Notes under the pieces: model-generated
Databases searched by the model: none
Told to the model about the DNA's origin: nothing
What the model saw: the letters and a program-made list of their open reading frames with translations, nothing else
Sequence record: NC_052661.1
DNA: 64,000 bases
Direction: 5' to 3' (one strand)
From: Escherichia phage ukendt
Made by a program: the position numbers and the translations under genes
In this document: in pieces, positions 1-64,000 of the stretch
How the letters are laid out: every line of letters starts with the position of its first letter
Numbering within the stretch: the first letter of the stretch is position 1

Positions 1-276
1 AATCTCTTCCTCCAAACGGGAGATCTCTTCTCTTAGATATACCATTTCGGATTCTTTCTCTTCTAATTCATTTTCAAATTTTACTTTATTAGCCTCATTT
101 TCATAATGCAGTTCAGCGTAATCATCACGCATTTGTTCAATAAGATGAATCAGAGACAAGATATAATTGTCTCCCGTTTCATCACGCCACTCTTCACCGT
201 GACGGAGAACGGTAATTCGTCCAGTATCTTCATCTAAAATTGTCTCATATTTACGATCATCTGTATAAATCTGCAT
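1..276 (-). CDS. hypothetical protein, partial (start at 276; C-terminal end lies beyond the window edge)
   Basis: ATG at 276..274 preceded by AAGGAG RBS; frame open to nt 1 (92 codons, no stop); Glu/Leu-rich coiled-coil-like; absent from ORF track only because no stop lies in the window. Confidence 0.45.
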   Translation of the reverse strand, partial: MQIYTDDRKYETILDEDTGRITVLRHGEEWRDETGDNYILSLIHLIEQMRDDYAELHYENEANKVKFENELEEKESEMVYLREEISRLEEEI

Positions 277-285
277 TATTTCTCC

Positions 286-690
286 TTATTGAAGTTTAAG
301 TGAACCACGAAGACGTTTCTCTTGCTGATCACGGATATATTGTGGAACCTCGTGAATTGAATCATTACCGTGCCTATTTTCAACAACTAAAGAGATAACT
401 TGATAACCAAACTCTTCAGCAAGAGCTAGATAAGGTTTAAGTTCTTTCTCTGTGGTTGAAGTATTAGAAACAATAATCTTGTTAAGATTAGATGCCATAG
501 CATCACGAACAATACCCTGACACCATGCGTGTGCTTTACCTACATTTTCTGGCTTCCAATCGTAAACACCACTCTCTGTGTAATGATATTGATCTGCCTC
601 ACAGATAGGCCAATAACCTTCAGAAATAATTTCTGCTACTGTAGATTTACCAGCACCTGAAACGCCACGTAAAATGATAAGTTGTTTCAT
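286..690 (-). CDS. P-loop kinase (polynucleotide/nucleoside kinase-like)
   Basis: Walker A GVSGAGKST near N-terminus; 134 aa; last gene of a kinase-ligase-phosphoesterase operon. Confidence 0.6.
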   Translation of the reverse strand: MKQLIILRGVSGAGKSTVAEIISEGYWPICEADQYHYTESGVYDWKPENVGKAHAWCQGIVRDAMASNLNKIIVSNTSTTEKELKPYLALAEEFGYQVISLVVENRHGNDSIHEVPQYIRDQQEKRLRGSLKLQ

Positions 691-1623
691 TTATCCTCCA
701 AAAAAGTTTTCGATTTTTTCACGTCGCTCTTGCTGATTTAAAGCAGCCCATTGAATCTTCGTAAAATTATTTCGAATCCATTCTAACAAAGCGTAATATT
801 CTTCGTCAACCATTTGTTTGGCATTTTTTGGATTATCCCAAATCAGATCCCACTTTTTATCTCCACCGCGCATAAGAAACTTCTTAGTAAGATAGTGTGG
901 TGATTTAATTTTTAAAAGTAAGTTGAACGGATAGTTTGTTTCACGAACTACAAACCCTTCGTGTTTACAATGTTTAGACATTTCAACAACATCTGAAAAC
1001 TTAACCATTGGATGAACTTCAGGACGCTTAAATTTGGTGACAGAAGCAATTCCATCAAGAGCACCTTCAGGTAACATAAAACTTGTCCCATCAGGATTTT
1101 GAATTCTGGCACCAATTAAGTATGCACCTGGTTCTTCTTCGACAATATGCGGATCAGAAGGATCACAGATTTCAAAAAGGAAAGTTGCTTTTGCGCTCTC
1201 TGTCCATTTGATGAAATGTTCTATGTCATCACACTCTGAAACAATATGATTCTTTGCAATACTTGCAAAATCTGATTCAAGGCTTCCTGTTGTCGATACA
1301 ATAAGTTGACCTTTATATACACCTACAGAGGCCATAAAACCATTTACTTTACGAACCACATCTACAAGTTCATCCGCTGGTAGATCTGTGCCATTCTCAA
1401 AACGATTAAAAATCTTAGTGAAAGGCCAAATAACAACATTGTCATCAGCATCAACAACGATTCCGCGACATTCTAGAAGACGAGAATCAATGCTCCATAA
1501 GTTATCCCAGAAAACTTTGTTCTTATACTTAAGAACAGATAGACCAGAATACTCTCCTTCTTTATATGTTTTCTTATGAACTAAACCTTTTTCAACCAAA
1601 TCGTCGCAATTAAATTTAGTCAC
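691..1623 (-). CDS. ATP-dependent RNA ligase-like nucleotidyltransferase
   Basis: Covalent nucleotidyltransferase motifs in canonical order and spacing: RKVNGF (motif I lysine), HEGFVVRE (motif IV), LLKIKS (motif V); stop/start abut flanking genes. Confidence 0.55.
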   Translation of the reverse strand: MTKFNCDDLVEKGLVHKKTYKEGEYSGLSVLKYKNKVFWDNLWSIDSRLLECRGIVVDADDNVVIWPFTKIFNRFENGTDLPADELVDVVRKVNGFMASVGVYKGQLIVSTTGSLESDFASIAKNHIVSECDDIEHFIKWTESAKATFLFEICDPSDPHIVEEEPGAYLIGARIQNPDGTSFMLPEGALDGIASVTKFKRPEVHPMVKFSDVVEMSKHCKHEGFVVRETNYPFNLLLKIKSPHYLTKKFLMRGGDKKWDLIWDNPKNAKQMVDEEYYALLEWIRNNFTKIQWAALNQQERREKIENFFGG

Positions 1624-1624
1624 A

Positions 1625-2176
1625 TTACTCTCCTTTGATTATTTTGTGATGGTCTACAGTCACGATATCTCGTTTACTCATCATAGAAATTATCTCATCA
1701 AAATGCAAGATTTTTCCGTGTGCATCCCAACCCACATCTAACATTTTACCATAAGCTTCATCAGGGAAAGATCCGTGGGAATGCCCATGTAGCATGATTG
1801 ATCCACGACCTTGTTTATTCCAGGAGGCAATAGGGTAATGACTTAAGACGAAGAACAGCTTCTGGTATTTCACTTCGTCATAATACACCACTTCGCCATA
1901 CTCTGCAAGCACTTCTCGGTGTTTGCTGTAGTCATGGTTCCCAACACAGTAGGTGATATCTCCTTGGAGACGGGAAGCAATTTTACGGGTATCTTCTTCA
2001 GTTCCGAAACAGAAGTCGCCCAAATGCCACATCTTAACACCAGGAGTAGTAGCACATTTGTTCCATGCTTCGATCAAGGCTTCTGTCATGTGGTCCATAT
2101 CTTCCCACGGACGATATTCAGGAGCAAACTCTCGAATACGTTTATGCATAAAATGCAAATCGCTTGTAATAAACAT
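1625..2176 (-). CDS. calcineurin-like metallophosphoesterase
   Basis: DLHF, HLGDFCFG, VGNHDY and LHGHSHG motifs in the order typical of the metallophosphoesterase fold; 183 aa. Confidence 0.7.
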   Translation of the reverse strand: MFITSDLHFMHKRIREFAPEYRPWEDMDHMTEALIEAWNKCATTPGVKMWHLGDFCFGTEEDTRKIASRLQGDITYCVGNHDYSKHREVLAEYGEVVYYDEVKYQKLFFVLSHYPIASWNKQGRGSIMLHGHSHGSFPDEAYGKMLDVGWDAHGKILHFDEIISMMSKRDIVTVDHHKIIKGE

Positions 2177-2532
2177 TAGTATAATCCCTCGCTAAATAAT
2201 TCATGATCGTGACCATTACGCTCATGGTCGATCTGGTCAGCATTTTCCGCGATGATGTAAGCATCCGCACGACTCCACCAATTGTAATACTGATCGATAA
2301 AGCCTTGATTATCTGGTGTGCACAAAGTTTTGTTGATTACACCTGCTTCTTTCAACACGTTTAACTGTGCATATAGTACAGGATTTGCATGTCGAACACA
2401 AGGAATAATTAACTCTTCACCATTATTCAAAATATACTTATTTGCAGCACAGACGATAACACGTTGCGCATAATGACCCTCACCCATCCAGGTAAGAGGT
2501 TGGTAACAAATATTGTTTTCAATACCACTCAT
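2176..2532 (-). CDS. hypothetical early protein
   Basis: 118-aa ORF, start overlaps stop of downstream gene; no recognisable motif. Confidence 0.4.
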   Translation of the reverse strand: MSGIENNICYQPLTWMGEGHYAQRVIVCAANKYILNNGEELIIPCVRHANPVLYAQLNVLKEAGVINKTLCTPDNQGFIDQYYNWWSRADAYIIAENADQIDHERNGHDHELFSEGLY

Positions 2533-2691
2533 TGTTTCCTAATCCTCCTCTCTTAAGTTATCCTCGAAAAAACTAGTGTCTGGAAGTAAAAGATCATTAC
2601 TTGTGTCGGGCCAATCCTCTTCTTCTCGGTAGATAAAGTAACCTTCGTCCTCTTCTTGTTCCGACCAAACCGAATGATGCATGTTCTCTCC

Positions 2692-3048
2692 TTAATAGTG
2701 CACACGAATCATTTTAATACCATAACGCAGCATGGATTCTTTTGCAAGCATGAATTTATCCCCAGCGGCGGGATTAGAAGTATGCACGAAAATGGTAGGT
2801 GAACCAAAGCAAGGTTTACCAAACGCCAAAAGTTCTTCCAGGCGCAGGAAAACATCATACCCATCTTGGTCAGAATCTTCACCCAAATCGTTGTCAAAAT
2901 GCCACTCGTCTACAAAACGATAACCCTTCTGCACCTCGTTCATGTAGCGAGAGGCAAGAAGTTCCTGTGATGTTTTAAACCAGATTGCATCTGGACAACC
3001 ATAATCTTTTGGATCACGTAAATCATCAAGCCAAATAATAGTACCCAT
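2692..3048 (-). CDS. hypothetical early protein
   Basis: 118-aa ORF in the co-directional early block; function not recognisable. Confidence 0.4.
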   Translation of the reverse strand: MGTIIWLDDLRDPKDYGCPDAIWFKTSQELLASRYMNEVQKGYRFVDEWHFDNDLGEDSDQDGYDVFLRLEELLAFGKPCFGSPTIFVHTSNPAAGDKFMLAKESMLRYGIKMIRVHY

Positions 3049-3058
3049 ATAACCTCCT

Positions 3059-3529
3059 CTAAGCTGGCATGATTAAAAAAGAACTCTCCACTTCAAAATG
3101 CCAATCATCTACAAGCCCTGATTCCCAATCCTTCTCTTCATGGAAAGAGCAAATCCAACGGTACATACCTGGCGGTGTATTCTCAACATCTTCTGGCAAC
3201 CCATAATCCAAAGCTGTCTTACCGTTCTCGGTAAAACCAGGATGGAGATTAGGAGCTTTCAGTACAGAAACCATACCTCCAACATCTACAGCCACGATCC
3301 ACTCTGTCATGTATGGGCTGTCATATTGAGGCTCATCAGAACCTACCTCAACAGCCTCTGTGCGTAAGATGATAATAGCCTGCTCTGTGATTGGGGCTTT
3401 GACAATATACCCGTGATCCTCAAAAAGATCGATAACCTCGAACTCATCGCCGTTTTCGATACCATAGCTCTTATTCAAAGAGATAAACTTCGGGTTATCA
3501 TCGTAAGCTTTAGTTACTTTAATTTTCAT
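3059..3529 (-). CDS. hypothetical early protein
   Basis: 156-aa ORF, acidic; tightly packed with neighbours. Confidence 0.4.
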   Translation of the reverse strand: MKIKVTKAYDDNPKFISLNKSYGIENGDEFEVIDLFEDHGYIVKAPITEQAIIILRTEAVEVGSDEPQYDSPYMTEWIVAVDVGGMVSVLKAPNLHPGFTENGKTALDYGLPEDVENTPPGMYRWICSFHEEKDWESGLVDDWHFEVESSFLIMPA

Positions 3530-3750
3530 TTTTCCTCCTTCACTTTAACCTCAAATTCTACAGGCTTACCCTCAATGTAAAAACACTGATACTCTGCCTT
3601 ATCATCCTCATCACGAGGCCAAGTTACCAAGGAGTTATAGCAATCTTCTGGTGCTTTGAAGATGGTTTTAGTCTCCACAGTAACATTCCCATTAAGTGTT
3701 GCCAATACCACCCACCCAGCTACAGGGATCATAGTGCCTCCACTTTCCAC
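3526..3750 (-). CDS. hypothetical early protein
   Basis: 74-aa ORF; 4-nt start/stop overlap with neighbour. Confidence 0.35.
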   Translation of the reverse strand: MESGGTMIPVAGWVVLATLNGNVTVETKTIFKAPEDCYNSLVTWPRDEDDKAEYQCFYIEGKPVEFEVKVKEEK

Positions 3751-3911
3751 GTTTTACCCTTATCAACCAAGGTCTTTGCTACAGCATACTCCTTCCCATT
3801 AACAATGAAATAATAAACTATAAAAGATTTTCCGATTGTTACTGTCTTAGTAACCTCTACGCGTTTAACACCTTGCATGTATTTCGCCTTACCGGAATAA
3901 AGTAAAATCAT
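3729..3911 (-). CDS. hypothetical early protein
   Basis: 60-aa ORF overlapping neighbours in the operon-like packing. Confidence 0.3.
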   Translation of the reverse strand: MILLYSGKAKYMQGVKRVEVTKTVTIGKSFIVYYFIVNGKEYAVAKTLVDKGKTWKVEAL

Positions 3912-4189
3912 TTTGCATTCCTCTTATTATTGATAACATCCATAGCAGTATATGGTTTATTAGTGCCATGATACTCCAGAATCATTGGAGAGCCTTCTTG
4001 CACTACTTCAAAAATACCATAAACAGAACTTTCAGCAAATACCATTTGCTTCGTGCCTTCATCGTTTACAACGAGAGAAAACTTCTTGCCTGTCCCGTTG
4101 AGGATCTCGTATTTCTTGCCAGCAGTGAATAATCCAGAGTACCACTCGTTATCTGTTGCTTTTACACACTTCAGGAAAGTCTTGATCAT
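3908..4189 (-). CDS. hypothetical early protein
   Basis: 93-aa ORF; start/stop overlaps with flanking ORFs. Confidence 0.35.
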   Translation of the reverse strand: MIKTFLKCVKATDNEWYSGLFTAGKKYEILNGTGKKFSLVVNDEGTKQMVFAESSVYGIFEVVQEGSPMILEYHGTNKPYTAMDVINNKRNAK

Positions 4190-4539
4190 TTCTTTTTGCT
4201 CCTCTTTTTAGATTTCTCATACAAACCTAACACAGCCGCCTCTTTTGCACAAGTAGGAACTGAAGTCATTCCTCTTCGTTTTGCTTCTGGTAGTTGCAAA
4301 GTCCATATTCCCCACCAATAAATTTGGTCTGCCGTGAGTGGTTCAGCCATTGGATCTGCCTCCTGCTCCTCAAGACGTTGCAACGCTTCTTCAATCTTCT
4401 CGATTGGTGTGTCAAAGACGAATGCCTCCGTATCAAATTTATCTTTCTTAGGAACTGATTTGGCTACTTTGAGAACCTCGTTTTTCGGTTTCTTAGTAAC
4501 GTTCTTTGGCTTTGATAACTTCTTCGGTGTTTTCGCCAC
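4186..4539 (-). CDS. hypothetical Lys-rich protein (possible nucleic-acid binding)
   Basis: GTG start at 4539..4537 with GGAGG RBS 6 nt upstream; very basic N-terminus and KKRSKKK C-terminus. Confidence 0.4.
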   Translation of the reverse strand: MAKTPKKLSKPKNVTKKPKNEVLKVAKSVPKKDKFDTEAFVFDTPIEKIEEALQRLEEQEADPMAEPLTADQIYWWGIWTLQLPEAKRRGMTSVPTCAKEAAVLGLYEKSKKRSKKK

Positions 4540-4732
4540 TTACTACCTCCATACGATCTAAAAAGTCATTCACAAATCTCCAGTAACGTTGACCTGTTCT
4601 AAGATCTTCATAGATAACCACAGGATCAAACACTTTAGATATTCCGGCAGGTTTTGGAAATTCCACTACCGTATATAAACCACCTTTTGCTACACAAGAA
4701 TAGGTTACGCCTGTAATTGGATAGTTGCTCAT
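4493..4732 (-). CDS. hypothetical early protein
   Basis: 79-aa ORF. Confidence 0.35.
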   Translation of the reverse strand: MSNYPITGVTYSCVAKGGLYTVVEFPKPAGISKVFDPVVIYEDLRTGQRYWRFVNDFLDRMEVVSGENTEEVIKAKERY

Positions 4733-4923
4733 TTCTTTACGTACTCCATGATTGGGGTATGGTCGCCAGTAAGTGTAACACGGCTGTAGGACACATCTTG
4801 TGTCTTCAGTGTATCAATCCACTCTAAGAAGTGTTCTTTCGCTTCTGTGTAGTTCTGTGTGCCTTTAACAACGTGTATACCATCTAGAGTTACACGGAAT
4901 ACCATTTGAATAACGTCTTTCAT
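4729..4923 (-). CDS. hypothetical early protein
   Basis: 64-aa ORF; 4-nt overlaps with both neighbours. Confidence 0.35.
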   Translation of the reverse strand: MKDVIQMVFRVTLDGIHVVKGTQNYTEAKEHFLEWIDTLKTQDVSYSRVTLTGDHTPIMEYVKK

Positions 4924-5117
4924 TTCTTACCTCCTTTGTTGTCAAAATAACTTACCAGAACATCGTGAACCACACACATGGCAAAAATCAGAACAATTGT
5001 TGTCAGGACTGGATTCTCACTAATTAGTGCTATCATCTTTAACCACCTCCAATTGCCTTTCGAGTTTGACTTTGTTTGAGAACTGATAATGACACAACTT
5101 ACATTGCATGTCAACAA
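4920..5117 (-). CDS. hypothetical small membrane protein (true start probably the internal ATG at 5036)
   Basis: Hydrophobic stretch VLTTIVLIFAMCVVHDVLV; track ORF overlaps upstream gene by ~98 nt, the internal Met reduces this to 17 nt. Confidence 0.25.
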   Translation of the reverse strand: MLTCNVSCVIISSQTKSNSKGNWRWLKMIALISENPVLTTIVLIFAMCVVHDVLVSYFDNKGGKK

Positions 5118-5343
5118 TCTGATCGTGATTTAACCCTACAATTTTAACTTCCTTTGCACCATCCCATTCCAAATACTCAAAGCCATCCAAATGATTACTC
5201 TTGTCCAACAGGAATGCTATCTGCTGCCATTCAATCTGAATATCATTTAAATGATATGCTGCACAGAAGATATCCTCATAGTAAAAGACGACCATTGTCA
5301 TTGCTTCGTCCAGTACAACTACCTCTTGTCTTGTAAATCTCAT
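5020..5343 (-). CDS. hypothetical early protein (first gene of the minus-strand block)
   Basis: 107-aa ORF directly downstream of the divergent control region. Confidence 0.4.
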   Translation of the reverse strand: MRFTRQEVVVLDEAMTMVVFYYEDIFCAAYHLNDIQIEWQQIAFLLDKSNHLDGFEYLEWDGAKEVKIVGLNHDQIVDMQCKLCHYQFSNKVKLERQLEVVKDDSTN

Positions 5344-5598
5344 TCTAGCCTCCTAAACGCGTCTCTGACGCACTTTTTATATATAAGATGATAAATCACC
5401 TTACCTAGTAAGTAAACTTGCTCTACGAGCCTCTTATGAAGCTTATGTTATAGGCTATACTATTGCTACCTGTTTAAGCAAGGTTTTTGCACACAGAAAA
5501 TAATTTTTAATAAAACTCTTGACTTTTGTGTTCGAAGTATGCTACCCTAGAAATCTATTAACGAGCGAAGCGAGTTAAGGTTTTAGGTTGTTGATGTA

Positions 5599-5630
5599 GT
5601 ACTCTGTACTCAAGTACTGTACTCCGTACT
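5599..5630. repeat. five closely spaced GTACT repeats
   Basis: GTACT at 5599, 5606, 5614, 5619 and 5626; further GTAC-containing motifs at 5681..5716. Confidence 0.6.
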
Positions 5631-5766
5631 AGATTAATAATTATTAAATATTAATAATAAATAATTATTAGATCTAACAAACAGGTACAGTGTATCAGAA
5701 CTGGTACGTACAGATCAACTTCTATCAATTAAAAAATAAAATAATAAATTATTATAAATAATACTT

Positions 5767-5778
5767 GATCTATAGATC
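5767..5778. repeat. perfect 12-bp palindrome GATCTATAGATC
   Basis: Read directly from sequence; 48 bp upstream of the first plus-strand ORF. Confidence 0.6.
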
Positions 5779-5825
5779 AGTATGAAGTATAGTACGGAAC
5801 ATCTTAACAAGAATGGAGGTGTGCA

Positions 5826-6011
5826 ATGATTAGTGAGAATCCGTGCAAATGGCATCATGTGCCTATTAAAGATTGTATGTCTTGTAATCCACGTTCTATT
5901 TATAACATTGCATCTTATGATGATGACAATGTGTTAGACGATGATGAAGGCTGGGAGGATTTAGATTGGACTGGTTATGAAACCAAAAAGGATAAAATTA
6001 TTCCTAGTTGA
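5826..6011 (+). CDS. hypothetical small acidic Cys-containing protein
   Basis: ATG preceded by GGAGG RBS; 61 aa. Confidence 0.4.
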   Translation: MISENPCKWHHVPIKDCMSCNPRSIYNIASYDDDNVLDDDEGWEDLDWTGYETKKDKIIPS

Positions 6012-6048
6012 CTTAAGATATCCTTCGTGCTAAACTAGAAATGAGGAG

Positions 6049-6300
6049 ATGCCGATCACTCCCCATTTGGGGTTCGAAGGATATATGCAAAATAGCTTTT
6101 ATTTTAGGTGCCGTGCTTGTAATAGGCATTTGACAAACCACTCCAGACGTGATAAAAATGGAGTCATCAAGGAATCAGACCTCTGTTCTATTTGCACAGG
6201 TTTGGCTTTTGATGATAGTCCCGAAAGGGTTTATCAGCATCAATGTATAACAGACGTTCTCGTGTCAAACTTGGTAGAGGACGAACAACTAACAGATTAG
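6049..6300 (+). CDS. hypothetical zinc-ribbon-like protein
   Basis: CRAC...CSIC cysteine pairs; possible alternative start at ATG 6085 with better RBS spacing. Confidence 0.35.
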   Translation: MPITPHLGFEGYMQNSFYFRCRACNRHLTNHSRRDKNGVIKESDLCSICTGLAFDDSPERVYQHQCITDVLVSNLVEDEQLTD

Positions 6301-6308
6301 GAGGAACA

Positions 6309-6557
6309 ATGTCTCTATTAGAAAAACACGTGTTTGAAGATGGTAACGGCAATGCAGTTTTTCTTTTCCATCCAGAAAAATACACATCTGAAAACAATGG
6401 TACAACTTCTATTGTAATCACTAAAGATGTTAAAGTTATTGATTTCTTGGCTCTGATGCGAGAGATGGATCTTGAAATTAATACTTTTAACGCAGAAGCT
6501 TTGGTTGTTGCTCTTCTGGAAAAGAAAGATAGTGAAGAAGTAGCAGAATATGCTTAA
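6309..6557 (+). CDS. hypothetical protein (start refined from track start 6243)
   Basis: ATG 6309 preceded by AGGAGG RBS; followed by a 10-bp-stem hairpin at 6571..6598. Confidence 0.45.
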   Translation: MSLLEKHVFEDGNGNAVFLFHPEKYTSENNGTTSIVITKDVKVIDFLALMREMDLEINTFNAEALVVALLEKKDSEEVAEYA

Positions 6558-6564
6558 ATAACTA

Positions 6565-6594
6565 TTGACAAACGTATCCTTCATATGTTAGGAT
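6565..6594 (+). promoter_or_regulatory. sigma70-like promoter (TTGACA, 18-nt spacer, TG-extended TAGGAT)
   Basis: Exact TTGACA at 6565..6570; TG then TAGGAT at 6589..6594; upstream of the first tRNA pair; overlaps the hairpin. Confidence 0.4.
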
Positions 6595-6804
6595 ACGTTC
6601 ATCAAGTGTGGTAACAGGGTCGTTGACTTTTGTTAAGAGAGGCTTGCACTGCGGATAGTGTTAGAGACTACTTCTTCAGAGGTTAGCTACCAAAGAGGAA
6701 AAGGAATAGTCTCGGCTCAAGAACTTTTACGCTGAAAGTTGGGCTTGGTCTTAGAGAATGTAGCGGTTCTCTACAATCGTCAGCGTCTCTGTTACCACAT
6801 TTAT

Positions 6805-6879
6805 GGCCCTGTAGCTCAATGGGAGAGCTGTCGGCTCATAACCGATAGGTAGCTGGATCGAAACCAGCCAGGGCCACCA
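6805..6879 (+). tRNA. tRNA-Met (anticodon CAT; elongator vs initiator vs Ile-lysidine not resolved)
   Basis: Hand-folded cloverleaf: acceptor GGCCCTG/CAGGGCC, D-stem GCTC/GAGC, anticodon loop CTCATAA, T-arm GCTGG-ATCGAAA-CCAGC, encoded CCA. Confidence 0.75.
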
Positions 6880-6881
6880 AC

Positions 6882-6956
6882 GTCTTTATGGTGTAATGGA
6901 TAGCACAGGAGTCTTCTAAACTCTTAGTCAAGGTTCGATTCCTTGTAAAGACACCA
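6882..6956 (+). tRNA. tRNA-Arg (anticodon TCT)
   Basis: Acceptor GTCTTTA/TAAAGAC, anticodon loop CTTCTAA, T-arm CAAGG-TTCGATT-CCTTG, encoded CCA. Confidence 0.75.
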
Positions 6957-7028
6957 GAACATTTTAACATGAATTAGCTCAAGTGATTTGAACCCACTAC
7001 TGATCATGGTGGCAGAGAATGAGGTAAG

Positions 7029-7100
7029 TATGTCAGACATTATAAACAAAGGCCACGGTTATATTAGAAGACATAAATGCTCGAAGAGCACCGTTCGCTG
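7029..7100 (+). CDS. possible 23-codon micro-ORF between tRNA blocks
   Basis: ATG 7029 with GAGG 5 nt upstream; MSDIINKGHGYIRRHKCSKSTVR; may equally be untranslated spacer or RNA. Confidence 0.15.
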
Positions 7101-7152
7101 AGAACGGGGGTTGGTGGAGTCACCATTCATGGTAAAATGTTTTAAAAAACTA

Positions 7153-7182
7153 TTGACAACTAACACTATTTTATGTTAGATT
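7153..7182 (+). promoter_or_regulatory. sigma70-like promoter (TTGACA, 18 nt, TG-extended TAGATT)
   Basis: Exact -35 at 7153..7158; predicted start site a few nt before tRNA-Ser at 7191. Confidence 0.5.
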
Positions 7183-7190
7183 ATAAGCAT

Positions 7191-7281
7191 GGAAGGGCAA
7201 ATCGACGTGGCGACGAAAACGGTCTTGAAAACCGCCGAGCTTGAAAGAGCCTTGGGAGTTCGACTCTCCCTCCTTCCGCCA
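7191..7281 (+). tRNA. tRNA-Ser (anticodon TGA), type II
   Basis: Acceptor GGAAGGG/TCCTTCC, anticodon arm ACGGT-CTTGAAA-ACCGC, long variable arm, T-arm GGGAG-TTCGACT-CTCCC, G73, CCA. Confidence 0.7.
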
Positions 7282-7285
7282 GATT

Positions 7286-7371
7286 GGTAGATTGGTGAAA
7301 TGGTAGCCACGACAGTTTGCTAAACTGTAGTCGGAAACGGCGTGTAGGTTCGAGTCCTACATCTACCGCCA
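7286..7371 (+). tRNA. tRNA-Ser (anticodon GCT), type II
   Basis: Acceptor GGTAGAT/ATCTACC, anticodon arm ACAGT-TTGCTAA-ACTGT, long variable arm, T-arm GTAGG-TTCGAGT-CCTAC, G73, CCA. Confidence 0.75.
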
Positions 7372-7501
7372 AGTTCTTTTTAATGTAGCTTACTTTAGCA
7401 GAGTAAATCTTCGGCAAGTGGCGGTAACCACTTTACCGATACCTCATAGTTAGTGGTGTGAACACTGGCTATTTTAAAAAGAATTTAAATATTAGTATTT
7501 A

Positions 7502-7589
7502 GGTGAGTTAATTCCGTAGGGGTAGCGGGGCAGACTGTAAATCTGTTATCATTGCGATTCGGGTGGTTCGACTCCATCACTCACCACCA
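7502..7589 (+). tRNA. tRNA-Tyr (anticodon GTA), type II, with atypical 5' region
   Basis: Acceptor GGTGAGT/ACTCACC perfect, anticodon arm GCAGA-CTGTAAA-TCTGT, A73, CCA; junction between acceptor and D-arm is longer than canonical. Confidence 0.5.
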
Positions 7590-7595
7590 AATTAA

Positions 7596-7681
7596 GATGA
7601 GTTGGCTGAATGGTTTAAGCGGCGGACTGTTAATCCGTGTTCGAAAGAACAATATAGGTTCGAATCCTATACTCATCGCCA
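7596..7681 (+). tRNA. type II (long variable arm) tRNA with anticodon GTT; isotype ambiguous (Ser-like body, Asn anticodon)
   Basis: Acceptor GATGAGT/ACTCATC, D-stem GCT/AGC, anticodon arm GCGGA-CTGTTAA-TCCGT, variable-arm hairpin GTTC-GAAA-GAAC, T-arm ATAGG-TTCGAAT-CCTAT, G73, CCA. Confidence 0.55.
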
Positions 7682-7688
7682 GAATTAT

Positions 7689-7765
7689 GGACTTGTAGAG
7701 TTAAGGTAAACCCCCAGTCGCCAATAGGCTTCTGGAATTGCAGGTATCGAATCCTGCCGAGTCCC
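7689..7765 (+). pseudogene. tRNA-like remnant (acceptor and T-arm-like pairing, no canonical anticodon arm)
   Basis: GGACTTG...CGAGTCC acceptor-like pairing, T-like GCAGG-TATCGAAT-CCTGC with 8-nt loop, no encoded CCA, no 5-bp/7-nt anticodon arm found. Confidence 0.25.
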
Positions 7766-7771
7766 AGCATT

Positions 7772-7846
7772 GCTCCTATAGTATAATGGCTATTACAACG
7801 GTTTTGTAATCCGTGGATCTCTGTTCGATTCAGTGTGGGAGCACCA
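7772..7846 (+). tRNA. tRNA-Thr (anticodon TGT)
   Basis: Acceptor GCTCCTA/TGGGAGC with one G-U pair, anticodon loop TTTGTAA, T-loop TTCGATT, encoded CCA. Confidence 0.65.
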
Positions 7847-8118
7847 ACACAACATTAAGAGCACTGTGATTGATCGTCGTATCCTGTGCACAAGGTCTGC
7901 TCGAAAGACAGTGTTCTTAGTATTGTGTTGATCACAAAAAGAGTCACCCGAAACTTGACCGGAGTAGGGTTGGATGGGGCAAAATGAGAAGCGGCTCTCC
8001 CATCGACAGCAACGAAGAATAATATTTGACTTTGGTTTTGTATTATTTAAGTTAGCTTACCGAACGTAGGGCTAGTCACCCAACGGGATACTCGTCACTG
8101 TCCCAATCAATAAAAGTC

Positions 8119-8148
8119 TTGACAACAAATAGTAAAATGTAGTATAGT
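8119..8148 (+). promoter_or_regulatory. sigma70-like promoter (TTGACA, 18 nt, TG-extended TATAGT)
   Basis: Exact -35 at 8119..8124 and TATAGT at 8143..8148; predicted start just upstream of tRNA-Gly. Confidence 0.55.
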
Positions 8149-8159
8149 AAAGATATAGG

Positions 8160-8233
8160 GCGTTCTTGGTGTAGCGGTAGCATTCCGTCCTTCCAAGTCG
8201 GCGGCACGAGTTCGATCCTCGTAGAACGCTCCA
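8160..8233 (+). tRNA. tRNA-Gly (anticodon TCC)
   Basis: Acceptor GCGTTCT/AGAACGC, anticodon loop CTTCCAA, T-arm ACGAG-TTCGATC-CTCGT, encoded CCA. Confidence 0.7.
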
Positions 8234-8330
8234 AATTATTTAATAAAGGGTTGCCAGAAAACTTTCTCTTTTACTCATGGTTTTCTCCTTCTCTCACACT
8301 TCTTCTGGTTGCCCTTCATTAAATGATTTT

Positions 8331-8406
8331 TGGTTTGTAGTGTAGTCCGGTAGCACACGACACTTTGACTGTCGTAGGTTTGGTTCAAATCCAGACAGAC
8401 CAGCCA
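8331..8406 (+). tRNA. tRNA-Gln (anticodon TTG)
   Basis: U1-A72 pair and G73 as in enterobacterial tRNA-Gln; anticodon arm CGACA-CTTTGAC-TGTCG; T-loop TTCAAAT; CCA. Confidence 0.7.
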
Positions 8407-8411
8407 TATAA

Positions 8412-8488
8412 CGGAATTTAGCTCAGTTTGGTAGAGTGTACGCTTTGGGAGCGTATTGTCGCAGGTTCGAATCCTGCAATTCCGACCA
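8412..8488 (+). tRNA. tRNA-Pro (anticodon TGG)
   Basis: Acceptor CGGAATT/AATTCCG, anticodon arm TACGC-TTTGGGA-GCGTA, T-arm GCAGG-TTCGAAT-CCTGC, CCA. Confidence 0.8.
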
Positions 8489-8494
8489 ATTAAA

Positions 8495-8568
8495 TGTTTC
8501 GTAGTTCAATGGTAGAACCCACGACTGATAATCGTGAGACACAAGTTCGATTCTTGTCGAAACAACCA
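8495..8568 (+). tRNA. tRNA-Ile (anticodon GAT)
   Basis: Acceptor TGTTTCG/CGAAACA, D-arm GTTC-AATGGTA-GAAC, anticodon arm CACGA-CTGATAA-TCGTG, T-arm ACAAG-TTCGATT-CTTGT, CCA. Confidence 0.8.
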
Positions 8569-8570
8569 GT

Positions 8571-8643
8571 TTCCCGTTAGACTTACAGGATAAGAGTTCC
8601 ACAGCTTATTGTGATGCTGGTTCGAATCCAGCACGGGATACAT
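8571..8643 (+). pseudogene. tRNA-like remnant (good T-arm, degenerate anticodon arm, no CCA)
   Basis: T-arm GCTGG-TTCGAAT-CCAGC and 6/7 acceptor pairing (TTCCCGT/ACGGGAT); no acceptable anticodon stem-loop. Confidence 0.25.
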
Positions 8644-8646
8644 AAT

Positions 8647-8725
8647 AGCGGGATAGAGGAGTCTGGTCGTCCTCGCCAGTTTCATATGCTGGAGATCATT
8701 GGTTCAAATCCGATTCCCGCCTCCA
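8647..8725 (+). tRNA. second CAT-anticodon tRNA (Met/initiator/Ile-lysidine), with a 1-72 mismatch
   Basis: Anticodon arm CCAGT-TTCATAT-GCTGG, T-loop TTCAAAT, acceptor AGCGGGA/TCCCGCC with an A1-C72 mismatch, CCA. Confidence 0.6.
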
Positions 8726-8840
8726 AATATCGCTTGCCAGCGGTATCTTTGAAGACCTTGCCTGGTTCCTTCTAAGATGGAGGGGTGCGACTCCTTAACG
8801 CACAATTATAATAAAGCATTTCAAATTAACAGTATTTATT

Positions 8841-8864
8841 AGCCTCCTTATTGGAGGCTTTTTG
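8841..8864 (+). terminator. rho-independent terminator closing the tRNA array
   Basis: AGCCTCC-TTATT-GGAGGCT hairpin followed by TTTTT. Confidence 0.7.
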
Positions 8865-8883
8865 CTATCTATTGAATAAAACT

Positions 8884-8911
8884 TGACTTATTATTTTTTA
8901 TATGTTAAGAT
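8884..8911 (+). promoter_or_regulatory. sigma70-like promoter (TTGACT, 16 nt, TG-extended TAAGAT)
   Basis: -35 at 8884..8889; TG at 8903..8904 then TAAGAT; AGGAGG RBS and ATG 8933 follow. Confidence 0.5.
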
Positions 8912-8932
8912 AAAGTTTAGGAGGATTTTATT

Positions 8933-9229
8933 ATGCCTAAACTAAAACGTGGTCGTGGAAGACCAACAGCCGAAATGCAACAGATCTACGCAATGGATGC
9001 GGCGCAAGCAAGTGTAAAAGAATTATTTGCAGAGCATTATTTAGAAGCTATGCGATATATTGTTGAACTTGTTAATGATAAGGATGCAGCAAAACCTCTC
9101 CGCTTCCAAGCAGCTAAAGCTATTAAAGAGCAAGTAGAAGAATGGTTAGAAGAACATTATGAAGCTATGGAAGAAGAAACCCCTGCCGTGCAGAATACAG
9201 ATGACGTTCCTAAAAAGATCGTAATCTAA
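8933..9229 (+). CDS. hypothetical protein; possible small terminase subunit / DNA-binding protein
   Basis: N-terminal KRGRGRP basic motif; first ORF of the module that contains the large terminase; AGGAGG RBS. Confidence 0.3.
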   Translation: MPKLKRGRGRPTAEMQQIYAMDAAQASVKELFAEHYLEAMRYIVELVNDKDAAKPLRFQAAKAIKEQVEEWLEEHYEAMEEETPAVQNTDDVPKKIVI

Positions 9230-9369
9230 TCCCTCTCCTCTCTTGGGGCTTTGCCCCTCCTCCTTGTTATTTTTAACACCCCTCTCCGAAAGGTTAGGGG
9301 CTTTTTTATTTTTAATGCTTGCAATTGTATATCATTTTGTGATAAGATCAGATATGAGGAGGATAAAAT

Positions 9370-9540
9370 ATGCGCAATTTTGTAGTTAAAAATGATTTTA
9401 ACCGTTCTTCTTATCATAAAGATAAAAAGAATGATTACACACGGGTTTGGAACTTGGAGGAAGAACTTTATGATGACAGAGAAGACTTGGGAAGAGATCC
9501 TAGCGGAGGCTCAACCAATGGAAGTGAAGAAGATAGTTAA
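9370..9540 (+). CDS. possible 56-aa ORF missing from the track
   Basis: ATG 9370 preceded by GAGGAGG; acidic product; overlaps the 9392..9607 track ORF in another frame, so at most one is real. Confidence 0.25.
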   Translation: MRNFVVKNDFNRSSYHKDKKNDYTRVWNLEEELYDDREDLGRDPSGGSTNGSEEDS

Positions 9541-9590
9541 CAACGCCCCTTCTCTTCCTAAAATAAAATTTTATGAGGAAGTAGAAGATA

Positions 9591-9983
9591 ATGAATCTAA
9601 AGACTAAAACTGTATTAAGTTTTGTTTTAATTGTTGTTCTTATTCTTGCCGGAATGTTTGCTTATAACAAGATACGTGAGTCTGGCTACAAAGATGGTGT
9701 TGCCTATCAAACGCAAGTATATCAAGCAGCCCAAGCAAAAGCAAAACAAGATTTCGATGTTCTTCAAAAAAGAGCGGATGAAGAAAGAGCATTATTAAAT
9801 ACTCAAATAAACAACTTGTCTAAAAACAATGCACAATTAAAAGCAGATTTAGAGAAGAAGAAACAAACGATCAATGAGGATACAACGAATTATGCAAAAA
9901 CTAATTCTGGCAGTATGTCTTGCTTTGCCCCTAATGATGACGGGTTGTTCATCATCAACAAAAGTTTCCCCAGTTCTTATTGA
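9591..9983 (+). CDS. i-spanin (Rz-like inner-membrane spanin)
   Basis: N-terminal transmembrane segment VLSFVLIVVLILAGMFAY followed by a long coiled-coil; overlapped by a lipoprotein ORF in another frame. Confidence 0.55.
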   Translation: MNLKTKTVLSFVLIVVLILAGMFAYNKIRESGYKDGVAYQTQVYQAAQAKAKQDFDVLQKRADEERALLNTQINNLSKNNAQLKADLEKKKQTINEDTTNYAKTNSGSMSCFAPNDDGLFIINKSFPSSY

Positions 9984-10218
9984 TGAGTGTAAGGCCGTAG
10001 CAATAGAAAAGGTTAAAGGTCCAGATTCGGACTTGATGGATAAAGTATCGACACCTGTGCCATACACTAAAAATCAAATTGCAAAAGGGGTTAGTAGATC
10101 TGAAGTTGTCAACAACCAAACTCAAAACAATGCTCTTTGGGAGCAAGATAGACGAAAGGTTTTAGGTTTACAAGCATATATTAAAACACTGCAAGAAAAA
10201 GGTATTATTGCTGAATAA
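9874..10218 (+). CDS. o-spanin (Rz1-like outer-membrane lipoprotein); start may be ATG 9892
   Basis: Signal sequence ending in lipobox-like LMMTG-C; begins inside the i-spanin gene in a different frame. Confidence 0.5.
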   Translation: MRIQRIMQKLILAVCLALPLMMTGCSSSTKVSPVLIDECKAVAIEKVKGPDSDLMDKVSTPVPYTKNQIAKGVSRSEVVNNQTQNNALWEQDRRKVLGLQAYIKTLQEKGIIAE

Positions 10219-10227
10219 GGAGGGAAT

Positions 10228-12303
10228 GTGGCAAAGAAAAAGGCAGCAGGTAGTTTAGCTGGAGTAGATATTGAAGTAAAGGCTCAACCAGGTAAACAGA
10301 CTCTTGCAATGGATTTAATGCCAGAAGTTATGATTTATGGTGGTGCCGCTGGATGTGTTTCTGCTGAAACGGAATATCTTACAAAAGATGGTTGGAGACA
10401 GATTAGTGAATATTCGGGAGAAGATATTTACCAATACAACCCTAAGAATAAGCGTTTAGAATTGGTAACACCTTACTTTGTAGAATACGATTTAAATGGA
10501 GATAATCTATACAGAATAACAAATGGTGTAGGATTGTTCCAAGAACTTAGTATGGAACACCGTTTTGTATTCTATAAGAAAAAGAAATCAAAGAAACATT
10601 TCGAGATTCTTGTAGGAGATCTTATTGCATTACAGCAAATAGGAAAACCCCTGCAAGGTTATGTAGAAAATCCATTCGGTAAACGTGTTCCTTTTAACAT
10701 ACCTGGTAAAAAGAGCACTTACTTAAAAATACACGAGGTTATTTCAACAGATGATAAGAAATATTGTTTTGAGACTCCAAGCAGCTATATTGTCTTTAGA
10801 CGTGGCGATCACTGCTTCGTTACTGGGAATAGCGGCAAGTCTCGTCTGCTATTGCTGAAAGCTTTAAAATACGCCTACAAAGACCCTTTGTTTGGTGGAA
10901 TACTTTTCCGTAAGAACACCACTGCTCACCGTAAACCAGGTGGTCTGTTTACAGAAGCAAAACGTTTGTATCTTCCTTTACAACCGCACGTAAAAGAAAG
11001 TACAATGGATATCATTTTTGAAGCCACTGGCGGTGGAACCCTCAAATTTGACCATTTGGAAAACGATAACGTAACCGCAGAAACAAACCATCAGGGTACA
11101 CAGTATTCAATGGTAGGTTTTGACGAGTTAACCCACTTCACACAGTATGAAATGCTCTATCTTCTGGGACGTATGCGTTCAGAATCAGAAACAAGCTTCA
11201 TGTTGTGCACATGTAACCCCGATGCAGATAGTTGGGTTTTGAATTGGGTACTACCTTATCTCGATGAGGGCGGTTATCCTAGAGAAGATATGTGTGGTAA
11301 ACAAAAATATTTCATCATTGTTAACGATGAACCTGTTTTTGCTGACACACCTGAAGAACTGAAAGAAAAATATCCAGAAAACTGTTTCATGGAAAACCCT
11401 AATACAGGGGAGACAGTTATTATTGAACCACAAACTTTCGTATTTATCGGTGGGACAATATTTGATAACCCAGAATTGATTAGGCTTAACCCTAATTATT
11501 TAGCACAGCTTAAATCACAAACAGCAATCAAAAGAGCACAACTCTTGGACGGCTGTTGGTTTGCACGTATACAGAAAGAGTCTTTCTTCCAACGTGAATG
11601 GTTGCATAAGATATCTTATAAAGATGTTCCTAATAATCTTAAACTAATGCGAGCATGGGATAAAGCTGTTTCAGTTCCTACAGAAACTTATCGTTATCCA
11701 GACTATACAACATCTGTCAAAATGGGTAAAGACCAAGATGGTAATATCTACATCTTTGGTGACTATGATTATGATGCTGTGGATGAGAAAAGTAAAATTT
11801 TCGGAAGGTTTCGAAGATTACCTGGGGAAAGGGATAACCTGATTCTAAATCAATGTAAGATTGATGGACCAGAAGTTACAGTAGTTCTTCCTAAAGACCC
11901 ATCTGGTGCTGGGACAATAGAATATACAGAGTCTGCAAAGAAACTTATTCTAGAGGGTTTTGTTGTTAAACCGGATGCTATGCCAGGTAACAAGAAAAAG
12001 CTTCAGCGTTTTATGCCTTTTAGTAGTGCGTGTCAAAACGGTTTTGTTTATATTGTTGAAGATTCTTTCCCTAATGTGGAAACTTTAACCCACTTTTATA
12101 AAGAATTGGAATCTTTCAATGGTGAAAGATCTACAGCCACTATTAAAGATGACATTCCCGATGCTGCTGCTTCTTGTTTCAATACTCTGTCAAAAGAGAA
12201 TACTTTCAAAGCAGTAGCTATCCCTGCAACAACAAATGCTCCTACAGGATACAGTAGAATGAACAGCGGATTTCACCAACCGTATAGTGTCCGTAAAAGA
12301 TAA
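10228..12303 (+). CDS. terL: terminase large subunit, interrupted by an in-frame intein
   Basis: GTG start after AAGGAGGG RBS; Walker A reconstituted as GAAGSGKS once residues 43-201 are removed; Walker B MVGFDEL; nuclease-like C-terminal half. Confidence 0.85.
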   Translation: MAKKKAAGSLAGVDIEVKAQPGKQTLAMDLMPEVMIYGGAAGCVSAETEYLTKDGWRQISEYSGEDIYQYNPKNKRLELVTPYFVEYDLNGDNLYRITNGVGLFQELSMEHRFVFYKKKKSKKHFEILVGDLIALQQIGKPLQGYVENPFGKRVPFNIPGKKSTYLKIHEVISTDDKKYCFETPSSYIVFRRGDHCFVTGNSGKSRLLLLKALKYAYKDPLFGGILFRKNTTAHRKPGGLFTEAKRLYLPLQPHVKESTMDIIFEATGGGTLKFDHLENDNVTAETNHQGTQYSMVGFDELTHFTQYEMLYLLGRMRSESETSFMLCTCNPDADSWVLNWVLPYLDEGGYPREDMCGKQKYFIIVNDEPVFADTPEELKEKYPENCFMENPNTGETVIIEPQTFVFIGGTIFDNPELIRLNPNYLAQLKSQTAIKRAQLLDGCWFARIQKESFFQREWLHKISYKDVPNNLKLMRAWDKAVSVPTETYRYPDYTTSVKMGKDQDGNIYIFGDYDYDAVDEKSKIFGRFRRLPGERDNLILNQCKIDGPEVTVVLPKDPSGAGTIEYTESAKKLILEGFVVKPDAMPGNKKKLQRFMPFSSACQNGFVYIVEDSFPNVETLTHFYKELESFNGERSTATIKDDIPDAAASCFNTLSKENTFKAVAIPATTNAPTGYSRMNSGFHQPYSVRKR
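10354..10830 (+). mobile_element. mini-intein (159 aa) inserted in the terminase P-loop
   Basis: Begins with Cys43 (CVSAETEYLTKDGW), S-x-x-H block (SMEH), ends ...HCFVTGN followed by Ser; no endonuclease-sized domain. Confidence 0.75.
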
Positions 12304-12306
12304 TTG

Positions 12307-12336
12307 TTGACAAAAGTCACTTTAAAGTGTATTATA
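12307..12336 (+). promoter_or_regulatory. sigma70-like promoter (TTGACA, 17 nt, TATTAT with upstream TG)
   Basis: Exact -35 at 12307..12312 and TATTAT at 12330..12335, between terminase and portal genes. Confidence 0.5.
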
Positions 12337-12404
12337 ACTAGATAGGTGAGGTTGTATATAATACAGCCTTGCCTTAACGATTTTATACCTGACTGGAGGA
12401 ACAA

Positions 12405-13970
12405 GTGTCAACAGGAAAAAGAACGTACACTAAAAAGTCAGAATACTGGGACAAAGGTGCTGCAAATAAAGCTGCTCTCTCTCCAACAAAAGAGGCAGAG
12501 AAAGAGAAAACGTTACTCCTGTCACCTGAAATAGGAACGATCGGATTAAACTCAATCAAAGCATTTACGAATTTCATGCAACCTTATGAGACTCGTTTCC
12601 CAGAATGTATTCGCACTTTTAAAGAGATGGGTGAAGACCCTGATGTAGCTACTGCTCTTGACGCTACATATATCTTTGTAGATAGAGCATTCTTTGATTT
12701 CAAGATAAAATACAATGTAAACTCGGCAAAGTCAAGAAAAGCTGCTAAGTTTATTGATTACATGTTACGCAATATGCAAGCCCCTCTACGTCAATATGTT
12801 AGATCACTTTTGACATATAAGCAATATGGTTTTGCATTCGCAGAGAAAGTTTATGAGTTGGATGAAGATCCTAAAAGTCCTTACTTTGGGTATTGGCGAT
12901 TGACCAAACTGGCTTTTAGACCACAAGACACTCTTCACATGGCTCAACCTTTTACATATTCGGCAGACGGACGTTCTATTCTATCTGTTAACCAGAATAT
13001 CACCAATACGATGTTAGCTCCAGGTAATACAACTTTAGAAACTGGTATTAAAGAAATTCCTTTCAGTAAAGTTTTATTTGTTGGTAGTAACATTACAGAG
13101 AATAACCCACTAGGAGTTAGTCCGCTTTTAGCTGTATATCGTAGCTGGCGTGAAAAATCTCTTATTCAGGAATTTGAGGTTATTGGGGTATCTAAAGATT
13201 TAGGTGGTATGCCAGTTCTTAAGGTTCCAAGTGACATTCTAAACAGAGCATCTTTAGATCCTGCTGGGGATGAAGCACAATCTCTTCGAGTTCTCCAAGC
13301 CAACATCGCTAACCTGCACTCTGGTGAGCAAGCCTACATGGTATTGCCTTCAGACGTTTATGAAGGCACAGTGATGCGTCAATACGATCTTGTATTCCAA
13401 GGTGTTGATGGCACGGGTAAACAGTTTGACACTCAAGCACTAATCAAACAACGCAAGCTAGATATTTATAACCGCTTTGGTGCGGGTGTGTTGATTATGG
13501 GTGATGGTGATGCAGGAAGTTTTGCGCTTTCTGACAACAAACAAACACTATTGTCTCATTTTATTGAGCGAGATGTAGATATTGTTGTAGAAGCTATAAA
13601 CTCTCAACTGATCCCTCAAACACTACGACTAAACAATATCTTCCTTTCTGATGAAGATATGCCTAAGTTTGTCAGTGGTGAAATGGGTGATCCTGATATT
13701 GAAGTAAATGCTAAAGCTATTCAGCAGTTGGTAGCCTCTGGTGCAATACCTTTAACACCAGAAGTTATTAACGAGTTCCTTGAAAAAATTGGTTTTGAAT
13801 ATCGTATCCCTGACGATATTGTTGCCAATAAAGAGAAATTCTTTGAATTCATGGATAACTACATGCCTGACAAAACTTCACGATCAGGAGATGGTTTAGC
13901 TACAGCGGGAACTGGAACGTCTGATACTGTTTCTGCTTTAGATCCTTCAGCACAAAACCTGTCGAATTAA
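12405..13970 (+). CDS. portal protein
   Basis: 521-aa ORF immediately after large terminase; GTG start with GGAGGA RBS; call is by position and size only. Confidence 0.55.
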   Translation: MSTGKRTYTKKSEYWDKGAANKAALSPTKEAEKEKTLLLSPEIGTIGLNSIKAFTNFMQPYETRFPECIRTFKEMGEDPDVATALDATYIFVDRAFFDFKIKYNVNSAKSRKAAKFIDYMLRNMQAPLRQYVRSLLTYKQYGFAFAEKVYELDEDPKSPYFGYWRLTKLAFRPQDTLHMAQPFTYSADGRSILSVNQNITNTMLAPGNTTLETGIKEIPFSKVLFVGSNITENNPLGVSPLLAVYRSWREKSLIQEFEVIGVSKDLGGMPVLKVPSDILNRASLDPAGDEAQSLRVLQANIANLHSGEQAYMVLPSDVYEGTVMRQYDLVFQGVDGTGKQFDTQALIKQRKLDIYNRFGAGVLIMGDGDAGSFALSDNKQTLLSHFIERDVDIVVEAINSQLIPQTLRLNNIFLSDEDMPKFVSGEMGDPDIEVNAKAIQQLVASGAIPLTPEVINEFLEKIGFEYRIPDDIVANKEKFFEFMDNYMPDKTSRSGDGLATAGTGTSDTVSALDPSAQNLSN

Positions 13971-13998
13971 AAATATTTAATATTTTTTAATTTTTCTA

Positions 13999-14027
13999 TT
14001 GACAAAACAACAAATATCCTGTAGACT
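13999..14027 (+). promoter_or_regulatory. sigma70-like promoter (TTGACA, 17 nt, TG-extended TAGACT)
   Basis: Exact -35 at 13999..14004 in the AT-rich spacer after the portal gene. Confidence 0.45.
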
Positions 14028-14063
14028 AAGATTTATGGGATATCTGTTTTTAAGAGGTTTCAA

Positions 14064-14543
14064 ATGGAACTCAATAAAGATACACTGTGGGAACTCTTCA
14101 AAACCTTCGCTGGTTTTAAAGAGAATTCTGAATCCCAACAAGATTCTATACCATCTCAAAAACCTGAAACTCTAGTCAAACAAAATAAATTTGATGAAGA
14201 AAAGATGCAGGTTATTGAGGTCTTGTATTGTCCACCTGAAGAAGACGATCTCCACGGAGAGCGCATGTCTGATTTGGAAATCAGGAAGATGGTTGACAAC
14301 TTCAATGAGAATATTACCAATATTAGTGGTAATCTTGGTCACATGAAGAACACCGATAAGTTTTCTCCAATTAAAGCTTGGGTAAATGAAGTCGATTGTT
14401 ACATTGGTGACGAACTCGTTGTGGAAGGAACTCCCCTCGTTAAAATCCAATTCAACGACCCTGAATTATATCAAGCTCGTAAAGACGGCGTTCTTAAAGG
14501 TTTGAGTATAGGCGCAATGGGCGTTAAAGTCAAGAAGGACTAA
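14064..14543 (+). CDS. hypothetical head-morphogenesis protein
   Basis: 159-aa acidic ORF between portal and scaffold genes. Confidence 0.3.
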   Translation: MELNKDTLWELFKTFAGFKENSESQQDSIPSQKPETLVKQNKFDEEKMQVIEVLYCPPEEDDLHGERMSDLEIRKMVDNFNENITNISGNLGHMKNTDKFSPIKAWVNEVDCYIGDELVVEGTPLVKIQFNDPELYQARKDGVLKGLSIGAMGVKVKKD

Positions 14544-14545
14544 TC

Positions 14546-15661
14546 GTGGCAAATACATATTTAACTAACGTAGACTTTTCTGGAAAAGCTACGGAAGAGT
14601 CACTAGGTGCTCATATTGCTTACACTTTTGATTTTCAAGGTGGAGCGGCATCTGGTTATAATACCCCCCTTTTATTTAAGTCAGACGGATCTCCAGACAT
14701 AACTTTTGAAAAGTTAGAAGCTCTCACTAAAATGGGAGAAGATGTTACAGAGTTACGTAAAAGCTATATTCAACAAGTGATGGATCGCATTTCTGAAAAA
14801 GTGCGTGAAAAATTTGAAGCTGGTTGGGATTGGGTTTACGTTATTGATGCTGACTTCGATGCGAACGTTGCAATTTTCTGTTCAGATAACGGTATGTTCT
14901 CTGTTGGCTTTAAAGTTGACGGACTGAATATTGAAGTTGAAGAGGTTGCTAAACCTGTTGTTCGTGTTACTGATTATCAAGTTGTTGATGGTGATGTAAT
15001 GATCTCCATTGATTTCTTTGAGGACGTTTTAGACGATGCTTTGAGTAATCTCGTTAAGAGTTCCTTGAAACAAAGTCAAGTTAAAGATTATTTAGTGAAA
15101 GCTCACGCTAAAGCTAATACAAACTCTGTGGATGCAGAGGCTAACCCCGCAGGTGATAAATCTGCAAACACAACTGGAATCAATAAAGGAGAAACCCCTT
15201 TGGAAAATATCAACAAAGAAGAATTCCTGAAATCTGCTGAATTCCAAGAACTGATGAAAGCACAAATCGCTGAAGCTGTAGAAAAAGCAGCCGCAGATGC
15301 ACGTGCAGCCGCAGAACTTGAAGCACAGGAAAAAATCGCTAAGGCAGAACAGGAAGCAGAAGAACTTCGTAAAGCTGAACAAGCTCGTATCGAAGAAGAA
15401 TATACAACTGTTGTTAAATCCTATTCTTTCGTAGAAGAAGACAAAGTTGAAGCTCTCGTTAAATATCTGGTAGACAATAAAGATATCGCTGAAACTATCG
15501 TCAAAGCATTCGAAAAAGCACGTGCAGAAGTGGACGCAGTTAAGAAAGAATTTGGAACAGAACGTGGTGTTGACGTGATCAATACTCAACCTGTAGCTAA
15601 ATCTTCTTCTGAACTGATTAGTCAGAAAGCTGCTGAACTTAAAAAAGCCCAGAAACAATAA
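14546..15661 (+). CDS. prohead scaffolding protein (possibly with an N-terminal processing domain)
   Basis: GTG start overlapping upstream stop; C-terminal half is an Ala/Glu/Lys-rich coiled-coil; sits directly upstream of decoration and capsid genes. Confidence 0.5.
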   Translation: MANTYLTNVDFSGKATEESLGAHIAYTFDFQGGAASGYNTPLLFKSDGSPDITFEKLEALTKMGEDVTELRKSYIQQVMDRISEKVREKFEAGWDWVYVIDADFDANVAIFCSDNGMFSVGFKVDGLNIEVEEVAKPVVRVTDYQVVDGDVMISIDFFEDVLDDALSNLVKSSLKQSQVKDYLVKAHAKANTNSVDAEANPAGDKSANTTGINKGETPLENINKEEFLKSAEFQELMKAQIAEAVEKAAADARAAAELEAQEKIAKAEQEAEELRKAEQARIEEEYTTVVKSYSFVEEDKVEALVKYLVDNKDIAETIVKAFEKARAEVDAVKKEFGTERGVDVINTQPVAKSSSELISQKAAELKKAQKQ

Positions 15662-15680
15662 TCTTAGGAGATTAAATTAA

Positions 15681-16079
15681 ATGGCTAAAGGAATTACTTT
15701 ATCTAACTCTCGCCAGGAATTCGGACACCTGGTTCTGGGTGGAGTGTTTAGCTCTGACCTTGGACACTGTGTACGTGAAGTTAACCTGGTTAAAACAGCA
15801 ACCATGAAAATTGGTTCTATCCTGAAAGCTGACAACACTGAAGCTGCTAAAGCTGAAGCTGCCGATGCTGCTAAAGTTCTGATTTGGACTGATGCTCTGT
15901 TCGGTATTGACGATGTAGCAGTAGGTGACACTTTCACCGCAGTTGTTGGCGTACGTGATCTTACTCTGAACCGCTTTGCAGTATACTACAAAGATGGCTC
16001 CCTGGTAGATGACGCTGGCGTAGCAGCACTGGAAACACATGATCTGAAACTGACCGAAAAAGTCGTTTTCACTTCTTAA
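15681..16079 (+). CDS. head decoration protein (tentative)
   Basis: 132-aa ORF immediately upstream of the major capsid gene; shares its host-optimal codon usage. Confidence 0.4.
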   Translation: MAKGITLSNSRQEFGHLVLGGVFSSDLGHCVREVNLVKTATMKIGSILKADNTEAAKAEAADAAKVLIWTDALFGIDDVAVGDTFTAVVGVRDLTLNRFAVYYKDGSLVDDAGVAALETHDLKLTEKVVFTS

Positions 16080-16100
16080 TTTTAATAGGAGATTAATATA

Positions 16101-17102
16101 ATGCCAGCAGTAATTTTAGATCAGGTTGTAGATTTCAGCCCTATGATCGAACTTCAGGATTCCCCTGATACACTGATTGCCAGCCTGAATCTGTTCAGTG
16201 TTGACTATCATTCAACTACCGCTATTGAAATCGGTAAAGAAAAAGCTGAAGATGCTCTGATCTCCGCTCGTGAGCGTGGTGGTGAGCGTAACTTCCTGAC
16301 CATGAAAAATCCAGAACTGAAAGCGTTCCGCATTCCGTTCTTCCCTCTGGATAAAAACATCAAAGCTCAAGATATTCAATCTTTCCGTAGCTTTGCAATG
16401 GCAGGAATCAATGACTCTCTGCGCACAGACGCTGAAGTTGTTAACCGCTATATGTCCCAGATTCTGCGTGATGTAGCAAAAACCAAAGAAAAAATCTTTG
16501 CAGAAGCAGTTATGGGTCGTGCCTATAACGGCGTAGGTGGTGCAGCTAACTCTGCATACAACTGGTATACCGAATGGGGTGCTACCCAGAAATCTGTTGC
16601 TGTAGACTTTGCTTCTACCACTGTTTCTCCAGCAGCCACTATCGAACAAGAAGCTCGTGCTTACATCATCGATACTAAACAAGATGGCTCTACCGCTACC
16701 CGTATCGTAGCTCTGTGCTCTCGTGAATTTTTCGCATCTCTGGTTAACTCTCCATTTGTTCGCCAGGCGTATCAGTATTTCCAGGGAACTCCTAACCTTC
16801 TGCGTGACCGCCTTAGCGGTAACATGGATGTTCAGGTGTTCGAATGGAACGGTGTAACTTACATTGAAGATATCCACGGTAACATCCCTGCTGGTGAAGC
16901 ATATGTTCTGCCTATGGGTATCGAAGGTATGTTCCAGGCGCACTACGCTCCTGCGGATACTCCAGAACTGGCTAACACCCAGGCTCGTGAACTGTATACC
17001 TTCATGATCAGCCAGCACCGCACTATTCAGCTTCAGTCTGAATTCTCGCTGCTCGCAGTTAACACCCGTCCAGAACTGGTAGTTAAACTGACTACGGCTT
17101 AA
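16101..17102 (+). CDS. major capsid protein
   Basis: 333-aa ORF after scaffold/decoration; strong RBS TAGGAG; high-expression codon choice (ctg, cgt, ggt, aac); followed by a strong terminator. Confidence 0.7.
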   Translation: MPAVILDQVVDFSPMIELQDSPDTLIASLNLFSVDYHSTTAIEIGKEKAEDALISARERGGERNFLTMKNPELKAFRIPFFPLDKNIKAQDIQSFRSFAMAGINDSLRTDAEVVNRYMSQILRDVAKTKEKIFAEAVMGRAYNGVGGAANSAYNWYTEWGATQKSVAVDFASTTVSPAATIEQEARAYIIDTKQDGSTATRIVALCSREFFASLVNSPFVRQAYQYFQGTPNLLRDRLSGNMDVQVFEWNGVTYIEDIHGNIPAGEAYVLPMGIEGMFQAHYAPADTPELANTQARELYTFMISQHRTIQLQSEFSLLAVNTRPELVVKLTTA

Positions 17103-17123
17103 TAGAACTCTGTTAAGATTAGA

Positions 17124-17154
17124 GGCTCGTCCGTGATGGGCGAGCCTTTTCTGT
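17124..17154 (+). terminator. rho-independent terminator after the major capsid gene
   Basis: GGCTCG...CGAGCC stem followed by TTTTCTGTTT. Confidence 0.7.
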
Positions 17155-17186
17155 TTACAATAAGAGTTTACAACGAGGAGATTGAT

Positions 17187-17531
17187 ATGTCAAACCCAGA
17201 ATTGAAACGTTACTTTAGTTATCACGAAATGATTCGTGATTTCGAATCGCTTTCACCACTGATCGATGCTGATAAAACATTAGTATCTGCGCCACCAATG
17301 TCTTTCTATCTGAAAGATGGTCGTATTGCATTAGGTGGAAACTTCATTCACTTCCTCACGCGTTTGAGAGAAGAAACAGGTATTCTTGTGCATCCTTTTG
17401 CAAGTGAAGAACACATGGGTTACTATCTTGTAAGTTACGAAGACTATGCACCTGTAAAAATCAAAGAAGAAGTTTTAAAAGTAGAAGCGGTAGACACTCC
17501 AGCTAAAAAACGTTCCCTTCGTAAAAAATAA
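17187..17531 (+). CDS. hypothetical head/neck protein (start refined from track start 17133)
   Basis: ATG 17187 preceded by GAGGAG; the track start lies inside the terminator hairpin. Confidence 0.4.
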   Translation: MSNPELKRYFSYHEMIRDFESLSPLIDADKTLVSAPPMSFYLKDGRIALGGNFIHFLTRLREETGILVHPFASEEHMGYYLVSYEDYAPVKIKEEVLKVEAVDTPAKKRSLRKK

Positions 17532-17540
17532 GGTGGGCTT

Positions 17541-18089
17541 ATGCTGAATGCGGTAGAGTTGGCACCACTGATCCGAATTCTTGTTTATAACCCTTCTCAA
17601 GAAGTATTGCCAGATGTGATGCTGATTCAGATCATCCAAACTTGGATTGATATTATAGGGAATGAAGATAAGGATAAGTGTGCAGTATTGTGGAACAGCT
17701 TGATTTCTGTTTTAGAGTATTTATGGAACAACGATGTTCTTAACAACAGTACTCAAACAGGAGGAGCTATGTCCCGCAGAGAAAAGATGGGTGAAGTCGA
17801 AGTTGAAGTTAAATTTAACAACGGTCAAGTCACTTATAAATCTCCGTGGGAAGATATCTATCATAACTATTTAAATGGTCTTATGGTGATCCCTGGGTGC
17901 ACGGCAGGACGAGGAGCAACCAGCAAAGTTCTTATTGGCGGTGTGGATGCTCGTGAGATTGATCGAGTAAACAGCGATCCTAACTCTGTAAATGGTCTTG
18001 GTAATGTTGCAAGTGTTGATCGTAATACACGCAACGTTAATTATTTGCGAAATTATGGACCTGTTTCTTTTTATCGTAGGGACAAATAA
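17541..18089 (+). CDS. hypothetical head-tail joining protein
   Basis: 182-aa ORF in the neck region between capsid and tail genes. Confidence 0.35.
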   Translation: MLNAVELAPLIRILVYNPSQEVLPDVMLIQIIQTWIDIIGNEDKDKCAVLWNSLISVLEYLWNNDVLNNSTQTGGAMSRREKMGEVEVEVKFNNGQVTYKSPWEDIYHNYLNGLMVIPGCTAGRGATSKVLIGGVDAREIDRVNSDPNSVNGLGNVASVDRNTRNVNYLRNYGPVSFYRRDK

Positions 18090-18577
18090 TGGAAAGTGAG
18101 ATCTTACCAGGTGACGATACAGATTGGGAAACCATTATCAAAAAGATGATGGACCTTGAACAAGTTCAAATCGAAGCTGGTTTTTTAACAAACAAAAGGC
18201 ATCCTGAATCAGATCTCACTATTCCTGCAATAGCAGCTATTCAACAATATGGTAATGAAACAAATAACATACCTGCTCGCCCTTTTATAACAGATGGTGC
18301 TGTTATCTCACAGAACGATATCGCTAAAAAGATGAAGCAGGTTTTTTCAAATTACCTAATGAACAATGTTGGGTTGGCTGTTTTTGAGCCTATAGCGAGA
18401 GCCTCTAGAGAAGGAATAGCTCAAGCGATTGCAATGCAACGTTATCGTCCTTTATCTCCTGTGACAATTAAGATACGACAAGATAAAGGCAACTATTCTA
18501 ATCATATCTTAATAGATACGGCATATATGATAAATGCAATCGAAACAAAAATCACAAAAAGCAAGTCTAAAAAATAA
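18089..18577 (+). CDS. hypothetical head-tail joining protein
   Basis: 162-aa ORF; start overlaps upstream stop. Confidence 0.35.
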   Translation: MESEILPGDDTDWETIIKKMMDLEQVQIEAGFLTNKRHPESDLTIPAIAAIQQYGNETNNIPARPFITDGAVISQNDIAKKMKQVFSNYLMNNVGLAVFEPIARASREGIAQAIAMQRYRPLSPVTIKIRQDKGNYSNHILIDTAYMINAIETKITKSKSKK

Positions 18578-18622
18578 CTTGCATAAACTTTGTTTTTGAT
18601 GTATACTAAAAAGGAGATACAA

Positions 18623-19039
18623 GTGTTACTAGATCAATTTACTCTCCTTGATCTAACTGAATACCAAGGTCGTAGACGAGTCTACAAAGAGGCAGTTGAT
18701 TCAGTTATTGCTAACTTAGACAGTAGTGTAGAGTATGAACCATTTACTATTGAAGCAGCAAGCTTACAACCGATATCTGGTAAAACACTGAATGCACTAC
18801 CTGAAGGTTACAGATCTAAGGCTCAATATAGTTTCTGGACTAAAACAGAAATGAAGGGGTTACAACAAGGAACAGAACAGTTATCAGATCAGATATTGAT
18901 AGATGGTAAATGGTATTCTGTTTATTCCCTTAAGGATTGGACCAGAACATCTTTCTTAGTCCATCATCACTGTGTTGCAATATTAGACGATCAAAACAAC
19001 TCCTGGTCTTATGGAACAGAAGGAGGAAACTTTGGCTAA
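18623..19039 (+). CDS. hypothetical neck/tail-completion protein (start refined to GTG 18623)
   Basis: AAGGAG RBS at 18611..18616 followed by GTG 18623, in frame with the track ORF starting 18590. Confidence 0.35.
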   Translation: MLLDQFTLLDLTEYQGRRRVYKEAVDSVIANLDSSVEYEPFTIEAASLQPISGKTLNALPEGYRSKAQYSFWTKTEMKGLQQGTEQLSDQILIDGKWYSVYSLKDWTRTSFLVHHHCVAILDDQNNSWSYGTEGGNFG

Positions 19040-19670
19040 TATTTACCAACAAATAGAAGCATACGAAAATGCCATCTACTTAAATATAGGTGGCTTCCTT
19101 CAAGAATTAGTGGGGTTGCCAGTCTATGTTATGGATAAGCCATTCATTAAACCGGATACTCCTTACCTAGCACTACGTATTATCACTTCCAGCGATTCTG
19201 GAGGTTGGTCTTACCGAAGCTCTATTCAAAATGATATGTATTCCTACGAGATGGATAATACCTACGAGATTGAACTTGTAGCCTATCGTGGAAGACCTAC
19301 TACTTTGATGAGCTATGTTCTGGCTGCTCTCCGTGGTGCAGAGGAATTAAAATACAAACATCTCTATTCTAAAGGTCTTGGTTTTTTAGGAGCCTCCAAT
19401 ATAGCTCAAGCCAATACAATTGTAGACGGAGATAAGACTGAATTAAGAGCGCGTATGGTTATGACGTTCAACACTCGTATGAGTATTGAAGATATTGCTA
19501 CTACACCAATAGAAGCAATCAACATGCACATCCGTTCATTCAGAGATAGTTACAATGATCCTATCCCTTTAGATTTAATTCTAAACAGGGTTTATGCAAT
19601 TACTTTGGTTCCAGGCGAATACTCGTCAGTTAATCAAAATGGATCATTATTTAACAACCCTACCGAATAA
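19032..19670 (+). CDS. hypothetical neck/tail-completion protein (start refined to TTG 19032)
   Basis: AGGAGG at 19021..19026 then TTG 19032, in frame with the track ORF starting 19011. Confidence 0.35.
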   Translation: MANIYQQIEAYENAIYLNIGGFLQELVGLPVYVMDKPFIKPDTPYLALRIITSSDSGGWSYRSSIQNDMYSYEMDNTYEIELVAYRGRPTTLMSYVLAALRGAEELKYKHLYSKGLGFLGASNIAQANTIVDGDKTELRARMVMTFNTRMSIEDIATTPIEAINMHIRSFRDSYNDPIPLDLILNRVYAITLVPGEYSSVNQNGSLFNNPTE

Positions 19671-19704
19671 ACTCATTGGAATTAAGTTTCTAACAGGAGC
19701 ATAA

Positions 19705-21078
19705 ATGGCAACTTTTCGTGAAAAGGTAGCAACCGTAACTTTACTGTATGGTGCTACATCAATTCGTGAAACCCAGTTCGATATTCCCCTGATCCTTACA
19801 GGTCAGAACGTAACTGGCGAAGCGATTCAATATTACTCTTCTTCCGATGCACTTTTGGAAGCAGGTTATGGATTAAATGATCCAGCGTATATTATGGCAG
19901 TCAAACTGTTTAACGGTTTGTTCCCACCAGATCAAGTTATGGTTGGTAAGCGTGAAGTTACAAACTTTACTCTAACTCCAATCGTAGAAGATAGTACAAC
20001 TTACACAATTACCATCAAAAATGGTACCAAGAAAAAAGAATTTAAATTCATTGCTGATGACACTGCAACTGCACAAGAGATTGTAGTTGGTCTGACTGAA
20101 ATGATCAATGCAGATCTTGTTTATGGCCCACTGTTTACAGTAGCTAACAACGGCGCTGCAATGACTTTCACTCCAGTAGAAGGTAAGTTTGGTTCTATTG
20201 ACAGCACAGGTTTCACTCAAGAAACTGTCTATGCTAATGCTATTACGGAAGATATCGCTGCTCTGCATGATATTGATAGTAGCTGGTTCTGGACCCTTTC
20301 AGATTCCCATGAAACAGAAGATGTTCTAGCTTTGGCTGCATGGGTAGAAGAGAATGATAAAGTTTACTTCTTCTCTAGCTCTGAACCTGGAATTAAAACG
20401 AAAGCAGAAGATAACGTTCTGGAACGACTGAATGACCTCGGTTATAATAACACTTGCTTTGCTTTGTGGATGACTGATGCAGATTCTGTATTCCCAGAAG
20501 CAGCAGTTGTTGGTGCAATCTGTTCTCGTCAACCTGGTTTAACTACTCTTCACGGTAAAACACTGGTAGGTGTAGAGATCGAGAAACTGGATCAGACTTC
20601 GGAAAACAATATTGTTCAACAGAACGGTAACATCTATCGTAAAGAGCATGGAACTCTGTTCTATCGTGATGGATTGATGGTTAGCGGTTTCTTTGTTGAC
20701 TATGTTGTTCATGCTTTGTGGTTTAAAGCTCGCACAGAAGAATCACTGTTTACACTGTTTAAACAACAGTCTATGCTGGGTGGTGGTGTTCGTGCTACTT
20801 CAAACGGTCTAGCTTTGATTCGACAAGCTGTTCTGGCTAACCCGATCCAAGTAGGTATCCTCAACGGTTCCATCGCTAATGAAGTTGTTACTTCTGAAGA
20901 GACTGGTTTGCGTGTCGATCTGAAACCTATTGTTTATATTCCTTCTCGTGCCGATATGACCGATGCGCAAATCAATGCTCGTCTGGTTGATGGGATGAAG
21001 ATTGAATATGTTTACGCTGGCTTCTTCCATTACGTTAAAGTTCAGGTCAACGTCCTGACTAACCGTACTGCAAACTAA
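19705..21078 (+). CDS. tail sheath protein (tentative)
   Basis: 457-aa ORF followed by a ~160-aa tube-sized ORF, a frameshifted chaperone and the tape measure; baseplate wedge-like gene further on supports a contractile tail. Confidence 0.5.
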   Translation: MATFREKVATVTLLYGATSIRETQFDIPLILTGQNVTGEAIQYYSSSDALLEAGYGLNDPAYIMAVKLFNGLFPPDQVMVGKREVTNFTLTPIVEDSTTYTITIKNGTKKKEFKFIADDTATAQEIVVGLTEMINADLVYGPLFTVANNGAAMTFTPVEGKFGSIDSTGFTQETVYANAITEDIAALHDIDSSWFWTLSDSHETEDVLALAAWVEENDKVYFFSSSEPGIKTKAEDNVLERLNDLGYNNTCFALWMTDADSVFPEAAVVGAICSRQPGLTTLHGKTLVGVEIEKLDQTSENNIVQQNGNIYRKEHGTLFYRDGLMVSGFFVDYVVHALWFKARTEESLFTLFKQQSMLGGGVRATSNGLALIRQAVLANPIQVGILNGSIANEVVTSEETGLRVDLKPIVYIPSRADMTDAQINARLVDGMKIEYVYAGFFHYVKVQVNVLTNRTAN

Positions 21079-21083
21079 TACGG

Positions 21084-21100
21084 CGGGGGTTAAGCCCCCG
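21084..21100 (+). terminator. GC-rich hairpin after the sheath gene (weak terminator or stability element)
   Basis: CGGGGG-TTAAG-CCCCCG; downstream T-tract is poor. Confidence 0.35.
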
Positions 21101-21124
21101 TTATCAAAATAAAGAGGATCTATA

Positions 21125-21604
21125 ATGGATAAAATGCTTACTGGCGTAATGGCCTACGACCCATCTCAAGTTATCCTTTCATTAGGTGGTTGGGAACCGT
21201 GGGGTTTTGCGGCTGATACTAAAATCGTTATTGCTAAATCTAACGATATTATCAACCCTTATTCAGGGACTGATGGGGACGTTTCATTAGCTTTGAGTCG
21301 TAACCGTTTGGGAACACTCACAATGTCTTTGCAACGCACATCTCCAGCTAACGAAGTACTTGCAACATATGCACAAACAATGTATTCTACTCGTCAAGTA
21401 GCATTCAGTGTTTACTTGGAAGACCCACGTGGCTATTACATTAGCACGATTGGATGGATTCAAAGTCAGCCTGAAGATACTATTGGCGAAATGATTACAG
21501 AGAACCAATGGGTTATTGGTCTTAAAGATGCAAGCCTTCTGCGTAATGAAGTTGGTGTAGGTTTGAGCACCCTTAACTCAATCTCTGCTCTGACAATTCA
21601 ATAA
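21125..21604 (+). CDS. tail tube protein (tentative)
   Basis: 159-aa ORF between sheath-like gene and chaperone; flanked by terminator hairpins. Confidence 0.5.
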   Translation: MDKMLTGVMAYDPSQVILSLGGWEPWGFAADTKIVIAKSNDIINPYSGTDGDVSLALSRNRLGTLTMSLQRTSPANEVLATYAQTMYSTRQVAFSVYLEDPRGYYISTIGWIQSQPEDTIGEMITENQWVIGLKDASLLRNEVGVGLSTLNSISALTIQ

Positions 21605-21611
21605 TAAATAA

Positions 21612-21632
21612 AGGGCAGAAATGCCCTTTTTA
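21612..21632 (+). terminator. rho-independent terminator after the tube gene
   Basis: AGGGCA-GAAA-TGCCCT hairpin followed by TTTTTA. Confidence 0.65.
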
Positions 21633-21649
21633 TCATTAGAGAGGAAAAT

Positions 21650-22132
21650 ATGTCACAAGAACAAGATAACACAATTCAAAAATATGCTCGACCAGAAGAA
21701 GTAGTTGAGATTCCATTAGATGGAAACAGATCTGTTACTTTCCGTATTATGAAATGGAGTCCATCTAAAGTGTTCGACAGGATTCCAGAATTAGGTAGTG
21801 TTCTGGTTGTTCCTATGACTATGTATAGCACAGCAACAATGTCCGCAGACGAAGACCTTGAGTCACGTATTGCTATGGCACTGATCCAACTTTTTGCAGG
21901 TTTGGAAGAAAAGAATTTAACTGTCTTTTTGCGTAAAATTTTAGATGAGGTTTATACCCAAGACGGTTATAACGTTGCAGAAAATTTTGATGAATTATTT
22001 ATGGCTCACCCAGAACTAGTGTTAGATCTTACTGCTAAAGTTCTGGAGGTAAACTACGGCCCTTTTTTCAAACGAGGTTTCGGAAAACTGTTCACACAGC
22101 TTCAGGCGATGACGAGTTTAGCAGCAAATTAA
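21650..22132 (+). CDS. tail assembly chaperone (short, in-frame product)
   Basis: 160-aa acidic ORF directly upstream of the tape measure; contains slippery heptamer T-TTT-TTC. Confidence 0.55.
   Translation: MSQEQDNTIQKYARPEEVVEIPLDGNRSVTFRIMKWSPSKVFDRIPELGSVLVVPMTMYSTATMSADEDLESRIAMALIQLFAGLEEKNLTVFLRKILDEVYTQDGYNVAENFDELFMAHPELVLDLTAKVLEVNYGPFFKRGFGKLFTQLQAMTSLAAN
22063..22069 (+). promoter_or_regulatory. -1 programmed ribosomal frameshift slippery site (TTTTTTC)
   Basis: X-XXY-YYZ heptamer in the zero frame of the chaperone ORF; the -1 frame is open from 22039 through 22398. Confidence 0.5.
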
Positions 22133-22398
22133 CACCTGCGATTGAACATGCTATCGACACAGCAACGAAAACCCTTACTTTGAAGTGGTATGAGGTTATT
22201 CTTTGCAAAGTCGTTAAAGATACCTCGGAAACACTGAAAACATTAGATAACTACGGTGTAGATTATCTTTTAAAACTATATGAGTATTTAACATACGAAG
22301 AGTATGTTGAAGCCATGTATGTTAAAGACACTTCAATAAAGAGAAAACATCAAAACCAGACAAATAAAATGTCAGATTTGTTTAAGAAACTTGTTTAA
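22069..22398 (+). CDS. C-terminal extension of the chaperone made by -1 frameshift (fusion of about 248 aa)
   Basis: -1 frame open across the overlap; the downstream track ORF has only a TTG start and no RBS, consistent with expression by frameshift. Confidence 0.45.
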   Translation, partial: QTRFRKTVHTASGDDEFSSKLTPAIEHAIDTATKTLTLKWYEVILCKVVKDTSETLKTLDNYGVDYLLKLYEYLTYEEYVEAMYVKDTSIKRKHQNQTNKMSDLFKKLV

Positions 22399-22418
22399 TC
22401 CAACACGAGGAACATACT

Positions 22419-24407
22419 TTGTTAGAAATTAACGCCTCCAGAATTAGTAACGTGGTTACGTTTAAGGTGGACAAGAACAGTCTCAAGGAAGCAAAAGATG
22501 CCGTGTTGAGTGTTCAGAAGTTTGCAAATAAAATGCAACCCACTATGAACATGACCAAGTTTAGACAACAAATGAAAGAGATTGAACGTGAACTTAAGAA
22601 AGCTCAAACTCAAAGCCAAAAACCTATGCGAGCACCTACTCCCGCTGGAGCGGGTGCTCCTGTAGGTGGTTCTGGTAGACCTAGAACTCCTAAAACCCCA
22701 CAAGGTAGAGAAGAAGAAAAAGCTCGTAAAGCGGCTGAACGCGAAGCTAAAGCAGCAGCACGTAGGGAAGACTTAGGTAATCTTCGTTTACAGAACTTTA
22801 ACTATCGAGCAAGAGCATTTAGTAAAGCCAGTCCTGGAGCTATGCAAGAAGCTAGAGACGTTATGGGTAAAGCTGTAGAGCAATACAAAAAAGGTGAAAT
22901 AACTCTTCAACGTATGAACCAAGCTCTTGCTCACCAGTTAGATGCTTTACGCAGATCTCATCGTGAAAAGAATGCTGAAATAGAAGATGAGGTTCGCGGT
23001 CGTCGCCGTATTCGTAGAGAGCTAGAAGCAGAAGCTAAAATGCGTATACGTATGCGAAATCGTGAACTTAGGGATATAGAACGAAATCGTAAGCGTGAAT
23101 TGGCACAACAAAAACGTGATCGTGATCGTAGATATGGACAACTAAAAGAAGGTGCAGCAGGTCTTAATCCACGCATGATTGCATCCTCTTTGATTGGTGC
23201 TGGGCTGTTTGCAGGTGGTTCTGTAGTTGGTAACACGTTGATGAATACTAACGAAAGAATTAAACTTGTAAGCCGTGGTGCTGAAAACGTTCAGACAAAC
23301 GCCAACGCTATTTTGGCAATGACAGCTTGGGGTGAACAGAACGGTGTAGACTCTGCAAATATTATTAAATCAATAGATAATATTAAAGACGTTCGTGAAC
23401 GTCTTGGTAATACAGTTTTAGCTGCAAAGTGGAATGAGAAAGAAGGGAAGTGGAAAGGCGGTGATAATGGCATAACTGACATTATGAACTTGTTTGGATG
23501 GAATCCAGAACAGCTTAAACCTTTACAGAACGATCCTTTAGCTTTTATTCAGGCTACTGTTAATGAAGGTGAGCGTCGAGGTATGAACTCTGCTCAAATA
23601 GGGCGACTTCTTGAAAACCTTGGTGATGACCTTATGCACTACCAACGTATGTTTAGTAAAAACGGCGAAGGGTATAATGAAGTATTGAAAATGCTTCAAA
23701 GAACAGGTGCAACATTAACTCAAGAACAAATAGATGCTTCTAAAGAGTTTACTCGTTTTGCTGCAACAGTTCAGCTTGTAGGTCAAGGTATGCAGAACCA
23801 CTTCTTAGAGGGTTTTGTGAAAGCCTTACCTAAAGATGATTCTTGGTTGGATAACGTTAAAGTGCTAGATCAGTTTGCCAAAGATTTAGGTGAAGAACTC
23901 GGTAAGACAACAGTTCAATTAGGAGGTTTTGCTAAAGAATTGGGAGATGGTTTCGGATCTTTTACCAATTGGCTTAAAGAAACATTCCCAGATACATTCG
24001 GAGACAACACAGATCCTAATAAATCTATGGCACAAAAAGCATACGAGGCAACGCAAAGTGGAGACAGCAATCCTGTAGCAGATTGGTTGTACAATTTAAC
24101 AGGTATTGATACACAAGACATTGGTCGTATGTGGAGAGGAGAACAAACAAGGACACGTGCTTTTGGATTTGGTAATCCTCTTGAAGATTTACGTGAATCA
24201 GCCTACACACCTAACGTAAGTTTGGCTCGTAATCAACCTGTTGTTGAGAATACGGTAGCAATACCAAGTGATCTTATCAAAGTTACGATCAGCCCTTCTT
24301 CAGAGTTTGGAAATATTCTTGATGCAAGAATTCAAAATAGCGGAAATAGCATTTTCCAACGTTTGTCTCTTTCAACTCTAAGTGGACAATCTAACACTGG
24401 TGGTTAA
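22419..24407 (+). CDS. tail tape measure protein
   Basis: 662 aa; long Arg/Glu/Ala-rich predicted coiled-coil; sits after the frameshifted chaperone; TTG start with GAGGA RBS. Confidence 0.7.
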   Translation: MLEINASRISNVVTFKVDKNSLKEAKDAVLSVQKFANKMQPTMNMTKFRQQMKEIERELKKAQTQSQKPMRAPTPAGAGAPVGGSGRPRTPKTPQGREEEKARKAAEREAKAAARREDLGNLRLQNFNYRARAFSKASPGAMQEARDVMGKAVEQYKKGEITLQRMNQALAHQLDALRRSHREKNAEIEDEVRGRRRIRRELEAEAKMRIRMRNRELRDIERNRKRELAQQKRDRDRRYGQLKEGAAGLNPRMIASSLIGAGLFAGGSVVGNTLMNTNERIKLVSRGAENVQTNANAILAMTAWGEQNGVDSANIIKSIDNIKDVRERLGNTVLAAKWNEKEGKWKGGDNGITDIMNLFGWNPEQLKPLQNDPLAFIQATVNEGERRGMNSAQIGRLLENLGDDLMHYQRMFSKNGEGYNEVLKMLQRTGATLTQEQIDASKEFTRFAATVQLVGQGMQNHFLEGFVKALPKDDSWLDNVKVLDQFAKDLGEELGKTTVQLGGFAKELGDGFGSFTNWLKETFPDTFGDNTDPNKSMAQKAYEATQSGDSNPVADWLYNLTGIDTQDIGRMWRGEQTRTRAFGFGNPLEDLRESAYTPNVSLARNQPVVENTVAIPSDLIKVTISPSSEFGNILDARIQNSGNSIFQRLSLSTLSGQSNTGG

Positions 24408-24414
24408 TAAAATA

Positions 24415-24436
24415 CCTCGCTTCGGCGGGGTTTTTT
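24415..24436 (+). terminator. rho-independent terminator after the tape measure gene
   Basis: CCTCGC-TTCG-GCGGGG (UUCG tetraloop) followed by TTTTTT. Confidence 0.75.
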
Positions 24437-24444
24437 CGTTTCCC

Positions 24445-24474
24445 TTGACACGAAGTTTCTATATGTGTTACAAT
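24445..24474 (+). promoter_or_regulatory. sigma70-like promoter (TTGACA, 18 nt, TG-extended TACAAT)
   Basis: Exact -35 at 24445..24450, TACAAT at 24469..24474, just after the terminator and before the baseplate genes. Confidence 0.55.
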
Positions 24475-24533
24475 AATCAATATGGGAAGATCTTGCATCT
24501 TCCTTTTGGCATTATCATTACTACGAGGTTATC

Positions 24534-25235
24534 ATGGCAGCAATGACTCCACAACAGTCGGTGAGAGCCGTCTATAAGGCAGAACAGGAAATCAACTCTA
24601 CCGAGAATAAAAATACCTCGGCATCTACTGTAAAGGGTGATAATGGTTTCTGCATTTTAGCAAGTGTTTATAATAGTTCAAGTGATCAATACATTCAAAA
24701 CTTTAAAGCAATTACTTTCGATTCAGTCCCTGAAATAGGTGTAACTCGTGAGGCAGATGTTACAAGTTTTCCAGTAGAATCAGGATCGGATGTAAGTGAC
24801 CACGTTCAAATAAAAAACAACAGATTTAAACTTTCAGGTATAATTACCGAAACACCAATTCGGCTTATGCGAGATCAATTATACAGTGCAGGTGTAAATG
24901 GTGCAAGGATTTCTCAAGCAATAGAATATCTAGATCAAATATTTGAGTCAAGACAACCAATAGTTCTTTTGACAGAACACAGAACTTTTGAAAATGTTAT
25001 TCTCAAAGGTTATTCGTATGATTATAAATCTGAATTTGCTATGCAATTTGATTTAGAGTTTGAACAAATCCGTCTCGTTTCTAAGGCCACTACTAATGCT
25101 ATTGCTGTAAAAACAGCACCAAATAAATCGACGGGTGGTGATGTGAAAGGTCAAGTTGCTTCGAATGGTCCTAAGTCAGATATTACAGTAAGAACGGCTG
25201 AAGCTACTAATACCCCAACAAACAACGGAGGTTAA
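24534..25235 (+). CDS. hypothetical tail/baseplate protein
   Basis: 233-aa ORF, first gene after the tape measure. Confidence 0.35.
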   Translation: MAAMTPQQSVRAVYKAEQEINSTENKNTSASTVKGDNGFCILASVYNSSSDQYIQNFKAITFDSVPEIGVTREADVTSFPVESGSDVSDHVQIKNNRFKLSGIITETPIRLMRDQLYSAGVNGARISQAIEYLDQIFESRQPIVLLTEHRTFENVILKGYSYDYKSEFAMQFDLEFEQIRLVSKATTNAIAVKTAPNKSTGGDVKGQVASNGPKSDITVRTAEATNTPTNNGG

Positions 25236-25237
25236 TA

Positions 25238-25651
25238 GTGACAACTTATTCTAAAACAACAAGGTCTACAAGTAATACAGGCTACAGTGCAGTTTATCTA
25301 GAGGACCATTCTACTTATTTTGCATGGTACCTGAAAACTGAAGAGTATCCTGATCAAACATATACAGTTACATTGGATGGAGTTGATTATGACATTCGTT
25401 TAAGGTGGAACACTAGGGACGAGTCTTGGCAATGTCAGATTGGATTATCTGGAGATGATCCAAGTATAAGTTTCAAAGTTACAAATGGTTTAGATCTTCT
25501 TAAACCTTATAAATATCTTGAAAGTGTGCCAGATGGTCAATTGTATATAGTAGATACAGTTAAGATTAATGGTCGTCCTGGGTATACAACTACAGGTCGA
25601 GATAAACGTTTTGTATTGGTTTATATTGATAACAAACCTAATCAGGCGTAA
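25238..25651 (+). CDS. hypothetical tail/baseplate protein
   Basis: 137-aa ORF tightly packed in the baseplate block. Confidence 0.35.
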   Translation: MTTYSKTTRSTSNTGYSAVYLEDHSTYFAWYLKTEEYPDQTYTVTLDGVDYDIRLRWNTRDESWQCQIGLSGDDPSISFKVTNGLDLLKPYKYLESVPDGQLYIVDTVKINGRPGYTTTGRDKRFVLVYIDNKPNQA

Positions 25652-25660
25652 GGAGATAAT

Positions 25661-26671
25661 ATGGCAGAAAGAGAGTATACAAAAGCTCCTGCCCCTAATT
25701 TAAACAGGGCATACAAATTATTAATTGGTTCTGCCACAAACACAATACAGAAGAGAACTAAGAACTCGGCATTTAAATCTACAGTAGATTTGGATACCAA
25801 GTTAGGAACAACAGAAAAATCCTCTTCTAATTTGTATTTGTTGCAAGACCATCAAATAACCTTCAGTATTAAGAAAGATAATAACAAAGATCCTAACCAA
25901 GCAGAGATTGTAGTTTATAACCTTTCGGATGATACTGTTAACTATATAAACCGTGGTATCCGAAATAACTTGGCTGTTGCTTTAGCGGTAGGATACGAAG
26001 GTGAAGAGTTGGTTATGGTCTTCAAAGGAACTATCCAGTGGGTTAGTGATACTTTTGACTCGGTAGACAGGAAAACCACTTTACACTGTTTGGATGGCGG
26101 TATTAACATTGCAGAAGCAAGAACAAGCCGCAGTTATCCAAAAGGAACTAAAATCAAACGTGTTGTGACAGATTTGGTAAAGGATTTAGGAACTACAGAA
26201 GGTAATATACACGTAGATAATGATCAAACCTTATCCTCAGCAACAGCTATGTGTGGAAACACTTCACATTACCTAGAACATATTTGTAAAAGTATTGATC
26301 ACAATGTGTCAATACAAGATGGATCTGTTTATGTCACTCCTCGTTCACAAATGTCTAGTGCACGTAGCGCCTACATTAGCCCTGAAACTGGTCTGATAGG
26401 AAGTCCAGAACCATTCCACAACGATATAAAACCTACTAAAAAAGTTACCAAGTCATCTAAGAAGGCAAAGAAACCTACAGATGGTGTTAAATTCAAATGC
26501 CAAATGAATGGTGCAATATTACCAGAAAAAACAATCTGGTTAAAAAGCCGAGATTATGATGGTCCATTTAAAGTTGTTTCTGTTTCTCACAATGGTGATA
26601 AAGAGGGTAAAGAGTGGGTTACTGAGGTGGAGTGTGTATCCGTGTCTGAAATAATGACTAAGGAGAAATAA
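25661..26671 (+). CDS. baseplate hub-like protein (tentative)
   Basis: 336-aa ORF between tape measure and spike-like gene; position-based call. Confidence 0.35.
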   Translation: MAEREYTKAPAPNLNRAYKLLIGSATNTIQKRTKNSAFKSTVDLDTKLGTTEKSSSNLYLLQDHQITFSIKKDNNKDPNQAEIVVYNLSDDTVNYINRGIRNNLAVALAVGYEGEELVMVFKGTIQWVSDTFDSVDRKTTLHCLDGGINIAEARTSRSYPKGTKIKRVVTDLVKDLGTTEGNIHVDNDQTLSSATAMCGNTSHYLEHICKSIDHNVSIQDGSVYVTPRSQMSSARSAYISPETGLIGSPEPFHNDIKPTKKVTKSSKKAKKPTDGVKFKCQMNGAILPEKTIWLKSRDYDGPFKVVSVSHNGDKEGKEWVTEVECVSVSEIMTKEK

Positions 26672-27405
26672 TGGATGCATTGAATTTTGTCACAGCAATG
26701 CGTGGCTTAATGACAGAACAATTAGCAGAAGTCCATACAGCCTTGCCAGTCCGTGTGACTGGCGTTAATTATGGTGCTAAAACTGTCACTTTAGAATCTA
26801 TTGTTAAAAACACACGATCTAGTGAAGATGAAATAGATTATCCTACTTTTGAAGATGTTCCTTTTATGGTTAATGGTGGGGGGACAGGAAGAATCTCATT
26901 CCCTATTAAAGCTGGTGATTTAGGAACTGTTATATTTTCTGAAAGAGATCCTTCTAATGCACTGCAAACTAGTGGAGAAACCTCTTCATCATCCACTTTT
27001 ATGCAGCCTTGTGGATTATACCCTATTTGTTTTATTCCCAAAATAGCTACAGGAACAGATTCAACAGAAGCTGTAGATTCTGAAAAGGTAGTTATTTCTA
27101 ATAACAAAAACACGTACGCTTCTTTCGACCCTACAGGTAATATTTCAATATGGAATAGTCAAGGGATGAAAATAGATATTACTACCTCTGGTATTACTAT
27201 TACAGATGGCACAGGGACTTTGGATCTAAAAGGTGGTAATTTAACTTTCAAAGGCGGCGTAGCAGATATTAATGGTCTTAAAATAGATCAGAACGGTTTG
27301 ATGACAGATGGTAATGGCATCGGATTCCATACTCACACACACACGGTTCGTAACATTCAGAGCGGTAGCTCAAGTGCCGAGTCCTTAAAACCAACAGGAG
27401 CCTAA
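26671..27405 (+). CDS. baseplate central spike protein (tentative)
   Basis: 244 aa; Gly/Thr-rich repetitive C-terminal half ending in a HTHTH histidine cluster. Confidence 0.45.
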   Translation: MDALNFVTAMRGLMTEQLAEVHTALPVRVTGVNYGAKTVTLESIVKNTRSSEDEIDYPTFEDVPFMVNGGGTGRISFPIKAGDLGTVIFSERDPSNALQTSGETSSSSTFMQPCGLYPICFIPKIATGTDSTEAVDSEKVVISNNKNTYASFDPTGNISIWNSQGMKIDITTSGITITDGTGTLDLKGGNLTFKGGVADINGLKIDQNGLMTDGNGIGFHTHTHTVRNIQSGSSSAESLKPTGA

Positions 27406-27406
27406 C

Positions 27407-28033
27407 ATGGGAATCCCTTTTGACTTAAAGCTTGGACCAAACAACGACCTCATCATGGACGATGGGGATTTGGTCCTCACCACAACCAGAACAGAAATTG
27501 CAGCACAAACTCTTGGGATAACTCTGAACACGTATCGTGGAGAGTGGTTTTTAAATACTAACTTCGGTGTTCCTTACTTACAAGAGATTATTGGTGTTGC
27601 TAGAAAGAAAGATATTGTAGACAGAATATTTTTAGCGGAGATTGCCAAAAACGTTTACATAGATACAATAAACAGTTATAAATCTGCTTATGACATGGAT
27701 CAACGTTATTACTCAATGACAGTTATGGTGACAGTTGGAGCAGATACAGTAACATCCGTATTCAATACTCAACCTTCTGAAGAGTTTATTTACCCTGAAG
27801 CTGGTGAAGACAATGCAGCGATCATTTGTGAAGCTTACAGTATTGTTGAGAATTCGAATAGACTTTATCGCTTTATCAACTTTGTTGGTTTGCCACGTGA
27901 TACCTACTCTACTTGGTGGAATGAATGGTCTACAGAGTCAGCAGGGGAAAGAATCATGGTTAACGAAAAAGGTGATGCATTAGCTACAAACAATAATTTC
28001 GGTATAACAGCTATGACAGGAGTAGAAGAATAA
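27407..28033 (+). CDS. hypothetical baseplate protein
   Basis: 208-aa ORF, 1-nt spacing from the spike-like gene. Confidence 0.3.
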   Translation: MGIPFDLKLGPNNDLIMDDGDLVLTTTRTEIAAQTLGITLNTYRGEWFLNTNFGVPYLQEIIGVARKKDIVDRIFLAEIAKNVYIDTINSYKSAYDMDQRYYSMTVMVTVGADTVTSVFNTQPSEEFIYPEAGEDNAAIICEAYSIVENSNRLYRFINFVGLPRDTYSTWWNEWSTESAGERIMVNEKGDALATNNNFGITAMTGVEE

Positions 28034-28506
28034 TGGCAGATTTAACTACGATCAAAGTTTCTGATCTTACACAAACAACCTCTGTATCTGATACAGATTT
28101 CTTTGTAACAGATCAGGCTGGAATAACAAAGAAGACTTCTTTGAAAGTGCTGTTGAGTGGTGCAGGGGTAACTAGAAACCGTTTAAATGCACGGGGAACA
28201 GTAACTAGCACCTTGGCATTAGATATTAGTTCAGCAGAATATTTTTCGGCAACCTTATCTTCTGCAACGTGCACAATTAGTTTTACTAATATTCCAGTAG
28301 CAACGAATGCAGTTTTAAACTTTACTTTATCTTTGCGTCAAGGAAGTGGCGCAAATAAAGTCGTATGGCCTTCTTCTGTAAAATGGAGTTTTGGTCGTTC
28401 CCCAGTTTTGAGTTATCGTCAAGGTGCAACAGACACTTTTGAATTTATCAGTTATGATAATGGTGCAACTTGGACAGGTAGCTTAGTTTTAGCAGGAGTT
28501 ATTTAA
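28033..28506 (+). CDS. hypothetical baseplate/tail protein
   Basis: 157-aa Ser/Thr-rich ORF; start overlaps upstream stop. Confidence 0.3.
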   Translation: MADLTTIKVSDLTQTTSVSDTDFFVTDQAGITKKTSLKVLLSGAGVTRNRLNARGTVTSTLALDISSAEYFSATLSSATCTISFTNIPVATNAVLNFTLSLRQGSGANKVVWPSSVKWSFGRSPVLSYRQGATDTFEFISYDNGATWTGSLVLAGVI

Positions 28507-31382
28507 TGTCAAGAGTTAAGCACAATATTGACAACACGTTTCAGTTGATTGAAGGGTTGGTTCAGTTTTTGGAAAGAAATACTGGGCTTACCATAGATCC
28601 TACGGTTCAGCATTACATTATCAACCCACAAAACGTATTGGCGAACAACAGACACTTTATTAACTGGACAGCGCAGGAAGGGCAACCAAACGGTGACGCT
28701 ACTACCGAAGGTCAATCTGTGCTTATCACTGGTTTTGCTTATGCATATTTGGCTACAGGGGATAAAAAATATCTTGAATCTGCCGAGAAGTATTGGCAAG
28801 CCTATATAGATCACTTCTTCGGGGGCCAACCTATTCCTGATCCTCCGGCTAAGTATCGTCCCAACTGGATCATCAATGGTAAAGAACCACGTTTAGCACA
28901 TTACCCTCTCACAGATGATGGGTATCCTACGCACGGTGGGTTCAAAGGTAGCATGATGACTTGGATTAACGGAAGGACTGTTATTCCTAAAGGTGCACCG
29001 CATTGGGGGGAATACTTAGATAAAGCTTGGTTTGCTTTCAATGGCAATCTTGGTTGGAACTCCGTTAACGCAACAGTTTATGCAACTAATCCAGATGGTT
29101 CAACCAACTGGAAAGAATATGGAGATCAGTGGGACGTTGAATGGATTATAGATCGTCTAGGACGTAAAGTTGATTGGGATGGTAACATTTTATCTACAGG
29201 TCACAGCTTCGCAGAATATGGAACAGTGCAACTTAAAAATGCTTCTGTGAACGGTGATTATAAATTCAACTACGCTACATGCAACCCTGTAGAACACGGT
29301 GGATATCTGCTTAAGCGTAATGAGATGTGGCATAACCGTCCTGTAAACGTTCCGGTAGAGTTAGGTTATCAAGATAATGCTTCCGATGCTGAAACGTGGT
29401 GGTGTGATGCAAACTACTTGATGTATCAGATCACAGGAGAGAGAAAATACTGGCTTTGCTGGCAATCTTCTTTATTGTTGTGTCAAGACTACTCAAACAT
29501 CGATATGTTTGATAAATTCTTCCGTAGATCTACGACAGCAATAATTCCTTTTACAGATGGTATCTCTTATGATTACTCATACCCATCTACAGCAATACCT
29601 AAATATTCTCGTGACGAATTAGGATACACAGTAATTCGCCAAGATGTTGCAGCACAAACAACTCTAGAACAACAGGCAGTTTGGTTCAGAGTGGATCAGA
29701 ATTCAAAACTGCGTATTGAGTTTCAAGGTGTAGATGATGCAGGGGAAGGTGTTCTTTTCCGTCCAGAGTTAGAATTAAGCAAGACTAAGAGTGAAACAGA
29801 CACAGTGACATATCGTTGTGGCTTACCTCTTGGTGCAGCTAATATGACTAAGATGGATATACCTTTATCTAGTTTTATGCGCACTGAACCTCCTGGAGGT
29901 GGTGTATATATTATTGCTGAACCTAGAATAATTGTTGACTGGGGAAGCAATACTGTGGTACAATATAAATATGCAACTGGTATTGCTGGGACAAATAGTG
30001 ATCAGATAGTTTCTGCTAATATGGATTCAGATGGTGGTTTTACTATTGGATTTTGGTTAACACCAACTAAAACAGCTAATTTAAAATCTATTACGTATCG
30101 TTCATATGCAGATGATTTTAACATCACTATTACGGATTCCGCAGGTTGGAGATGGTGGGCCATGTTAGAAAAAACAAATTCTGCATGGGTTACTAAAGCT
30201 TTAAGTCCTGCTGATTTCAAATTAAGCACTTGGCAACCTAATCACAATGACACAGAGACAAAACCTTCGTCAATAAACCTGACTACTGTTGATCAGATCA
30301 ACATTGCATTGGATTCTGAACCTGCAAATGGCTTGACAGGGGCAATCGACTTTTATTGCGTTAACGATATCCCATCTTTGTATTCTTCAGCCGCTGGCGA
30401 TGATTACACAATGTATTTCAGGGTTACAGTTTCATCTGAAAATCCTTATACAGCAAAACTTGGAGATTGTACAATACTGGACTACAAACTTGACAGTTTG
30501 AATTATACTCCAGGAATCATTCCATTTTCCAATATTAGTGATCCTAACACAGCATTATATGACGGTTGGCGTGGTATTCCTTACCCAGGTTATCAATACC
30601 CATCCTTATATTGTTTTAAAGGGAGAGATATTGACTGGGTTCGTATGAACAACAGTATAGACTTTTTATATGATTCCCAAATGTGGTTTTATAATAAGTT
30701 TGCCCCTGTGATGCCTGGGCCAATGGCACAAGCTTATGTTTGGGATCGTTGGGATGCTCATAAATACGGAAACAAGAATGAGTTCACAATGTATCATTGG
30801 AACGATAAAGCTTGGGATGGTTATGAAGCACGAGCATTCTTCTGTGCGTGTCATACAGTATACGAACTGAAGCAACGAGGAGCAGAAGTTCCTGAAAAAC
30901 TTTTAACAGTTTGTAAAAACTGGATCAATTATCTGAAGTGGTTCCAAGATAACAACGAAGGAAGAACACCAACAATATTTTATCCCAACGGAGAAGTGGC
31001 TGCGCCTGTAGATGACTTTACAAGTCACATGTCTGCGCTCTTTATGGCGGGATGTGCTATAATGGGGATGGCTGGATATGATTCAGAAATTCCTAACATT
31101 AAAATAGTAGCAGATCGCTGTTTTGAACTTATTCAGGAAAATTATATTGTTCTTGGTCCTAATCACGTTATGAATGGTTGTTGGAGTGCTGCTCCTAGAC
31201 CAGACAGTGATAACGGAGTCTTCTTTGGCTTCCACGCCGGAGAGTTGTTACGTGGTTTTGGGTTGTATGCCTTATACAAAAAACTTAATCCCCAAAATGC
31301 ATTACCTGTTTTGGATTCGAGCAATATTCCTGCACTTACTGTTTTGACAATGGCAAACATTAGTGTGGACGTTACCGAGTAA
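28506..31382 (+). CDS. large tail-associated protein with helical, Trp/Tyr-rich enzyme-like domains (candidate polysaccharide depolymerase)
   Basis: 958 aa; Trp/Tyr-rich segments (e.g. FAYAYLATGDKKYLESAEKYW, WDGYEARAFFCACHTVYEL) resembling alpha/alpha-barrel glycosidases or lyases; in the fibre/spike block. Confidence 0.4.
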   Translation: MSRVKHNIDNTFQLIEGLVQFLERNTGLTIDPTVQHYIINPQNVLANNRHFINWTAQEGQPNGDATTEGQSVLITGFAYAYLATGDKKYLESAEKYWQAYIDHFFGGQPIPDPPAKYRPNWIINGKEPRLAHYPLTDDGYPTHGGFKGSMMTWINGRTVIPKGAPHWGEYLDKAWFAFNGNLGWNSVNATVYATNPDGSTNWKEYGDQWDVEWIIDRLGRKVDWDGNILSTGHSFAEYGTVQLKNASVNGDYKFNYATCNPVEHGGYLLKRNEMWHNRPVNVPVELGYQDNASDAETWWCDANYLMYQITGERKYWLCWQSSLLLCQDYSNIDMFDKFFRRSTTAIIPFTDGISYDYSYPSTAIPKYSRDELGYTVIRQDVAAQTTLEQQAVWFRVDQNSKLRIEFQGVDDAGEGVLFRPELELSKTKSETDTVTYRCGLPLGAANMTKMDIPLSSFMRTEPPGGGVYIIAEPRIIVDWGSNTVVQYKYATGIAGTNSDQIVSANMDSDGGFTIGFWLTPTKTANLKSITYRSYADDFNITITDSAGWRWWAMLEKTNSAWVTKALSPADFKLSTWQPNHNDTETKPSSINLTTVDQINIALDSEPANGLTGAIDFYCVNDIPSLYSSAAGDDYTMYFRVTVSSENPYTAKLGDCTILDYKLDSLNYTPGIIPFSNISDPNTALYDGWRGIPYPGYQYPSLYCFKGRDIDWVRMNNSIDFLYDSQMWFYNKFAPVMPGPMAQAYVWDRWDAHKYGNKNEFTMYHWNDKAWDGYEARAFFCACHTVYELKQRGAEVPEKLLTVCKNWINYLKWFQDNNEGRTPTIFYPNGEVAAPVDDFTSHMSALFMAGCAIMGMAGYDSEIPNIKIVADRCFELIQENYIVLGPNHVMNGCWSAAPRPDSDNGVFFGFHAGELLRGFGLYALYKKLNPQNALPVLDSSNIPALTVLTMANISVDVTE

Positions 31383-31390
31383 GGGGTAAA

Positions 31391-33544
31391 ATGAAACAAG
31401 CTATATTTACTGTCACGCGAGACAAGAGAGTAAATGCGAGTTCATTTAACTACACGACTGTTGACGGAACAGCAGTCGCTGGTAGAGATTATATTGCAAA
31501 ATCGGGAACACTTGTGTTCCCTGATGATGCTGATTCTGCTACCATTGTGGTTGAAGTATTTGAACGACCAAAGAACTCAATAGATCTTAACTTCTCCCTC
31601 CAAGTTTCAGGGATTAGTCAAAATAATATGATGGTTGAAACAATCATCAATTGTATTATAACTACTATCCAAGAAAATACCACTCCAATAACTTGGACTA
31701 CAAAAGACGTTAAAATGTTCTCTCCTATGTATTGGACAATAGATTCTCAAGCAACGGAAAGTTGTTCTATTGTATCTCATGGAGACTCTTTTACTGCAAG
31801 ATTTGTAAACAGAACAACAGCAGGTTTGGCAGGGGTTATCTGGAGCACAGTTGACAAATATGACCATAAAGGTGTTGGGTATTTACCCCACACAGATTTA
31901 AGTTCAGAGAAACTTTGGTTTAAAATGGAAATTAGTCAAAACATGCCAGGTTTTAAAGAAGAACCTTTGGTGCCGACTTTGACTGTAACTCTCCTGGATA
32001 AAAGTGTTCATTATGTCAGTTTAGGATTCTACGCTTCAGATATTTCAGAAGATGGTAAAACAGCTACAATCAAGTTAGATTTTGGTAATATCTTTTCTGG
32101 CCCTAATAATGATATTCCTTTGGATATGAGTGCTGTAGATAATATTTTCTTCTCTTTGATTACAGCAAGGTATGAAGAAATAGAAGAGATTGTACCTATT
32201 GCCAGTCTAGAGGCTTGGTTTACTTTCACTCTTCTTGAACCTACTTCTGGTTACAGTATGATGAAAGTCAGCAACCTTGTCCAGCCTGAACATGATATTC
32301 GCATGTGCACATCTTATGATGATATGTATAACCTGACTCCAGAGAGAGTTATTTATAATACATATGCACTAGGTTATCGTGGAATGATTAACCATTATAA
32401 CGGAATGTCTCACTATTATGAGTTCTCATGGAACGGAACATCTTGGGCTTTAAATAGATCTGTTTTCCTGAATCCGGCTACAGAAGCTTGGCTTAACAGT
32501 TTCCATTCTATAGCTAATGAAAATGGCTACACAATAATGAACTCTTTGAGTTTTGAGTTGATGAGCACAGTTTGTCCTGTTGAATGGGTCCAGCATGATT
32601 GGAACGATGCTCTTGCAGCAACAGGGTATAAGCCTCCTAGTTACGTGTTGTCTCCAACTATTGACGAAGGCATGGAATATTTGCAAAATGTTATTAACAA
32701 AATAGCATCTATTTCTCAAGCTAATAACATTCCAGTCGTCATTCAAATTGGTGAACCTTGGTGGTGGTATAATACAGCAAGTAAAATGCCTTGTATATAT
32801 GATTACACTACCAAACTGGCATTCAATACAGAAACAGGCTTATTTGCACAAGATGCAGGAACAATAGATAATTATAAAACAGGAACGCCATTTGACGAAT
32901 ACTATGCATTTCTGTCTCGTAAACTAGGGTTAAGAGTTACAAAGTTTGCAACAGACACCAGAGCAACTTATCCTGGAGCTAAAGTAACATTGCTTCCGTT
33001 CTTACCATCAATTATCGGCAACGGTTTGATGGAGAAAGTTAACTTTCCGTCTGATTACTACATTCCTGAAGCTTTTGATTTTTATTGTTCAGAATGTTAC
33101 GACTGGCTTCTGGAAGGTAAAATGATGAAAGCATTCGATGCAATTACCATACCACATGAAAAATTAGGTTTTGAATATTCTGATATTCACTATCTTTCGG
33201 GTTTTGTTCCAGATGCTACTCTTGCACCTTTGTATGGCTTCGATCCTGAATCAAACTACCGCACGTATCTTTGGAAAATGATTATAGGTAATATAGTGTT
33301 GAACGCCAATAAGTTTGACGGACTTACACAATATATATGGGCCTATCCTCAAATAATGCATGATTCTATCACGGTAGTTAATTCTCAATCCCAAGTTTTC
33401 TATATGGGTAACGTGCCTTTGAACGTCTATTTACAGGATATCACTCTTAAACAGGCAAATGTTGAGATTGCCACCATAAGTGGAATTACATTAGCCACTA
33501 AATCTGGAGAAGATTTAGTAACAACACAAAAATTTTATATATAG
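31391..33544 (+). CDS. tail fibre/spike protein
   Basis: 717-aa ORF co-linear with neighbouring spike genes; no catalytic motif recognised. Confidence 0.4.
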   Translation: MKQAIFTVTRDKRVNASSFNYTTVDGTAVAGRDYIAKSGTLVFPDDADSATIVVEVFERPKNSIDLNFSLQVSGISQNNMMVETIINCIITTIQENTTPITWTTKDVKMFSPMYWTIDSQATESCSIVSHGDSFTARFVNRTTAGLAGVIWSTVDKYDHKGVGYLPHTDLSSEKLWFKMEISQNMPGFKEEPLVPTLTVTLLDKSVHYVSLGFYASDISEDGKTATIKLDFGNIFSGPNNDIPLDMSAVDNIFFSLITARYEEIEEIVPIASLEAWFTFTLLEPTSGYSMMKVSNLVQPEHDIRMCTSYDDMYNLTPERVIYNTYALGYRGMINHYNGMSHYYEFSWNGTSWALNRSVFLNPATEAWLNSFHSIANENGYTIMNSLSFELMSTVCPVEWVQHDWNDALAATGYKPPSYVLSPTIDEGMEYLQNVINKIASISQANNIPVVIQIGEPWWWYNTASKMPCIYDYTTKLAFNTETGLFAQDAGTIDNYKTGTPFDEYYAFLSRKLGLRVTKFATDTRATYPGAKVTLLPFLPSIIGNGLMEKVNFPSDYYIPEAFDFYCSECYDWLLEGKMMKAFDAITIPHEKLGFEYSDIHYLSGFVPDATLAPLYGFDPESNYRTYLWKMIIGNIVLNANKFDGLTQYIWAYPQIMHDSITVVNSQSQVFYMGNVPLNVYLQDITLKQANVEIATISGITLATKSGEDLVTTQKFYI

Positions 33545-33552
33545 GAGTAAAA

Positions 33553-35967
33553 ATGTCAACTACAATTACTAATTTACCCGAAACATCAAAAGTTAATGGT
33601 TCAGATTACCTGGTTTTAGATCAACCTGATAAAACTGTTAAAAGCACAGTTTCCAACTTTCTTGCTGACACTGGGGTGGTTTTAGCCACCCAGTTGAAAG
33701 ATACAGATGGAGCAGATTTAATACAATCCTCAAATGGTAATACTGTTCAGGAAGAGTTGAATAACAATCTTCTTAATGATCGTGAACAGTGGCGTCGTAG
33801 TCTTGCTGAAGCAGGGCTAACACTGGTAAGCGGTAGCTTTGAGGAAGGCGCTACAGTAAATAGTAAAACGGATGCTGTTTGGCACATTTCTGTTGGACAG
33901 TGTTATACATGGCATGGCGCTTTCCCTAAAACTGTTCCTGCTGACTCAACCCCTACATCAACCGGTGGTGTTGGTCCTAGTGCGTGGGTTAGTGTTGGTG
34001 ATGCGAGTTTGCGGTCAATAGCTCAATATAGAGCCAATAACATCGAAGCGTTAAAATCATTGCCGCTTGCAGTTGGAGACATTGTTAATATTGCTGGATA
34101 TTATGATGTTTTTGATGGAGCGCAGCATTACCGAGTGATTAGTGATGCAGATGATGGAACAGGAGTTCAGCTCAATAATGGTTTATGGGCAAATATTATC
34201 ATTAATGGCGATGCTTGTGTTGATTGGTTCGGGGCTAAAGGTGACGGTGTAGCTGATGATTGGTGGGCTATCAATAAAGCCATTAATGCTTCAATTTCTA
34301 CCGCTTATCAGGGCGGTTGGTGGGAAACGTCAAGTAGAAACCCTAAATTTAAGGTGCATCTCAGTCGCCGCTCTTATCGTATTACTCGGCAAATACTACT
34401 ACCTCCTTACATAGAGTTTTATGGTATGGGTTCGCGCTGGTATTTTTCTGGTGATAATAATTCTCGCTTAATCCCTGATTTTGATAATCCGTTGCAATTC
34501 GCTGTGAAATCTGCTAGCTATATTGTTGAAACCGGTGAACTAGCACCTGAGGGGTGGTATTCTGGGGTGGTTTGGGTTGACCCAAAAAAACTAACGACTT
34601 GTCATGGTATTAAAACTTATGGATATAGCATCGAACCAACAAAACAAATTTTAGGCGGTATAAGACTGATAGCGAGCCCAATTTCTCATGTATATGATAT
34701 ATTCATAACAAATGTTGATTTTGGAGTTTTACTGAATTGTTCATGGGTGAGTAAGGTTGACGTTAAAACTCATCATAATAAATGTGGGGTTATGTCTAGT
34801 CATGATGGTAATAACACTCACGTGGATGGTTATTTTACAGGGACAGAAATCAAACCGCTTGATGGTAATCCTTACCTCAACCCAATAGAGTCTTTAGACC
34901 CTACAACAGGGCTCCAAGACAAATCTATATCTGACCCAGACAGTAAAATAGGTGTGATTTTTTATTGGTCACAGGGGTCAACAAGTACGAATATGACGTG
35001 TGAGGGTAACACTATTTCGTTGGCTGTGGCTAAGGGTGGTGCTGATGTAAGGTGTTTATACTCAGAACGTAATTCAGATTGTACATTTACTGGGTACAGT
35101 TCACTAGTTACAATTGGTGAAATAACTGGCATTGGTGACGGTGGAACTTTTGAGCTTGGTGTAAATAATACTATTTCGTTAGACAAAGACACTCAGTATG
35201 GTGTCGCTAAACGATTTAAGTACGTGAGCGAGTGGGGTAATAAGATGTTTATGCCCTCTAGCTGGAAAGAATACACCAAAGGTTGTTTAGTTAAAGGATT
35301 TGATTATAGCGAAATTTTTGTAGATGCGATAAATGGAGATGACACTAATGTTGGTTCCAGTCTTTACCCTGTGAAAACTTTGGAGAGAGCTCTAACGCTT
35401 GTGAATTCAGTGTATACTACATCTAACTTGCTAAGCTCAGTGCCGAGGGATAGAGTAATAAAGTTAGTAGGCTCAGCAACATACTATCCAGACGGACAGC
35501 ATAGGTTCATAGGTGGATCGTTGACAATTACAAAAGCTGATAACTCACGACCGATTGTTAATTTATCAAAACCAATCCGAATTAACGACACATCTCTAGT
35601 ATTTGAGGAAGTAAATTTAGTGCGACCAACAGATGACCACGGGAATGGTGAGAATGGCGCAATTTTCCTTGAGGATGGGAGTAATGAAGTCAGATTGAAA
35701 AACTGTGATCTAAGTCTACAAAAATTCAGCTTCTTATATCCTACTTGGGGTTTTGCTGGAATATGTACCTTGGTGTTACACGGGGTTAGTGTTACTGGTG
35801 ATTCAACAACAAGAATGATACAAACAGCTGATGGATATCATGATTTGCACTTGTTTAATGTAATTAGCTACGAGACAACTTACACTGGAGGAATAGAGTC
35901 AAGACTAGATAAAGGCTATGATATACCAGCAGATAGACGTGGTCATATATTGGGTGTATCAATATAA
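33553..35967 (+). CDS. tailspike with pectate-lyase-like beta-helix domain
   Basis: 804 aa; WFGAKGDGVADDWWAINKAINAS (GDG-x-DD signature of pectate-lyase-type beta-helices); shares the FPK..VPA..STP..TGG..AW motif with two other spike genes. Confidence 0.6.
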   Translation: MSTTITNLPETSKVNGSDYLVLDQPDKTVKSTVSNFLADTGVVLATQLKDTDGADLIQSSNGNTVQEELNNNLLNDREQWRRSLAEAGLTLVSGSFEEGATVNSKTDAVWHISVGQCYTWHGAFPKTVPADSTPTSTGGVGPSAWVSVGDASLRSIAQYRANNIEALKSLPLAVGDIVNIAGYYDVFDGAQHYRVISDADDGTGVQLNNGLWANIIINGDACVDWFGAKGDGVADDWWAINKAINASISTAYQGGWWETSSRNPKFKVHLSRRSYRITRQILLPPYIEFYGMGSRWYFSGDNNSRLIPDFDNPLQFAVKSASYIVETGELAPEGWYSGVVWVDPKKLTTCHGIKTYGYSIEPTKQILGGIRLIASPISHVYDIFITNVDFGVLLNCSWVSKVDVKTHHNKCGVMSSHDGNNTHVDGYFTGTEIKPLDGNPYLNPIESLDPTTGLQDKSISDPDSKIGVIFYWSQGSTSTNMTCEGNTISLAVAKGGADVRCLYSERNSDCTFTGYSSLVTIGEITGIGDGGTFELGVNNTISLDKDTQYGVAKRFKYVSEWGNKMFMPSSWKEYTKGCLVKGFDYSEIFVDAINGDDTNVGSSLYPVKTLERALTLVNSVYTTSNLLSSVPRDRVIKLVGSATYYPDGQHRFIGGSLTITKADNSRPIVNLSKPIRINDTSLVFEEVNLVRPTDDHGNGENGAIFLEDGSNEVRLKNCDLSLQKFSFLYPTWGFAGICTLVLHGVSVTGDSTTRMIQTADGYHDLHLFNVISYETTYTGGIESRLDKGYDIPADRRGHILGVSI

Positions 35968-35989
35968 ATAATTGATATTATGCTTCATG

Positions 35990-36022
35990 GTAATTGTGGG
36001 TGAATCACTCACAATTACTTTT
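35990..36022 (+). terminator. long near-perfect inverted repeat after the tailspike gene, followed by TTTT
   Basis: GTAATTGTGGGTGA / TCACTCACAATTAC arms (one mismatch), then TTTTAG. Confidence 0.5.
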
Positions 36023-36547
36023 AGGTACTACAGTTGATAATTCAGATTGATACATTGGATTAGCAGGTGCGTGTACTACTAGCACTTGAATTTTGATACA
36101 TAAATCCGGCACCCTCCCTCACCCTCAACGCGCCCAATTGCCTCCATAGGAGGCTCATTACCTCCTTGTGGGCTTTGTTGTAGGCATGATTGCTGTTCAA
36201 TATTTTAGGCACTAACCAGCCGACATTGTTGATGGAAATATAAACGTAAACAACAATGCATATAACTCAGTTGTTGTGGCACTAAATTCTTACGTAGGTT
36301 ATAGGTTGTTGTAAAACAAAACCCCGACTCGGCGGAGAATTATAAAGGTACTATCATGGACTTCATTACGATTCAAACAAACTATGTCCTGCAAGCGCAT
36401 GTCATCGCCATGTGATAAAATGATGAAAACATATCGTAGCAGGGTTAATCTTGTCTTTAGTTACTATCGTACTAACTCAAAGTGTTGTCACTACCACTGC
36501 AAGCCCCCTCCAAAGAGGGGCTTACTTAGAAAAACAAAGAGGTTTAT

Positions 36548-36856
36548 ATGAACGAATTATTCTCACAAGGTGGTAAGGGTTCAACAGGAATCCTAACCAA
36601 CAAGCAAGCAGTAGCCCGTCACTTTGGGGTTAAACAATCTGAGGTTGTTTACTTCTCAGTAGGTGCTCTGCTTACAGGTTACAAAGTCATCTATGACAAA
36701 GTGTCACAGAGGGCTTACTCATTACCTGCTGATATTGCCCCAGGTACTACTGCCATTAGTCTTAGTGCTGCTGTACTTGTGCATTCAGCGGGTTCTGTAG
36801 ACCTTGGGGAATTAGCTATATCTCGTGATTTAAAAAGTAATGAGAACGCACTATGA
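36548..36856 (+). CDS. orphan tail-spike module (homologous to an internal segment of the 41160..44213 spike)
   Basis: ARHFGVKQSEVVYFSVGALLTGYKVIYD...GSVDLGELAISR aligns with ARKYGLLDDEVAYATAGQSLTGIKALYD...GSVDLSALAVER in the 1017-aa spike; preceded by 580 bp without ORFs. Confidence 0.35.
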   Translation: MNELFSQGGKGSTGILTNKQAVARHFGVKQSEVVYFSVGALLTGYKVIYDKVSQRAYSLPADIAPGTTAISLSAAVLVHSAGSVDLGELAISRDLKSNENAL

Positions 36857-37095
36857 GAAAATTTTTAATAGGTATGTTCTGTACATATCCTGATAATAAA
36901 GTCAGTTCTACTAAAGTCTGGAACGCTGTAGGCATGTCGGTTATGACAGGCATGTTTATCTTTTTAGGAATAGAAAAAGAAATTCCTGAATGGATGGGTT
37001 GGGCTTTTGTTTTCATGATAACTCCTTCTCGCCTCATGAAAAATCTTATTGATTTACGCTGGGGCAGATCACAATCTACCAAAGAGGATGACTAA
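36853..37095 (+). CDS. small two-TM membrane protein (holin-like or exclusion-type)
   Basis: 80 aa; hydrophobic segments VWNAVGMSVMTGMFIFLGI and WMGWAFVFMITPSRL; charged C-terminus. Confidence 0.35.
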   Translation: MRKFLIGMFCTYPDNKVSSTKVWNAVGMSVMTGMFIFLGIEKEIPEWMGWAFVFMITPSRLMKNLIDLRWGRSQSTKEDD

Positions 37096-38582
37096 TGGAC
37101 GAATATGGTTTGACAGATGCGGGATTTGTAATCCCGACTTTTGACGATGTTTTAAACAACTACATGACAGCAGTAAAAAACACATTTGGTGCAGATGCAG
37201 CCACTTCGGAAGATACTGTGATCGGACAACTGTTTAGAATAATTGCATACACAGATTACACATTGTGGGAAGGTATGCAAGGGGTTTATAATACTCAAAC
37301 ACTGGATGGTGCAGAAGGTATTTATCTTGACGAAATCTTTTCTAAACGTGGTTTCTATCGAGCAGGGGCAGCAGCAAGTACAGGTTATGCCTATGTTAAG
37401 AGTAATAACAAAGCAGCTTGGACTTATGAGTTAGGCACAGATATTTACTTCAACTCTGATAGTGATATGAACTACTATGTTAGCACACCAACTATGTTGA
37501 ATGCTAAGATTGCAGCTTATCAAATTTCTCGTGCTAATGCAACTGCTACAGGTGTTCCAAATATTACTTTTTATGCACAAAGTGCGATAGATGGAGGACT
37601 AAACAGTAAAACACTTGCACCTGGTTCTTCTACATTTATAACCGATCTTGAAACTTTTATCAAGGCGAATTTAACAGAAGCTGATCGTAGTCTTGTATTT
37701 TCTGATTCAGGTAACTTATCAATTGGTTTTACTTCTTTAACCAGTGATACTCCAGTGGGGCTGGTAACTCCTATTAAATTTTATGCTAGTGTTCCGGTTG
37801 GAACCAAGTGGAGTGAGATTCCGGTAGTTGCAGCAGAGAAAGGATACAATCCTGTTGGTGTGGAGTCTATTACAGGGATATCTTCTACCTTTACAGGTTA
37901 TCTTGACAGTGGTAACTTTTATTCATTTTCTCCTGGTCGGGATGTTGAGACAGACGCAGAATTCCGCTCTCGTTTCAATGACAACGTTGATGAAGCTAAC
38001 GCAGGGACACGAGCAGCTATTGTGAAAGCTCTGTTACTTACAGATGGTGTTACTAAGGTGAAGATTTATGATAACCCTACATTACATGATCAAGAACACG
38101 CTCCAGCTATGACTTTCCAGACTATAGTTTATGGTGGCAGTGCAGAAGAAATTGCAAATGTTATCTATAAAACCAAACCAATCAACACTTTGACACACGG
38201 AACAACAAACATAACTGTTACAACGGAAGACGGAGGACAAGAAATTATTCGTTTTTCTCCTGGTGCTTCTGCTACATATTCCGTAAAACTTGTTTATCAA
38301 ACTGTCAACGGAACAACTTTAAGTGGAACAGAAAAACAAAACATTGTAGAAGCTTTACAAAACCTGCAAGCTTACTTTGAATTAGGTTCTTCAGTAACGA
38401 ACGATCAAATCAAAGGTGTTATTTATGCAGCACTTGCTTTTGGACGCTTGACTTCTCTTCGTGTTTATGTTAAACTTAATACTGAGGATGACAGTAAATA
38501 TACAGAGAATAATATAGTTCCTGCTTATAATGTTGTCCCTTCTTTTGACCTTGATAACATTTCTTACGAGTATGGAGTGTAA
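37095..38582 (+). CDS. baseplate wedge protein (J-like)
   Basis: 495 aa; position immediately upstream of a fibre gene and its assembly chaperone, matching the wedge-fibre-chaperone order of contractile-tail phages. Confidence 0.5.
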   Translation: MDEYGLTDAGFVIPTFDDVLNNYMTAVKNTFGADAATSEDTVIGQLFRIIAYTDYTLWEGMQGVYNTQTLDGAEGIYLDEIFSKRGFYRAGAAASTGYAYVKSNNKAAWTYELGTDIYFNSDSDMNYYVSTPTMLNAKIAAYQISRANATATGVPNITFYAQSAIDGGLNSKTLAPGSSTFITDLETFIKANLTEADRSLVFSDSGNLSIGFTSLTSDTPVGLVTPIKFYASVPVGTKWSEIPVVAAEKGYNPVGVESITGISSTFTGYLDSGNFYSFSPGRDVETDAEFRSRFNDNVDEANAGTRAAIVKALLLTDGVTKVKIYDNPTLHDQEHAPAMTFQTIVYGGSAEEIANVIYKTKPINTLTHGTTNITVTTEDGGQEIIRFSPGASATYSVKLVYQTVNGTTLSGTEKQNIVEALQNLQAYFELGSSVTNDQIKGVIYAALAFGRLTSLRVYVKLNTEDDSKYTENNIVPAYNVVPSFDLDNISYEYGV

Positions 38583-38584
38583 AA

Positions 38585-39214
38585 ATGGCAGTGAGTGTTG
38601 ACCATGTAACAACTTGGGCCAGTATCAATGAAGACGTTAAAAACCTTCTGATTGAAGATTTTAAATCTTCTCCTAACATTGTCAAGCTCCTCTACATCGT
38701 ATCCAGTGAAAAGCAAAAGATAGATCAGGCAATGATCTATCTTGCTAAACACCGCTTGATCTCCACAGCCACAGGCAAATACCTAGATATTTTAGGAGAA
38801 GAAATGGGGATTGAACGTAATGGCTCTGATGATGAAGAGTATAGAACAATATTAAAAATCAGGGCTTACCGCGTAGCCTCATCGGGGACTCGTGGTGACA
38901 TAATTGATATCTTCGCCCGTTTCACAGGGACAGAGCGTGAAACGCTTAATACTTATGTAGGTTTGAATAAAACCTTTGACGTGTTTTTCTACAACCTGTG
39001 TCTTCAATCTGATCAAGCTTTAGAGCAGTTACTAAGTGTTTTCCCTATTATTAGTAGCTACCGTCTTGGAGCAAAAGCAGGATCAGCTTTTGGTTTTAGT
39101 TCTTATTATGCTACCAAACCGCCTCATGGTATTGGTGGTTTAGGTTCCCTGTACATGGAATCTACTGGGGATGAAACAGGACGCATGTGTACGCTTCTCA
39201 AGCAAATAGATTAA
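38585..39214 (+). CDS. baseplate/tail-fibre-attachment protein (tentative)
   Basis: 209-aa ORF between the wedge gene and the fibre gene. Confidence 0.35.
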   Translation: MAVSVDHVTTWASINEDVKNLLIEDFKSSPNIVKLLYIVSSEKQKIDQAMIYLAKHRLISTATGKYLDILGEEMGIERNGSDDEEYRTILKIRAYRVASSGTRGDIIDIFARFTGTERETLNTYVGLNKTFDVFFYNLCLQSDQALEQLLSVFPIISSYRLGAKAGSAFGFSSYYATKPPHGIGGLGSLYMESTGDETGRMCTLLKQID

Positions 39215-39223
39215 GGAGTTTAA

Positions 39224-40255
39224 ATGGCGAAGCCAATATATTATCCTGACTGGGCTACACAAACTGTAACGCTCCCAGGAACTTTAAACACAAACAAAAT
39301 TAGACCTAAAGAAACTATCCGCACAGTCGGTATGGACTATGGTCAGATCATGACTTGCGAAGAAATGAACTGGATTCTTAATAATATCGGTTTGTGGATT
39401 CGTTATTTGGTTGATGATTTTATTCCTACTTTGCCTGATACTTACTTGCCTTTAGTGGGAACTAAGATTACAATGGCTGGTGATGCTACTGGTGAGGCTA
39501 CTTGGAATGGTAATAAAGAAGTTATTTTATCTATACAAGTTCAAGATAACAGCCATAATCACTTATCGGCAAACATTACAGACGCTACTAGTTCAATAGT
39601 AAAACCAAATGTATTGGTAAAACGTGATGCAGGTGGTGCTATTTACGGTGGTGATATTTATGTTAATGGCACTTCCACAACAGATCCTGCAACCCTGTTC
39701 TTCAAAAACTTTGCAGGACAAACAAATGGTGAGATTTCTGCCGAGTATCAAACCGGAGGCCAGCTTTACATCTATCGTAGAAATCCTAGCACAGGTGGCG
39801 TTGCGGCTGGCGTTCGTTTATATGATGCTGGTTATGTTCTAATTGACAATCCAAGATCGAATAGTGGACAAGATACTTCAAACGGAAACGCTTTGGTCCG
39901 CTTAGATTATTTGAACTCTCGTTTAAGCTCTCTTCAAAATACATTACAAACAAACATTAACAGTGTTCAAAATAATTTGAATAATGTTAATAGCAATTTA
40001 AATTCTCGTATTGATAATTTGCAAAACAGCTTACAAAGTCAGATAAACTCGCTTCAAAGTCAAGTGAATGCACGTGTAACGGCAGTTCGTATTAATGGAC
40101 GTATTCAGTTAGGTGTATCAGAATCCCCTTACTATGCTGGTCACGTTATGACTGGTTGGGCTTTCGGTGATAAGAAAGAACTTCGTGGTGCTTCTTATTG
40201 GTCTGGTCCATTGCAGTACTATGTAAATGGTAGATGGGTAACAGTAAGCTACTAA
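39224..40255 (+). CDS. tail fibre protein
   Basis: 343 aa; Asn/Gln/Ser/Leu heptad-like repeats (LQNSLQSQINSLQSQVNARV) typical of trimeric fibre shafts; followed by an assembly chaperone. Confidence 0.5.
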   Translation: MAKPIYYPDWATQTVTLPGTLNTNKIRPKETIRTVGMDYGQIMTCEEMNWILNNIGLWIRYLVDDFIPTLPDTYLPLVGTKITMAGDATGEATWNGNKEVILSIQVQDNSHNHLSANITDATSSIVKPNVLVKRDAGGAIYGGDIYVNGTSTTDPATLFFKNFAGQTNGEISAEYQTGGQLYIYRRNPSTGGVAAGVRLYDAGYVLIDNPRSNSGQDTSNGNALVRLDYLNSRLSSLQNTLQTNINSVQNNLNNVNSNLNSRIDNLQNSLQSQINSLQSQVNARVTAVRINGRIQLGVSESPYYAGHVMTGWAFGDKKELRGASYWSGPLQYYVNGRWVTVSY

Positions 40256-40270
40256 GTAGGAGAATAAATA

Positions 40271-40810
40271 ATGAATATTGTTTACGATGGTTTTGAACTA
40301 TATACTCCAGAACCTAATGAAGAGACGCTCTTTTTAATTGGTTTAGGGGTAGGATTTTTAAGAGATTCCTCTGGCAGGGATTGGTATGATTTATCGAAAG
40401 AGTTAGATGCTAAGTATCCTGATGCATATTTTGTTAGTTTAAATACTGATAACTTAGTCTTAGGTGTAGGGGAAGATGCAGTAGGATTATTCCCCCACAA
40501 TATGCGTGTTGTTGTTACAGATAACGTTCCAAAAGGTATGGCTGAATACCCAAGACAATGGAGATATAATGGAACAACTTTTGAAAAACATAACACTTGG
40601 ACGCAAGAAGATGTGGATACTACACTAGAGACAGAATTGACGTGGGCTGGAAACCAAATAGGTGCTTTGACAGATTTGCAAGAGTTACAAGGTTTGTCAG
40701 AGGAACAAGAAAAATGGTTAAAAGCTGTTAAGTTATATCGAGCATCTTTAGTTTTGTTAGATCTGAAAGACTTGAACAACATTCAATGGCCCGATAGACC
40801 TACTCAGTAA
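40271..40810 (+). CDS. tail fibre assembly chaperone
   Basis: 179 aa; C-terminal LYRASLVLLDLKDLNNIQWPDRP resembles the conserved end of fibre-assembly proteins; sits right after a fibre gene. Confidence 0.6.
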   Translation: MNIVYDGFELYTPEPNEETLFLIGLGVGFLRDSSGRDWYDLSKELDAKYPDAYFVSLNTDNLVLGVGEDAVGLFPHNMRVVVTDNVPKGMAEYPRQWRYNGTTFEKHNTWTQEDVDTTLETELTWAGNQIGALTDLQELQGLSEEQEKWLKAVKLYRASLVLLDLKDLNNIQWPDRPTQ

Positions 40811-40820
40811 GGGATACAGT

Positions 40821-41156
40821 ATGGAATTTCAAGAAGCATGGGGACTTGCCAAGGATGCAATCATCCCTTTAATCGGAGTCATCTGGTTCTTTTTCAAACA
40901 AAAAATGGATAAATTCGGCTCTGATCTTGAGGAAATGGAGGAGAAAAGTCGAGAGCTAGAGAAGAAGTTGGTCTTTGTTGAATCAACTTATGCAACTAAA
41001 GCCGAACTTACCCAGATGCTAAATCAAATTAACTCTACATTAATGGCAAATAATAACACTCTTGAGCAAAAAATTGAAAAGATTATGGACCTCAAGAATG
41101 CGACTATTCAAATGATGCTAGATGACATAGTTAAACGTACACAGAATAAGGGGTAA
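40821..41156 (+). CDS. small membrane-anchored coiled-coil protein
   Basis: 111 aa; N-terminal hydrophobic segment AIIPLIGVIWFFF then a charged coiled-coil. Confidence 0.3.
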   Translation: MEFQEAWGLAKDAIIPLIGVIWFFFKQKMDKFGSDLEEMEEKSRELEKKLVFVESTYATKAELTQMLNQINSTLMANNNTLEQKIEKIMDLKNATIQMMLDDIVKRTQNKG

Positions 41157-41159
41157 TTA

Positions 41160-44100
41160 ATGGCAACATTCCCAACATATCCAGCAACGTCTCTTGAACA
41201 GGGCGTAGATCTGGTTATTTTCTCGTCTAACCAACTCCATGATGTTATTAATGGAAGTGCTACAGAGAGTATTGAAACAGAATCAGGGTTGATACCAACC
41301 CTGAGAAAAGCCCTTGTTGACAACTTTTTCTTTAAAAGCCCATTAGATTGGGCGCAAGGCACAAACGAAACAGTTTTTAACCAACTTCGTTATTTCCAGA
41401 ATGGAGTATTGAGCGGTTATTACTACGCCCCTAACGCTACATTGGTTAACCCAATCCCTATGCAAGGGACTCCAGTAGGAGATAACAACTGGGTATTGTG
41501 GGGACTGAAAACAGAACAATTGGCAACAGAAGTCACCCCTTGGGTATATTCTGGTGCAACTGGTTATGAAACAGTAATCAGTCCTCCCTACATCTTTGAT
41601 AGTGCTATTGTTACGATCAATGGTGTTATTCAGGTTCTGGGAGAAGCTTTCCGCATAGAAGATAGTAAGATCATCTTATCTGAACCTTTGGGACACGATC
41701 CTGCGACAGGACTGCCAAACAAGCTTTTTGCTTATATTGGTAAAATCGTAGCTTCAGCAGATACAGATCCTAACCTAGAGAATCGTCTTGTTAGTTTAGA
41801 AACAAAAACGGAAGAACTAACAGAAAGCATGGATAAAGTCCCTCTGCAAACTATTGCTCGTAAATATGGTTTGTTAGATGATGAGGTAGCTTATGCTACA
41901 GCGGGTCAATCATTAACAGGGATTAAAGCTCTGTATGATCCAGTAGCACAATCTTCCTACACATTGCCTCCTAACATTACAGGGACGTTAACATCTTTGT
42001 CTGTTTCTGGAGTAATGACTTATTCTGGTGGTTCTGTAGATCTTTCTGCACTAGCTGTTGAACGTGGACAATTTGTTCATTTACCTACAAGCTTTGGTAA
42101 TAACGTAACCTTGACAGCTAAAAACCAGACGATTGGACGTGGTGCTGGTCGATATCGTTGGGCTGGAAGTTTACCAAAAAGTATTTTGGCCTCCGATACA
42201 TTGGAGACAAGCGGTGGATTAGGTCCAAATGCATGGGTTCTGACCAATACAGAAGGACTGTTAACCCCTCGTGGTGGAACATACAACGATTTATTCGATG
42301 TTGTCTACTTGTCAGAATTTGCTAACAACACAACAACATATACCACACCAGAAGCAGCTTTCCAAGCGGCACTGTTAGCAGCAAAAGCTTCGAAAAGCAA
42401 GATTCTCGATGCTTACGGTTGCGATATGACTTTCACGACAAGCTCTTTTGATATTCAAGGTATCACTTTGCGTGGGGGTGTGTTCCGTGGTCAACGCGAC
42501 TATCGTGTGCAAAATGCTACAGTAGAAGGCACAACTTTCCGTAACTCTCGTGTTATGTATTGGGGTGGTGCTGTGCGCATGTTCGATTGTTTGTGGGACG
42601 GTGCTCCTCGCGCAGGTCAAGTTGGTAGCTTGGTATTCCAAGGCAACCCAATATCAGGTACTTTTGAAATTGATAATTGTACTTTTAAAAACGGGTTGTA
42701 TGGCATCCTTCAACAAGGAACAGGGGAACCAGTAACACGCGGTGTCTTCCGTAACCTTACCTTCATGGACATGCAAGGTGATGCAATAGAACTGAACGTC
42801 ATCAATAAACATTATGATGATGGTTGTGTGATTGAGAATATTTACCTGTCTAATATCGATGGGACTAACGCTCCTATTCCTCTGTCCAACTGGGGTATCG
42901 GTATTGGTGTAGCTGGTAAAGGACCATATGGTTACGGAATTCCTGATGATCAATATTGCAAGAATATTACAATTCGTAACGTTTTTGCAAAACGTTGTCG
43001 TCAGATTGTCCACGTAGAAGTTGGTCGTAATATTTCTATCGAAAACATTCATGGCGATCCAGATCAAACTGTATCTGTTGGAACAGGTTTGGCAACTGGC
43101 GCAGTTGTAATGTATGGAAGTAAAGATTTTACGATTGATGGTGTTTATGGAGAGCCTAAAACAGACGGTAGCACACTTGCAAGTAATATCCGTATGATTT
43201 ATTTGGAGTGGGGAACTAACGCAGTTCTGGACGAAGAGGGTAATCCGGTAGTTCCGGCACAGGGTAGACCTTCAAACCCATGCTTTAACTATTCTGTTCG
43301 TAACATTCACACCAAAACTGGGCGGGTTTTTGCAGGAGTTTCCGCTGGGCCAGGTTATGAAAACAGAGTCAGCTTTGAGAATATCCGTTGTGCTGCGTTG
43401 CAGTTGTTCGGTGTAGCTTCTTGGCTTTCAATGTCTAACATCACCTGTAATATCTTTGATTGTGTTGGTCAACCTGAATCTGGTCCAGGGACATTTTATG
43501 ATGGATTCTTCCGTAGAGAAAAATCTGTTCTTGAGATGGTTAACGTAAACTGTTACCCAGATGGCAAGACGATGGTTACTGGTCGTCCACAGTGGAGCCG
43601 TTGCCGTTACTCGGATATTCATCGTGTCAACTGTAATGTTGAAGCTAATATGTATACCAATATCGCAGGTGGTATTGGAGCTATTGTAGGGACAACTGGC
43701 AAAGTTTATTACTTAGAGCCTAACCCTAGCCGAAACATTGATGGGATGCATTTCCCAACAGGGAAGGAGTTTGACAAAGGGGATATGATAGTCAAAGCGG
43801 ATAATACGTTCTTCCTTGTAACAACAAGCGGGGCATACATTCCAGATATCCCAGCTTTCGGTATTCGAGCTACACAAGCAGGAGATACCTTCCTGACACA
43901 GAACTTGACTCCTAATGGGACAGCAACAAACGCTTCTTGGTTGTATCACTATCCTCTGTCAGCAGGAACACGTATCCGTATTCCTGGTGCTGGTGTAGGT
44001 GGAGCAGATTTGGACACAGTTATTACTCGTGCACCTTATCAAGATAATGATACGTGGACTAACCCAGTTAAAATAGACATTGCAGATCCAATTGTAACGC

Positions 44101-44213
44101 CTACGAGTGCTGGAGTTAGAATCAAAACCATACCTAACGATTCTAGTAATGTTTCTGTAGGTAATACTGCGGTTATTCGCCCAACACCAGTGGTAGATGT
44201 GCCAACAACCTAA
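41160..44213 (+). CDS. tailspike with parallel beta-helix domain
   Basis: 1017 aa; repetitive beta-helix-like segments (NCTFKNGLYGIL, NITIRNVFAKRC, NISIENIHGD); shares N-proximal modules with two other spike genes. Confidence 0.6.
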   Translation: MATFPTYPATSLEQGVDLVIFSSNQLHDVINGSATESIETESGLIPTLRKALVDNFFFKSPLDWAQGTNETVFNQLRYFQNGVLSGYYYAPNATLVNPIPMQGTPVGDNNWVLWGLKTEQLATEVTPWVYSGATGYETVISPPYIFDSAIVTINGVIQVLGEAFRIEDSKIILSEPLGHDPATGLPNKLFAYIGKIVASADTDPNLENRLVSLETKTEELTESMDKVPLQTIARKYGLLDDEVAYATAGQSLTGIKALYDPVAQSSYTLPPNITGTLTSLSVSGVMTYSGGSVDLSALAVERGQFVHLPTSFGNNVTLTAKNQTIGRGAGRYRWAGSLPKSILASDTLETSGGLGPNAWVLTNTEGLLTPRGGTYNDLFDVVYLSEFANNTTTYTTPEAAFQAALLAAKASKSKILDAYGCDMTFTTSSFDIQGITLRGGVFRGQRDYRVQNATVEGTTFRNSRVMYWGGAVRMFDCLWDGAPRAGQVGSLVFQGNPISGTFEIDNCTFKNGLYGILQQGTGEPVTRGVFRNLTFMDMQGDAIELNVINKHYDDGCVIENIYLSNIDGTNAPIPLSNWGIGIGVAGKGPYGYGIPDDQYCKNITIRNVFAKRCRQIVHVEVGRNISIENIHGDPDQTVSVGTGLATGAVVMYGSKDFTIDGVYGEPKTDGSTLASNIRMIYLEWGTNAVLDEEGNPVVPAQGRPSNPCFNYSVRNIHTKTGRVFAGVSAGPGYENRVSFENIRCAALQLFGVASWLSMSNITCNIFDCVGQPESGPGTFYDGFFRREKSVLEMVNVNCYPDGKTMVTGRPQWSRCRYSDIHRVNCNVEANMYTNIAGGIGAIVGTTGKVYYLEPNPSRNIDGMHFPTGKEFDKGDMIVKADNTFFLVTTSGAYIPDIPAFGIRATQAGDTFLTQNLTPNGTATNASWLYHYPLSAGTRIRIPGAGVGGADLDTVITRAPYQDNDTWTNPVKIDIADPIVTPTSAGVRIKTIPNDSSNVSVGNTAVIRPTPVVDVPTT

Positions 44214-44222
44214 TGGAAATAG

Positions 44223-44242
44223 AGAGGGGGAAATCCCCCTCT
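44223..44242 (+). terminator. hairpin after the spike gene (putative terminator)
   Basis: AGAGGGGG-AAAT-CCCCCTCT; pyrimidine-rich but weak U-tract. Confidence 0.4.
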
Positions 44243-44278
44243 TCTTCCAATAGAATGGTCTAATAATAGGAGAGATAA

Positions 44279-46303
44279 ATGAATTTAACAAGACCTAATA
44301 GTGCGATAGCCGATCTGGTAGAAGCTACTTATCGAAAACGTCGCAGTTTTGAGGCAGGTTTTACATTACGTAATTCCCGTGAAGTTTTGCTGTTAGCAGC
44401 AGAAGGGAATTATTACCAATGGAAAGGAACTTTTCCTAAAGTAGTTCCAGCAAACTCTACGCCAGCCACCACAGGTGGTATTTCTTCCCTTGCATGGCAA
44501 AGTGTTGGGACCGCTGATGATATAGCAATTATCAATGCCAAGTTTACGGCAGTGCAACAACAGATCGATGATTTGTCAGAAGCAATACCTGAAGCTGGTA
44601 AATCGGCTTATCAGATCGCACTTGATAATGGTTTTGTTGGAACAGAAGCCCAGTGGCTTGCTTCTTTGAAAGGGGATACTGGTGCTCAACTTAATATTAA
44701 GGGATCATTAGCAAGCACTAGTGAACTACCATCTACAGGTAACATTGCAGGAGATGGTTATATCGTAGGTGATGTGATTTACGCTTGGGATGGTTCTGTT
44801 TGGAAACTTATTTCTTCTCTTGGGCCAGAAGGGAAATCAGCTTATGAGGTATGGTTGGCAGATGGTAATACAGGATCTGTTTATGATTTTCTTACCTCTA
44901 TAAAAGGTGATAAAGGTGATGTTGGTCCTACAGGGCCACAGGGAGCACCTGGTGTTAACGCCAACGGTTTTGATTATCGTGGGGATTTGCCTTCTACAAG
45001 TAACTTACCACAACCTAACTCTGAAAACGTAAGCCAAGCGTACTCTATCGATGGTAATCTTTATGTCTCTAATGGGACAGCTTGGGTCAACATGGGTAAT
45101 ATTGTTGGTCCTCAAGGCCCACAAGGTGAGGCAGGTAAAGACGGTCTAGATGGAACAGATGGAGACGAAGGGAAATCTGCATATCAAAGTTGGCTGGACG
45201 CTGGTAATGAAGGGACAGAAGTAGATTTTGTTGCTTCCTTAAAAGGAGAGAAGGGTGACAAAGGAGATAAGGGAGATCCTGGTCCACAAGGTGAACAGGG
45301 TGTTCAAGGTATCCAAGGTCCGGTTGGTGCAGGTCTTTCTGTAAATGGTGAATTGTCAGATGTTTCAGAATTACCTTCTGTAGCGGAGGTTGGTGATGCC
45401 TACATTGTAAAAAATGACCTTTACGTGTGGATCGACGACAATCAAACGTGGCTCAATGTAGGTAGTTTGGGTGGTAGATCTATTACAGCTAAAGGTCATG
45501 TTGCAAACGGCGAAGCTCTTCCTGTTTATAATAACTATGGTGATGCTTACTTAACTGAAGACACTAGTAATCTTTACATCTATACCTACGATCAAGACAC
45601 CAATTCCGCATCTTTTGTTGACATGGGAAGTATTAAAGGCGACAAAGGTGAAAAAGGGGATAAAGGAGATAAGGGTGATCCTGGAACAAACGGAACCAAC
45701 GGTACTGATGGGACCAACGGTAAGGACGGCGCACAGTGGTTTGTAGCAACAACTAATCCAGTCGCAGGAGACGGTGTTATCAATGATTACGCCTTCAATA
45801 CTACCACTGGAGCAGTGTTTAAGAAAACAGATTCTTCTACGTGGACGCTTATAGGAACTCTTCCTAGTATACCAGAAGCCCCTCAAGACGGCTTGACGTA
45901 TGGTAGGTCTGATGGAAACTGGATCGAAATATCAGGATCAGATCCTACGGAAGCTATAACACCAACTAGAGTTACAGCAGGTTTCATGGAACTTGAAACA
46001 ACTACTGCCAACTCTGGAGCATCTTGGACTCCTTCTGGAACTTCCAATATGTATGTTGTTACAGTAACTGATGCTCTGACAGTTGGAGCATGGCCTGGTG
46101 TCACTGGCTCTACAAAACCTAAAGCGTTTTCAGCAATGATTTATTTGATTCAAGATACAACGGGACACACGGTTACACTAGATGCGTCTTATGGAGCACT
46201 AAATGATACAGAAATAGCAACTACTGCTAACGCAGTAACAATTTTGCAATTAACGTATCCTGGTGTGGGTGATATCGTGGACATGGTTGTTGTAACACGA
46301 TAG
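44279..46303 (+). CDS. tail fibre with collagen-like Gly-X-Y tracts and repeated fibre modules
   Basis: 674 aa; Gly-X-Y runs at residues ~209-229, 277-299, 322-352, 452-483; three copies of a ~29-aa module GKSAYQ..L..G...E..W/F L.S.KGD. Confidence 0.6.
   Translation: MNLTRPNSAIADLVEATYRKRRSFEAGFTLRNSREVLLLAAEGNYYQWKGTFPKVVPANSTPATTGGISSLAWQSVGTADDIAIINAKFTAVQQQIDDLSEAIPEAGKSAYQIALDNGFVGTEAQWLASLKGDTGAQLNIKGSLASTSELPSTGNIAGDGYIVGDVIYAWDGSVWKLISSLGPEGKSAYEVWLADGNTGSVYDFLTSIKGDKGDVGPTGPQGAPGVNANGFDYRGDLPSTSNLPQPNSENVSQAYSIDGNLYVSNGTAWVNMGNIVGPQGPQGEAGKDGLDGTDGDEGKSAYQSWLDAGNEGTEVDFVASLKGEKGDKGDKGDPGPQGEQGVQGIQGPVGAGLSVNGELSDVSELPSVAEVGDAYIVKNDLYVWIDDNQTWLNVGSLGGRSITAKGHVANGEALPVYNNYGDAYLTEDTSNLYIYTYDQDTNSASFVDMGSIKGDKGEKGDKGDKGDPGTNGTNGTDGTNGKDGAQWFVATTNPVAGDGVINDYAFNTTTGAVFKKTDSSTWTLIGTLPSIPEAPQDGLTYGRSDGNWIEISGSDPTEAITPTRVTAGFMELETTTANSGASWTPSGTSNMYVVTVTDALTVGAWPGVTGSTKPKAFSAMIYLIQDTTGHTVTLDASYGALNDTEIATTANAVTILQLTYPGVGDIVDMVVVTR
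45242..45334 (+). repeat. collagen-like Gly-X-Y coding repeat
   Basis: Encodes LKGEKGDKGDKGDPGPQGEQGVQGIQGPVGAG. Confidence 0.6.
45632..45727 (+). repeat. collagen-like Gly-X-Y coding repeat
   Basis: Encodes IKGDKGEKGDKGDKGDPGTNGTNGTDGTNGKDG. Confidence 0.6.
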
Positions 46304-46306
46304 TAG

Positions 46307-46331
46307 AAGCCCCGAAAGGGGCTTTCTTTTT
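46307..46331 (+). terminator. rho-independent terminator
   Basis: AAGCCCC-GAAA-GGGGCTT then TCTTTTTA. Confidence 0.7.
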
Positions 46332-46344
46332 ATGGAGGGTTTAA

Positions 46345-49017
46345 ATGTTTCCAATTCCAATATTTACTATTATGACCAGCACTGGTGTCGTTCCTCTGCC
46401 AGCGGGTATTGTTAAAAAAGTAATCACTTTAGATTACCCAGACAATGCTGGTAATTCTAACAGCAGTTTAGCAATTTTGCTTAACGATGGTAGATTGTTT
46501 ACTCAAGGTGCAAACCTTTTTGGTGAGATTGCAGATGGAACTCGTAGTGCACGATTCAATAATTTCCACTTAGCTTCTACTGTAGTAGCGGATGTGTTTA
46601 CCGCAGATCGTTGTTTTGTTATTAAAACTAATAGTGGGGGATGGCAATATTCAGGATTGACAGCAGGGTTGGTAGGATCTATAGCAGCAGGTGGTGCGGA
46701 TGCATGTGTAACTACTTGGACCAGCTTTCCATCTGTAATAACGGGGACTATCTCTTTAGCCAATCTTAAAGAGGTTAAGGGAGGATATAACAACACTCTC
46801 TGGTTAATGAATAGTGGTGTTCTTTATGGATCGGGTCAAAACACAGTAGGCAGTTTAGGTGCAAGTACTACTAACGAAGTTTCTACTCCTCGTCAAATAA
46901 CGAGTGCAGCAGTTGCTTTTGATGCAGGTTACAACCAATGCTCTTATGTCAACAATGTGGGAACCTTGCGTGTTTGTGGAGCCAGCAAAGGTTTAGCAGG
47001 TAATAATAACACAACAAAAGCTTTTGTAAATGCTACGATATCCACTACTGAAACAGTGTATGTCAAAGATTACATCAATACCGTTTCCCAGACAATAGTT
47101 GTAGGAGATACCTCCGGTGGAACTGGTACAACAAACTACCTTTATGTTAGATCTAATACAGAAACAACCTACACTAAGCTGGATACCTTTGCAGCAGGTT
47201 TCTCAACATGGAAGTTTCCACCGAGCCGTCACTCTTTTTTCGTTGGGATTAATAATTCCTTGTGGGCTATCGGTAAGAACTATACGGCAAACTTAGGTCT
47301 GGGGTATGATTCTGCGAGCGGAGATCCACTCCAAGTGGGAAAACCAGTTAAACCTGAAGGAGTGGGTTCCTGGGATATAAACAAGCTCACAAGCGTTCAT
47401 ACGCTGAATATGGATGTTACTAACCAATTAGGTTATCAAGGAACATTTTTCGTTTATAATGGAAGTATGTATTATTCCGGTATTTGGAAAGATGGGAAAG
47501 CGTCATATCTGTTCAATAGCGGTCTAAACTATAATAAATTCACACCAATAGCAAGCTCCGTGATTACGGGTGATGTGCTGGCAACTAGCTTAACTACAGA
47601 TTCTTTAGGAATTTGTATTGTAGGTGGAACTAAACAGTTGACACATTCTGTTAGCCCAGAAGGAGGTAAACTTTTCAATATTAAATACACTTCTTCTGCC
47701 CCTGCAAACATGACAATATCATCTACTGGCTTAATGACTTTCCAAGCAGAAGGTGGTTTTGATGCAGGTATGACAGCCTTAAACGCTGAAGGAACAACTC
47801 TATCAGATATCTCTGGAGGATATGCTTCAACATTGAGCGTTTACACCCCTAGCTTATCTGCGATGGATGTAGGAACAACACAAACAATGGTAGCAGAAAT
47901 AACGCCAACAGGAGCAGCAAGCTTACCTGGTATGGTTGTTGAGTATACAACTACAGATCCTAGTGTTGCTACAGTAGATCCTACAACTGGCGTAATAACT
48001 GGAGTTGGTGATGGTGGTTGTAGAATTGGTTGCACAGCTACGTATCAAGGTGTTGTTACCGCTTCTGATAGTTCTTATTTAACGGTGAACGCTGTTGCGG
48101 GAAAGGAGTTAGCTCCATCTCCGAGTAGTAGTTTAACGGTTCTAAACGGATATTTCAACCACTCGGCAGATGGGGCGATTACGTTCCCAACTTTATCGGG
48201 TACTGTTACACCAGCTAACTTTGTAGTTAAGGTGGATGACGTTGTAGTTCCTTCAAGTAAAGTAATATTTAGAAATAAAGCTTTCTCTACAGTGGATAGT
48301 TATCCAGCAGGAGAATATAGACTGGCTATTGAATTTGCAAGTGCTTCTGTAGTTAATAATGTTGAGGTATCTATGGAAGCAAATCCAGATCTTTTAGAAT
48401 TGTGGGGCGGCAACAGGATTGGTTATTCTACAAGCCCAGCCTCACAGTTCTTAAAAGGTTGTGCTAACTTAAGACGAATAACCTCTGATTGTTTTAGTAA
48501 CACATCTTACACCGGAACGTCTATAAGTGGTATTTTCTCTGGCTGCACAAGTTTGACAGCTATCCCTGAAGGATTATTCAGCGATACTTTATTTCCTTCG
48601 ATGACAACAATGTCAAGCACGTTTGAAGGTTGTACGTCTTTAACATCTATTCCTTCTGATTTATTTAAAAATTTATCAAAAGTTACAAGATACTCTTACA
48701 CCTTTAAAAATTGCACCTCTCTTGCAGAAGTTCCAGCCGGAATGTTTGACAATATTCCAACGAAAGTAACCTCTTTAACAGCTACGTTCCAAGGTTGTTT
48801 AGCACTTACAGATTTTAATAAAATCTTTAATGACAACCCAGGGTTAACGGTTTGTGGTCAACGTGGAGCATTGTCTTCTTTCTTTAGTGGATGCACAAAT
48901 CTTACAGGAACAGGAGTAACATTAACAAGCACATTAGGTGGAGCAGCTAATAGTTACCTATTCAGGTATTGCACAAAACTTTCTGATTATAACAACATTC
49001 CTTCGGGTTATAAATAA
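46345..49017 (+). CDS. multidomain adhesin-like tail protein (RCC1-like repeats, Ig-like segment, BspA-type leucine-rich repeats)
   Basis: 890 aa; N-terminal repeated G-x-N-x-x-G-x-L-G units; central TTTDPSVATVDPTTGVITGVGDGG segment; C-terminal repeats of F.GCTSLT.IP..LF. Confidence 0.5.
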   Translation: MFPIPIFTIMTSTGVVPLPAGIVKKVITLDYPDNAGNSNSSLAILLNDGRLFTQGANLFGEIADGTRSARFNNFHLASTVVADVFTADRCFVIKTNSGGWQYSGLTAGLVGSIAAGGADACVTTWTSFPSVITGTISLANLKEVKGGYNNTLWLMNSGVLYGSGQNTVGSLGASTTNEVSTPRQITSAAVAFDAGYNQCSYVNNVGTLRVCGASKGLAGNNNTTKAFVNATISTTETVYVKDYINTVSQTIVVGDTSGGTGTTNYLYVRSNTETTYTKLDTFAAGFSTWKFPPSRHSFFVGINNSLWAIGKNYTANLGLGYDSASGDPLQVGKPVKPEGVGSWDINKLTSVHTLNMDVTNQLGYQGTFFVYNGSMYYSGIWKDGKASYLFNSGLNYNKFTPIASSVITGDVLATSLTTDSLGICIVGGTKQLTHSVSPEGGKLFNIKYTSSAPANMTISSTGLMTFQAEGGFDAGMTALNAEGTTLSDISGGYASTLSVYTPSLSAMDVGTTQTMVAEITPTGAASLPGMVVEYTTTDPSVATVDPTTGVITGVGDGGCRIGCTATYQGVVTASDSSYLTVNAVAGKELAPSPSSSLTVLNGYFNHSADGAITFPTLSGTVTPANFVVKVDDVVVPSSKVIFRNKAFSTVDSYPAGEYRLAIEFASASVVNNVEVSMEANPDLLELWGGNRIGYSTSPASQFLKGCANLRRITSDCFSNTSYTGTSISGIFSGCTSLTAIPEGLFSDTLFPSMTTMSSTFEGCTSLTSIPSDLFKNLSKVTRYSYTFKNCTSLAEVPAGMFDNIPTKVTSLTATFQGCLALTDFNKIFNDNPGLTVCGQRGALSSFFSGCTNLTGTGVTLTSTLGGAANSYLFRYCTKLSDYNNIPSGYK

Positions 49018-49020
49018 GAA

Positions 49021-49048
49021 AAGGAGCCATTTGGCTCCTTTCTTTTAT
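49021..49048. terminator. bidirectional terminator between the convergent structural and replication modules
   Basis: AAGGAGCC-ATTT-GGCTCCTT hairpin flanked by an A-run upstream and T-run downstream. Confidence 0.7.
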
Positions 49049-49073
49049 AAAAACTCTTTATAAATCAATAAGA

Positions 49074-49955
49074 TCAGAACGGAATATCATCGTCGAAGTC
49101 CATTGGAGGTTCTTCTTGATTACTTGGTTCTGGTTGTGGTTCAGGTTTCTTCTCTTCTTTCTTCTCTTCTTTCTTAGGTTGTTCTGCGGAACCACGGATG
49201 GCAGCAGCAACTTTATCAGACAGAGCCAGAACTTTACGAGCAGAGTCAATCAGATCTTCTACAGATACAGTCTTAATGGTATGGTCTTTACAAGCATTGA
49301 GAATAGCGTGACCAACAGATGCCCCAAGATCATAATCATTAATATCAACACCACGAGATTCAGCAACTTCCGATTTCAGCGTGACAGTTGCAGATTGAAC
49401 AACCCCAGCGATATCGAAAGCATCGCCTTTAACACCATTACGAATCAGTTCCAGTGCACCATTTACTGCGTGACCAGTTTCCAGACCTACAGTATCACGT
49501 TTTTTATAGGATTGCTTAGGAGCAGCATCGTTGGAACCCTTATTGCCAGAAGATTTGTTAGACTTCTGAACACCATCGGTAGACAATACTGTAATACGAG
49601 ATTTTTTAGTATTGTAGTAAGTTTTACCGCCTTTATTATCAACGCGATCAATATCAATACTTACTTCTACACCTTTTTCAATAGTGATCCAATTATCACC
49701 TTCTTTGACTTGCAGGTTTTCATAACCTTCTTTCAGTTCAATGTCACCAAGAGAAATCCAAACACCTTTCTCATCTGGTTTAGCACCTTTCTCTTTCAGA
49801 ACAAGAGAGGCTCGGTGAGTTGAAACAATCGTTTTTCCTTCCCAATGAAAAGTTTTAGGTTCAGCGAATTTATCCAGTTTAACGTAGTCTACGATACCAG
49901 TTGCATAAGTTACGGTTTTGCCTTTACGATCAGTTTCAGTATTAATTACGGACAT
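49074..49955 (-). CDS. ssb: single-stranded DNA-binding protein
   Basis: Gly/Pro/Glu-rich linker and C-terminus DFDDDIPF, identical in form to the acidic tail of bacterial SSB. Confidence 0.8.
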   Translation of the reverse strand: MSVINTETDRKGKTVTYATGIVDYVKLDKFAEPKTFHWEGKTIVSTHRASLVLKEKGAKPDEKGVWISLGDIELKEGYENLQVKEGDNWITIEKGVEVSIDIDRVDNKGGKTYYNTKKSRITVLSTDGVQKSNKSSGNKGSNDAAPKQSYKKRDTVGLETGHAVNGALELIRNGVKGDAFDIAGVVQSATVTLKSEVAESRGVDINDYDLGASVGHAILNACKDHTIKTVSVEDLIDSARKVLALSDKVAAAIRGSAEQPKKEEKKEEKKPEPQPEPSNQEEPPMDFDDDIPF

Positions 49956-49971
49956 TATTATCTCCTCTACA

Positions 49972-50364
49972 TTACATTAATTTTGCACAGAAAGAGCGGA
50001 GTCTTTCCATATCATCTTGCTCTAACAGGTATTTACCTTTACCTATTCCAACTCCAATTTCACCATTAGGAAAATGAACTATTTGCACTGGGAAACCTCC
50101 GAGTTTAATTGTGGCAGCTTTGCCTTCTTCGTCTATAACGTTTCGGATTGTATCTTGCAGTGAAATGAATTCTTTGTTTGTAACAGTGGTTTCAATTATT
50201 TCAGATGTTTCAACACGAGCGGTTAGCTTCTTGTCGCCACCTTGAATAACCAAAATTTGAAAATAAAAAGAGTTGTCAAGACCTACAACATTTTTCTCAA
50301 CTAGTGTTAAACTGGTATAATTTCCATAAACAGTTTCAACAGCTATCTTAGAACGTTCAGTCAT
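49972..50364 (-). CDS. hypothetical replication-module protein
   Basis: 130-aa ORF between SSB and the nucleotidyltransferase gene. Confidence 0.35.
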   Translation of the reverse strand: MTERSKIAVETVYGNYTSLTLVEKNVVGLDNSFYFQILVIQGGDKKLTARVETSEIIETTVTNKEFISLQDTIRNVIDEEGKAATIKLGGFPVQIVHFPNGEIGVGIGKGKYLLEQDDMERLRSFCAKLM

Positions 50365-50409
50365 TGAATGCTATCCTATCATAAAATGTTTAATATTGTC
50401 AAGCTTTAA

Positions 50410-51003
50410 TTACCAAGGAATATCATCTTCTTCCAATCTGGTATCTATTTGAGGTGGACGTGGAACCTTAACCTCTTTCACAAAACGAAGATATGGGAAA
50501 CGTGTAGCAATTTTAATAACATGTTTGGCATCTTCTCTAACATCTTTGTGCAAGAAGCAGATCCCTGTTTCCAAAGTTGTTTCAAAATCTTTAGAGTAAT
50601 AACAATCCTTTCCATCAAATGCAGCCTGGCAGATAGACAGATCAAACTCATTTAGAAAGGTTGTCATTACGCTTGGTTCCATAATCATAAGGTTGCAAAG
50701 CTGACCATCACGTTCAAACTCAAAAACGTGTTTAAGACCAGTAACACCCTCATAATTGTCAGAAGCCTCTTTGTTTCCTAGTTTACGAACATTAGTTCCC
50801 ATCAAAGCAGATGCAATCAATTCTTGTATTTGCTCTTCTGATCGATGTGCAGGAAGGGATGTGTAGAAATCCAGATCACGTCCAGCAATATCAAGAATAC
50901 GCCAATCACGAACAGCACCGCCAGCCAAGACAGAATTAGGATCAGCGATCTTTAATACGGTAAGAATCTCTTTGGCAATATTGATTTGTTTTGATTTAGT
51001 CAT
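50410..51003 (-). CDS. minimal nucleotidyltransferase (CCA-adding-enzyme head-like) with SSB-like acidic C-terminal tail
   Basis: LAGGAVRDWRILDIAGRDLDFY matches the GGxVRD...DxD signature of CCA-adding/poly(A) polymerase head domains; 197 aa; ends EEDDIPW. Confidence 0.55.
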   Translation of the reverse strand: MTKSKQINIAKEILTVLKIADPNSVLAGGAVRDWRILDIAGRDLDFYTSLPAHRSEEQIQELIASALMGTNVRKLGNKEASDNYEGVTGLKHVFEFERDGQLCNLMIMEPSVMTTFLNEFDLSICQAAFDGKDCYYSKDFETTLETGICFLHKDVREDAKHVIKIATRFPYLRFVKEVKVPRPPQIDTRLEEDDIPW

Positions 51004-51214
51004 TGATACGCTCCACAGTTACTTTTACAACATCGTCCATATTAATCTCATCCCCCAAGACCTCAATAACACCTTCCTCATAAAGTCGAGCACATTCTTC
51101 CCACACTTCAGCTTCCGTCATTCCACCTGCAATCTTATTTGCAAGACCTTTAATAACATCTTCATTTTGTTCATCAACAAGAATTGAAACATTAAAGCTC
51201 ACTAATTTACGCAT
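50996..51214 (-). CDS. hypothetical small acidic protein
   Basis: 72-aa ORF; start overlaps upstream gene. Confidence 0.3.
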   Translation of the reverse strand: MRKLVSFNVSILVDEQNEDVIKGLANKIAGGMTEAEVWEECARLYEEGVIEVLGDEINMDDVVKVTVERIND

Positions 51215-51385
51215 TGTTTTCTCCTTATACTTCTAAACGGAAAGTTTCTTTAGATACAAAATCGTATCCACCTTTTTCAAGCCAGTCATTGTAAACATCA
51301 TCGGCTTGAGACTCTATCATAAAATACCGAGTGGTAACTTCGTCTCCCACAATACGCACAATTTTATAGCAAATCATGATACCAT
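51212..51385 (-). CDS. possible 57-aa ORF missing from the track
   Basis: ATG at 51385..51383 preceded by GGAGGA; MGNGIMICYK...; below the 60-aa track cutoff. Confidence 0.25.
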
Positions 51386-51391
51386 TTCCCA

Positions 51392-51583
51392 TTAATCTTC
51401 CTCCAGATCAATTTCATTGTAACAATGTATGCAGAAACCATCATTGTGCATATGTTGTTCATAAGACATATCTTTACCACAAGACCAACAACGGATATCA
51501 CCATCGTCCCATTCACGTTCTTCTTCGCCTTCAAATTCATCTGGTAGGTAAGGCATACCAAGACAATCTAAATCGTAATGCAT
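51392..51583 (-). CDS. small acidic Cys/His-rich (zinc-binding-like) protein
   Basis: 63 aa with CWSCG...CIHC pattern; AGGAG RBS; directly downstream of the polymerase gene. Confidence 0.35.
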   Translation of the reverse strand: MHYDLDCLGMPYLPDEFEGEEEREWDDGDIRCWSCGKDMSYEQHMHNDGFCIHCYNEIDLEED

Positions 51584-51631
51584 ATCTCCTCCTATAAAGG
51601 GGCAGAAGCCCCTTATAAAACAATGAGTTAA

Positions 51632-54600
51632 CTAGTGACAGGACGCCCAGGAGTTACCCACATCATATCCGGCAGTAAGCTGAACATTAAGATTGTAAAA
51701 TTCTCCAGCCTTAGTAACAGCTAAAGCAGCAAGTTCACCTGCCCGACTATAGGCTGTAAACCATCCACCTTTGGGAGATTCATGAATGTTAGCCCAAATT
51801 TGCCCTGTCTCTTTTTCCTTATTATGCTTCCATTCTTCAACTTTAGCAAGGCATTCTTTATCAATTTTCTTTTGTTCTTCAGGATCGTCTACTTTCTTCC
51901 AACCTAATGATTCAGGTGAAAACCATTTAAATTCTACAAGGTTACGAGAAACTTCAAGCTGGGCTTCATCGTGATATGCAATCATTTGTTGCACGAAGTC
52001 TTTATTCTTCCAGTCATCTTTAAAGAAGTCAACACTTAGCCCTTCTTCTTCGATCATGTCGTCATAAATAACCATTGCACGTTTAGCACAGATAACCCCA
52101 CCACTTTGGAACAGAGAGTTAAGAATCGCGTGAGCAGAACGAGTAGGAACCTTACGACCGTCAATACCCAAAACATACTGTTTACCAGTCTTAACCCAGA
52201 AATCGTTTAAACGTTCTTTAAGACGCGCCAGTGGGAATGCAGCTTCCCAGAAAGCATCGAACACCAGTTGCCCTGTGTATTTATCGCTACCAATTGTTTT
52301 AGCAACCTTGTCTGCTTGAGCGCCGTACGTGCAGTTACCTGTCAACGTGATAAAACCATTCTGACGCATAACAAAAGATTCATTCTTGGTTGAGATACAG
52401 AATACATCTGTTACTCGTGAAAAAGCTTTTGTCAACCTCTGTCCTGAAATAGTTTGTCCGTTATTGATTGCCAACGTTAACATGCCATCTTTTTGAACAG
52501 AACCATACGCAATATTACCTGTCATATTGATAGCCAAAGAAACAGCGTCGCTAATCTTACCTTTCTTTTGACGGATAACAAGACTGCCGTTTGGACGCTT
52601 ATGACCATCTGCCATCCAGAATGCCTCTAAGAATGCTTCCAACACAGCTTGACCTTGATTAGCAATTAATGTAGACCAGTCCACTTCGTGCTTATTTTGA
52701 CCCACTTCAACGCCACATTTAGTCAAAAATTCCCTAAACTGACTCTTATTAGGACGTAATGAATGCATCGTTCCAGATACATACTCGTCAAATGTGAAGA
52801 TATCTCCCACAGCCTCACGTGCTTCTTCTAAGAATTTTTTCTCATCTTGATCTACCGTGACTGTAATACCCATTACTTTATTTCTGGCTTTGCCAGACCA
52901 CTTATAGTAGCCATCCGAAAGAAGCCAGCCTAAGAAACGACCTTCTTCCACTGTTAGAGTAGACACCACACCAGATCGCCCTGCTGCAATTATGTTTGAC
53001 TCCGAGTTTAAATCCTCTGTAGATCTACGCTCCACTTGCATATACTTAACATTGTTACCATCTGATCGCATAGTTTTTCTCTGTGCGTTAATCCACATAT
53101 GATCGTTAGTAACTTCTACTTTGAACCACTTGTTACCGAGAGAGACAACTTCTGCATCGTTATAGTCCCACAGCTTAAGAATAGGGGTATATTCGTAAAG
53201 AGCGGTGTGAGTATTATAAGATAAAACTTCATCCCCTACAAAAAGATCTTTACGTTTCTTCCAACCCGTTCTTGTTAACACTTCCGTATTATCTACAGGT
53301 ACACAACCGTATTTAACGCTCTTAGCAGGACCACGTTCAAACTTACGTCCAATAATATCAGTAATATGTTTTGCCATCATAGTATGCACATCGTTTGGTT
53401 TTTCTAACAGAAGTGCATTACAGTAAGCATGATCAGGATTATCATATCTCCACGTATAATGCGACTCAATCTTCGCCTCTAATGAATCAAAGTCATAACC
53501 AATCTGGAAGTATTTAGGAACCTCTACACCAAACAGGTTACGCATTTGCCATCCAAACAAAGAGGTAACACGAGGAATATTGGCTACAGACCTATGCTTC
53601 ATACGAGAGGTTGCTGCATCGCATGTAGCCGCTGGCGTAGGTATACGTCCATCTGCACGAACTGCTGCCAAGAAACCTTTGTTGTATTCTTGATCTTCTT
53701 CGTCTTCTTCCCAATCAGCACCACCGCCTAAAATAGAGTTCCTACGATGCTTATACGTTAAGTATTCTACAATCTGCGTAGCATAAGGAAACTTCTCACC
53801 CAAAGCTTGCAGGTTAGGACAAATTTCTTTTTCCTGACCTTTGGTAAAACATGGGTTAGTCAATACTTTAAGACCGCGACCTTTACCTTTTGCTATACGC
53901 TCTTGAATCTTCCTTTCCAAGGTTTCGGGTGTGCACTCCAGATGATCACAACGATCCTGACAAAAATTAGAAGATAGAGTTTGCTCAACGTAAGCTCGAA
54001 TACCTTTCTGAAGTTCTTCCTCACTCTTTTTAATTTTGGTGCCAGATTTAAGCGTCAAGTCTTTATCTTTGTATTCAGACGGTACCCAACCTAATCCTAC
54101 AAGCCAGTTTTTAATATGGGTTGTATCGTTCAATGTTGCAGGGATGTTAGGATCACATAGAGGCTCATCTGCTGCAACTGGCAGTTTCCACTCTTTCCCC
54201 AACATAACTAACCACCAATCTCCATCCCTCTCTTCCAAATGACCATCATGTTTCTTAGCAAAATTGATCATATGGTTAGTTGGCTCTAAGTTCTTTTTAA
54301 TTTGCAACTTAGGTGGAATAAAAGCCTTAAGATAACCTTTTGTTGCTGGTTTAGGTGGCAAAATAGGCTCAACGAGTAAACGAAGACGCTCCATTTCTGC
54401 ATCCAAAAAAGCAAGGTTCTCTTCTGCTTGCTTCATGTTAAAAGCAAACCCACGGTGTTCCTGGCGTGTAATAATGTCTGCTACACGTTGTTCAAGTTCA
54501 AATGGACCTTCCCATTTATCATAATCACCCCACTCTTCCATAAGGTAATTATATACGCTCGTATTGGCTTTGTTGTCATAGATACAGTAATAAAGCATAT

Positions 54601-55201
54601 CAGCAGCAAAAGTCTTAAATCGATCTTCTTCTGGAATCTCTTTACGGAAATCTATTTTTACATCACCTCCTGCCTTTCGAGAAAGTGCTGCCAAGCTATG
54701 TCCTGATTTGCCCTCAATCTTTCGATCTGGGTTTAACACTTTACTCAAAATCAAGGAGTCAATAAGTTTTACCTTATTTTTGCCCCACGTATTATATTTA
54801 ACACTGTAATCTAAGCCATAAAACAGTTTTGTAGCCAACCAGTCATAGTTGATACCGTTGTGAGCCACAGCCATTTCAACCAGATATTCAGGCTTATCTT
54901 TAAAATAACCTTCATGATTAATAAAGTCTGGGAAATCTTTTAGTTGAAAATGTGTGTAATCTTGCGCCACATACTCTTTAAGAACATATGTGTATTTGCC
55001 ATCTGACTCTTCATAAGGACGCCCATCAAAGATGTATTTAGGGCCATCGTGGAAAGCTACTATTTCTCCTGTTTCATGGTTCTCTAAGACAATACAGTGC
55101 ATTTGAAATGTGTCTTTGAGACGATAAGGACTAGCTAAATAATCGATAGTGTCATTATTCAACAAGCCGTTTGCTTCAATATCCCATGTAAACTTACTCA
55201 C
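51632..55201 (-). CDS. family A DNA polymerase with 3'-5' exonuclease domain, interrupted by an intein
   Basis: N-terminal DIEANGL exonuclease motif; motif B reconstituted as RGPAKSVKYG-CTYGAQADKV after removing residues 633-956; motif C YHDE; GTG start overlaps the stop of the upstream methyltransferase. Confidence 0.85.
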   Translation of the reverse strand: MSKFTWDIEANGLLNNDTIDYLASPYRLKDTFQMHCIVLENHETGEIVAFHDGPKYIFDGRPYEESDGKYTYVLKEYVAQDYTHFQLKDFPDFINHEGYFKDKPEYLVEMAVAHNGINYDWLATKLFYGLDYSVKYNTWGKNKVKLIDSLILSKVLNPDRKIEGKSGHSLAALSRKAGGDVKIDFRKEIPEEDRFKTFAADMLYYCIYDNKANTSVYNYLMEEWGDYDKWEGPFELEQRVADIITRQEHRGFAFNMKQAEENLAFLDAEMERLRLLVEPILPPKPATKGYLKAFIPPKLQIKKNLEPTNHMINFAKKHDGHLEERDGDWWLVMLGKEWKLPVAADEPLCDPNIPATLNDTTHIKNWLVGLGWVPSEYKDKDLTLKSGTKIKKSEEELQKGIRAYVEQTLSSNFCQDRCDHLECTPETLERKIQERIAKGKGRGLKVLTNPCFTKGQEKEICPNLQALGEKFPYATQIVEYLTYKHRRNSILGGGADWEEDEEDQEYNKGFLAAVRADGRIPTPAATCDAATSRMKHRSVANIPRVTSLFGWQMRNLFGVEVPKYFQIGYDFDSLEAKIESHYTWRYDNPDHAYCNALLLEKPNDVHTMMAKHITDIIGRKFERGPAKSVKYGCVPVDNTEVLTRTGWKKRKDLFVGDEVLSYNTHTALYEYTPILKLWDYNDAEVVSLGNKWFKVEVTNDHMWINAQRKTMRSDGNNVKYMQVERRSTEDLNSESNIIAAGRSGVVSTLTVEEGRFLGWLLSDGYYKWSGKARNKVMGITVTVDQDEKKFLEEAREAVGDIFTFDEYVSGTMHSLRPNKSQFREFLTKCGVEVGQNKHEVDWSTLIANQGQAVLEAFLEAFWMADGHKRPNGSLVIRQKKGKISDAVSLAINMTGNIAYGSVQKDGMLTLAINNGQTISGQRLTKAFSRVTDVFCISTKNESFVMRQNGFITLTGNCTYGAQADKVAKTIGSDKYTGQLVFDAFWEAAFPLARLKERLNDFWVKTGKQYVLGIDGRKVPTRSAHAILNSLFQSGGVICAKRAMVIYDDMIEEEGLSVDFFKDDWKNKDFVQQMIAYHDEAQLEVSRNLVEFKWFSPESLGWKKVDDPEEQKKIDKECLAKVEEWKHNKEKETGQIWANIHESPKGGWFTAYSRAGELAALAVTKAGEFYNLNVQLTAGYDVGNSWASCH
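52334..53305 (-). mobile_element. intein (324 aa) with LAGLIDADG homing-endonuclease domain, inserted in polymerase motif B
   Basis: Starts CVPVDNTEVLTRTGW, T-x-x-H block (VTNDH), two LAGLIDADG-like motifs (LGWLLSDGY, LEAFWMADGH), ends FITLTGN followed by Cys. Confidence 0.8.
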
Positions 55202-55995
55202 TATTCCTCCTTTCTAATGTTCTCCAGAACCCACTGAAGTTCTTTTAAACTTAAACTTCTTACTCCCGCAGTTTTACTAGCTTCCGCTTTAAGTAACGGG
55301 TAAGCTTCAATGATACGCGTTTTAAGATCAGAAGTCAAGGCTTTTAAAAAATAGGTAGATGCTTCAGATAAAGAATCTTCTTCTGTTAGCACTTTACCTG
55401 CGCTTGCTCCGGCTCTCCTAACAGCTATGTCGTAGTCTTTGCTGTTACCTAATACGAACAGTCGATTCTCTCCTAAAACAACGGGAGAACGCTTCTGGCT
55501 GCGTTTAATCCATATTTGGAATACACAAGGAACATCCCAAGGTTCTCCATGAAGAATAAAAGATCCTTTGGGACACTCTTCTTCGTGAAGAAGATGCATA
55601 TAAGGATTTAGTTTGTGTGCAAAAAAGATTTTTTGAAATGTGCGAGGTAAGATAAAACAAATACCACCTTCGTTATCCAGCATTTCAGCACAATGGTTAA
55701 AGAACTTAATGGCAAGACTAGCGTTTTTTCCGAATGGAGGATTACCAACAAAAGCCGTTACACTACCAACAGACTCAACAGATTGAGCTAAAAAATCTGC
55801 CTCAATACAATCTTCAAACTTAGGGTCAATATCAAAAGAAGTTATGTTTTTAAAACAAGAAGAGAAAGCTCCTTCTCCCGCAGATGGTTCTACGTAGTTA
55901 GCTTCCTCTCCAAAAATTTCTTTGATCTTATCACATAAGAACCCCGCATAAGCGGGGTTAGTGTAATATTGATCAAGTGTGTTCAACTTGCTCAA
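55201..55995 (-). CDS. amino-methyltransferase (probable DNA N6-adenine or N4-cytosine methyltransferase)
   Basis: AdoMet-binding EPSAGEGAF precedes catalytic VGNPPFG (NPPF), the gamma-class motif order; 264 aa. Confidence 0.7.
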   Translation of the reverse strand: MSKLNTLDQYYTNPAYAGFLCDKIKEIFGEEANYVEPSAGEGAFSSCFKNITSFDIDPKFEDCIEADFLAQSVESVGSVTAFVGNPPFGKNASLAIKFFNHCAEMLDNEGGICFILPRTFQKIFFAHKLNPYMHLLHEEECPKGSFILHGEPWDVPCVFQIWIKRSQKRSPVVLGENRLFVLGNSKDYDIAVRRAGASAGKVLTEEDSLSEASTYFLKALTSDLKTRIIEAYPLLKAEASKTAGVRSLSLKELQWVLENIRKEE

Positions 55996-56004
55996 TAGTC
56001 CTCC

Positions 56005-56436
56005 TTAGTTGTTAGCGAACTCAATAGTGAGGTCAACTTTACCATCATCAGAAATAACCATGTTTTTGGTATTTTTAAAGATGATATCTACTTTACCTTC
56101 ACTTACACGACAGAATGCAACACCATCTGCAACTTTATCGATATAATATTTGTAAGAAAGAATACCCACTTTACTACGACCAGCACCTTTTGTGAAAGAA
56201 GGGCTTACATCGAAACGAAAACCTTTAGAAGAAACAACACGGTAAGAACGTCCAGTTGGAAGATGTTCAATAACAGAGACATTGTTCTCAACAACTTTTA
56301 CAGCAAACTCTTCAGGATGATCCTCAACAATCATGTGTGGGATGGCAAATGCCAACGCTTGTTTGTGTTTAATAACACCAGCACCCAGAGCACCAGCAGC
56401 TTTAACTTTTGCATTCAGATCGATTGTCATACGCAT
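56005..56436 (-). CDS. hypothetical protein with its own promoter
   Basis: 143-aa ORF; GGAG RBS; promoter TTGACA/TATACT immediately upstream. Confidence 0.4.
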   Translation of the reverse strand: MRMTIDLNAKVKAAGALGAGVIKHKQALAFAIPHMIVEDHPEEFAVKVVENNVSVIEHLPTGRSYRVVSSKGFRFDVSPSFTKGAGRSKVGILSYKYYIDKVADGVAFCRVSEGKVDIIFKNTKNMVISDDGKVDLTIEFANN

Positions 56437-56469
56437 TTTTACTTCTCCTCTTGTTTGGTTGATGAGACA

Positions 56470-56499
56470 AGTATAAGTCCCTTCCGCAAAGTTGTCAAC
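56470..56499 (-). promoter_or_regulatory. sigma70-like promoter on minus strand (TTGACA, 18 nt, TATACT)
   Basis: Reverse complement of 56494..56499 is TTGACA and of 56470..56475 is TATACT; lies between a terminator hairpin and the 56436 start. Confidence 0.55.
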
Positions 56500-56514
56500 A
56501 GGTATTTTTAATAA

Positions 56515-56530
56515 AAGGGCCGAAGCCCTT
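56515..56530 (-). terminator. terminator-like hairpin at the end of the primase-helicase gene
   Basis: AAGGGC-TTCG-GCCCTT on the minus strand overlapping the stop codon, followed by TTATTAAAAA. Confidence 0.45.
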
Positions 56531-58307
56531 AGTAGTTGCTATCCGTAGGTAAGTTAGCAGGGTTGTTAAAATACTGCTCTTTGTCGTGAAGAGTTGCAGT
56601 TCTAATGTCATAGTAAAACTGCCCTGCTGGACCAGTCTCCGAGAACTCACGGTTTTTTAGGATAAAGCAATGAGTTGTATTACGTTCTACAGGATCTTCA
56701 GCAGCCTTATCTCGTTCCAAAGCCAAGGTAATACCAGCACCTTTAGCCAAGAAACTACTACCCATTGCATCGTCCTCTGTTAAGTGCTCATTGCCACCAT
56801 TAGCTGACTTCTTAACGTGTGAGATGACGATAATAGTTATAGCATACTCTTTCATGATTCGCTTCAACCATGTTGCTAACTCTTCCTGGGCTTGAACATC
56901 CATACCAGAAAGCAAATCAGAATAAGGGTCGATAACAAGAATTGTTACTCCAAAATAGATGATCATCTCCAAAACTTTTTCTTTGATAGACTCCACATCT
57001 GCTCCACGATCATCACACACGTAAAAACGTGGTGATCCATCTTCTCTTTCGTAAAAATCTAGGATTTTTTCTTTATTCTCTTCCAAGATTTGAAATTTCT
57101 CTTCCGGTGTTTTCCTGTGTAGAGGAATGTGTAGGAAAGAGGATAACAGGTTACGAGAATACTTTTTATAAGTCGCTTCCAAGGACAGAATACCTAGGGT
57201 ATGTTCTGGGTGTGCAACAATAATATGTTTGGTGATCTCGTTCACCATCAAAGTTTTACCGATACTGGTCTTTGCCAGGATGACTGTAATCTCTTCCTCT
57301 ACTAAACCACCACCCAACATGTTTGCAGCAACACGCATAAAAGGAGGCAAGGTAATCATCTTGGATTCCAAGCATTCCAATGCAGCTTCATACAAGACAT
57401 TAGAAGCATAAACACCTGCTGGGGTGTATAGACGAGCACTCCAAAAAGCTTTTACGAAATCTTTTGCACGGCCTTCTTCCAGATACTGATTGGCATCCTT
57501 AAGATCCATCTGCATACGGTAGACTTTGTTACGAGGCAGCACCTTAACAATATTTTCAAATGCCTCGTTACCTGCTTTGTCGTTATCCATGCAAACAATA
57601 ATCTTCTTAAATTTTTCAAAGAAAGGATATTGTGCCTGAACTTGTTTATACATACTGGTTTCACCAGTTGTGCCACTTACTACGGCTGGAAGCTCATATT
57701 TACTGTCCAAGTTTTCAGATAGCATTTGATAAGCTGCCAGAGCATCGTGTTCACCACCTGTAATTACAACAGTATGAGAACGATCTGCAAAACGAATTTG
57801 TCCAAAAAGATCTACATCTTTACCTACTTGACCAATAGGTTTACTGAAATCTTTAGGATGAATACGACGCTTAAAACCAACCAATTCTTTACCGATGGTA
57901 GTTGGATATAAACAACTTTCTACTACCATCTGATCCCCTTCCTGACGGTATTCATAACGAACACCATAGAAAGATGAAACTTTTTCTTTAATGCCTCGAT
58001 AACCACGTGGGTTGGTTGATGTTTCTTGAACAATTTTACGATGAATCTGTTTATTAAATTCCGAACCCACAATCTCCTCCTCTTCTTCTAAAACTTCACC
58101 ATTTTCTCGTAACCATTCTACGCTAGGAATAGTGTATTCACACGCAAAGCACTTAGCACCTTTATGCTCTCCATTAGAATCTAATCCATAAACCATCAGG
58201 TTATTACGAGAGCGATCCTTGCCATTTTTCATGCAGCGCGGACAACCTGTATGTCCTTCCTTGCTAAGATCAACATCAAATCCATATTTAGTTATAATGT
58301 GCGACAC
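56529..58307 (-). CDS. bifunctional primase-helicase
   Basis: N-terminal Cys4 zinc ribbon (CPRC...CFAC), TOPRIM-like VVITGGEHDALAAYQ, helicase Walker A AKTSIGKT and Walker B ILVIDPYSD. Confidence 0.8.
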   Translation of the reverse strand: MSHIITKYGFDVDLSKEGHTGCPRCMKNGKDRSRNNLMVYGLDSNGEHKGAKCFACEYTIPSVEWLRENGEVLEEEEEIVGSEFNKQIHRKIVQETSTNPRGYRGIKEKVSSFYGVRYEYRQEGDQMVVESCLYPTTIGKELVGFKRRIHPKDFSKPIGQVGKDVDLFGQIRFADRSHTVVITGGEHDALAAYQMLSENLDSKYELPAVVSGTTGETSMYKQVQAQYPFFEKFKKIIVCMDNDKAGNEAFENIVKVLPRNKVYRMQMDLKDANQYLEEGRAKDFVKAFWSARLYTPAGVYASNVLYEAALECLESKMITLPPFMRVAANMLGGGLVEEEITVILAKTSIGKTLMVNEITKHIIVAHPEHTLGILSLEATYKKYSRNLLSSFLHIPLHRKTPEEKFQILEENKEKILDFYEREDGSPRFYVCDDRGADVESIKEKVLEMIIYFGVTILVIDPYSDLLSGMDVQAQEELATWLKRIMKEYAITIIVISHVKKSANGGNEHLTEDDAMGSSFLAKGAGITLALERDKAAEDPVERNTTHCFILKNREFSETGPAGQFYYDIRTATLHDKEQYFNNPANLPTDSNY

Positions 58308-58319
58308 TTTGTTCTCCTG

Positions 58320-58598
58320 TTAAAATGGTTCGTTAGTCTCCATCATATATTCTGCTTCTAGTTCTTCCATGTGCTTTCTAAATTGGAAAGCAATTTCTGC
58401 TACAGTTACATTTAAATCTTTTTCAAAAACTTCTGTAGATCCTTCATAAAAACGAATACCGTCAATTAAAAGCCCTCCGTGGTAATCCCAATCGCTTTCA
58501 CGAGAAAGTGGATTAGGTTCTTCATAATAGTAATCCACCTCCACGACCAAGGCTTTCCCGTTACGAGTGGTGTATTCAAAATCAAAAGTGTTAATCAT
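58320..58598 (-). CDS. hypothetical small protein with acidic-aromatic C-terminus
   Basis: 92 aa ending EAEYMMETNEPF. Confidence 0.35.
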   Translation of the reverse strand: MINTFDFEYTTRNGKALVVEVDYYYEEPNPLSRESDWDYHGGLLIDGIRFYEGSTEVFEKDLNVTVAEIAFQFRKHMEELEAEYMMETNEPF

Positions 58599-59542
58599 TA
58601 TAGCTCCTCAAATAAAAGTCTACGACGCTCATTCAACACATCAATGTGATAATGAGTCCTGACATACTTAGCTAATGCTAATCCTTTCTCCATGCAAACA
58701 TCGGGAGCACTTAATAAGTATTCCGTAATATCTTTCCACTCGGAAGGTGTTTCAGCAAAGAATAACAAATCTTTAAACTCTTGTGTATGATAATTCTCAC
58801 GAGGAGAGCAGATTAAAGGTAAACCCTTAGCACCTGCCTCAAGAATTTTAAGATTGCTTTTTGCATTATTAAACACGTTATCGATCAATGGTGCAAGACT
58901 GATTTGATGACCATCGTAAGATTCCATGTAGTTGGCATATGGTCTTACACCTTCATAAACACAAGTTGGTGCTACATTTTCCCTGATTAAAGACCATTCA
59001 CGACTACTTAAAACTTCAGAATCCCTACGAAAACCACATATTGTAAGATCTTTACCAAAATCGGGCAAGATAGCCAAATCTTGTTTATGTGTTTCACTTC
59101 CAGCCCAGACTAATGGAGTTTTGGAGTAGCGATCACGGGTCAACACAAATTGACCTTCATCGTAAGGAAGTCCATTAGGGATTATGTGCACATTATCATT
59201 GTATTGTGAAAGTTCAACTTGCAAGGCAGGTGTCGTAGTTGTAACAAGATCACTGTGCTCTAAAAACCATTTTAAATGTTCACGAATACCTGATTCAAAA
59301 ATACCTTCTAACATGTGTCCTTTTGGAATAACTAAAGAGTCATCCAAATCCATAACCATTTTAAAGCCCAGGTTTTTAAGGGCTAAAAAGCCCTCTTTAC
59401 CTTTTGTTGGCACTCCGTTAAAAACGAAAACGTTGTGTTTAGGTTGTGAAGAGAACTGCCTTGAGTAAGGCAGCACTACCCTATGGAAATCGCAGACACT
59501 ATAATTGATTCCGTTACGATTGTCAAGAATTATTTGTCCCAT
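58598..59542 (-). CDS. glycosyltransferase (GT-B-like), paralogue 1
   Basis: 314 aa; TPLVWAGSETH and KSNLKILEAGAKGLPLICS resemble the donor-binding C-terminal half of GT-B enzymes; paralogous to next gene. Confidence 0.55.
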   Translation of the reverse strand: MGQIILDNRNGINYSVCDFHRVVLPYSRQFSSQPKHNVFVFNGVPTKGKEGFLALKNLGFKMVMDLDDSLVIPKGHMLEGIFESGIREHLKWFLEHSDLVTTTTPALQVELSQYNDNVHIIPNGLPYDEGQFVLTRDRYSKTPLVWAGSETHKQDLAILPDFGKDLTICGFRRDSEVLSSREWSLIRENVAPTCVYEGVRPYANYMESYDGHQISLAPLIDNVFNNAKSNLKILEAGAKGLPLICSPRENYHTQEFKDLLFFAETPSEWKDITEYLLSAPDVCMEKGLALAKYVRTHYHIDVLNERRRLLFEEL

Positions 59543-59549
59543 ACTTCAC

Positions 59550-60497
59550 CTACAAACTTTCAATAACCTGGCGTCGCAATTCGTTTGCATCTGCCAGATT
59601 ATAATGTGTTCGAACATGTTCCGCTAAGAACAAGCCGCGATCTTCCCGATAGTTCGGATTGCGAAGAAGCTTAACAATTTCGTAATGCCATTCAGCTTTA
59701 TTCTCTGCGTAAGCAACAGCGCGAGCATCTACAGGGTTAAAATAAGGTAATACCTTAGAACAAACAATCGGAATACCTTTTGCCCCAGCTTCAAGGATTT
59801 TGAGATTACTTTTACAATTATTAAAATCATTGTCTACCAAAGGAGCTATAGCAATAGCATGACTTTCGTAAACACTCATGTAATTATCTAAATCTTTTAC
59901 AGCAGCTTTATATTTGGCGTTTGGTAAATTTCTACGGATCTTAATCCACTCTTGCCCTGTGATACTCTGCGATGCTTCATATCCTGCAATAGTAAGAAGT
60001 TCATCATCGAAAGTATTAGAGACTAGTCGTAAATCGGGTTCGTGACTAGCACCGCCAGCCCATACAACAGGGGTACCGGATGAACGATCATTTGACAAAG
60101 TGAATTGTCCGCTATCAAAAGGAAGTGCATTTCGGATCACAACAACATTCCTATTTAAGTGACGGATTTTATATGCCAAATATTCCGTAGTCACAATGAC
60201 CACATCGGCAAGCTTAACCATAGCTACAATAGCATGAGTGTTTGACTCATATAAACTTGCTAAATAATGTTCTGGATTAAGTTGGTAGAAATCATCTAAA
60301 TCTACAACAATCTTAACACCTTGACGTTTCAGGGACAGAACATATTCTGCCCCTTTAGAATGAATACGGTTAAACACGACAACATCTTTCTTAGGCTGAA
60401 AATTATTGTTGTTAAATGGTATAACAATACGATGATAATCACAACCACTGTGAGGTTTTGCATCAATTTTCAGTTTAGTCCATTTTTTATTTGACAT
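59550..60497 (-). CDS. glycosyltransferase (GT-B-like), paralogue 2 (start refined from track start 60536)
   Basis: TPVVWAGGASH and KSNLKILEAGAKGIPIVCS; internal ATG 60497 has an AGGAGG RBS and aligns with the paralogue N-terminus. Confidence 0.55.
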   Translation of the reverse strand: MSNKKWTKLKIDAKPHSGCDYHRIVIPFNNNNFQPKKDVVVFNRIHSKGAEYVLSLKRQGVKIVVDLDDFYQLNPEHYLASLYESNTHAIVAMVKLADVVIVTTEYLAYKIRHLNRNVVVIRNALPFDSGQFTLSNDRSSGTPVVWAGGASHEPDLRLVSNTFDDELLTIAGYEASQSITGQEWIKIRRNLPNAKYKAAVKDLDNYMSVYESHAIAIAPLVDNDFNNCKSNLKILEAGAKGIPIVCSKVLPYFNPVDARAVAYAENKAEWHYEIVKLLRNPNYREDRGLFLAEHVRTHYNLADANELRRQVIESL

Positions 60498-61170
60498 GTG
60501 CCAGTGCCTCCTCATAAGAAATTCGGATTTTCCCATTTTTAATATCTTCTAAAGACGCTTTATATTCTTCCCAGTTAATGCCAATAGCAGCTTCTTTCTC
60601 TTCTTTTGTCAGATTAGCAAAAGGCATAGGATTGTTTCCAAAAACATCGTCTGGGTGGATATAAGCCATGATACGAAGTGGACAAGGTATTGCCTGAATG
60701 CCCTGATTCAAACCAGCAGCTTTCAAACGGTGTACCCATTCAGCATCTTCAAAACCATAGCCGTGAGTGTAAGGGCGGAAATAACCCATCTTCTCAATAA
60801 CGGCACGAGAATACATTGCAAATTGACACATTGCAAGTTCCCAGAGAATAACTTCTCCTTTACTCCCAACAACTTTATCTTTGAAATACTCCGGCATACC
60901 AAAGAAATCCCATCCTCCAGAGACAGCTTGATCTACAAAATATGTTTCCCATCCCTCCATGATTGGGTAGCAATCGTCGTCAAAAATAAACCAATAATCA
61001 TAACCTTCTTCATAAAACTGGTGCATAAGTTCATTCCTGGCGTAAGCTACACCTTTACGATCTGGATCGTTGAATACTCGAAAATCTGCATGTGGATCTG
61101 TTACAAGGTAGTCTTTAAGTGGACGGACACCTACAGTGATAACACCCACTCCGATTTTAATATTTTCCAT
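60487..61170 (-). CDS. glycosyltransferase (GT-A-like, DxD motif)
   Basis: 227 aa; YDYWFIFDDDCYP acidic DxD-type motif. Confidence 0.5.
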   Translation of the reverse strand: MENIKIGVGVITVGVRPLKDYLVTDPHADFRVFNDPDRKGVAYARNELMHQFYEEGYDYWFIFDDDCYPIMEGWETYFVDQAVSGGWDFFGMPEYFKDKVVGSKGEVILWELAMCQFAMYSRAVIEKMGYFRPYTHGYGFEDAEWVHRLKAAGLNQGIQAIPCPLRIMAYIHPDDVFGNNPMPFANLTKEEKEAAIGINWEEYKASLEDIKNGKIRISYEEALAHVK

Positions 61171-61178
61171 TTTCTCTC

Positions 61179-61742
61179 CTAAATAGTTTTACTGTGATCG
61201 TGACAGTGTAATAAATGATGTATAGACCGTTGAGGATTTGTTTGACCTAATCTGTAAATGTGAAACAGATACATTCCCCGCATCAATCCTAACCTCTTTC
61301 CTTTTTCATGTAAAGTGCGAGAGAAAATTAAGTCGAATTGGATAGATTTTTCTTCGAAAGGAATTTCATTCCACAATGATTTTCTAAAAAGCAAAAAGAA
61401 ACCTGCCAGAGGTGTTCCGAAAGGAACTTCTTCAACACTCACTTTATGATATTCTCTTGCAATCTTAGCATATTTTATATGGTTTAGAATGTCTGGATCA
61501 TCGTTAATTTGGTTAGAGAAAAGCTGATAACCACTACCTAACCTGTTACAAGTTGCACCTATTACATCAAAAGGCGGGTTTGACATAACAAGCTCTTCAA
61601 GCATAGATGGTTGATCAGGCAGGAGGAACATTGTATCGGTATCTCTTAAACACACCCAACTATCATCTGGAAGAACGGCAATAGCTTCATTGATAGCCTT
61701 GCCGATATTTCCTGTCAGATAGGGAGTAATATAATAAATCAT
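61179..61742 (-). CDS. putative glycosyltransferase (small GT-A-like)
   Basis: 187 aa; VCLRDTDTMF acidic motif; first gene of the four-gene block. Confidence 0.4.
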   Translation of the reverse strand: MIYYITPYLTGNIGKAINEAIAVLPDDSWVCLRDTDTMFLLPDQPSMLEELVMSNPPFDVIGATCNRLGSGYQLFSNQINDDPDILNHIKYAKIAREYHKVSVEEVPFGTPLAGFFLLFRKSLWNEIPFEEKSIQFDLIFSRTLHEKGKRLGLMRGMYLFHIYRLGQTNPQRSIHHLLHCHDHSKTI

Positions 61743-61758
61743 TCTCCCCTCCGTTATA

Positions 61759-61950
61759 TTAACTGTCAGCTACAATCCCACGTTTAATCATTTCTTGTTG
61801 GATTTGGATGACACGATCTCGTGCTTCCATATATTCTTTAAAAGATTCTTGGAGATGGTCACGAGCTACATCCCGTAGTTTAATCAGTTTGTCGTTTGTC
61901 ACTTCTTGAAGAGAGATTTCGCCAGTTTCATTGGTCCCAAGCGTTTTCAT
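61759..61950 (-). CDS. hypothetical small protein
   Basis: 63-aa helical, charged ORF. Confidence 0.3.
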   Translation of the reverse strand: MKTLGTNETGEISLQEVTNDKLIKLRDVARDHLQESFKEYMEARDRVIQIQQEMIKRGIVADS

Positions 61951-62206
61951 TTACAACCTCCTTAATAGCTACTGCACAGTTCTTACAAATACATTGACCT
62001 TTGTTCTTAGAAATTTCAATGTAAGGTTCATTTTCGTTTTCTCCGCGTCGTGAATCGTATATTACAGTATTGAAGCAGACAACGCAAATGTTTTTAATAA
62101 CGACATATTTTTGCACTTTTTGCTTAGTGCGAAAATTGACTTCAATGACTTCTCCCATCAGTGAATCTCCCCTAAAATGTTGTTTTGAGACATTACTGCG
62201 GAGCAT
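61928..62206 (-). CDS. zinc-ribbon-like small protein
   Basis: 92 aa with CVVC...CICKNC pattern. Confidence 0.35.
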   Translation of the reverse strand: MLRSNVSKQHFRGDSLMGEVIEVNFRTKQKVQKYVVIKNICVVCFNTVIYDSRRGENENEPYIEISKNKGQCICKNCAVAIKEVVNENAWDQ

Positions 62207-62505
62207 TCTACAGCATCATGAGTCCTTGCAAAACGCTCCCACAGCACAGCATCTACTTTAAGAACCATACAAGGATAAATACTGTCGTTGATCATATCAA
62301 TGCTATATTTATCTACATCCTTTTCATCTTCCATAAACAAAGTAGCGTATGCTTCCAAATGTTTATGGGTGTAGTATACGTCCTCTTCGGTAAGACCGAC
62401 AACCAGGTAACTTGCTACAACAACAGTATTATCTTCTTGCATTTTAACTCCCCTTTGGTAGATAGAAACCATGCACTTTATCTCGATAAACAAGACGCAT
62501 ATCAC
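62158..62505 (-). CDS. hypothetical protein (may start at the internal Met after the endolysin stop)
   Basis: 115-aa track ORF overlaps the endolysin 3' end by ~60 nt. Confidence 0.3.
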   Translation of the reverse strand: MICVLFIEIKCMVSIYQRGVKMQEDNTVVVASYLVVGLTEEDVYYTHKHLEAYATLFMEDEKDVDKYSIDMINDSIYPCMVLKVDAVLWERFARTHDAVECSAVMSQNNILGEIH

Positions 62506-62965
62506 GCTCCCAGTGTGTCCTTATATTCCGTTTCTTGAAGTATAGAGCACCTTTAGTAACATCTAAAACAGACCGCAATTCAGGAAAATGTTTCTCTAAA
62601 TAAAGTAAACGTTCCGCTATTGCTTTTGCTTCCTGCCACTTATCTTTCTCTGTTACGTTAAAAGTTTTCGCATATGAGAATTGCCCTTTCTGGAACAAGA
62701 CTCCTCTGACTGTGTTAGGGAAGTATGTATCATTTCTTCTGTTGATTACTACATTCCCAACGGCATTCATTCCTTTTTTACCCAGACCTCGACCTTCTGC
62801 GTAAATTGCACAAGCTAATAGAATTTTATCATTATATTGCTTTGTACATTTGTGAACTACTTTAGCGGTTTTTACGTTTGCAGCTTCGGCTTTCGCCACA
62901 ACAGGTGTAAATGTAAAAGCAGTTAAGGATAGTAACGCAACTGTTACAAAGTTTTTTATCAGCAA
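62444..62965 (-). CDS. endolysin, SleB/CwlJ-type cell-wall hydrolase with N-terminal signal sequence
   Basis: N-terminal hydrophobic leader ending AKA-EA; mature region contains LLACAIYAEGRG...VGNVVINR...VLFQKGQFSY. Confidence 0.65.
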   Translation of the reverse strand: MLIKNFVTVALLSLTAFTFTPVVAKAEAANVKTAKVVHKCTKQYNDKILLACAIYAEGRGLGKKGMNAVGNVVINRRNDTYFPNTVRGVLFQKGQFSYAKTFNVTEKDKWQEAKAIAERLLYLEKHFPELRSVLDVTKGALYFKKRNIRTHWERDMRLVYRDKVHGFYLPKGS

Positions 62966-63066
62966 ATTTTGCCTCCTTTTTAAGTTAACGAATTTCTAGT
63001 ATAACACGATAGAGGCTTTATTGCAAGAGGGGGATTTCTCCCCCCCTCAAAATCATTTGTTAATTA

Positions 63067-63669
63067 TTATGGACATTCATACCATTCTTTTTTACCACCG
63101 AAGGCCATCACCACATCACAAATATCCAGACCAGCTTTACCTACACCATATGCTTTCAGCTTCCATTCCCCATCTTCACGAACCAAGGAAGCCACGTGGC
63201 AGATTGTGTTGCCAGCTACTTCAGGAGCCAGGAAGTCAAAATCCAGAATTTCCACATTGCGCTCGGAGTCGAAGATTTTAAGCATACCTTCAGAAGCATG
63301 ACCAAAACGTTTCAGACCTGTATCATCATCAATGGTCAGAACAAAGGCAATCTCTTGTGCATCAGGAGAGATTTTAGCCAGAGTAATATCAATCTGCTCC
63401 ATGCTGCCAGTTCCATCACGAACATCATCACCAGCAAAGGTAGAACGTTCAGGATCAAACTTGTTAGCATAGCAAACCAGATGACGTGCAGACAGCATTT
63501 CAGGATTGCCAGCGGCATTGTGACGACAAACCAGTGCACTTACATCCAGATCCAGTTTAGAATCAGATTTCCAAGAGAATTCCAGGCGCAGTTCTTTCAG
63601 AGCCGGAGCAACTTTCTTCAGGGAAATTTTTTCGCTAGAGCCTTTTTTCAGGGAAATTTTATCAGTCAT
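63067..63669 (-). CDS. TerD-family protein
   Basis: 200 aa; ISLKKGSSEKISLKK N-terminal repeat, LDLDVSA, FVLTIDDD and GEWKLKAYGVGKAGL align with hallmark segments of bacterial TerD. Confidence 0.7.
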   Translation of the reverse strand: MTDKISLKKGSSEKISLKKVAPALKELRLEFSWKSDSKLDLDVSALVCRHNAAGNPEMLSARHLVCYANKFDPERSTFAGDDVRDGTGSMEQIDITLAKISPDAQEIAFVLTIDDDTGLKRFGHASEGMLKIFDSERNVEILDFDFLAPEVAGNTICHVASLVREDGEWKLKAYGVGKAGLDICDVVMAFGGKKEWYECP

Positions 63670-63684
63670 CTTTTGTCTCCTCTA

Positions 63685-63954
63685 TTATTTAAGTGTAATA
63701 CCAGTTACAGTCAATTCTACTTCCAAAAGCTTAGATGTGTTTTGGATTGATACTAATTGTGCATGATGGTTTAGTTCTACAGCAGAATAATCATTTTCCC
63801 CATCGTCTACTTTTAAATAAACAATGATTTCACTAAGATCTAAACCATTTTCGTCAAATGCATTTTCATAGACGAAAGTATCTCCTACATCCAAATCTTT
63901 AATGGTAAGGCATCGTTTATTTACTTTTTGCTCATCAATTTCGAAGTTTAACAC
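63685..63954 (-). CDS. hypothetical protein
   Basis: 89-aa acidic ORF at the window edge. Confidence 0.35.
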   Translation of the reverse strand: MLNFEIDEQKVNKRCLTIKDLDVGDTFVYENAFDENGLDLSEIIVYLKVDDGENDYSAVELNHHAQLVSIQNTSKLLEVELTVTGITLK

Positions 63955-64000
63955 TTCTTCCTCCTAATGTTATCTCCGGTTTGTATATACGAAGAATTAT

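Follow-up and report, generated by a model that had tools for sequence, protein, structure and literature searches.

Lysis genes are dispersed in the rV5-like phages (Vequintavirinae and Stephanstirmvirinae), and this arrangement is the published norm for the group. In CB7, rV5 and PVP-SE1 the spanin pair adjoins the large terminase gene and lies outside any lysis cassette (PMC7344957). The same spanin–terminase order has been reported for LL12, and the arrangement of the rV5 lysis genes was termed 'as in phage T4' (PMC3606486). Every Vequintavirinae genus has SleB-like proteins that carry a signal peptide, and holin identification was called difficult in the CB7 paper (PMC7344957). BME3 was described as having both a lysozyme and a SleB-like hydrolase as endolysins, with no proteins containing transmembrane domains (TMDs) near them and two distant class-II-like holin candidates of 61 and 81 residues (PMC12210895). 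In the spanin census of Kongari et al. (2018), phi92 and phAPEC8 form a two-member family for each of the two subunits (PMC6139136).

We analysed a 64,000-nt stretch of Escherichia phage ukendt (NC_052661.1), hereafter the window, in which a first-pass annotation had described scattered lysis genes. The phage belongs to the genus Phapecoctavirus (phAPEC8/ESCO13-like E. coli myoviruses). The window covers ∼43% of the ∼150-kb genome of this well-sampled phage and corresponds to about 50.8–110.6 kb of ESCO13, plus ∼4 kb of extra sequence. Dozens of GenBank genomes are related to it at ∼99% identity; the 3.5 kb around the spanins is 99.2% identical to ESCO13 and many other Phapecoctavirus genomes. 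The spanin region was found in 63 records at ≥95% identity, as was the SleB region. ESCO13, the nearest complete genome (99% identical), is the basis for our statements on DNA beyond the window. Our results point to a two-component spanin within a dispersed, T4-like lysis set, in which it is likely that a T4-type lysozyme is the principal endolysin and that a SleB-type hydrolase is accessory; homology does not assign a holin. The scattering of the lysis genes is real but ordinary: the original observation was confirmed and its interpretation partly supported, and the spanin pair with its position beside terL, the remoteness of the endolysin genes and the lack of an identifiable holin had already been described for this lineage.

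The spanin pair forms the head of the late packaging and structural block. Its first gene (9591..9983, + strand) encodes an Rz-like i-spanin of 130 aa, a type II inner-membrane protein that is named 'Rz-like spanin' in the RefSeq entries of ESCO13 and phAPEC8. A single strong N-terminal TMD (residues 7–25; Wimley-White octanol ΔG −11 kcal/mol) is preceded by two lysines (K4 and K6), consistent with type II topology. The AF2 model is one continuous helix from residue 3 to 104 (pLDDT 82) with a disordered tail after it, and 30% of residues 30–105 are charged, as expected of a helical, highly charged periplasmic domain. In agreement, the protein matched phrog_4297 ('Rz-like spanin', E 3e-35) and four other Rz-like PHROGs.

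In another frame, an ORF of 114 aa (9874..10218, + strand) overlaps the 3′ end of the i-spanin gene by 110 nt and ends 235 nt beyond the i-spanin stop. The better start is probably the ATG at 9892, and not 9874, because GAGGA lies upstream of it and the PHROG alignment begins at that Met; depending on the choice, the gene begins 92–110 nt ahead of the i-spanin stop. The product of 9892..10218 is an o-spanin, an Rz1-like outer-membrane lipoprotein. From ATG 9892 the signal reads MQKLILAVCLALPLMMTG↓CSS, and its lipobox LMMTG↓C fits the PROSITE-type pattern, predicting a signal peptidase II signal. Cys19 is followed by Ser at both +2 and +3, with no Asp at +2, and Ser at +2 implies an outer-membrane lipoprotein.

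Database records alone might suggest that the frame 9874..10218 is open by chance and encodes no o-spanin, since the ORF is unannotated in the phAPEC8_ev052 record and called from an internal start in that of ESCO13. However, a chance frame would account neither for the match to phrog_1267 ('Rz-like spanin', E 9e-21) nor for the correct placement of the lipobox. The protein is also conserved in another genus, since tblastn against EmilieFrey gave 66–67% amino acid identity in the region annotated there as o-spanin (E about 1e-38), and an o-spanin is both annotated in BASEL and entered in the spanin census. Together, these lines of evidence effectively refute a chance ORF, which we regard as almost certainly the wrong explanation.

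Directly 3′ of the pair lies the large terminase gene terL (10228..12303, + strand; Terminase_6N, E 5e-17). The first-pass annotation had placed an overlapped spanin pair just upstream of the terminase, with the o-spanin start inside the 3′ end of the i-spanin gene, and the ORFs were found as it described them. In EmilieFrey (BASEL Bas61), too, the curators annotated overlapped genes for an i-spanin and an o-spanin directly ahead of terL. The terminase itself carries an intein-like insert, for which Pfam and PDB sequence searches returned no match and the AF2 model was of poor quality.

The closest described spanins are those of the phi92/phAPEC8 family. These are the same proteins (∼99% identity to phAPEC8-group genomes) in the same overlapped layout and position before terL, and we saw no substantive difference, except that the o-spanin is 'hypothetical', truncated or missing in several records. 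The pair also resembles lambda Rz/Rz1 and P2 LysB/LysC in combining a type II helical inner-membrane subunit with an outer-membrane lipoprotein from another frame, and its layout, overlapped and not fully embedded, is as in P2. Unlike the lambda and P2 spanins, it lies outside any holin–endolysin cassette. Sequence comparison detected no similarity between the o-spanin and lambda Rz1, whose mature form is ∼40 aa and proline-rich, whereas the mature protein here has 90 aa, 4 Pro (4%) and one extra Cys; a short, proline-rich mature peptide is typical of lambda-like o-spanins but not obligatory. Spanin architecture classes have been described (PMC7344957).

The expected function of the pair follows the lambda Rz/Rz1 model. 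The i-spanin would be anchored in the inner membrane by its one N-terminal helix and reach into the periplasm with its long helical rod, while the o-spanin, lipidated on Cys19, would be sent to the outer membrane according to its Ser at +2. By analogy with lambda, the two subunits presumably bind each other through their C-termini across the periplasm. After the peptidoglycan mesh had been cut, the complex would collapse and fuse the inner and outer membranes as the last lysis step. The pair is probably transcribed with the late packaging genes, a timing surmised from where the genes lie and from weak promoter matches.

At 52.2 kb from the spanins, a gene on the − strand (62444..62965) encodes a SleB/Hydrolase_2-type peptidoglycan hydrolase with predicted Sec export. 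Residues 62–168 matched Pfam Hydrolase_2 (PF07486; 64.1 bits against a cutoff of 27), the protein matched PDB SleB 4F55 (E 4e-7), and its Glu57, which we take to be the catalytic residue, aligned with the glutamate in the 'YGESRG' motif of B. cereus SleB. The catalytic domain and the invariant Glu are common to Bacillus SleB/CwlJ (Hydrolase_2), rV5 ORF2 'SleB', CB7_83 and T5.083, and the three phage homologues also have the N-terminal Sec-type signal in common. The N-terminal peptidoglycan-binding domain of Bacillus SleB is absent here, and the alignments to PDB entries covered the catalytic domain only. Within the window this is the only recognisable muralytic domain; a lysozyme or other muralytic domain was also looked for in the central spike (26671..27405), and none was found.

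The SleB-type gene has a TTG start 7 nt after AAGGAGG. Its product begins with MLIK, continues with the 19-residue hydrophobic region NFVTVALLSLTAFTFTPVV and then reads AKA↓EA, so that a rule-based prediction finds the basic n-region, h-region and small −3/−1 residues of a cleavable signal. An alignment of eight homologues (Phapecoctavirus, Justusliebigvirus, rV5, Henunavirus, Mydovirus, Seunavirus, a T5-like phage and a Pseudomonas Nankokuvirus) showed the Glu to be invariant, and a Sec-type signal with small −3/−1 residues was present in seven of the eight. Both the N-terminal secretion signal and the 52-kb separation from the spanins reported in the first-pass annotation were thus borne out. 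The h-region (ΔG −7.6) contains no Gly and only 2 Ala and leads into the AxA site; it lacks the character of a signal-anchor-release (SAR) domain and looks like part of a cleavable Sec signal.

The SleB-type protein had also been taken for the only recognisable muralytic enzyme, which holds for the window but not for the phage, since its relatives encode a T4 gpe-type lysozyme. In ESCO13 this is gp082 (32123..32623; 166 aa), ∼18 kb left of the window. It aligned end to end with PDB T4L (residues 7–165 against 3–161; E about 1e-48) and matched Pfam Phage_lysozyme, its E15, D24 and T30 match the Glu11/Asp20/Thr26 triad, and no signal sequence was found in it. The lysozyme region was present at ≥95% identity in 63 records, as for the spanin and SleB regions, and from these 99%-identical relatives we infer that the phage studied here has the enzyme as well. 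A canonical cassette elsewhere in the genome would have spoken against scattered lysis genes. In ESCO13 half of one was found, namely the cytoplasmic endolysin, but no holin–endolysin cassette: none of the gp082 neighbours checked (a 49-aa basic protein, a glutaredoxin-like protein and PhoH) has a TMD.

Public annotations assign the name endolysin differently. RefSeq applies it to the SleB-type protein and not to the T4-type lysozyme, and with the lysozyme lying elsewhere, at least one published analysis has as a result reported a single endolysin. For EmilieFrey, in a sister genus, the BASEL curators gave the name to the lysozyme orthologue and left the SleB-like protein 'hypothetical'. No experimental study of Phapecoctavirus endolysins turned up in the literature searched.

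What the SleB-type enzyme does beside a lysozyme is suggested by its distribution and surroundings. The family has 1092 phage records, including T5-like, rV5-like, Pbuna-/PAK_P1-like and phiKZ-like phages. In the T5-like phage AKFV33, the region that contains a signal-bearing homologue has annotated T5-consensus promoters; T5 also possesses an endolysin and a holin of its own. The gene is beside rIIA in rV5, Henunavirus and Seunavirus and is in the replication/early arm of our window. Upstream of it, between a hairpin and the SleB RBS, is a sigma-70-like promoter motif (TTGCAA-17-TATACT, TG-extended; 62998..63026, − strand), which is weak evidence, as the SleB region contained 14 promoter-like sites against 8.6 ± 3.1 in shuffled controls, not clearly above background. 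Promoter and terminator scans in general barely exceeded the shuffled background, so arguments about timing are weak. The wide spread, the AKFV33 region, the rIIA neighbourhood and the upstream motif suggest that the enzyme is an accessory and perhaps early periplasmic hydrolase; it could also be a second endolysin.

Taken further, the same observations allow that the SleB-type protein is no lysis enzyme and acts as an early periplasmic peptidoglycan remodelling factor, common to large virulent phage families, for example in cell-wall adaptation during infection or in superinfection interference. Its 1092 records over several phage groups, its place in the early arm and beside rIIA in Vequintavirinae, the promoter settings in AKFV33 and in our window, and its coexistence with a separate endolysin in Phapecoctavirus are all consistent with such a role. 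However, an active, secreted muramidase made early should harm the cell, and the CB7 homologue, which has a signal peptide, was reported to be toxic when expressed in E. coli (data not shown by the authors; PMC7344957). Early timing is itself a guess from gene position and weak promoter matches. Holin-like genes that adjoin the SleB-type gene in some genera also point to lysis: a two-TMD protein directly follows it in Henunavirus (76 aa) and Seunavirus (57 aa), and in Certrevirus a two-TMD gene overlaps it (PMC7344957). Given the CB7 toxicity and these adjoining genes, the SleB-type enzyme may be a genuine endolysin with a holin partner in parts of the wider family. In Phapecoctavirus, unlike those genera, the gene has no adjacent two-TMD gene, and none of the three genes downstream of it in the window encodes a TMD. 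Overall, we see a remodelling role as possible but less likely than not, and retain the hydrolase as an accessory muralytic enzyme.

The first-pass annotation had seen no obvious holin, and this stands, as homology revealed none in the window or in ESCO13. Pfam and PHROG scans of the small membrane proteins of both, which took in an 80-aa protein, a 111-aa protein and nine further small membrane proteins of ESCO13, gave no match to a holin family. The full curated annotation of Bas61 has no holin anywhere. Homologues of rV5 gp129, rV5 ORF90, the Henunavirus 76-aa protein and the Seunavirus 57-aa protein were sought in the window, ESCO13 and EmilieFrey, and none was significant. A hydrophobicity filter on all ORFs, combined with cross-genus conservation, did not discriminate, since ORFs in alternate frames of conserved genes matched as well.

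The holin candidate named previously was the 80-aa protein (36853..37095, + strand), a two-TMD membrane protein of phrog_1322 ('membrane protein', E 2e-27). Its hydrophobic segments (residues 22–40, ΔG −6.9, and 47–65, ΔG −5.7) are joined by an acidic 6-residue loop and followed by a C-terminal tail with 4 K/R and 4 D/E, which is the class II holin topology of two TMDs, N-in/C-in, with a charged tail. The BME3 candidate of 81 residues is very probably its homologue, since the EmilieFrey homologue has 81 codons. While this topology agrees with the proposal, the context and conservation of the gene count against it. The gene is translationally coupled within the baseplate operon, between the tailspike-anchor ORF and the Baseplate_J gene, and at 25 kb from either lysis locus it is linked to neither endolysin nor spanins. 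The family has 370 phage records across the rV5-like supergroup and, among the records listed, is always in the tail module and never annotated as a holin. The protein is 85% identical in EmilieFrey, compared with 50–67% between genera for the spanins, and its homologue is kept in the tail module of genera that also have a two-TMD gene beside SleB.

These data bear on the earlier suggestion of a secreted endolysin partnered by a two-TM pinholin. In that scheme, the Sec-exported SleB-type protein would be the working endolysin, building up in the periplasm and released or activated as the 80-aa pinholin depolarises the membrane, and the T4-type lysozyme would be redundant. The signal found in seven of eight homologues with its invariant Glu, the reported toxicity of the CB7 homologue in E. 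coli (PMC7344957), the two-TMD genes that follow or overlap SleB in Henunavirus, Seunavirus and Certrevirus, and the class-II-like candidates of 61 and 81 residues in the BME3 paper (PMC12210895) all agree with it, as do the predicted N-in/C-in two-segment topology, charged tail and late-operon expression of the 80-aa protein. Nevertheless, close relatives have a gpe orthologue, no TMD is encoded in the three genes downstream of SleB, and the SleB-adjacent two-TMD proteins and rV5 gp129 are without homologues in the window, ESCO13 and EmilieFrey. Retention of the 80-aa homologue alongside a SleB-adjacent two-TMD gene probably means that it has another role, and 85% identity across genera, above that of the spanins, is atypical for holins. 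A cleavable-type signal also fits pinholin control less well: judging by the AxA site and the scarcity of Gly, the enzyme would be released and not membrane-tethered, and the scheme gives no account of how it would be kept inactive. The predicted Sec signal of the original suggestion therefore survives, while SAR features are lacking and the pinholin pairing is weakened; we judge the complete scheme unlikely.

A broader proposal would be that an ancestral, Sec-exported SleB enzyme with a role distinct from holin-gated lysis is common to rV5-like and T5-like phages, the interchangeable lysozymes (T4-type here, non-homologous in rV5) being later add-ons. Such an enzyme might serve a holin-independent second lysis route, with membrane depolarisation via the 80-aa protein, or it might serve early cell-wall remodelling. 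We put this forward as a speculation that is unlikely to be correct.

A different holin candidate is the 111-aa type II membrane protein (40821..41156, + strand) encoded directly after the tail-fibre assembly gene, a position comparable to that of T4 t, which follows gene 38. It has a single N-terminal TMD (residues 7–25) and a large, helical and charged C-terminal domain whose predicted location is outside the membrane, the assembly gene upstream matches Caudo_TAP, and the protein is conserved in EmilieFrey (76%). However, it has no similarity to Phage_holin_T or another holin family, its PHROG family is labelled 'lipoprotein' (phrog_15210, E 4e-70; the protein has a weak match to the Rz-like phrog_739, E 1e-3), and its cytoplasmic N-terminus is only ∼6 residues. 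A role as an antiholin-like protein, an exclusion factor or a fibre-assembly factor would be just as plausible. We therefore think it very unlikely that this protein is the holin, and keep it as a second-rank candidate for a holin, an antiholin or an exclusion protein. Beyond the window, ESCO13 gp109 (60 aa) and gp209 (73 aa) are further candidates, and no one of the candidates is preferable with confidence.

We thus favour a dispersed, T4-like lysis set. The cytoplasmic T4 gpe-type lysozyme, at 32123..32623 in ESCO13, would need a large-hole holin for release and, judging from the relatives, is most likely the principal endolysin. The SleB-type hydrolase would most likely act beside it as an accessory periplasmic muralytic enzyme. 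The value of these assignments is in annotation, as several Phapecoctavirus records give the o-spanin a wrong start, leave it unnamed or omit it. The identity of the holin in rV5-like phages and the role of the SleB-type enzyme are also relevant to phage-therapy candidates of Phapecoctavirus.

Compared with other lysis systems, the SAR endolysin–pinholin pairs of phage 21, P1 (Lyz), phiKMV and N4 are alike in having an exported muralytic enzyme and a small two-TMD protein. They differ in that the N-terminal SleB segment here is little enriched in Gly/Ala and carries an AxA signal-peptidase site, that the candidate pinholin is encoded in a baseplate operon at a distance of 25 kb, and that a cytoplasmic lysozyme is also present in ESCO13 and relatives. 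As in T4 (e, t and pseT.3/pseT.2), rV5, LL12, PVP-SE1, CB7 and BME3, the endolysin, spanins and putative holin are in separate regions, and the rV5-like phages further share spanins that adjoin the large terminase gene and a holin that is either unassigned or guessed, as here. The rV5 set is distinguished by a non-homologous lysozyme (gp89) and the 78-aa two-TMD gp129, which is absent here. With respect to T4, no T-type holin and no rI or rIII homologue was seen among the membrane proteins scanned, whereas the lysozyme of ESCO13 is a true gpe orthologue.

The stretch directly 5′ of the SleB-type gene, which encodes a predicted Sec-exported peptidoglycan hydrolase (window 62444..62965, minus strand), carries a G/C hairpin (gagggggggagaaatccccctc), followed by a TTGCAA-17-TATACT site with a TG and then a strong AAGGAGG, all within window 62966..63045 on the minus strand. 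Together, these elements suggest from sequence that the gene is served by a host-type promoter of its own. The number of promoter-like sites around the gene was not clearly higher than in shuffled controls. Adjoining the SleB-type gene is a gene for a TerD-domain protein (window 63067..63669, minus strand; Pfam TerD, E 3e-28), which is part of a phage-borne tellurite-resistance-like cluster (TerD, TelA and TerC) that runs past the end of the window (110-117 kb region of ESCO13).

Labelling of lysis genes varied among related phage records. In the SKA64 record, the T4-type lysozyme, which lies outside the window (ESCO13 32123..32623), goes under the name 'tyrosine 2,3-aminomutase'; several other records call it 'baseplate hub + tail lysozyme'. 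SKA64 has been stated in print to have only one endolysin, and the mislabelled lysozyme in its record probably accounts for this statement. PDB 7rgr, 'Artificial protein L056', has the same sequence as the ESCO13 lysozyme over the latter's first ~70 residues. The records also disagree on the o-spanin (window 9874..10218). In ESCO13 RefSeq it is annotated from an internal start (4105..4320 of the L001 piece), giving 71 aa that do not include the lipobox; in phAPEC8_ev052 it is left out of the annotation, and in phAPEC8 RefSeq the full ORF is present (298..642 of the L016 piece) under the name 'hypothetical protein'.

Two mutually overlapping candidate genes were observed 5′ of the i-spanin gene (window 9370..9607). 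One encodes 56 aa (9370..9540) and is the one annotated in ESCO13. The other encodes an acidic protein (9392/9470..9607), with GGAGGA preceding the ATG at 9470, and its 3′ end overlaps the start of the i-spanin gene in an ATGA-type arrangement. No TMD was found in either candidate. Further upstream, just 5′ of the late packaging block, is an array of 10 tRNA genes (window 6805..8725; Met, Arg, Ser, Asn, Thr, Gly, Gln, Pro, Ile and Met). Beyond the array come a terminator-like hairpin (8841..8859) and a TTGACT-17-TAAGAT site (8883..8911).

Elsewhere (window 35968..36856), an orphan ORF of 102 aa (36548..36856) comes after an ORF-poor gap that spans ~580 nt; the ORF matched phrog_7992 (E 2e-60) and many other entries. 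This ORF corresponds only to the N-terminal anchor domain of tailspike proteins, and may be either a remnant or what tailspike exchange left behind as a docking module.

Within terL (window 10228..12303), the Walker A motif is split by an in-frame 159-aa insertion (10354..10830), such that the junction reads YGGAAG, then the insert (CVSAETEYLTKDGW...HCFVTGN), then SGKS. FelixO1-like TerLs aligned across the insert junction in a single piece; Stephanstirmvirinae TerLs required two alignment pieces with 159 aa between them. Pfam and PDB sequence searches with the insert returned no match, and its AF2 model was all-beta, with a pLDDT of only 37. The insert begins with Cys and ends with Asn-Ser, and in both respects it resembles a mini-intein.

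Follow-up and report, generated by a model that had tools for sequence, protein, structure and literature searches.

Likely programmed -1 ribosomal frameshifting of the G/GT type at the tail assembly chaperone locus of a phAPEC8-like myovirus

A programmed -1 ribosomal frameshift of the G/GT type very probably operates in this phAPEC8-like myovirus, within the gene for its tail assembly chaperone. The earlier note had proposed that the reading frame downstream of the chaperone is made as a fusion to it through such a shift, and our analysis supports this proposal in silico by the register of the slippery sequence, its conservation, the coding pattern of the -1 frame and the lack of a start codon of its own.

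Organization of the chaperone locus

The window, which is the whole stretch of 64,000 nucleotides that was analysed, comes from a Phapecoctavirus with 99.7% identity to Escherichia phage ESCO13. On the same strand, the sheath gene (19705-21078) is followed by the tube gene, the chaperone ORF, the extension ORF and the tape measure gene. The features of the locus are as follows.

21125..21604, plus strand: tail tube gene (phrog_280, E = 3.1e-35), directly 5' of the chaperone gene
21650..22132, plus strand: short-form tail assembly chaperone (TAC-N), zero frame, 160 aa, 18.2 kDa, stop TAA at 22130-22132
22039..22132, plus strand: overlap that must contain the 0 to -1 shift, with the -1 frame open and the zero frame unterminated
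22045..22050, plus strand: SD-like GGAGGT within the chaperone coding sequence, a candidate upstream stimulator spaced 12 nt from the heptamer
22060..22069, plus strand: slippery run C_CCT_TTT_TTC, with the core heptamer T_TTT_TTC (22063-22069) as the proposed -1 shift site
22069..22398, plus strand: -1 extension QTRFRK...KKLV, 109 codons plus TAA at 22396-22398
22419..24407, plus strand: tape measure protein gene (phrog_16051, 1246 bits), adjoining the 3' end of the extension

The chaperone ORF matches Pfam family PF21822 (Phage_TAC_15) with 84.3 bits (cut-off 22) and phrog_3840 with E = 2.8e-55, and it is labelled 'tail assembly chaperone' in the RefSeq records of ESCO13 and phAPEC8. These family profiles, and a location flanked by the tube and tape measure genes, identify the short ORF as a tail assembly chaperone. 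The tube gene gives 24.4 bits with Pfam KPP10_Orf10, slightly under the cut-off of 25, and its counterparts in relatives are named 'potential tail tube' or 'tail tube protein'. The tape measure gene starts with TTG, with GAGGA at 22407-22411, and this TTG is also the annotated start in ESCO13 and phAPEC8. By PHROG, Pfam and RefSeq, the chaperone ORF and the extension are located between the tube and tape measure genes on one strand, which is the position of a G/GT pair. When the PDB was searched by sequence with the TAC-N profile, no significant relative was found (best E = 0.16). The AlphaFold2 model of the 249-aa fusion, built with 40 database homologues, had a mean pLDDT of 44 and a pTM of 0.24; it was unusable and did not confirm the fold.

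The zero-frame codons at the proposed site are GGC (22058-60), CCT (22061-63), TTT (22064-66) and TTC (22067-69), followed by AAA. Since the codons read in this way, T_TTT_TTC at 22063-22069 is an X_XXY_YYZ heptamer in the correct register, and its placement in the chaperone zero frame by the earlier note is confirmed. The T run here is exactly T6 (22063-22068). In E. coli, frameshifting is favored by UUY codons in the A site and by heptamers made up of pyrimidines only, and U_UU.U_UU.C agrees with the rules obtained by experiment for heptamers at which shifts occur readily in this host (PMC4066793). We also observed a second, overlapping heptamer, C_CCT_TTT at 22060-22066, which the earlier note did not contain. 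This heptamer is specific to Stephanstirmvirinae, and a shift at either heptamer gives an identical protein. As in G/GT genes, a slippery sequence in the zero frame lies within the overlap, namely T_TTT_TTC and also C_CCT_TTT.

A TAA at 22036-22038 closes the -1 frame, which is then free of stops from 22039 as far as the TAA at 22396-22398; it overlaps the zero frame by 94 nt and runs 266 nt beyond the zero-frame stop. It had been claimed that this frame stays open across the short-form stop at 22132 up to 22398, and it does. A +1 shift was ruled out, as the +1 frame is closed (open at 22122-22145 only). Residues 1-140 together with the extension make up the predicted long form, TAC-NC, of 249 aa and 28.8 kDa, and the one frameshifted gene is written as join(21650..22069, 22069..22398). 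The first -1-frame codons after the shift are CAA ACG AGG. The predicted tryptic junction peptide of the long form is VLEVNYGPFFQTR, and its short-form counterpart is VLEVNYGPFFK. The extension matches phrog_16039 (E = 1.2e-44) and phrog_10409 of Vequintavirinae (E = 3.9e-9), and no Pfam family was matched. It comprises a domain of about 75 residues after a short linker, and this domain is predicted to be helical in the low-confidence model.

The sole ATG, GTG or TTG of the -1 frame ahead of the conserved domain is the TTG at 22180, and no SD-like motif is present in the 15 nt upstream of it (GCAACGAAAACCCTT). The statement that the downstream ORF has only a TTG start and no RBS therefore holds for starts ahead of the conserved domain, and the second ORF overlaps the first without a credible start or RBS, as in a G/GT arrangement.

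Conservation of the site and coding status of the -1 frame

We compared 64 related loci, comprising 21 from GenBank (13 Stephanstirmvirinae and eight further loci with amino-acid identities down to about 30%, rV5-like Vequintavirinae included) and 43 from IMG/VR. Throughout this set of Stephanstirmvirinae and rV5-like Vequintavirinae, T_TTT_TTC is in frame (64/64) and the -1 frame is open for 242-278 nt beyond the stop (64/64). In line with the description of the arrangement as a conserved feature directly upstream of tape measure genes, the tape measure gene is the next gene here and the arrangement is kept in all 64 loci. In the relatives, closure of the -1 frame falls, where checked, 9-36 nt before the heptamer, and the zero-frame stop lies 60-105 nt 3' of it. 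Since the upstream -1 closure and the zero-frame stop bound a shared bracket, the heptamer is the sole conserved slippery motif within it. The codon 5' of Phe-Phe is CCT, TGT or TCT (Pro, Cys or Ser), with T at the wobble base without exception, and the Vequintavirinae loci examined read TGT TTT TTC. The Phe-Phe codons are TTT TTC in all relatives, with a T run of exactly 6 and never longer. Because the preceding codon varies while its wobble T and TTT TTC are fixed, selection acts on the nucleotides rather than on the peptide.

The sequence beyond the zero-frame stop is most variable at the third positions of -1-frame codons. Mean pairwise diversity at -1 positions 1, 2 and 3 was 0.36, 0.24 and 0.60, respectively, in Stephanstirmvirinae and 0.31, 0.26 and 0.60, respectively, in Vequintavirinae. 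A homologous -1-frame domain is present in both subfamilies at about 30% identity, and tblastn with the fused protein gave two-piece matches, in two frames, in these phages; about 357 GenBank records were tblastn-positive. Judged by this codon-position pattern, the extension evolves as -1-frame coding sequence under purifying selection. In the overlap region, diversity was not lowered overall and zero-frame position 3 was the most variable there; therefore the C-terminal tail of the short form dominates the constraint, and the -1 stretch is a looser linker. The diversity of the overlap region is neutral, speaking neither for nor against the shift.

A separate small gene, starting at TTG 22180 or ATT 22141 or translated by reinitiation after the stop at 22130-22132, is the alternative that public records favor, but we consider it very improbable. 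ESCO13 carries a separate CDS equivalent to window positions 22141-22398 (ATT) and phAPEC8 one equivalent to 22180-22398, protein databases store the extension as 'hypothetical proteins' of 64-84 aa, and phrog_16039 models it as a 72-aa family. However, the annotated starts disagree with each other, being ATT, TTG or ATG at varying positions, or no CDS is given at all. The TTG at 22180 has no SD in front of it, an ATG, GTG or TTG between the heptamer and the conserved Trp is missing in nine of 27 relatives, and a 4-nt SD-like match is found upstream of just two of 24 candidate starts, at differing positions. The conserved residues RFR[KR], followed by xPxIxxAxxxA...W, begin in the -1 frame 5' of every candidate start codon. 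Finally, a separate gene would have no need for a frame that, in all 64 loci, is open back into the chaperone gene as far as precisely the in-frame slippery heptamer.

We infer that the slip is ribosomal. The same six T residues (22063-22068) could in principle act on RNA polymerase, which would add one U, and the edited mRNA would then be read normally into a nearly identical product with one additional Phe. Such transcriptional slippage fits a homopolymeric T run that is invariant in all relatives and has no 3' RNA structure, but we regard it as very improbable. Productive bacterial slippage of this type has been described for runs of about nine A or T (PMC5009743), whereas the run is exactly 6 in all lineages. 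As a weaker point, the register of the heptamer and its fixed 3' C are needed by tandem slippage on the ribosome and not by the polymerase, although the Phe-Phe peptide partly fixes them.

The gene-like ORFs of the window contain 0.0048 in-frame X_XXY_YYZ heptamers per codon, and since this gives about 0.15 expected in the 31-codon overlap, the motif alone is not significant and is weak evidence by itself. The length of the -1 extension past the stop was dropped as a stand-alone statistic. Extensions of at least 200 nt are found in 18 of 57 ORFs because the next gene overlaps in that frame, and this measure, being uninformative alone, was therefore replaced by a heptamer-anchored control. When 73 of the 86 in-frame heptamers counted in the window were scored, the two heptamers of the chaperone gene were followed by 109-110 open -1 codons, and the next best had 44 (median 6). 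That the overlap is a chance or relic arrangement with an unexpressed -1 ORF is extremely improbable, for all that the heptamer count alone would allow it, given that this ORF is under purifying selection as coding sequence, is homologous across subfamilies and is an outlier among the heptamer-associated -1 frames of the window.

Candidate stimulators and comparison with known systems

The duplex of GGAGGT with the 3' end of 16S rRNA has an energy of -10.6 kcal/mol, which is in the top 1% or so of 20-nt windows in structural genes. Glu in the element is encoded by GAG, the less frequent of the two Glu codons here (68 GAG vs 210 GAA). An equivalent SD-like element (-6.4 kcal/mol or lower, with a spacer of 11-13 nt) is present in 22 of 27 relatives and missing in five, a count that is confounded by the conserved L-E-V peptide. 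Based on these observations, GGAGGT is a possible stimulator of the frameshift. A downstream stimulatory hairpin, proposed as a check on the frameshift, was searched for by folding, by comparison of relatives and by RNAalifold, and none was found. Single-sequence folding of 22063-22160 gave z = -0.23 against shuffles, with no stable 3' structure; no common hairpin was seen in the 70 nt after the heptamer across 27 relatives; and the RNAalifold consensus of 14 Stephanstirmvirinae was -0.18 kcal/mol with 0 compensatory pairs. When we scanned 21600-22500 with Rfam, no frameshift element was detected, and the sole match was a sub-threshold SraG (E = 0.54). In most but not all rV5-like loci, a small CGAAA...UUUCG hairpin lies 1 nt after the heptamer; it is absent in the window.

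The locus resembles several known recoding systems. In lambda gpG/gpGT, as in the window, two overlapping ORFs are located between the tail tube or major tail gene and the tape measure gene (Levin, Hendrix & Casjens 1993; Xu, Hendrix & Duda 2004, 2013, 2014; reviewed in PMC5009743). The second ORF is likewise in the -1 frame without a start of its own, and by analogy with lambda, the expected products would have a common N-terminus, with the short form in the majority and the long form in the minority. The lambda heptamer is G_GGA_AAG, in comparison with T_TTT_TTC in the window, and the lambda site is likewise not known to need a strong 3' structure. Unlike the phage of the window, which is a myovirus, lambda is a siphovirus, and the window proteins have no detectable sequence similarity to gpG or gpT, the short form falling in PF21822 (Phage_TAC_15). 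E/E+E' of P2 is reportedly a myovirus analogue of G/GT (Christie et al. 2002). P2 also has a contractile tail, with the chaperone pair between the sheath and tube genes and the tape measure gene, and a -1 slip occurs there on the poly-T heptamer T_TTT_TTG. Its chaperone belongs to a protein family different from that of the window, and because the last base of the heptamer is G rather than C, the A site takes tRNA-Leu in P2 but tRNA-Phe in the window.

Two further E. coli systems share parts of the site. Like the window, dnaX has a tandem-slippage heptamer, and it has an internal upstream SD-like element. In dnaX the SD is spaced by 10 nt and is effective at distances of roughly 10-14 nt; GGAGGT, its possible counterpart in the window, is at 12 nt. 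However, dnaX depends on a strong 3' hairpin and has a shift rate of about 50%, whereas the window has no 3' structure, with no stable stem-loop of the dnaX type 5-9 nt after the heptamer, and the possible counterpart of the dnaX SD is not universal among the relatives of the window. In T7 gene 10A/10B, a -1 slip takes place on Phe codons at G_GUU_UUC. It resembles the window in this slip on Phe codons, in belonging to an E. coli phage and in giving a minor product with a C-terminal extension, but gene 10 encodes a capsid protein instead of a chaperone and involves a distant 3' element (PMC5009743).

A further comparison is with Vandenendeviridae (Pakpunavirus Adele) and Andersonviridae, for which a 2025 paper put forward a conserved -1 frameshift at GTTTTT, a motif located at the 3' end of TAC-N (PMC12846349). 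In these families the poly-T is invariant, the -1 frame is uninterrupted in all genomes, and the downstream ORF is routinely mis-annotated as hypothetical (PMC12846349). They are sister clades of Stephanstirmvirinae and Vequintavirinae and have the same locus layout as the window. GTTTTT is contained in the TGT TTT TTC of Vequintavirinae, whereas in Phapecoctavirus the preceding codon is CCT instead of the xGT of the sister-clade motif, giving the extended run C_CCT_TTT_TTC. The 2025 report does not describe a site for Stephanstirmvirinae or Vequintavirinae (PMC12846349).

Proposed products, annotation and significance

Based on the frameshift reading, translation of 21650-22132 would end for the majority of ribosomes with release of the 160-aa short chaperone. 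The others, a minority, would slip back by 1 nt with tRNA-Phe on TTT in the P site and on TTC in the A site of T_TTT_TTC (22063-22069), and each tRNA-Phe would then pair anew with a TTT codon of the -1 frame. Slippage one codon earlier, on C_CCT_TTT, may occur instead in this lineage and would give the same protein. After the slip, reading would resume at CAA 22069 and end at TAA 22396-22398, and the 249-aa product would consist of the N-terminal 140 residues common to the short form, the short linker and the domain of about 75 residues. By analogy with lambda gpG/gpGT and P2 E/E+E', the N domain common to both forms would coat the tape measure protein and the rarer C domain would recruit tube subunits, and on the same analogy neither chaperone would end in the virion.

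The phage encodes tRNAs Pro-UGG, Gln-UUG, Thr-UGU and Arg-UCU at 6882-8488, and a broader joint reading can be put forward tentatively, though we think it rather doubtful as a whole. A single ancient poly-U site would then be common to the rV5 / phi92 / phAPEC8 / FelixO1 / PAK_P1 myovirus supergroup and would have been extended in Stephanstirmvirinae to the double-slippery C_CCT_TTT_TTC. An anti-SD interaction upstream, and not 3' RNA structure, would drive the shift, and the four phage tRNAs would read CCT and CAA ACG AGG, tuning the ratio of the short to the long form.

The shift is annotated in none of the 21 GenBank records inspected. No fused form was present among the matches from a collection of 5.8 billion proteins, in which the fused query retrieved only short forms of 158-175 aa, and the extension query retrieved only fragments of 64-84 aa among protein matches. 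The fused form is expected to be missing from databases because gene callers do not model frameshifts. In the literature, we found no reported frameshift for phAPEC8, phi92, rV5, Phapecoctavirus, Stephanstirmvirinae or Vequintavirinae, the sister-clade proposal (PMC12846349) being the only related one. Experimental data on these phages, whether from a western blot, a reporter assay or a junction peptide, were likewise not found there.

The site is an ordinary instance of a well-known feature that has been left out of the public annotations of this phage group. In more than 130 phAPEC8/phi92-like and more than 200 rV5-like public genomes, the extension is called as a free-standing 'hypothetical protein' with arbitrary starts or is uncalled, and PHROGs lists it under families without an assigned function. 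Many of the phages concerned are being considered for use in therapy. The value of the finding is in annotation, and the understanding of tail assembly or of recoding is unchanged by it. Recognising one frameshifted gene would give a function to the extension ORF and remove one spurious gene family, and it would extend the poly-T chaperone frameshift of the sister clades to two more subfamilies.

Gene neighbourhood and the slippery site

In the database search, region 21100-22500 matched Escherichia phage ESCO13 at 99.7% identity. Identity was at least 99% to some 60 phAPEC8-like members of the genus Phapecoctavirus (subfamily Stephanstirmvirinae) and 60-80% to a second set of about 63 records, phi92-like Justusliebigvirus among them. 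Records named as Campylobacter, Acinetobacter, Pseudomonas and Klebsiella phages (e.g. B15, ABPW7, ZCKP1) are about 99% identical here to the E. coli Phapecoctaviruses, and these odd host labels may come from contamination or an unusually broad host range; PsgM04F, labelled a Pseudomonas phage, shows ~73% identity. The region contains the following features.

19705-21078, + strand, tail sheath gene (phrog_205)
21125-21604, + strand, tube gene (phrog_280)
21650-22132, + strand, tail assembly chaperone ORF, 160 aa (PF21822 Phage_TAC_15 and phrog_3840)
ending at 22398, + strand, short -1-frame ORF
22419-24407, + strand, tape measure protein gene (phrog_16051)

Both Pfam (PF21822, 84.3 bits; cut-off 22) and PHROGs (phrog_3840, E = 2.8e-55) identify the 160-aa ORF as a tail assembly chaperone. 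The 45-nt gap between tube and chaperone genes holds a terminator-like hairpin at 21610-21629 (+), AAAGGGCA GAAA TGCCCTTT followed by TTAT (T-run to ~21634), where the phAPEC8 record carries an ARNold terminator annotation; it could lower transcription of chaperone and tape measure relative to sheath and tube. The tape measure apparently starts at TTG (22419), preceded by GAGGA at 22407-22411 with a 7-nt spacer, and the same start is found in deposited records, PsgM04F being annotated with a later one. The ORF list holds no ORF of at least 40 aa on the opposite strand within 22063-22398.

An earlier note had proposed that the chaperone is extended by a programmed -1 frameshift, and all of its sequence statements were correct. 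In the chaperone's register the site reads GGC CCT TTT TTC AAA, which places the X_XXY_YYZ heptamer T_TTT_TTC at 22063-22069. A second heptamer absent from that note, C_CCT_TTT (22060-22066), overlaps it, and since the run is homopolymeric, the protein would be identical whichever of the two the slip took place on. The -1 frame, closed upstream by TAA at 22036-22038, is open from 22039 to the TAA at 22396-22398, running past the zero-frame stop (TAA, 22130-22132). The +1 frame is closed.

In-frame heptamers occur at 0.0048 per codon in the window's gene-like ORFs, giving an expectation of about 0.15 in the 31-codon overlap, and the heptamer by itself is weak evidence. A long -1 extension by itself is uninformative, since neighbouring genes often overlap in the -1 frame (18 of 57 ORFs). 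Their combination is exceptional in the window: when 73 in-frame heptamers were scored, the two in the chaperone gene had 109-110 open -1 codons behind them, compared with 44 for the runner-up and a median of 6. Two other in-frame poly-T heptamers served only as controls. TTTTTTC at 47235-47241 (+), in frame inside ORF 46345-49017, is followed by fewer than 20 open -1 codons, outside the eight longest in the window; TTTTTTA at 3074-3080 (-), 21 nt ahead of the stop of minus-strand ORF 3059-3529, is followed by 44, probably part of the overlapping gene that comes next.

Conservation of the site and coding status of the extension

We compared 21 GenBank and 43 IMG/VR loci, including the rV5-like Vequintavirinae FV3, SSE121, Av-05, KB57, Hena1 and CB7, whose chaperones share only about 27-34% identity with that of the window. 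Without exception, these loci have T_TTT_TTC in register with the chaperone and a -1 frame that runs on uninterrupted for 242-278 nt past the zero-frame stop. When the conceptual 249-aa fusion was used as a tblastn query, two-piece, two-frame matches appeared throughout Stephanstirmvirinae and Vequintavirinae phages. Among 28 non-redundant loci, a stop closes the -1 frame 9-36 nt 5' of the heptamer and the zero frame terminates 60-105 nt 3' of it, so that the stretch common to all lineages has T_TTT_TTC as its only motif. The codon ahead of Phe-Phe varies between CCT (Pro), TGT (Cys) and TCT (Ser). Since the amino acid thus varies while the wobble T throughout and TTT TTC in all relatives checked are fixed, the pattern points to selection on the slippery nucleotide string rather than on the peptide. 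The long form might instead be made by transcriptional slippage, but this is unlikely because the T run is exactly six in all relatives, whereas productive bacterial slippage has been described on runs of about nine (PMC5009743).

Independent initiation or reinitiation of the extension is contradicted by the census of start codons, and also by the fact that all lineages keep the -1 frame open as far back as the heptamer. TTG at 22180 is the sole ATG, GTG or TTG in the -1 frame ahead of the extension's conserved part, no Shine-Dalgarno-like motif precedes it, and the first conserved extension residues lie well 5' of it. In 9 of 27 non-redundant relatives the interval from heptamer to conserved Trp contains no ATG, GTG or TTG; where candidate starts exist, their positions are not conserved, and a 4-nt Shine-Dalgarno-like match lies upstream in only 2 of 24. 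The extension has no independent start.

In the alignment, the extensions of the two subfamilies are homologous and share FF-x2-3-RFR[KR], a variable Gly/Ser/Asp-rich linker, and then xPxIxxAxxxA...SLxW[YF], GE/SET..SL[DE] and [LF]L.[LMQKV].E[YFAIG][LI]. From the back-translated fused-protein alignment we calculated mean pairwise diversity per -1-frame codon position 3' of the zero-frame stop. The values at positions 1, 2 and 3 were 0.36, 0.24 and 0.60 in Stephanstirmvirinae and 0.31, 0.26 and 0.60 in Vequintavirinae, and those of the zero-frame N-terminal part were 0.30, 0.19 and 0.51, and 0.29, 0.16 and 0.58, respectively. By this shared signature the -1 ORF is coding, and the purifying selection on the -1 frame contradicts its being a non-expressed relic.

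Proposed slippage and candidate stimulators

Tandem -1 ribosomal slippage on T_TTT_TTC is the best-supported reading. Two tRNA-Phe would slip together, and reading would pick up at CAA (22069), giving the predicted junction ...VLEVNYGPFF|QTRFRKTVH... and predicted products of 249 aa (28.8 kDa) and 160 aa (18.2 kDa). U_UU.U_UU.C fits the rules established experimentally in E. coli, by which UUN codons in the A site rank with those most prone to shifting, UUY codons do better when homogeneous than when heterogeneous, and X/Z combinations made up of pyrimidines are favourable (PMC4066793, section 17).

The downstream stimulatory hairpin considered in the earlier note was not borne out: folding against shuffled controls gave z = -0.23 with no outstanding 3' structure, the relatives share no 3' structure and give no covariation support, and the Rfam scan returned no matching element. 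On the upstream side, GGAGGT (22045-22050) has a pairing energy of -10.6 kcal/mol with the 16S 3' end, which ranks in the top ~1% among 20-nt windows of the structural genes, and its 12-nt spacing to the heptamer lies within the stimulatory range for dnaX-type -1 shifting. It uses GAG, the less frequent Glu codon (GAA vs GAG, 210 vs 68 in structural genes), and 22 of 27 relatives have a comparable element while five lack one. Because the sequence encodes a conserved L-E-V peptide, GGAGGT counts as a candidate rather than an established stimulator.

Most but not all of the rV5-like Vequintavirinae loci (L015-L020, L039, L042, L057, L062) carry CGAAAGACGGUUUCG, a 5-bp stem with a 5-nt loop that begins 1 nt 3' of T_TTT_TTC (1-15 nt after it), too near for a classical stimulator. 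It is absent from Stephanstirmvirinae and also codes for conserved G-F / R-F residues in two frames. Separately, 10 phage tRNA genes cluster at 6805-8725, without tRNA-Phe; the set includes tRNA-Pro(UGG), Gln(UUG), Thr(UGU) and Arg(UCU), which would decode CCT in the slippery run and the three codons that open the post-shift frame, CAA ACG AGG, a match that may be coincidence.

Annotation and relation to known systems

Public records treat the extension inconsistently. The ESCO13 RefSeq record starts it at ATT (22141-22398; 4042-4299 of its locus, L001), phAPEC8 at TTG (22180-22398; 1131-1349 of L004) and other records at various ATGs, and no gene is called there in SF1-1, tuntematon, alia and Hena1. 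PHROGs lists it as phrog_16039 and phrog_10409, function unknown. The 21 GenBank records inspected all lack a join annotation, and the protein databases contain no fused form, the matches being short forms of 158-175 aa and extension fragments of 64-84 aa.

The G/GT-type chaperone frameshift is conserved in long-tailed phages, as in lambda G/GT and P2 E/E+E' (Xu, Hendrix & Duda 2004; reviewed in PMC5009743), and by all sequence-testable defining features of that family the present site belongs to it. For the sister clades Vandenendeviridae and Andersonviridae, a chaperone frameshift was argued in a 2025 study of Pseudomonas phage Adele, which pointed to GTTTTT as an invariant motif close to the 3' terminus of TAC-N (the short form) and to an uninterrupted -1 frame, and stated that the ORF downstream of TAC-N is routinely mis-annotated as hypothetical (PMC12846349). 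Those clades resemble the window in having a poly-T motif near the TAC-N 3' end and an open -1 frame. The Adele study lists both Stephanstirmvirinae and Vequintavirinae among the relatives and does not report the site for them, and our literature search found no report of it in either subfamily.

The observation in the earlier note is confirmed, and the comparative evidence supports its interpretation, making a programmed -1 frameshift in the chaperone gene highly probable. It is a new, unannotated example of a well-known kind, its minor points of note being the extended decamer C_CCT_TTT_TTC, a possible Shine-Dalgarno-like stimulator and no 3' structure found, and its main value is an annotation correction for a large group of therapeutic-candidate coliphages.

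Follow-up and report, generated by a model that had tools for sequence, protein, structure and literature searches.

The question raised by this locus of Escherichia phage ukendt (NC_052661.1) is whether a His-Thr-His-Thr-His stretch near the C-terminus of a 244-residue protein identifies the central spike of a contractile tail, and which of the histidines would hold a metal ion at the spike apex. The window, that is, the whole stretch of DNA that was analysed, is 64,000 nucleotides long. The original prediction placed the histidine cluster at 27328-27342, and both the reading frame and the translation agree: the codons CAT ACT CAC ACA CAC on the plus strand, in frame with the ATG at 26671, encode H220-T221-H222-T223-H224. 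The surroundings of the motif, GIGFHTHTHTVRN, are identical in the translation of the 244-residue open reading frame and in the earlier quotation. The prediction described the cluster as the C-terminal tip of the protein. This description is correct for the apex region but not for the very end of the polypeptide, since the 20 residues T225-A244 come after the motif.

The 244-residue protein belongs to the phi92-type family of central spikes and, more broadly, to the P2 gpV / R-pyocin class of apex-domain spikes. It contains two Pfam domains that score above the curated gathering thresholds of their families (Table 1), and the profile of the beta-helical domain is covered in full (positions 1-75 of 75). 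The spike of phage phi92 is the protein around which both of these Pfam families are built. A phmmer search against the PDB aligned residues 1-243 with residues 1-244 of the phi92 central spike chain (3PQI, 3PQH, and 21VQ; E 5e-117). The two proteins share 72.5% sequence identity, and H220, H222, and H224 pair with H221, H223, and H225 of phi92, so that the HTHTH motif recurs there letter for letter. A profile of the apex only (residues 196-244, built from 23 sequences) matches residues 197-245 of the phi92 spike, up to the last residue of the chain.

Table 1 Features of the spike locus and its surroundings, with positions in the window
Feature	Position	Strand	Basis or remark
Tape measure protein	22419..24407	+	Annotated in phAPEC8 at syntenic position
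Tube initiator, phi92 gp135 orthologue, Dit-like	24534..25235	+	21VQ chain N, E 2e-104; PF21821
Baseplate plug, phi92 gp136 orthologue	25238..25651	+	21VQ chain E, E 4e-69; PF22479
Baseplate hub, phi92 gp137 orthologue, carries the spike	25661..26671	+	21VQ chain M, E 3e-190; PF22759; phrog_196 'baseplate hub'
Central baseplate spike gene, 244 aa, phi92 central spike orthologue	26671..27405	+	PDB match, RefSeq annotation
N-terminal OB-fold domain, residues 25-106	26743..26988	+	PF18352, 42.3 bits vs cut-off 26.1
Intertwined beta-helical trimerisation domain, residues 140-216	27088..27318	+	PF21930, 109.4 bits vs cut-off 27
C-terminal apex region with putative HxH cage, approximately residues 217-244, N-terminal boundary inferred	27319..27402	+	Apex-profile match to phi92
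H220, first His of HTHTH, variable (H/N/D/A), probably not a cage ligand	27328..27330	+	Motif variants in homologues
H222-T223-H224, conserved HxH	27334..27342	+	Predicted two of the six His ligands of axial Fe (3 chains x 2 His)
Sheath initiator, phi92 gp139 orthologue	27407..28033	+	21VQ chain L, E 9e-101

The AlphaFold2 model of the monomer has a mean pLDDT of 77.8. Values of about 90 were obtained over residues 140-210 of the beta-helix, which is formed of short regular strands, and the confidence for the apex is modest (pLDDT 58-71 for residues 221-244). The best Foldseek match of the model is the phi92 spike 3PQI (E 3e-22), and next in rank come the spikes of PhiTE, SN, E217, Pa193, Bas63, R2 pyocin, Pam3, P2 (gpV), and Mu. 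The R2-pyocin spike 4S37 and the P2 spike 3QR8 were recovered with E-values of approximately 3e-6 and 8e-4, respectively, and the link to P2 gpV is by fold only. In the sequence search with the apex-only profile, neither P2 gpV nor the pyocin spike was recovered. Its weak, sub-threshold matches were to gp021 of Bas63, which is part of the puncture apparatus (E 1.8), and to a chain named 'tail terminator gp51' (E 0.12). Both of these place a histidine pair on H222 and H224, with the sequence HTH in Bas63 and HDH in the other chain. A spike of the T4 gp5 or VgrG type capped by a PAAR protein was considered as another candidate and rejected: the HxH motif is present, the 24 tail-module open reading frames scanned with Pfam contain no PAAR domain and no lysozyme match, and the fold matches to VgrG structures are weak (E 2e-2 or worse).

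The spike gene is flanked by a hub gene and a sheath initiator gene, both orthologous to those of phi92. Identity to phAPEC8 and related phages (Phapecoctavirus, Stephanstirmvirinae) is 99.1-99.6% across the region 25661-28506. In the RefSeq record of phAPEC8, the corresponding gene, gp100, is annotated as 'baseplate spike' and is positioned downstream of the genes for the tail sheath, tube, chaperone, and tape measure. phAPEC8 is classified in the subfamily Stephanstirmvirinae, of which phi92 (Justusliebigvirus) is a member as well. The predicted assignment of the protein as a spike is thus borne out by the two phi92-type Pfam domains, the full-length match to phi92, the fold match, and the gene neighbours. 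The prediction also depended on the protein being part of the baseplate, and the phi92 orthologue has been observed there, as a trimer on the hub, by in-situ cryo-EM (PMC13450770).

The annotation of this gene varies among resources. PHROGs v4 holds no family that matches the spike protein at E <= 0.001, whereas Pfam has two, and this gap would leave the gene 'hypothetical' in a PHROG-based annotation. Related phages carry the gene as 'hypothetical' in many of their GenBank records, too. Two phage records, MW175890.1 ('Dompiswa phage TSP7_1', from a pigeon cloacal swab) and MG065650.1 ('Campylobacter phage B15'), are 97-99.6% identical to the phapecoctavirus-type sequence of this E. coli phage, and their host labels look doubtful.

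Ten tRNA genes (Met, Arg, Ser, Asn, Thr, Gly, Gln, Pro, Ile, and Met) form a cluster at 6805-8725 (+), upstream of the structural module. The segment 31391-33544 (+) encodes a 717-residue protein with a Calx-beta domain and the N-terminal and TIM-barrel domains of 'non-contractile tail sheath protein' (PF23845, E 6e-79). These 'non-contractile' domains are found despite the contractile tail of the phage, and the region is labelled as a 'colanic acid degradation' protein in records of related phages. The receptor-binding gene cluster at 33553-49017 (+) is a mosaic. The best record covers only 84% of the region 31391-49017, whereas the baseplate core 25661-28506 is matched over its full length at 99.6% identity. 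An 804-residue tailspike with a Tail_spike_N and a pectate-lyase-like domain occupies the place of the 921-residue putative endosialidase of phAPEC8. The other fibres of the cluster include a 1017-residue protein, a 674-residue protein with collagen repeats, and an 890-residue protein with RCC1-like and Big_2 domains.

The published basis for a metal site comes from the spikes of P2 and phi92. In P2 gpV, an OB-fold and an intertwined triple beta-helix are completed by a conical apex domain. The apex buries an Fe in octahedral coordination, and the six histidine ligands, H197 and H199 of each chain, belong to three HxH motifs related by symmetry (bioRxiv 10.1101/2023.02.25.529910). At the apex of the phi92 spike trimer, density of an Fe held by 'three HxH double-histidine motifs' was resolved in situ, in agreement with the crystal structure (PMC13450770, 2026). 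It has been proposed that spikes with a C-terminal HxH do without a separate tip protein, and that those that lack the HxH carry a tip of the PAAR type; tips other than PAAR also exist (PMC12407873). The metal site anticipated for the 244-residue protein is therefore supported by orthology, since the Fe is caged by three HxH motifs in the apexes of both phi92 and P2, and phi92 has the same HTHTH. The geometry of the trimer, the identity of the metal as Fe, and the location in the baseplate are carried over from the 72.5% identical phi92 orthologue and from the P2 gpV structures, and by this analogy we infer that the 244-residue spike binds Fe in the manner of the phi92 and P2 spikes.

The preferred reading, with high confidence, is that the product of the open reading frame is the trimeric central spike of a contractile-tailed, phAPEC8-like E. 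coli phage, and that H222 and H224 contribute to a cage of six histidines around Fe in its apex. The N-terminal OB-fold of the spike would dock on the hub, with the intertwined triple beta-helix next and a small cone-shaped apex domain last. Each chain of the trimer would turn its H222 and H224 towards the threefold axis, and six imidazoles would surround a single buried Fe in octahedral geometry as a 'histidine cage'. The cage may keep the apex folded, narrow, and rigid, so that on contraction of the sheath the spike would act as a mechanical point that is pushed through the outer membrane. H220 would stand beside the cage as a neighbour that varies among lineages, and a spike with such an apex domain would need no separate PAAR tip protein.

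Forty-two homologues, with identities ranging from 98% down to 44%, were gathered and aligned. H222 and H224 are invariant in the alignment of 43 homologues, which extends down to 44% identity, and T223 is at least 90% conserved, amid flanking residues that vary. Position 220 is occupied by histidine in 24 of the 43 sequences, by asparagine in ten, by aspartate in eight, and by alanine in one. The pattern of histidine conservation in the 244-residue spike is thereby established, as are its sequence, domain content, orthology, and synteny. The P2 ligands H197 and H199 are the second and third histidines of an HTHKH run. Because H222 and H224 are invariant, H220 is variable, and the P2 ligands are H197 and H199, the cage is most likely formed by H222-x-H224, with two histidines per chain rather than all three; conservation and the sequence register with P2 are the basis of this assignment. 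H220 is probably a lineage-variable neighbour and not a ligand of the cage. With H222 and H224 as the cage residues, mutational and metal-binding work is therefore best aimed at these two positions. The restriction of the invariant cage residues to H222 and H224, and the differences in H220 among lineages, are a useful refinement of the motif.

It is improbable that all three histidines bind metal, with HxHxH as the unit and the three imidazoles of H220 forming a second axial layer that holds a second ion or a water network above the Fe. A beta-strand presents its residues i, i+2, and i+4 on one side, so H220 probably faces the axis as well; position 220 is nearly always polar and capable of acting as a ligand, and the full HTHTH is common to phi92 and to this spike. 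However, H220 is not conserved in the manner of the invariant H222 and H224, and three additional histidines alone would not fill a usual coordination sphere. A single Fe with six ligands from three HxH motifs is described in the published accounts (bioRxiv 10.1101/2023.02.25.529910, PMC13450770, PMC12407873). Even less likely is the more specific proposal that H220 gives the phAPEC8/phi92 lineage an additional site on the axis, immediately above the Fe cage, which holds a second ion or serves as a layer responsive to pH or redox state that tunes the stability of the apex or its release in the periplasm. If true, such a site would set the phAPEC8/phi92 subgroup mechanistically apart from plain HxH spikes.

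The codons of HTHT, CAC ACA CAC ACA, form a (CA)5 dinucleotide run at 27334-27343 (+), which is one of only two CA-type runs of four or more units in the 64-kb window, the second lying at 4971-4978. The HTHTH could thus be a chance or low-complexity product of the repeat with no specific role, and this explanation is given almost no credence. The spike protein contains only four histidines among its 244 residues, three of them inside the motif, and HxHxH arose in 83 of 200,000 shuffles that preserved the composition (approximately 4e-4). The twin motif of phi92 is part of a solved Fe-binding apex, and H222 and H224 persist down to 44% identity among varied flanks. Conservation and the shuffle statistics rule out a chance origin from the (CA)5 run, because the motif is conserved at the level of the protein, and of these arguments conservation carries the most weight.

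Among the 33 open reading frames of the structural region that were checked, only two proteins besides the spike contain HxH. The first is a 149-residue protein (18590..19039) with an HHH run at residues 125-127. The second is a 343-residue fibre-like protein (39224-40255 (+)), in which the motif belongs to the sequence SHNHLS (residues 111-113). SHNHLS is a candidate for a fibre-type HxH iron site. The gene of the fibre-like protein is followed by that of a tail-fibre assembly chaperone of the lambda gpK type (40271..40810).

The importance of the cage for infection has been studied in P2. [quoted passage not shown] Since the loss of the cage only approximately halves the plating efficiency of P2, His-to-Ala substitutions in this phage are, by analogy, likely to have a mild laboratory phenotype and not an all-or-none effect. 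For piercing, the metal site would likewise matter less than in the classical model, because the apex and cage of P2 are dispensable for infection in the laboratory.

These P2 results also bear on the tentative suggestion that the cage is mainly a device for folding and register, which aligns the chains and keeps the tip narrow, and that it is not required for penetration as such, so that its loss barely affects infection. We regard this as possible but rather unlikely. Apart from the near-normal plating of the P2 mutants, it is favoured by the occurrence of the same HxH cage along tail fibres, where nothing is pierced (bioRxiv 10.1101/2023.02.25.529910, PMC12407873). However, the HxH is conserved like a catalytic site across unrelated spikes (bioRxiv 10.1101/2023.02.25.529910), and its invariance in the 43 homologues points to a function that is selected in natural hosts. 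Furthermore, a folding device would differ from the His6-Fe cage in how much the site matters and not in its nature, and the two explanations largely overlap.

The His6-Fe cage at the apex of a central spike offers nothing beyond published knowledge: the feature is known, and the gene is already named 'baseplate spike' in RefSeq. The motif is a textbook diagnostic of an apex-domain, iron-loaded central spike, with little import past the correct annotation. It identifies the gene correctly and predicts a phage that has no separate PAAR tip protein.

The spike of phage ukendt can be compared with several known systems. The fibres of T4 (gp37) and of R-pyocins have the same intermolecular HxH cage of six histidines and Fe on the axis of a trimer (bioRxiv 10.1101/2023.02.25.529910, PMC12407873). 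However, their sites are distributed along receptor-binding fibres, away from any piercing tip, and in a different fold context. PAAR tips, such as T4 gp5.4 and the T6SS PAAR proteins, which cap the flat-ended T4 gp5 and VgrG, are likewise small, pointed, metal-stabilised cones at the end that attacks the membrane (PMC12407873). PAAR proteins are, however, separate monomers with tetrahedral His3Cys coordination, whereas the tip of the 244-residue protein would be fused to the spike, trimeric, and organized around an octahedral His6 site.

P2 gpV (3QR7 and 3QR8) and the R2-pyocin spike PA0616 (4S37) share the OB-fold, the triple beta-helix, the apex, and the Fe cage of three HxH motifs, although their sequence identity to the 244-residue spike is just 11-14% and their domains belong to other Pfam families. 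The phi92 central spike, known from crystal structures (3PQI and 3PQH) and from in-situ cryo-EM (21VQ), differs in details. Relative to it, the spike of phage ukendt lacks one residue in the beta-helix, has threonine directly after the cage (HTHTHT) where phi92 has proline (HTHTHP), and has diverged in the last 20 C-terminal residues. The similarities of the two spikes are as follows: their lengths are 244 and 245 residues, they align from end to end, both contain PF18352 and PF21930 and have HTHTH at the equivalent position, and their genes occupy the same place in the order tube initiator, plug, hub, spike, and sheath initiator.
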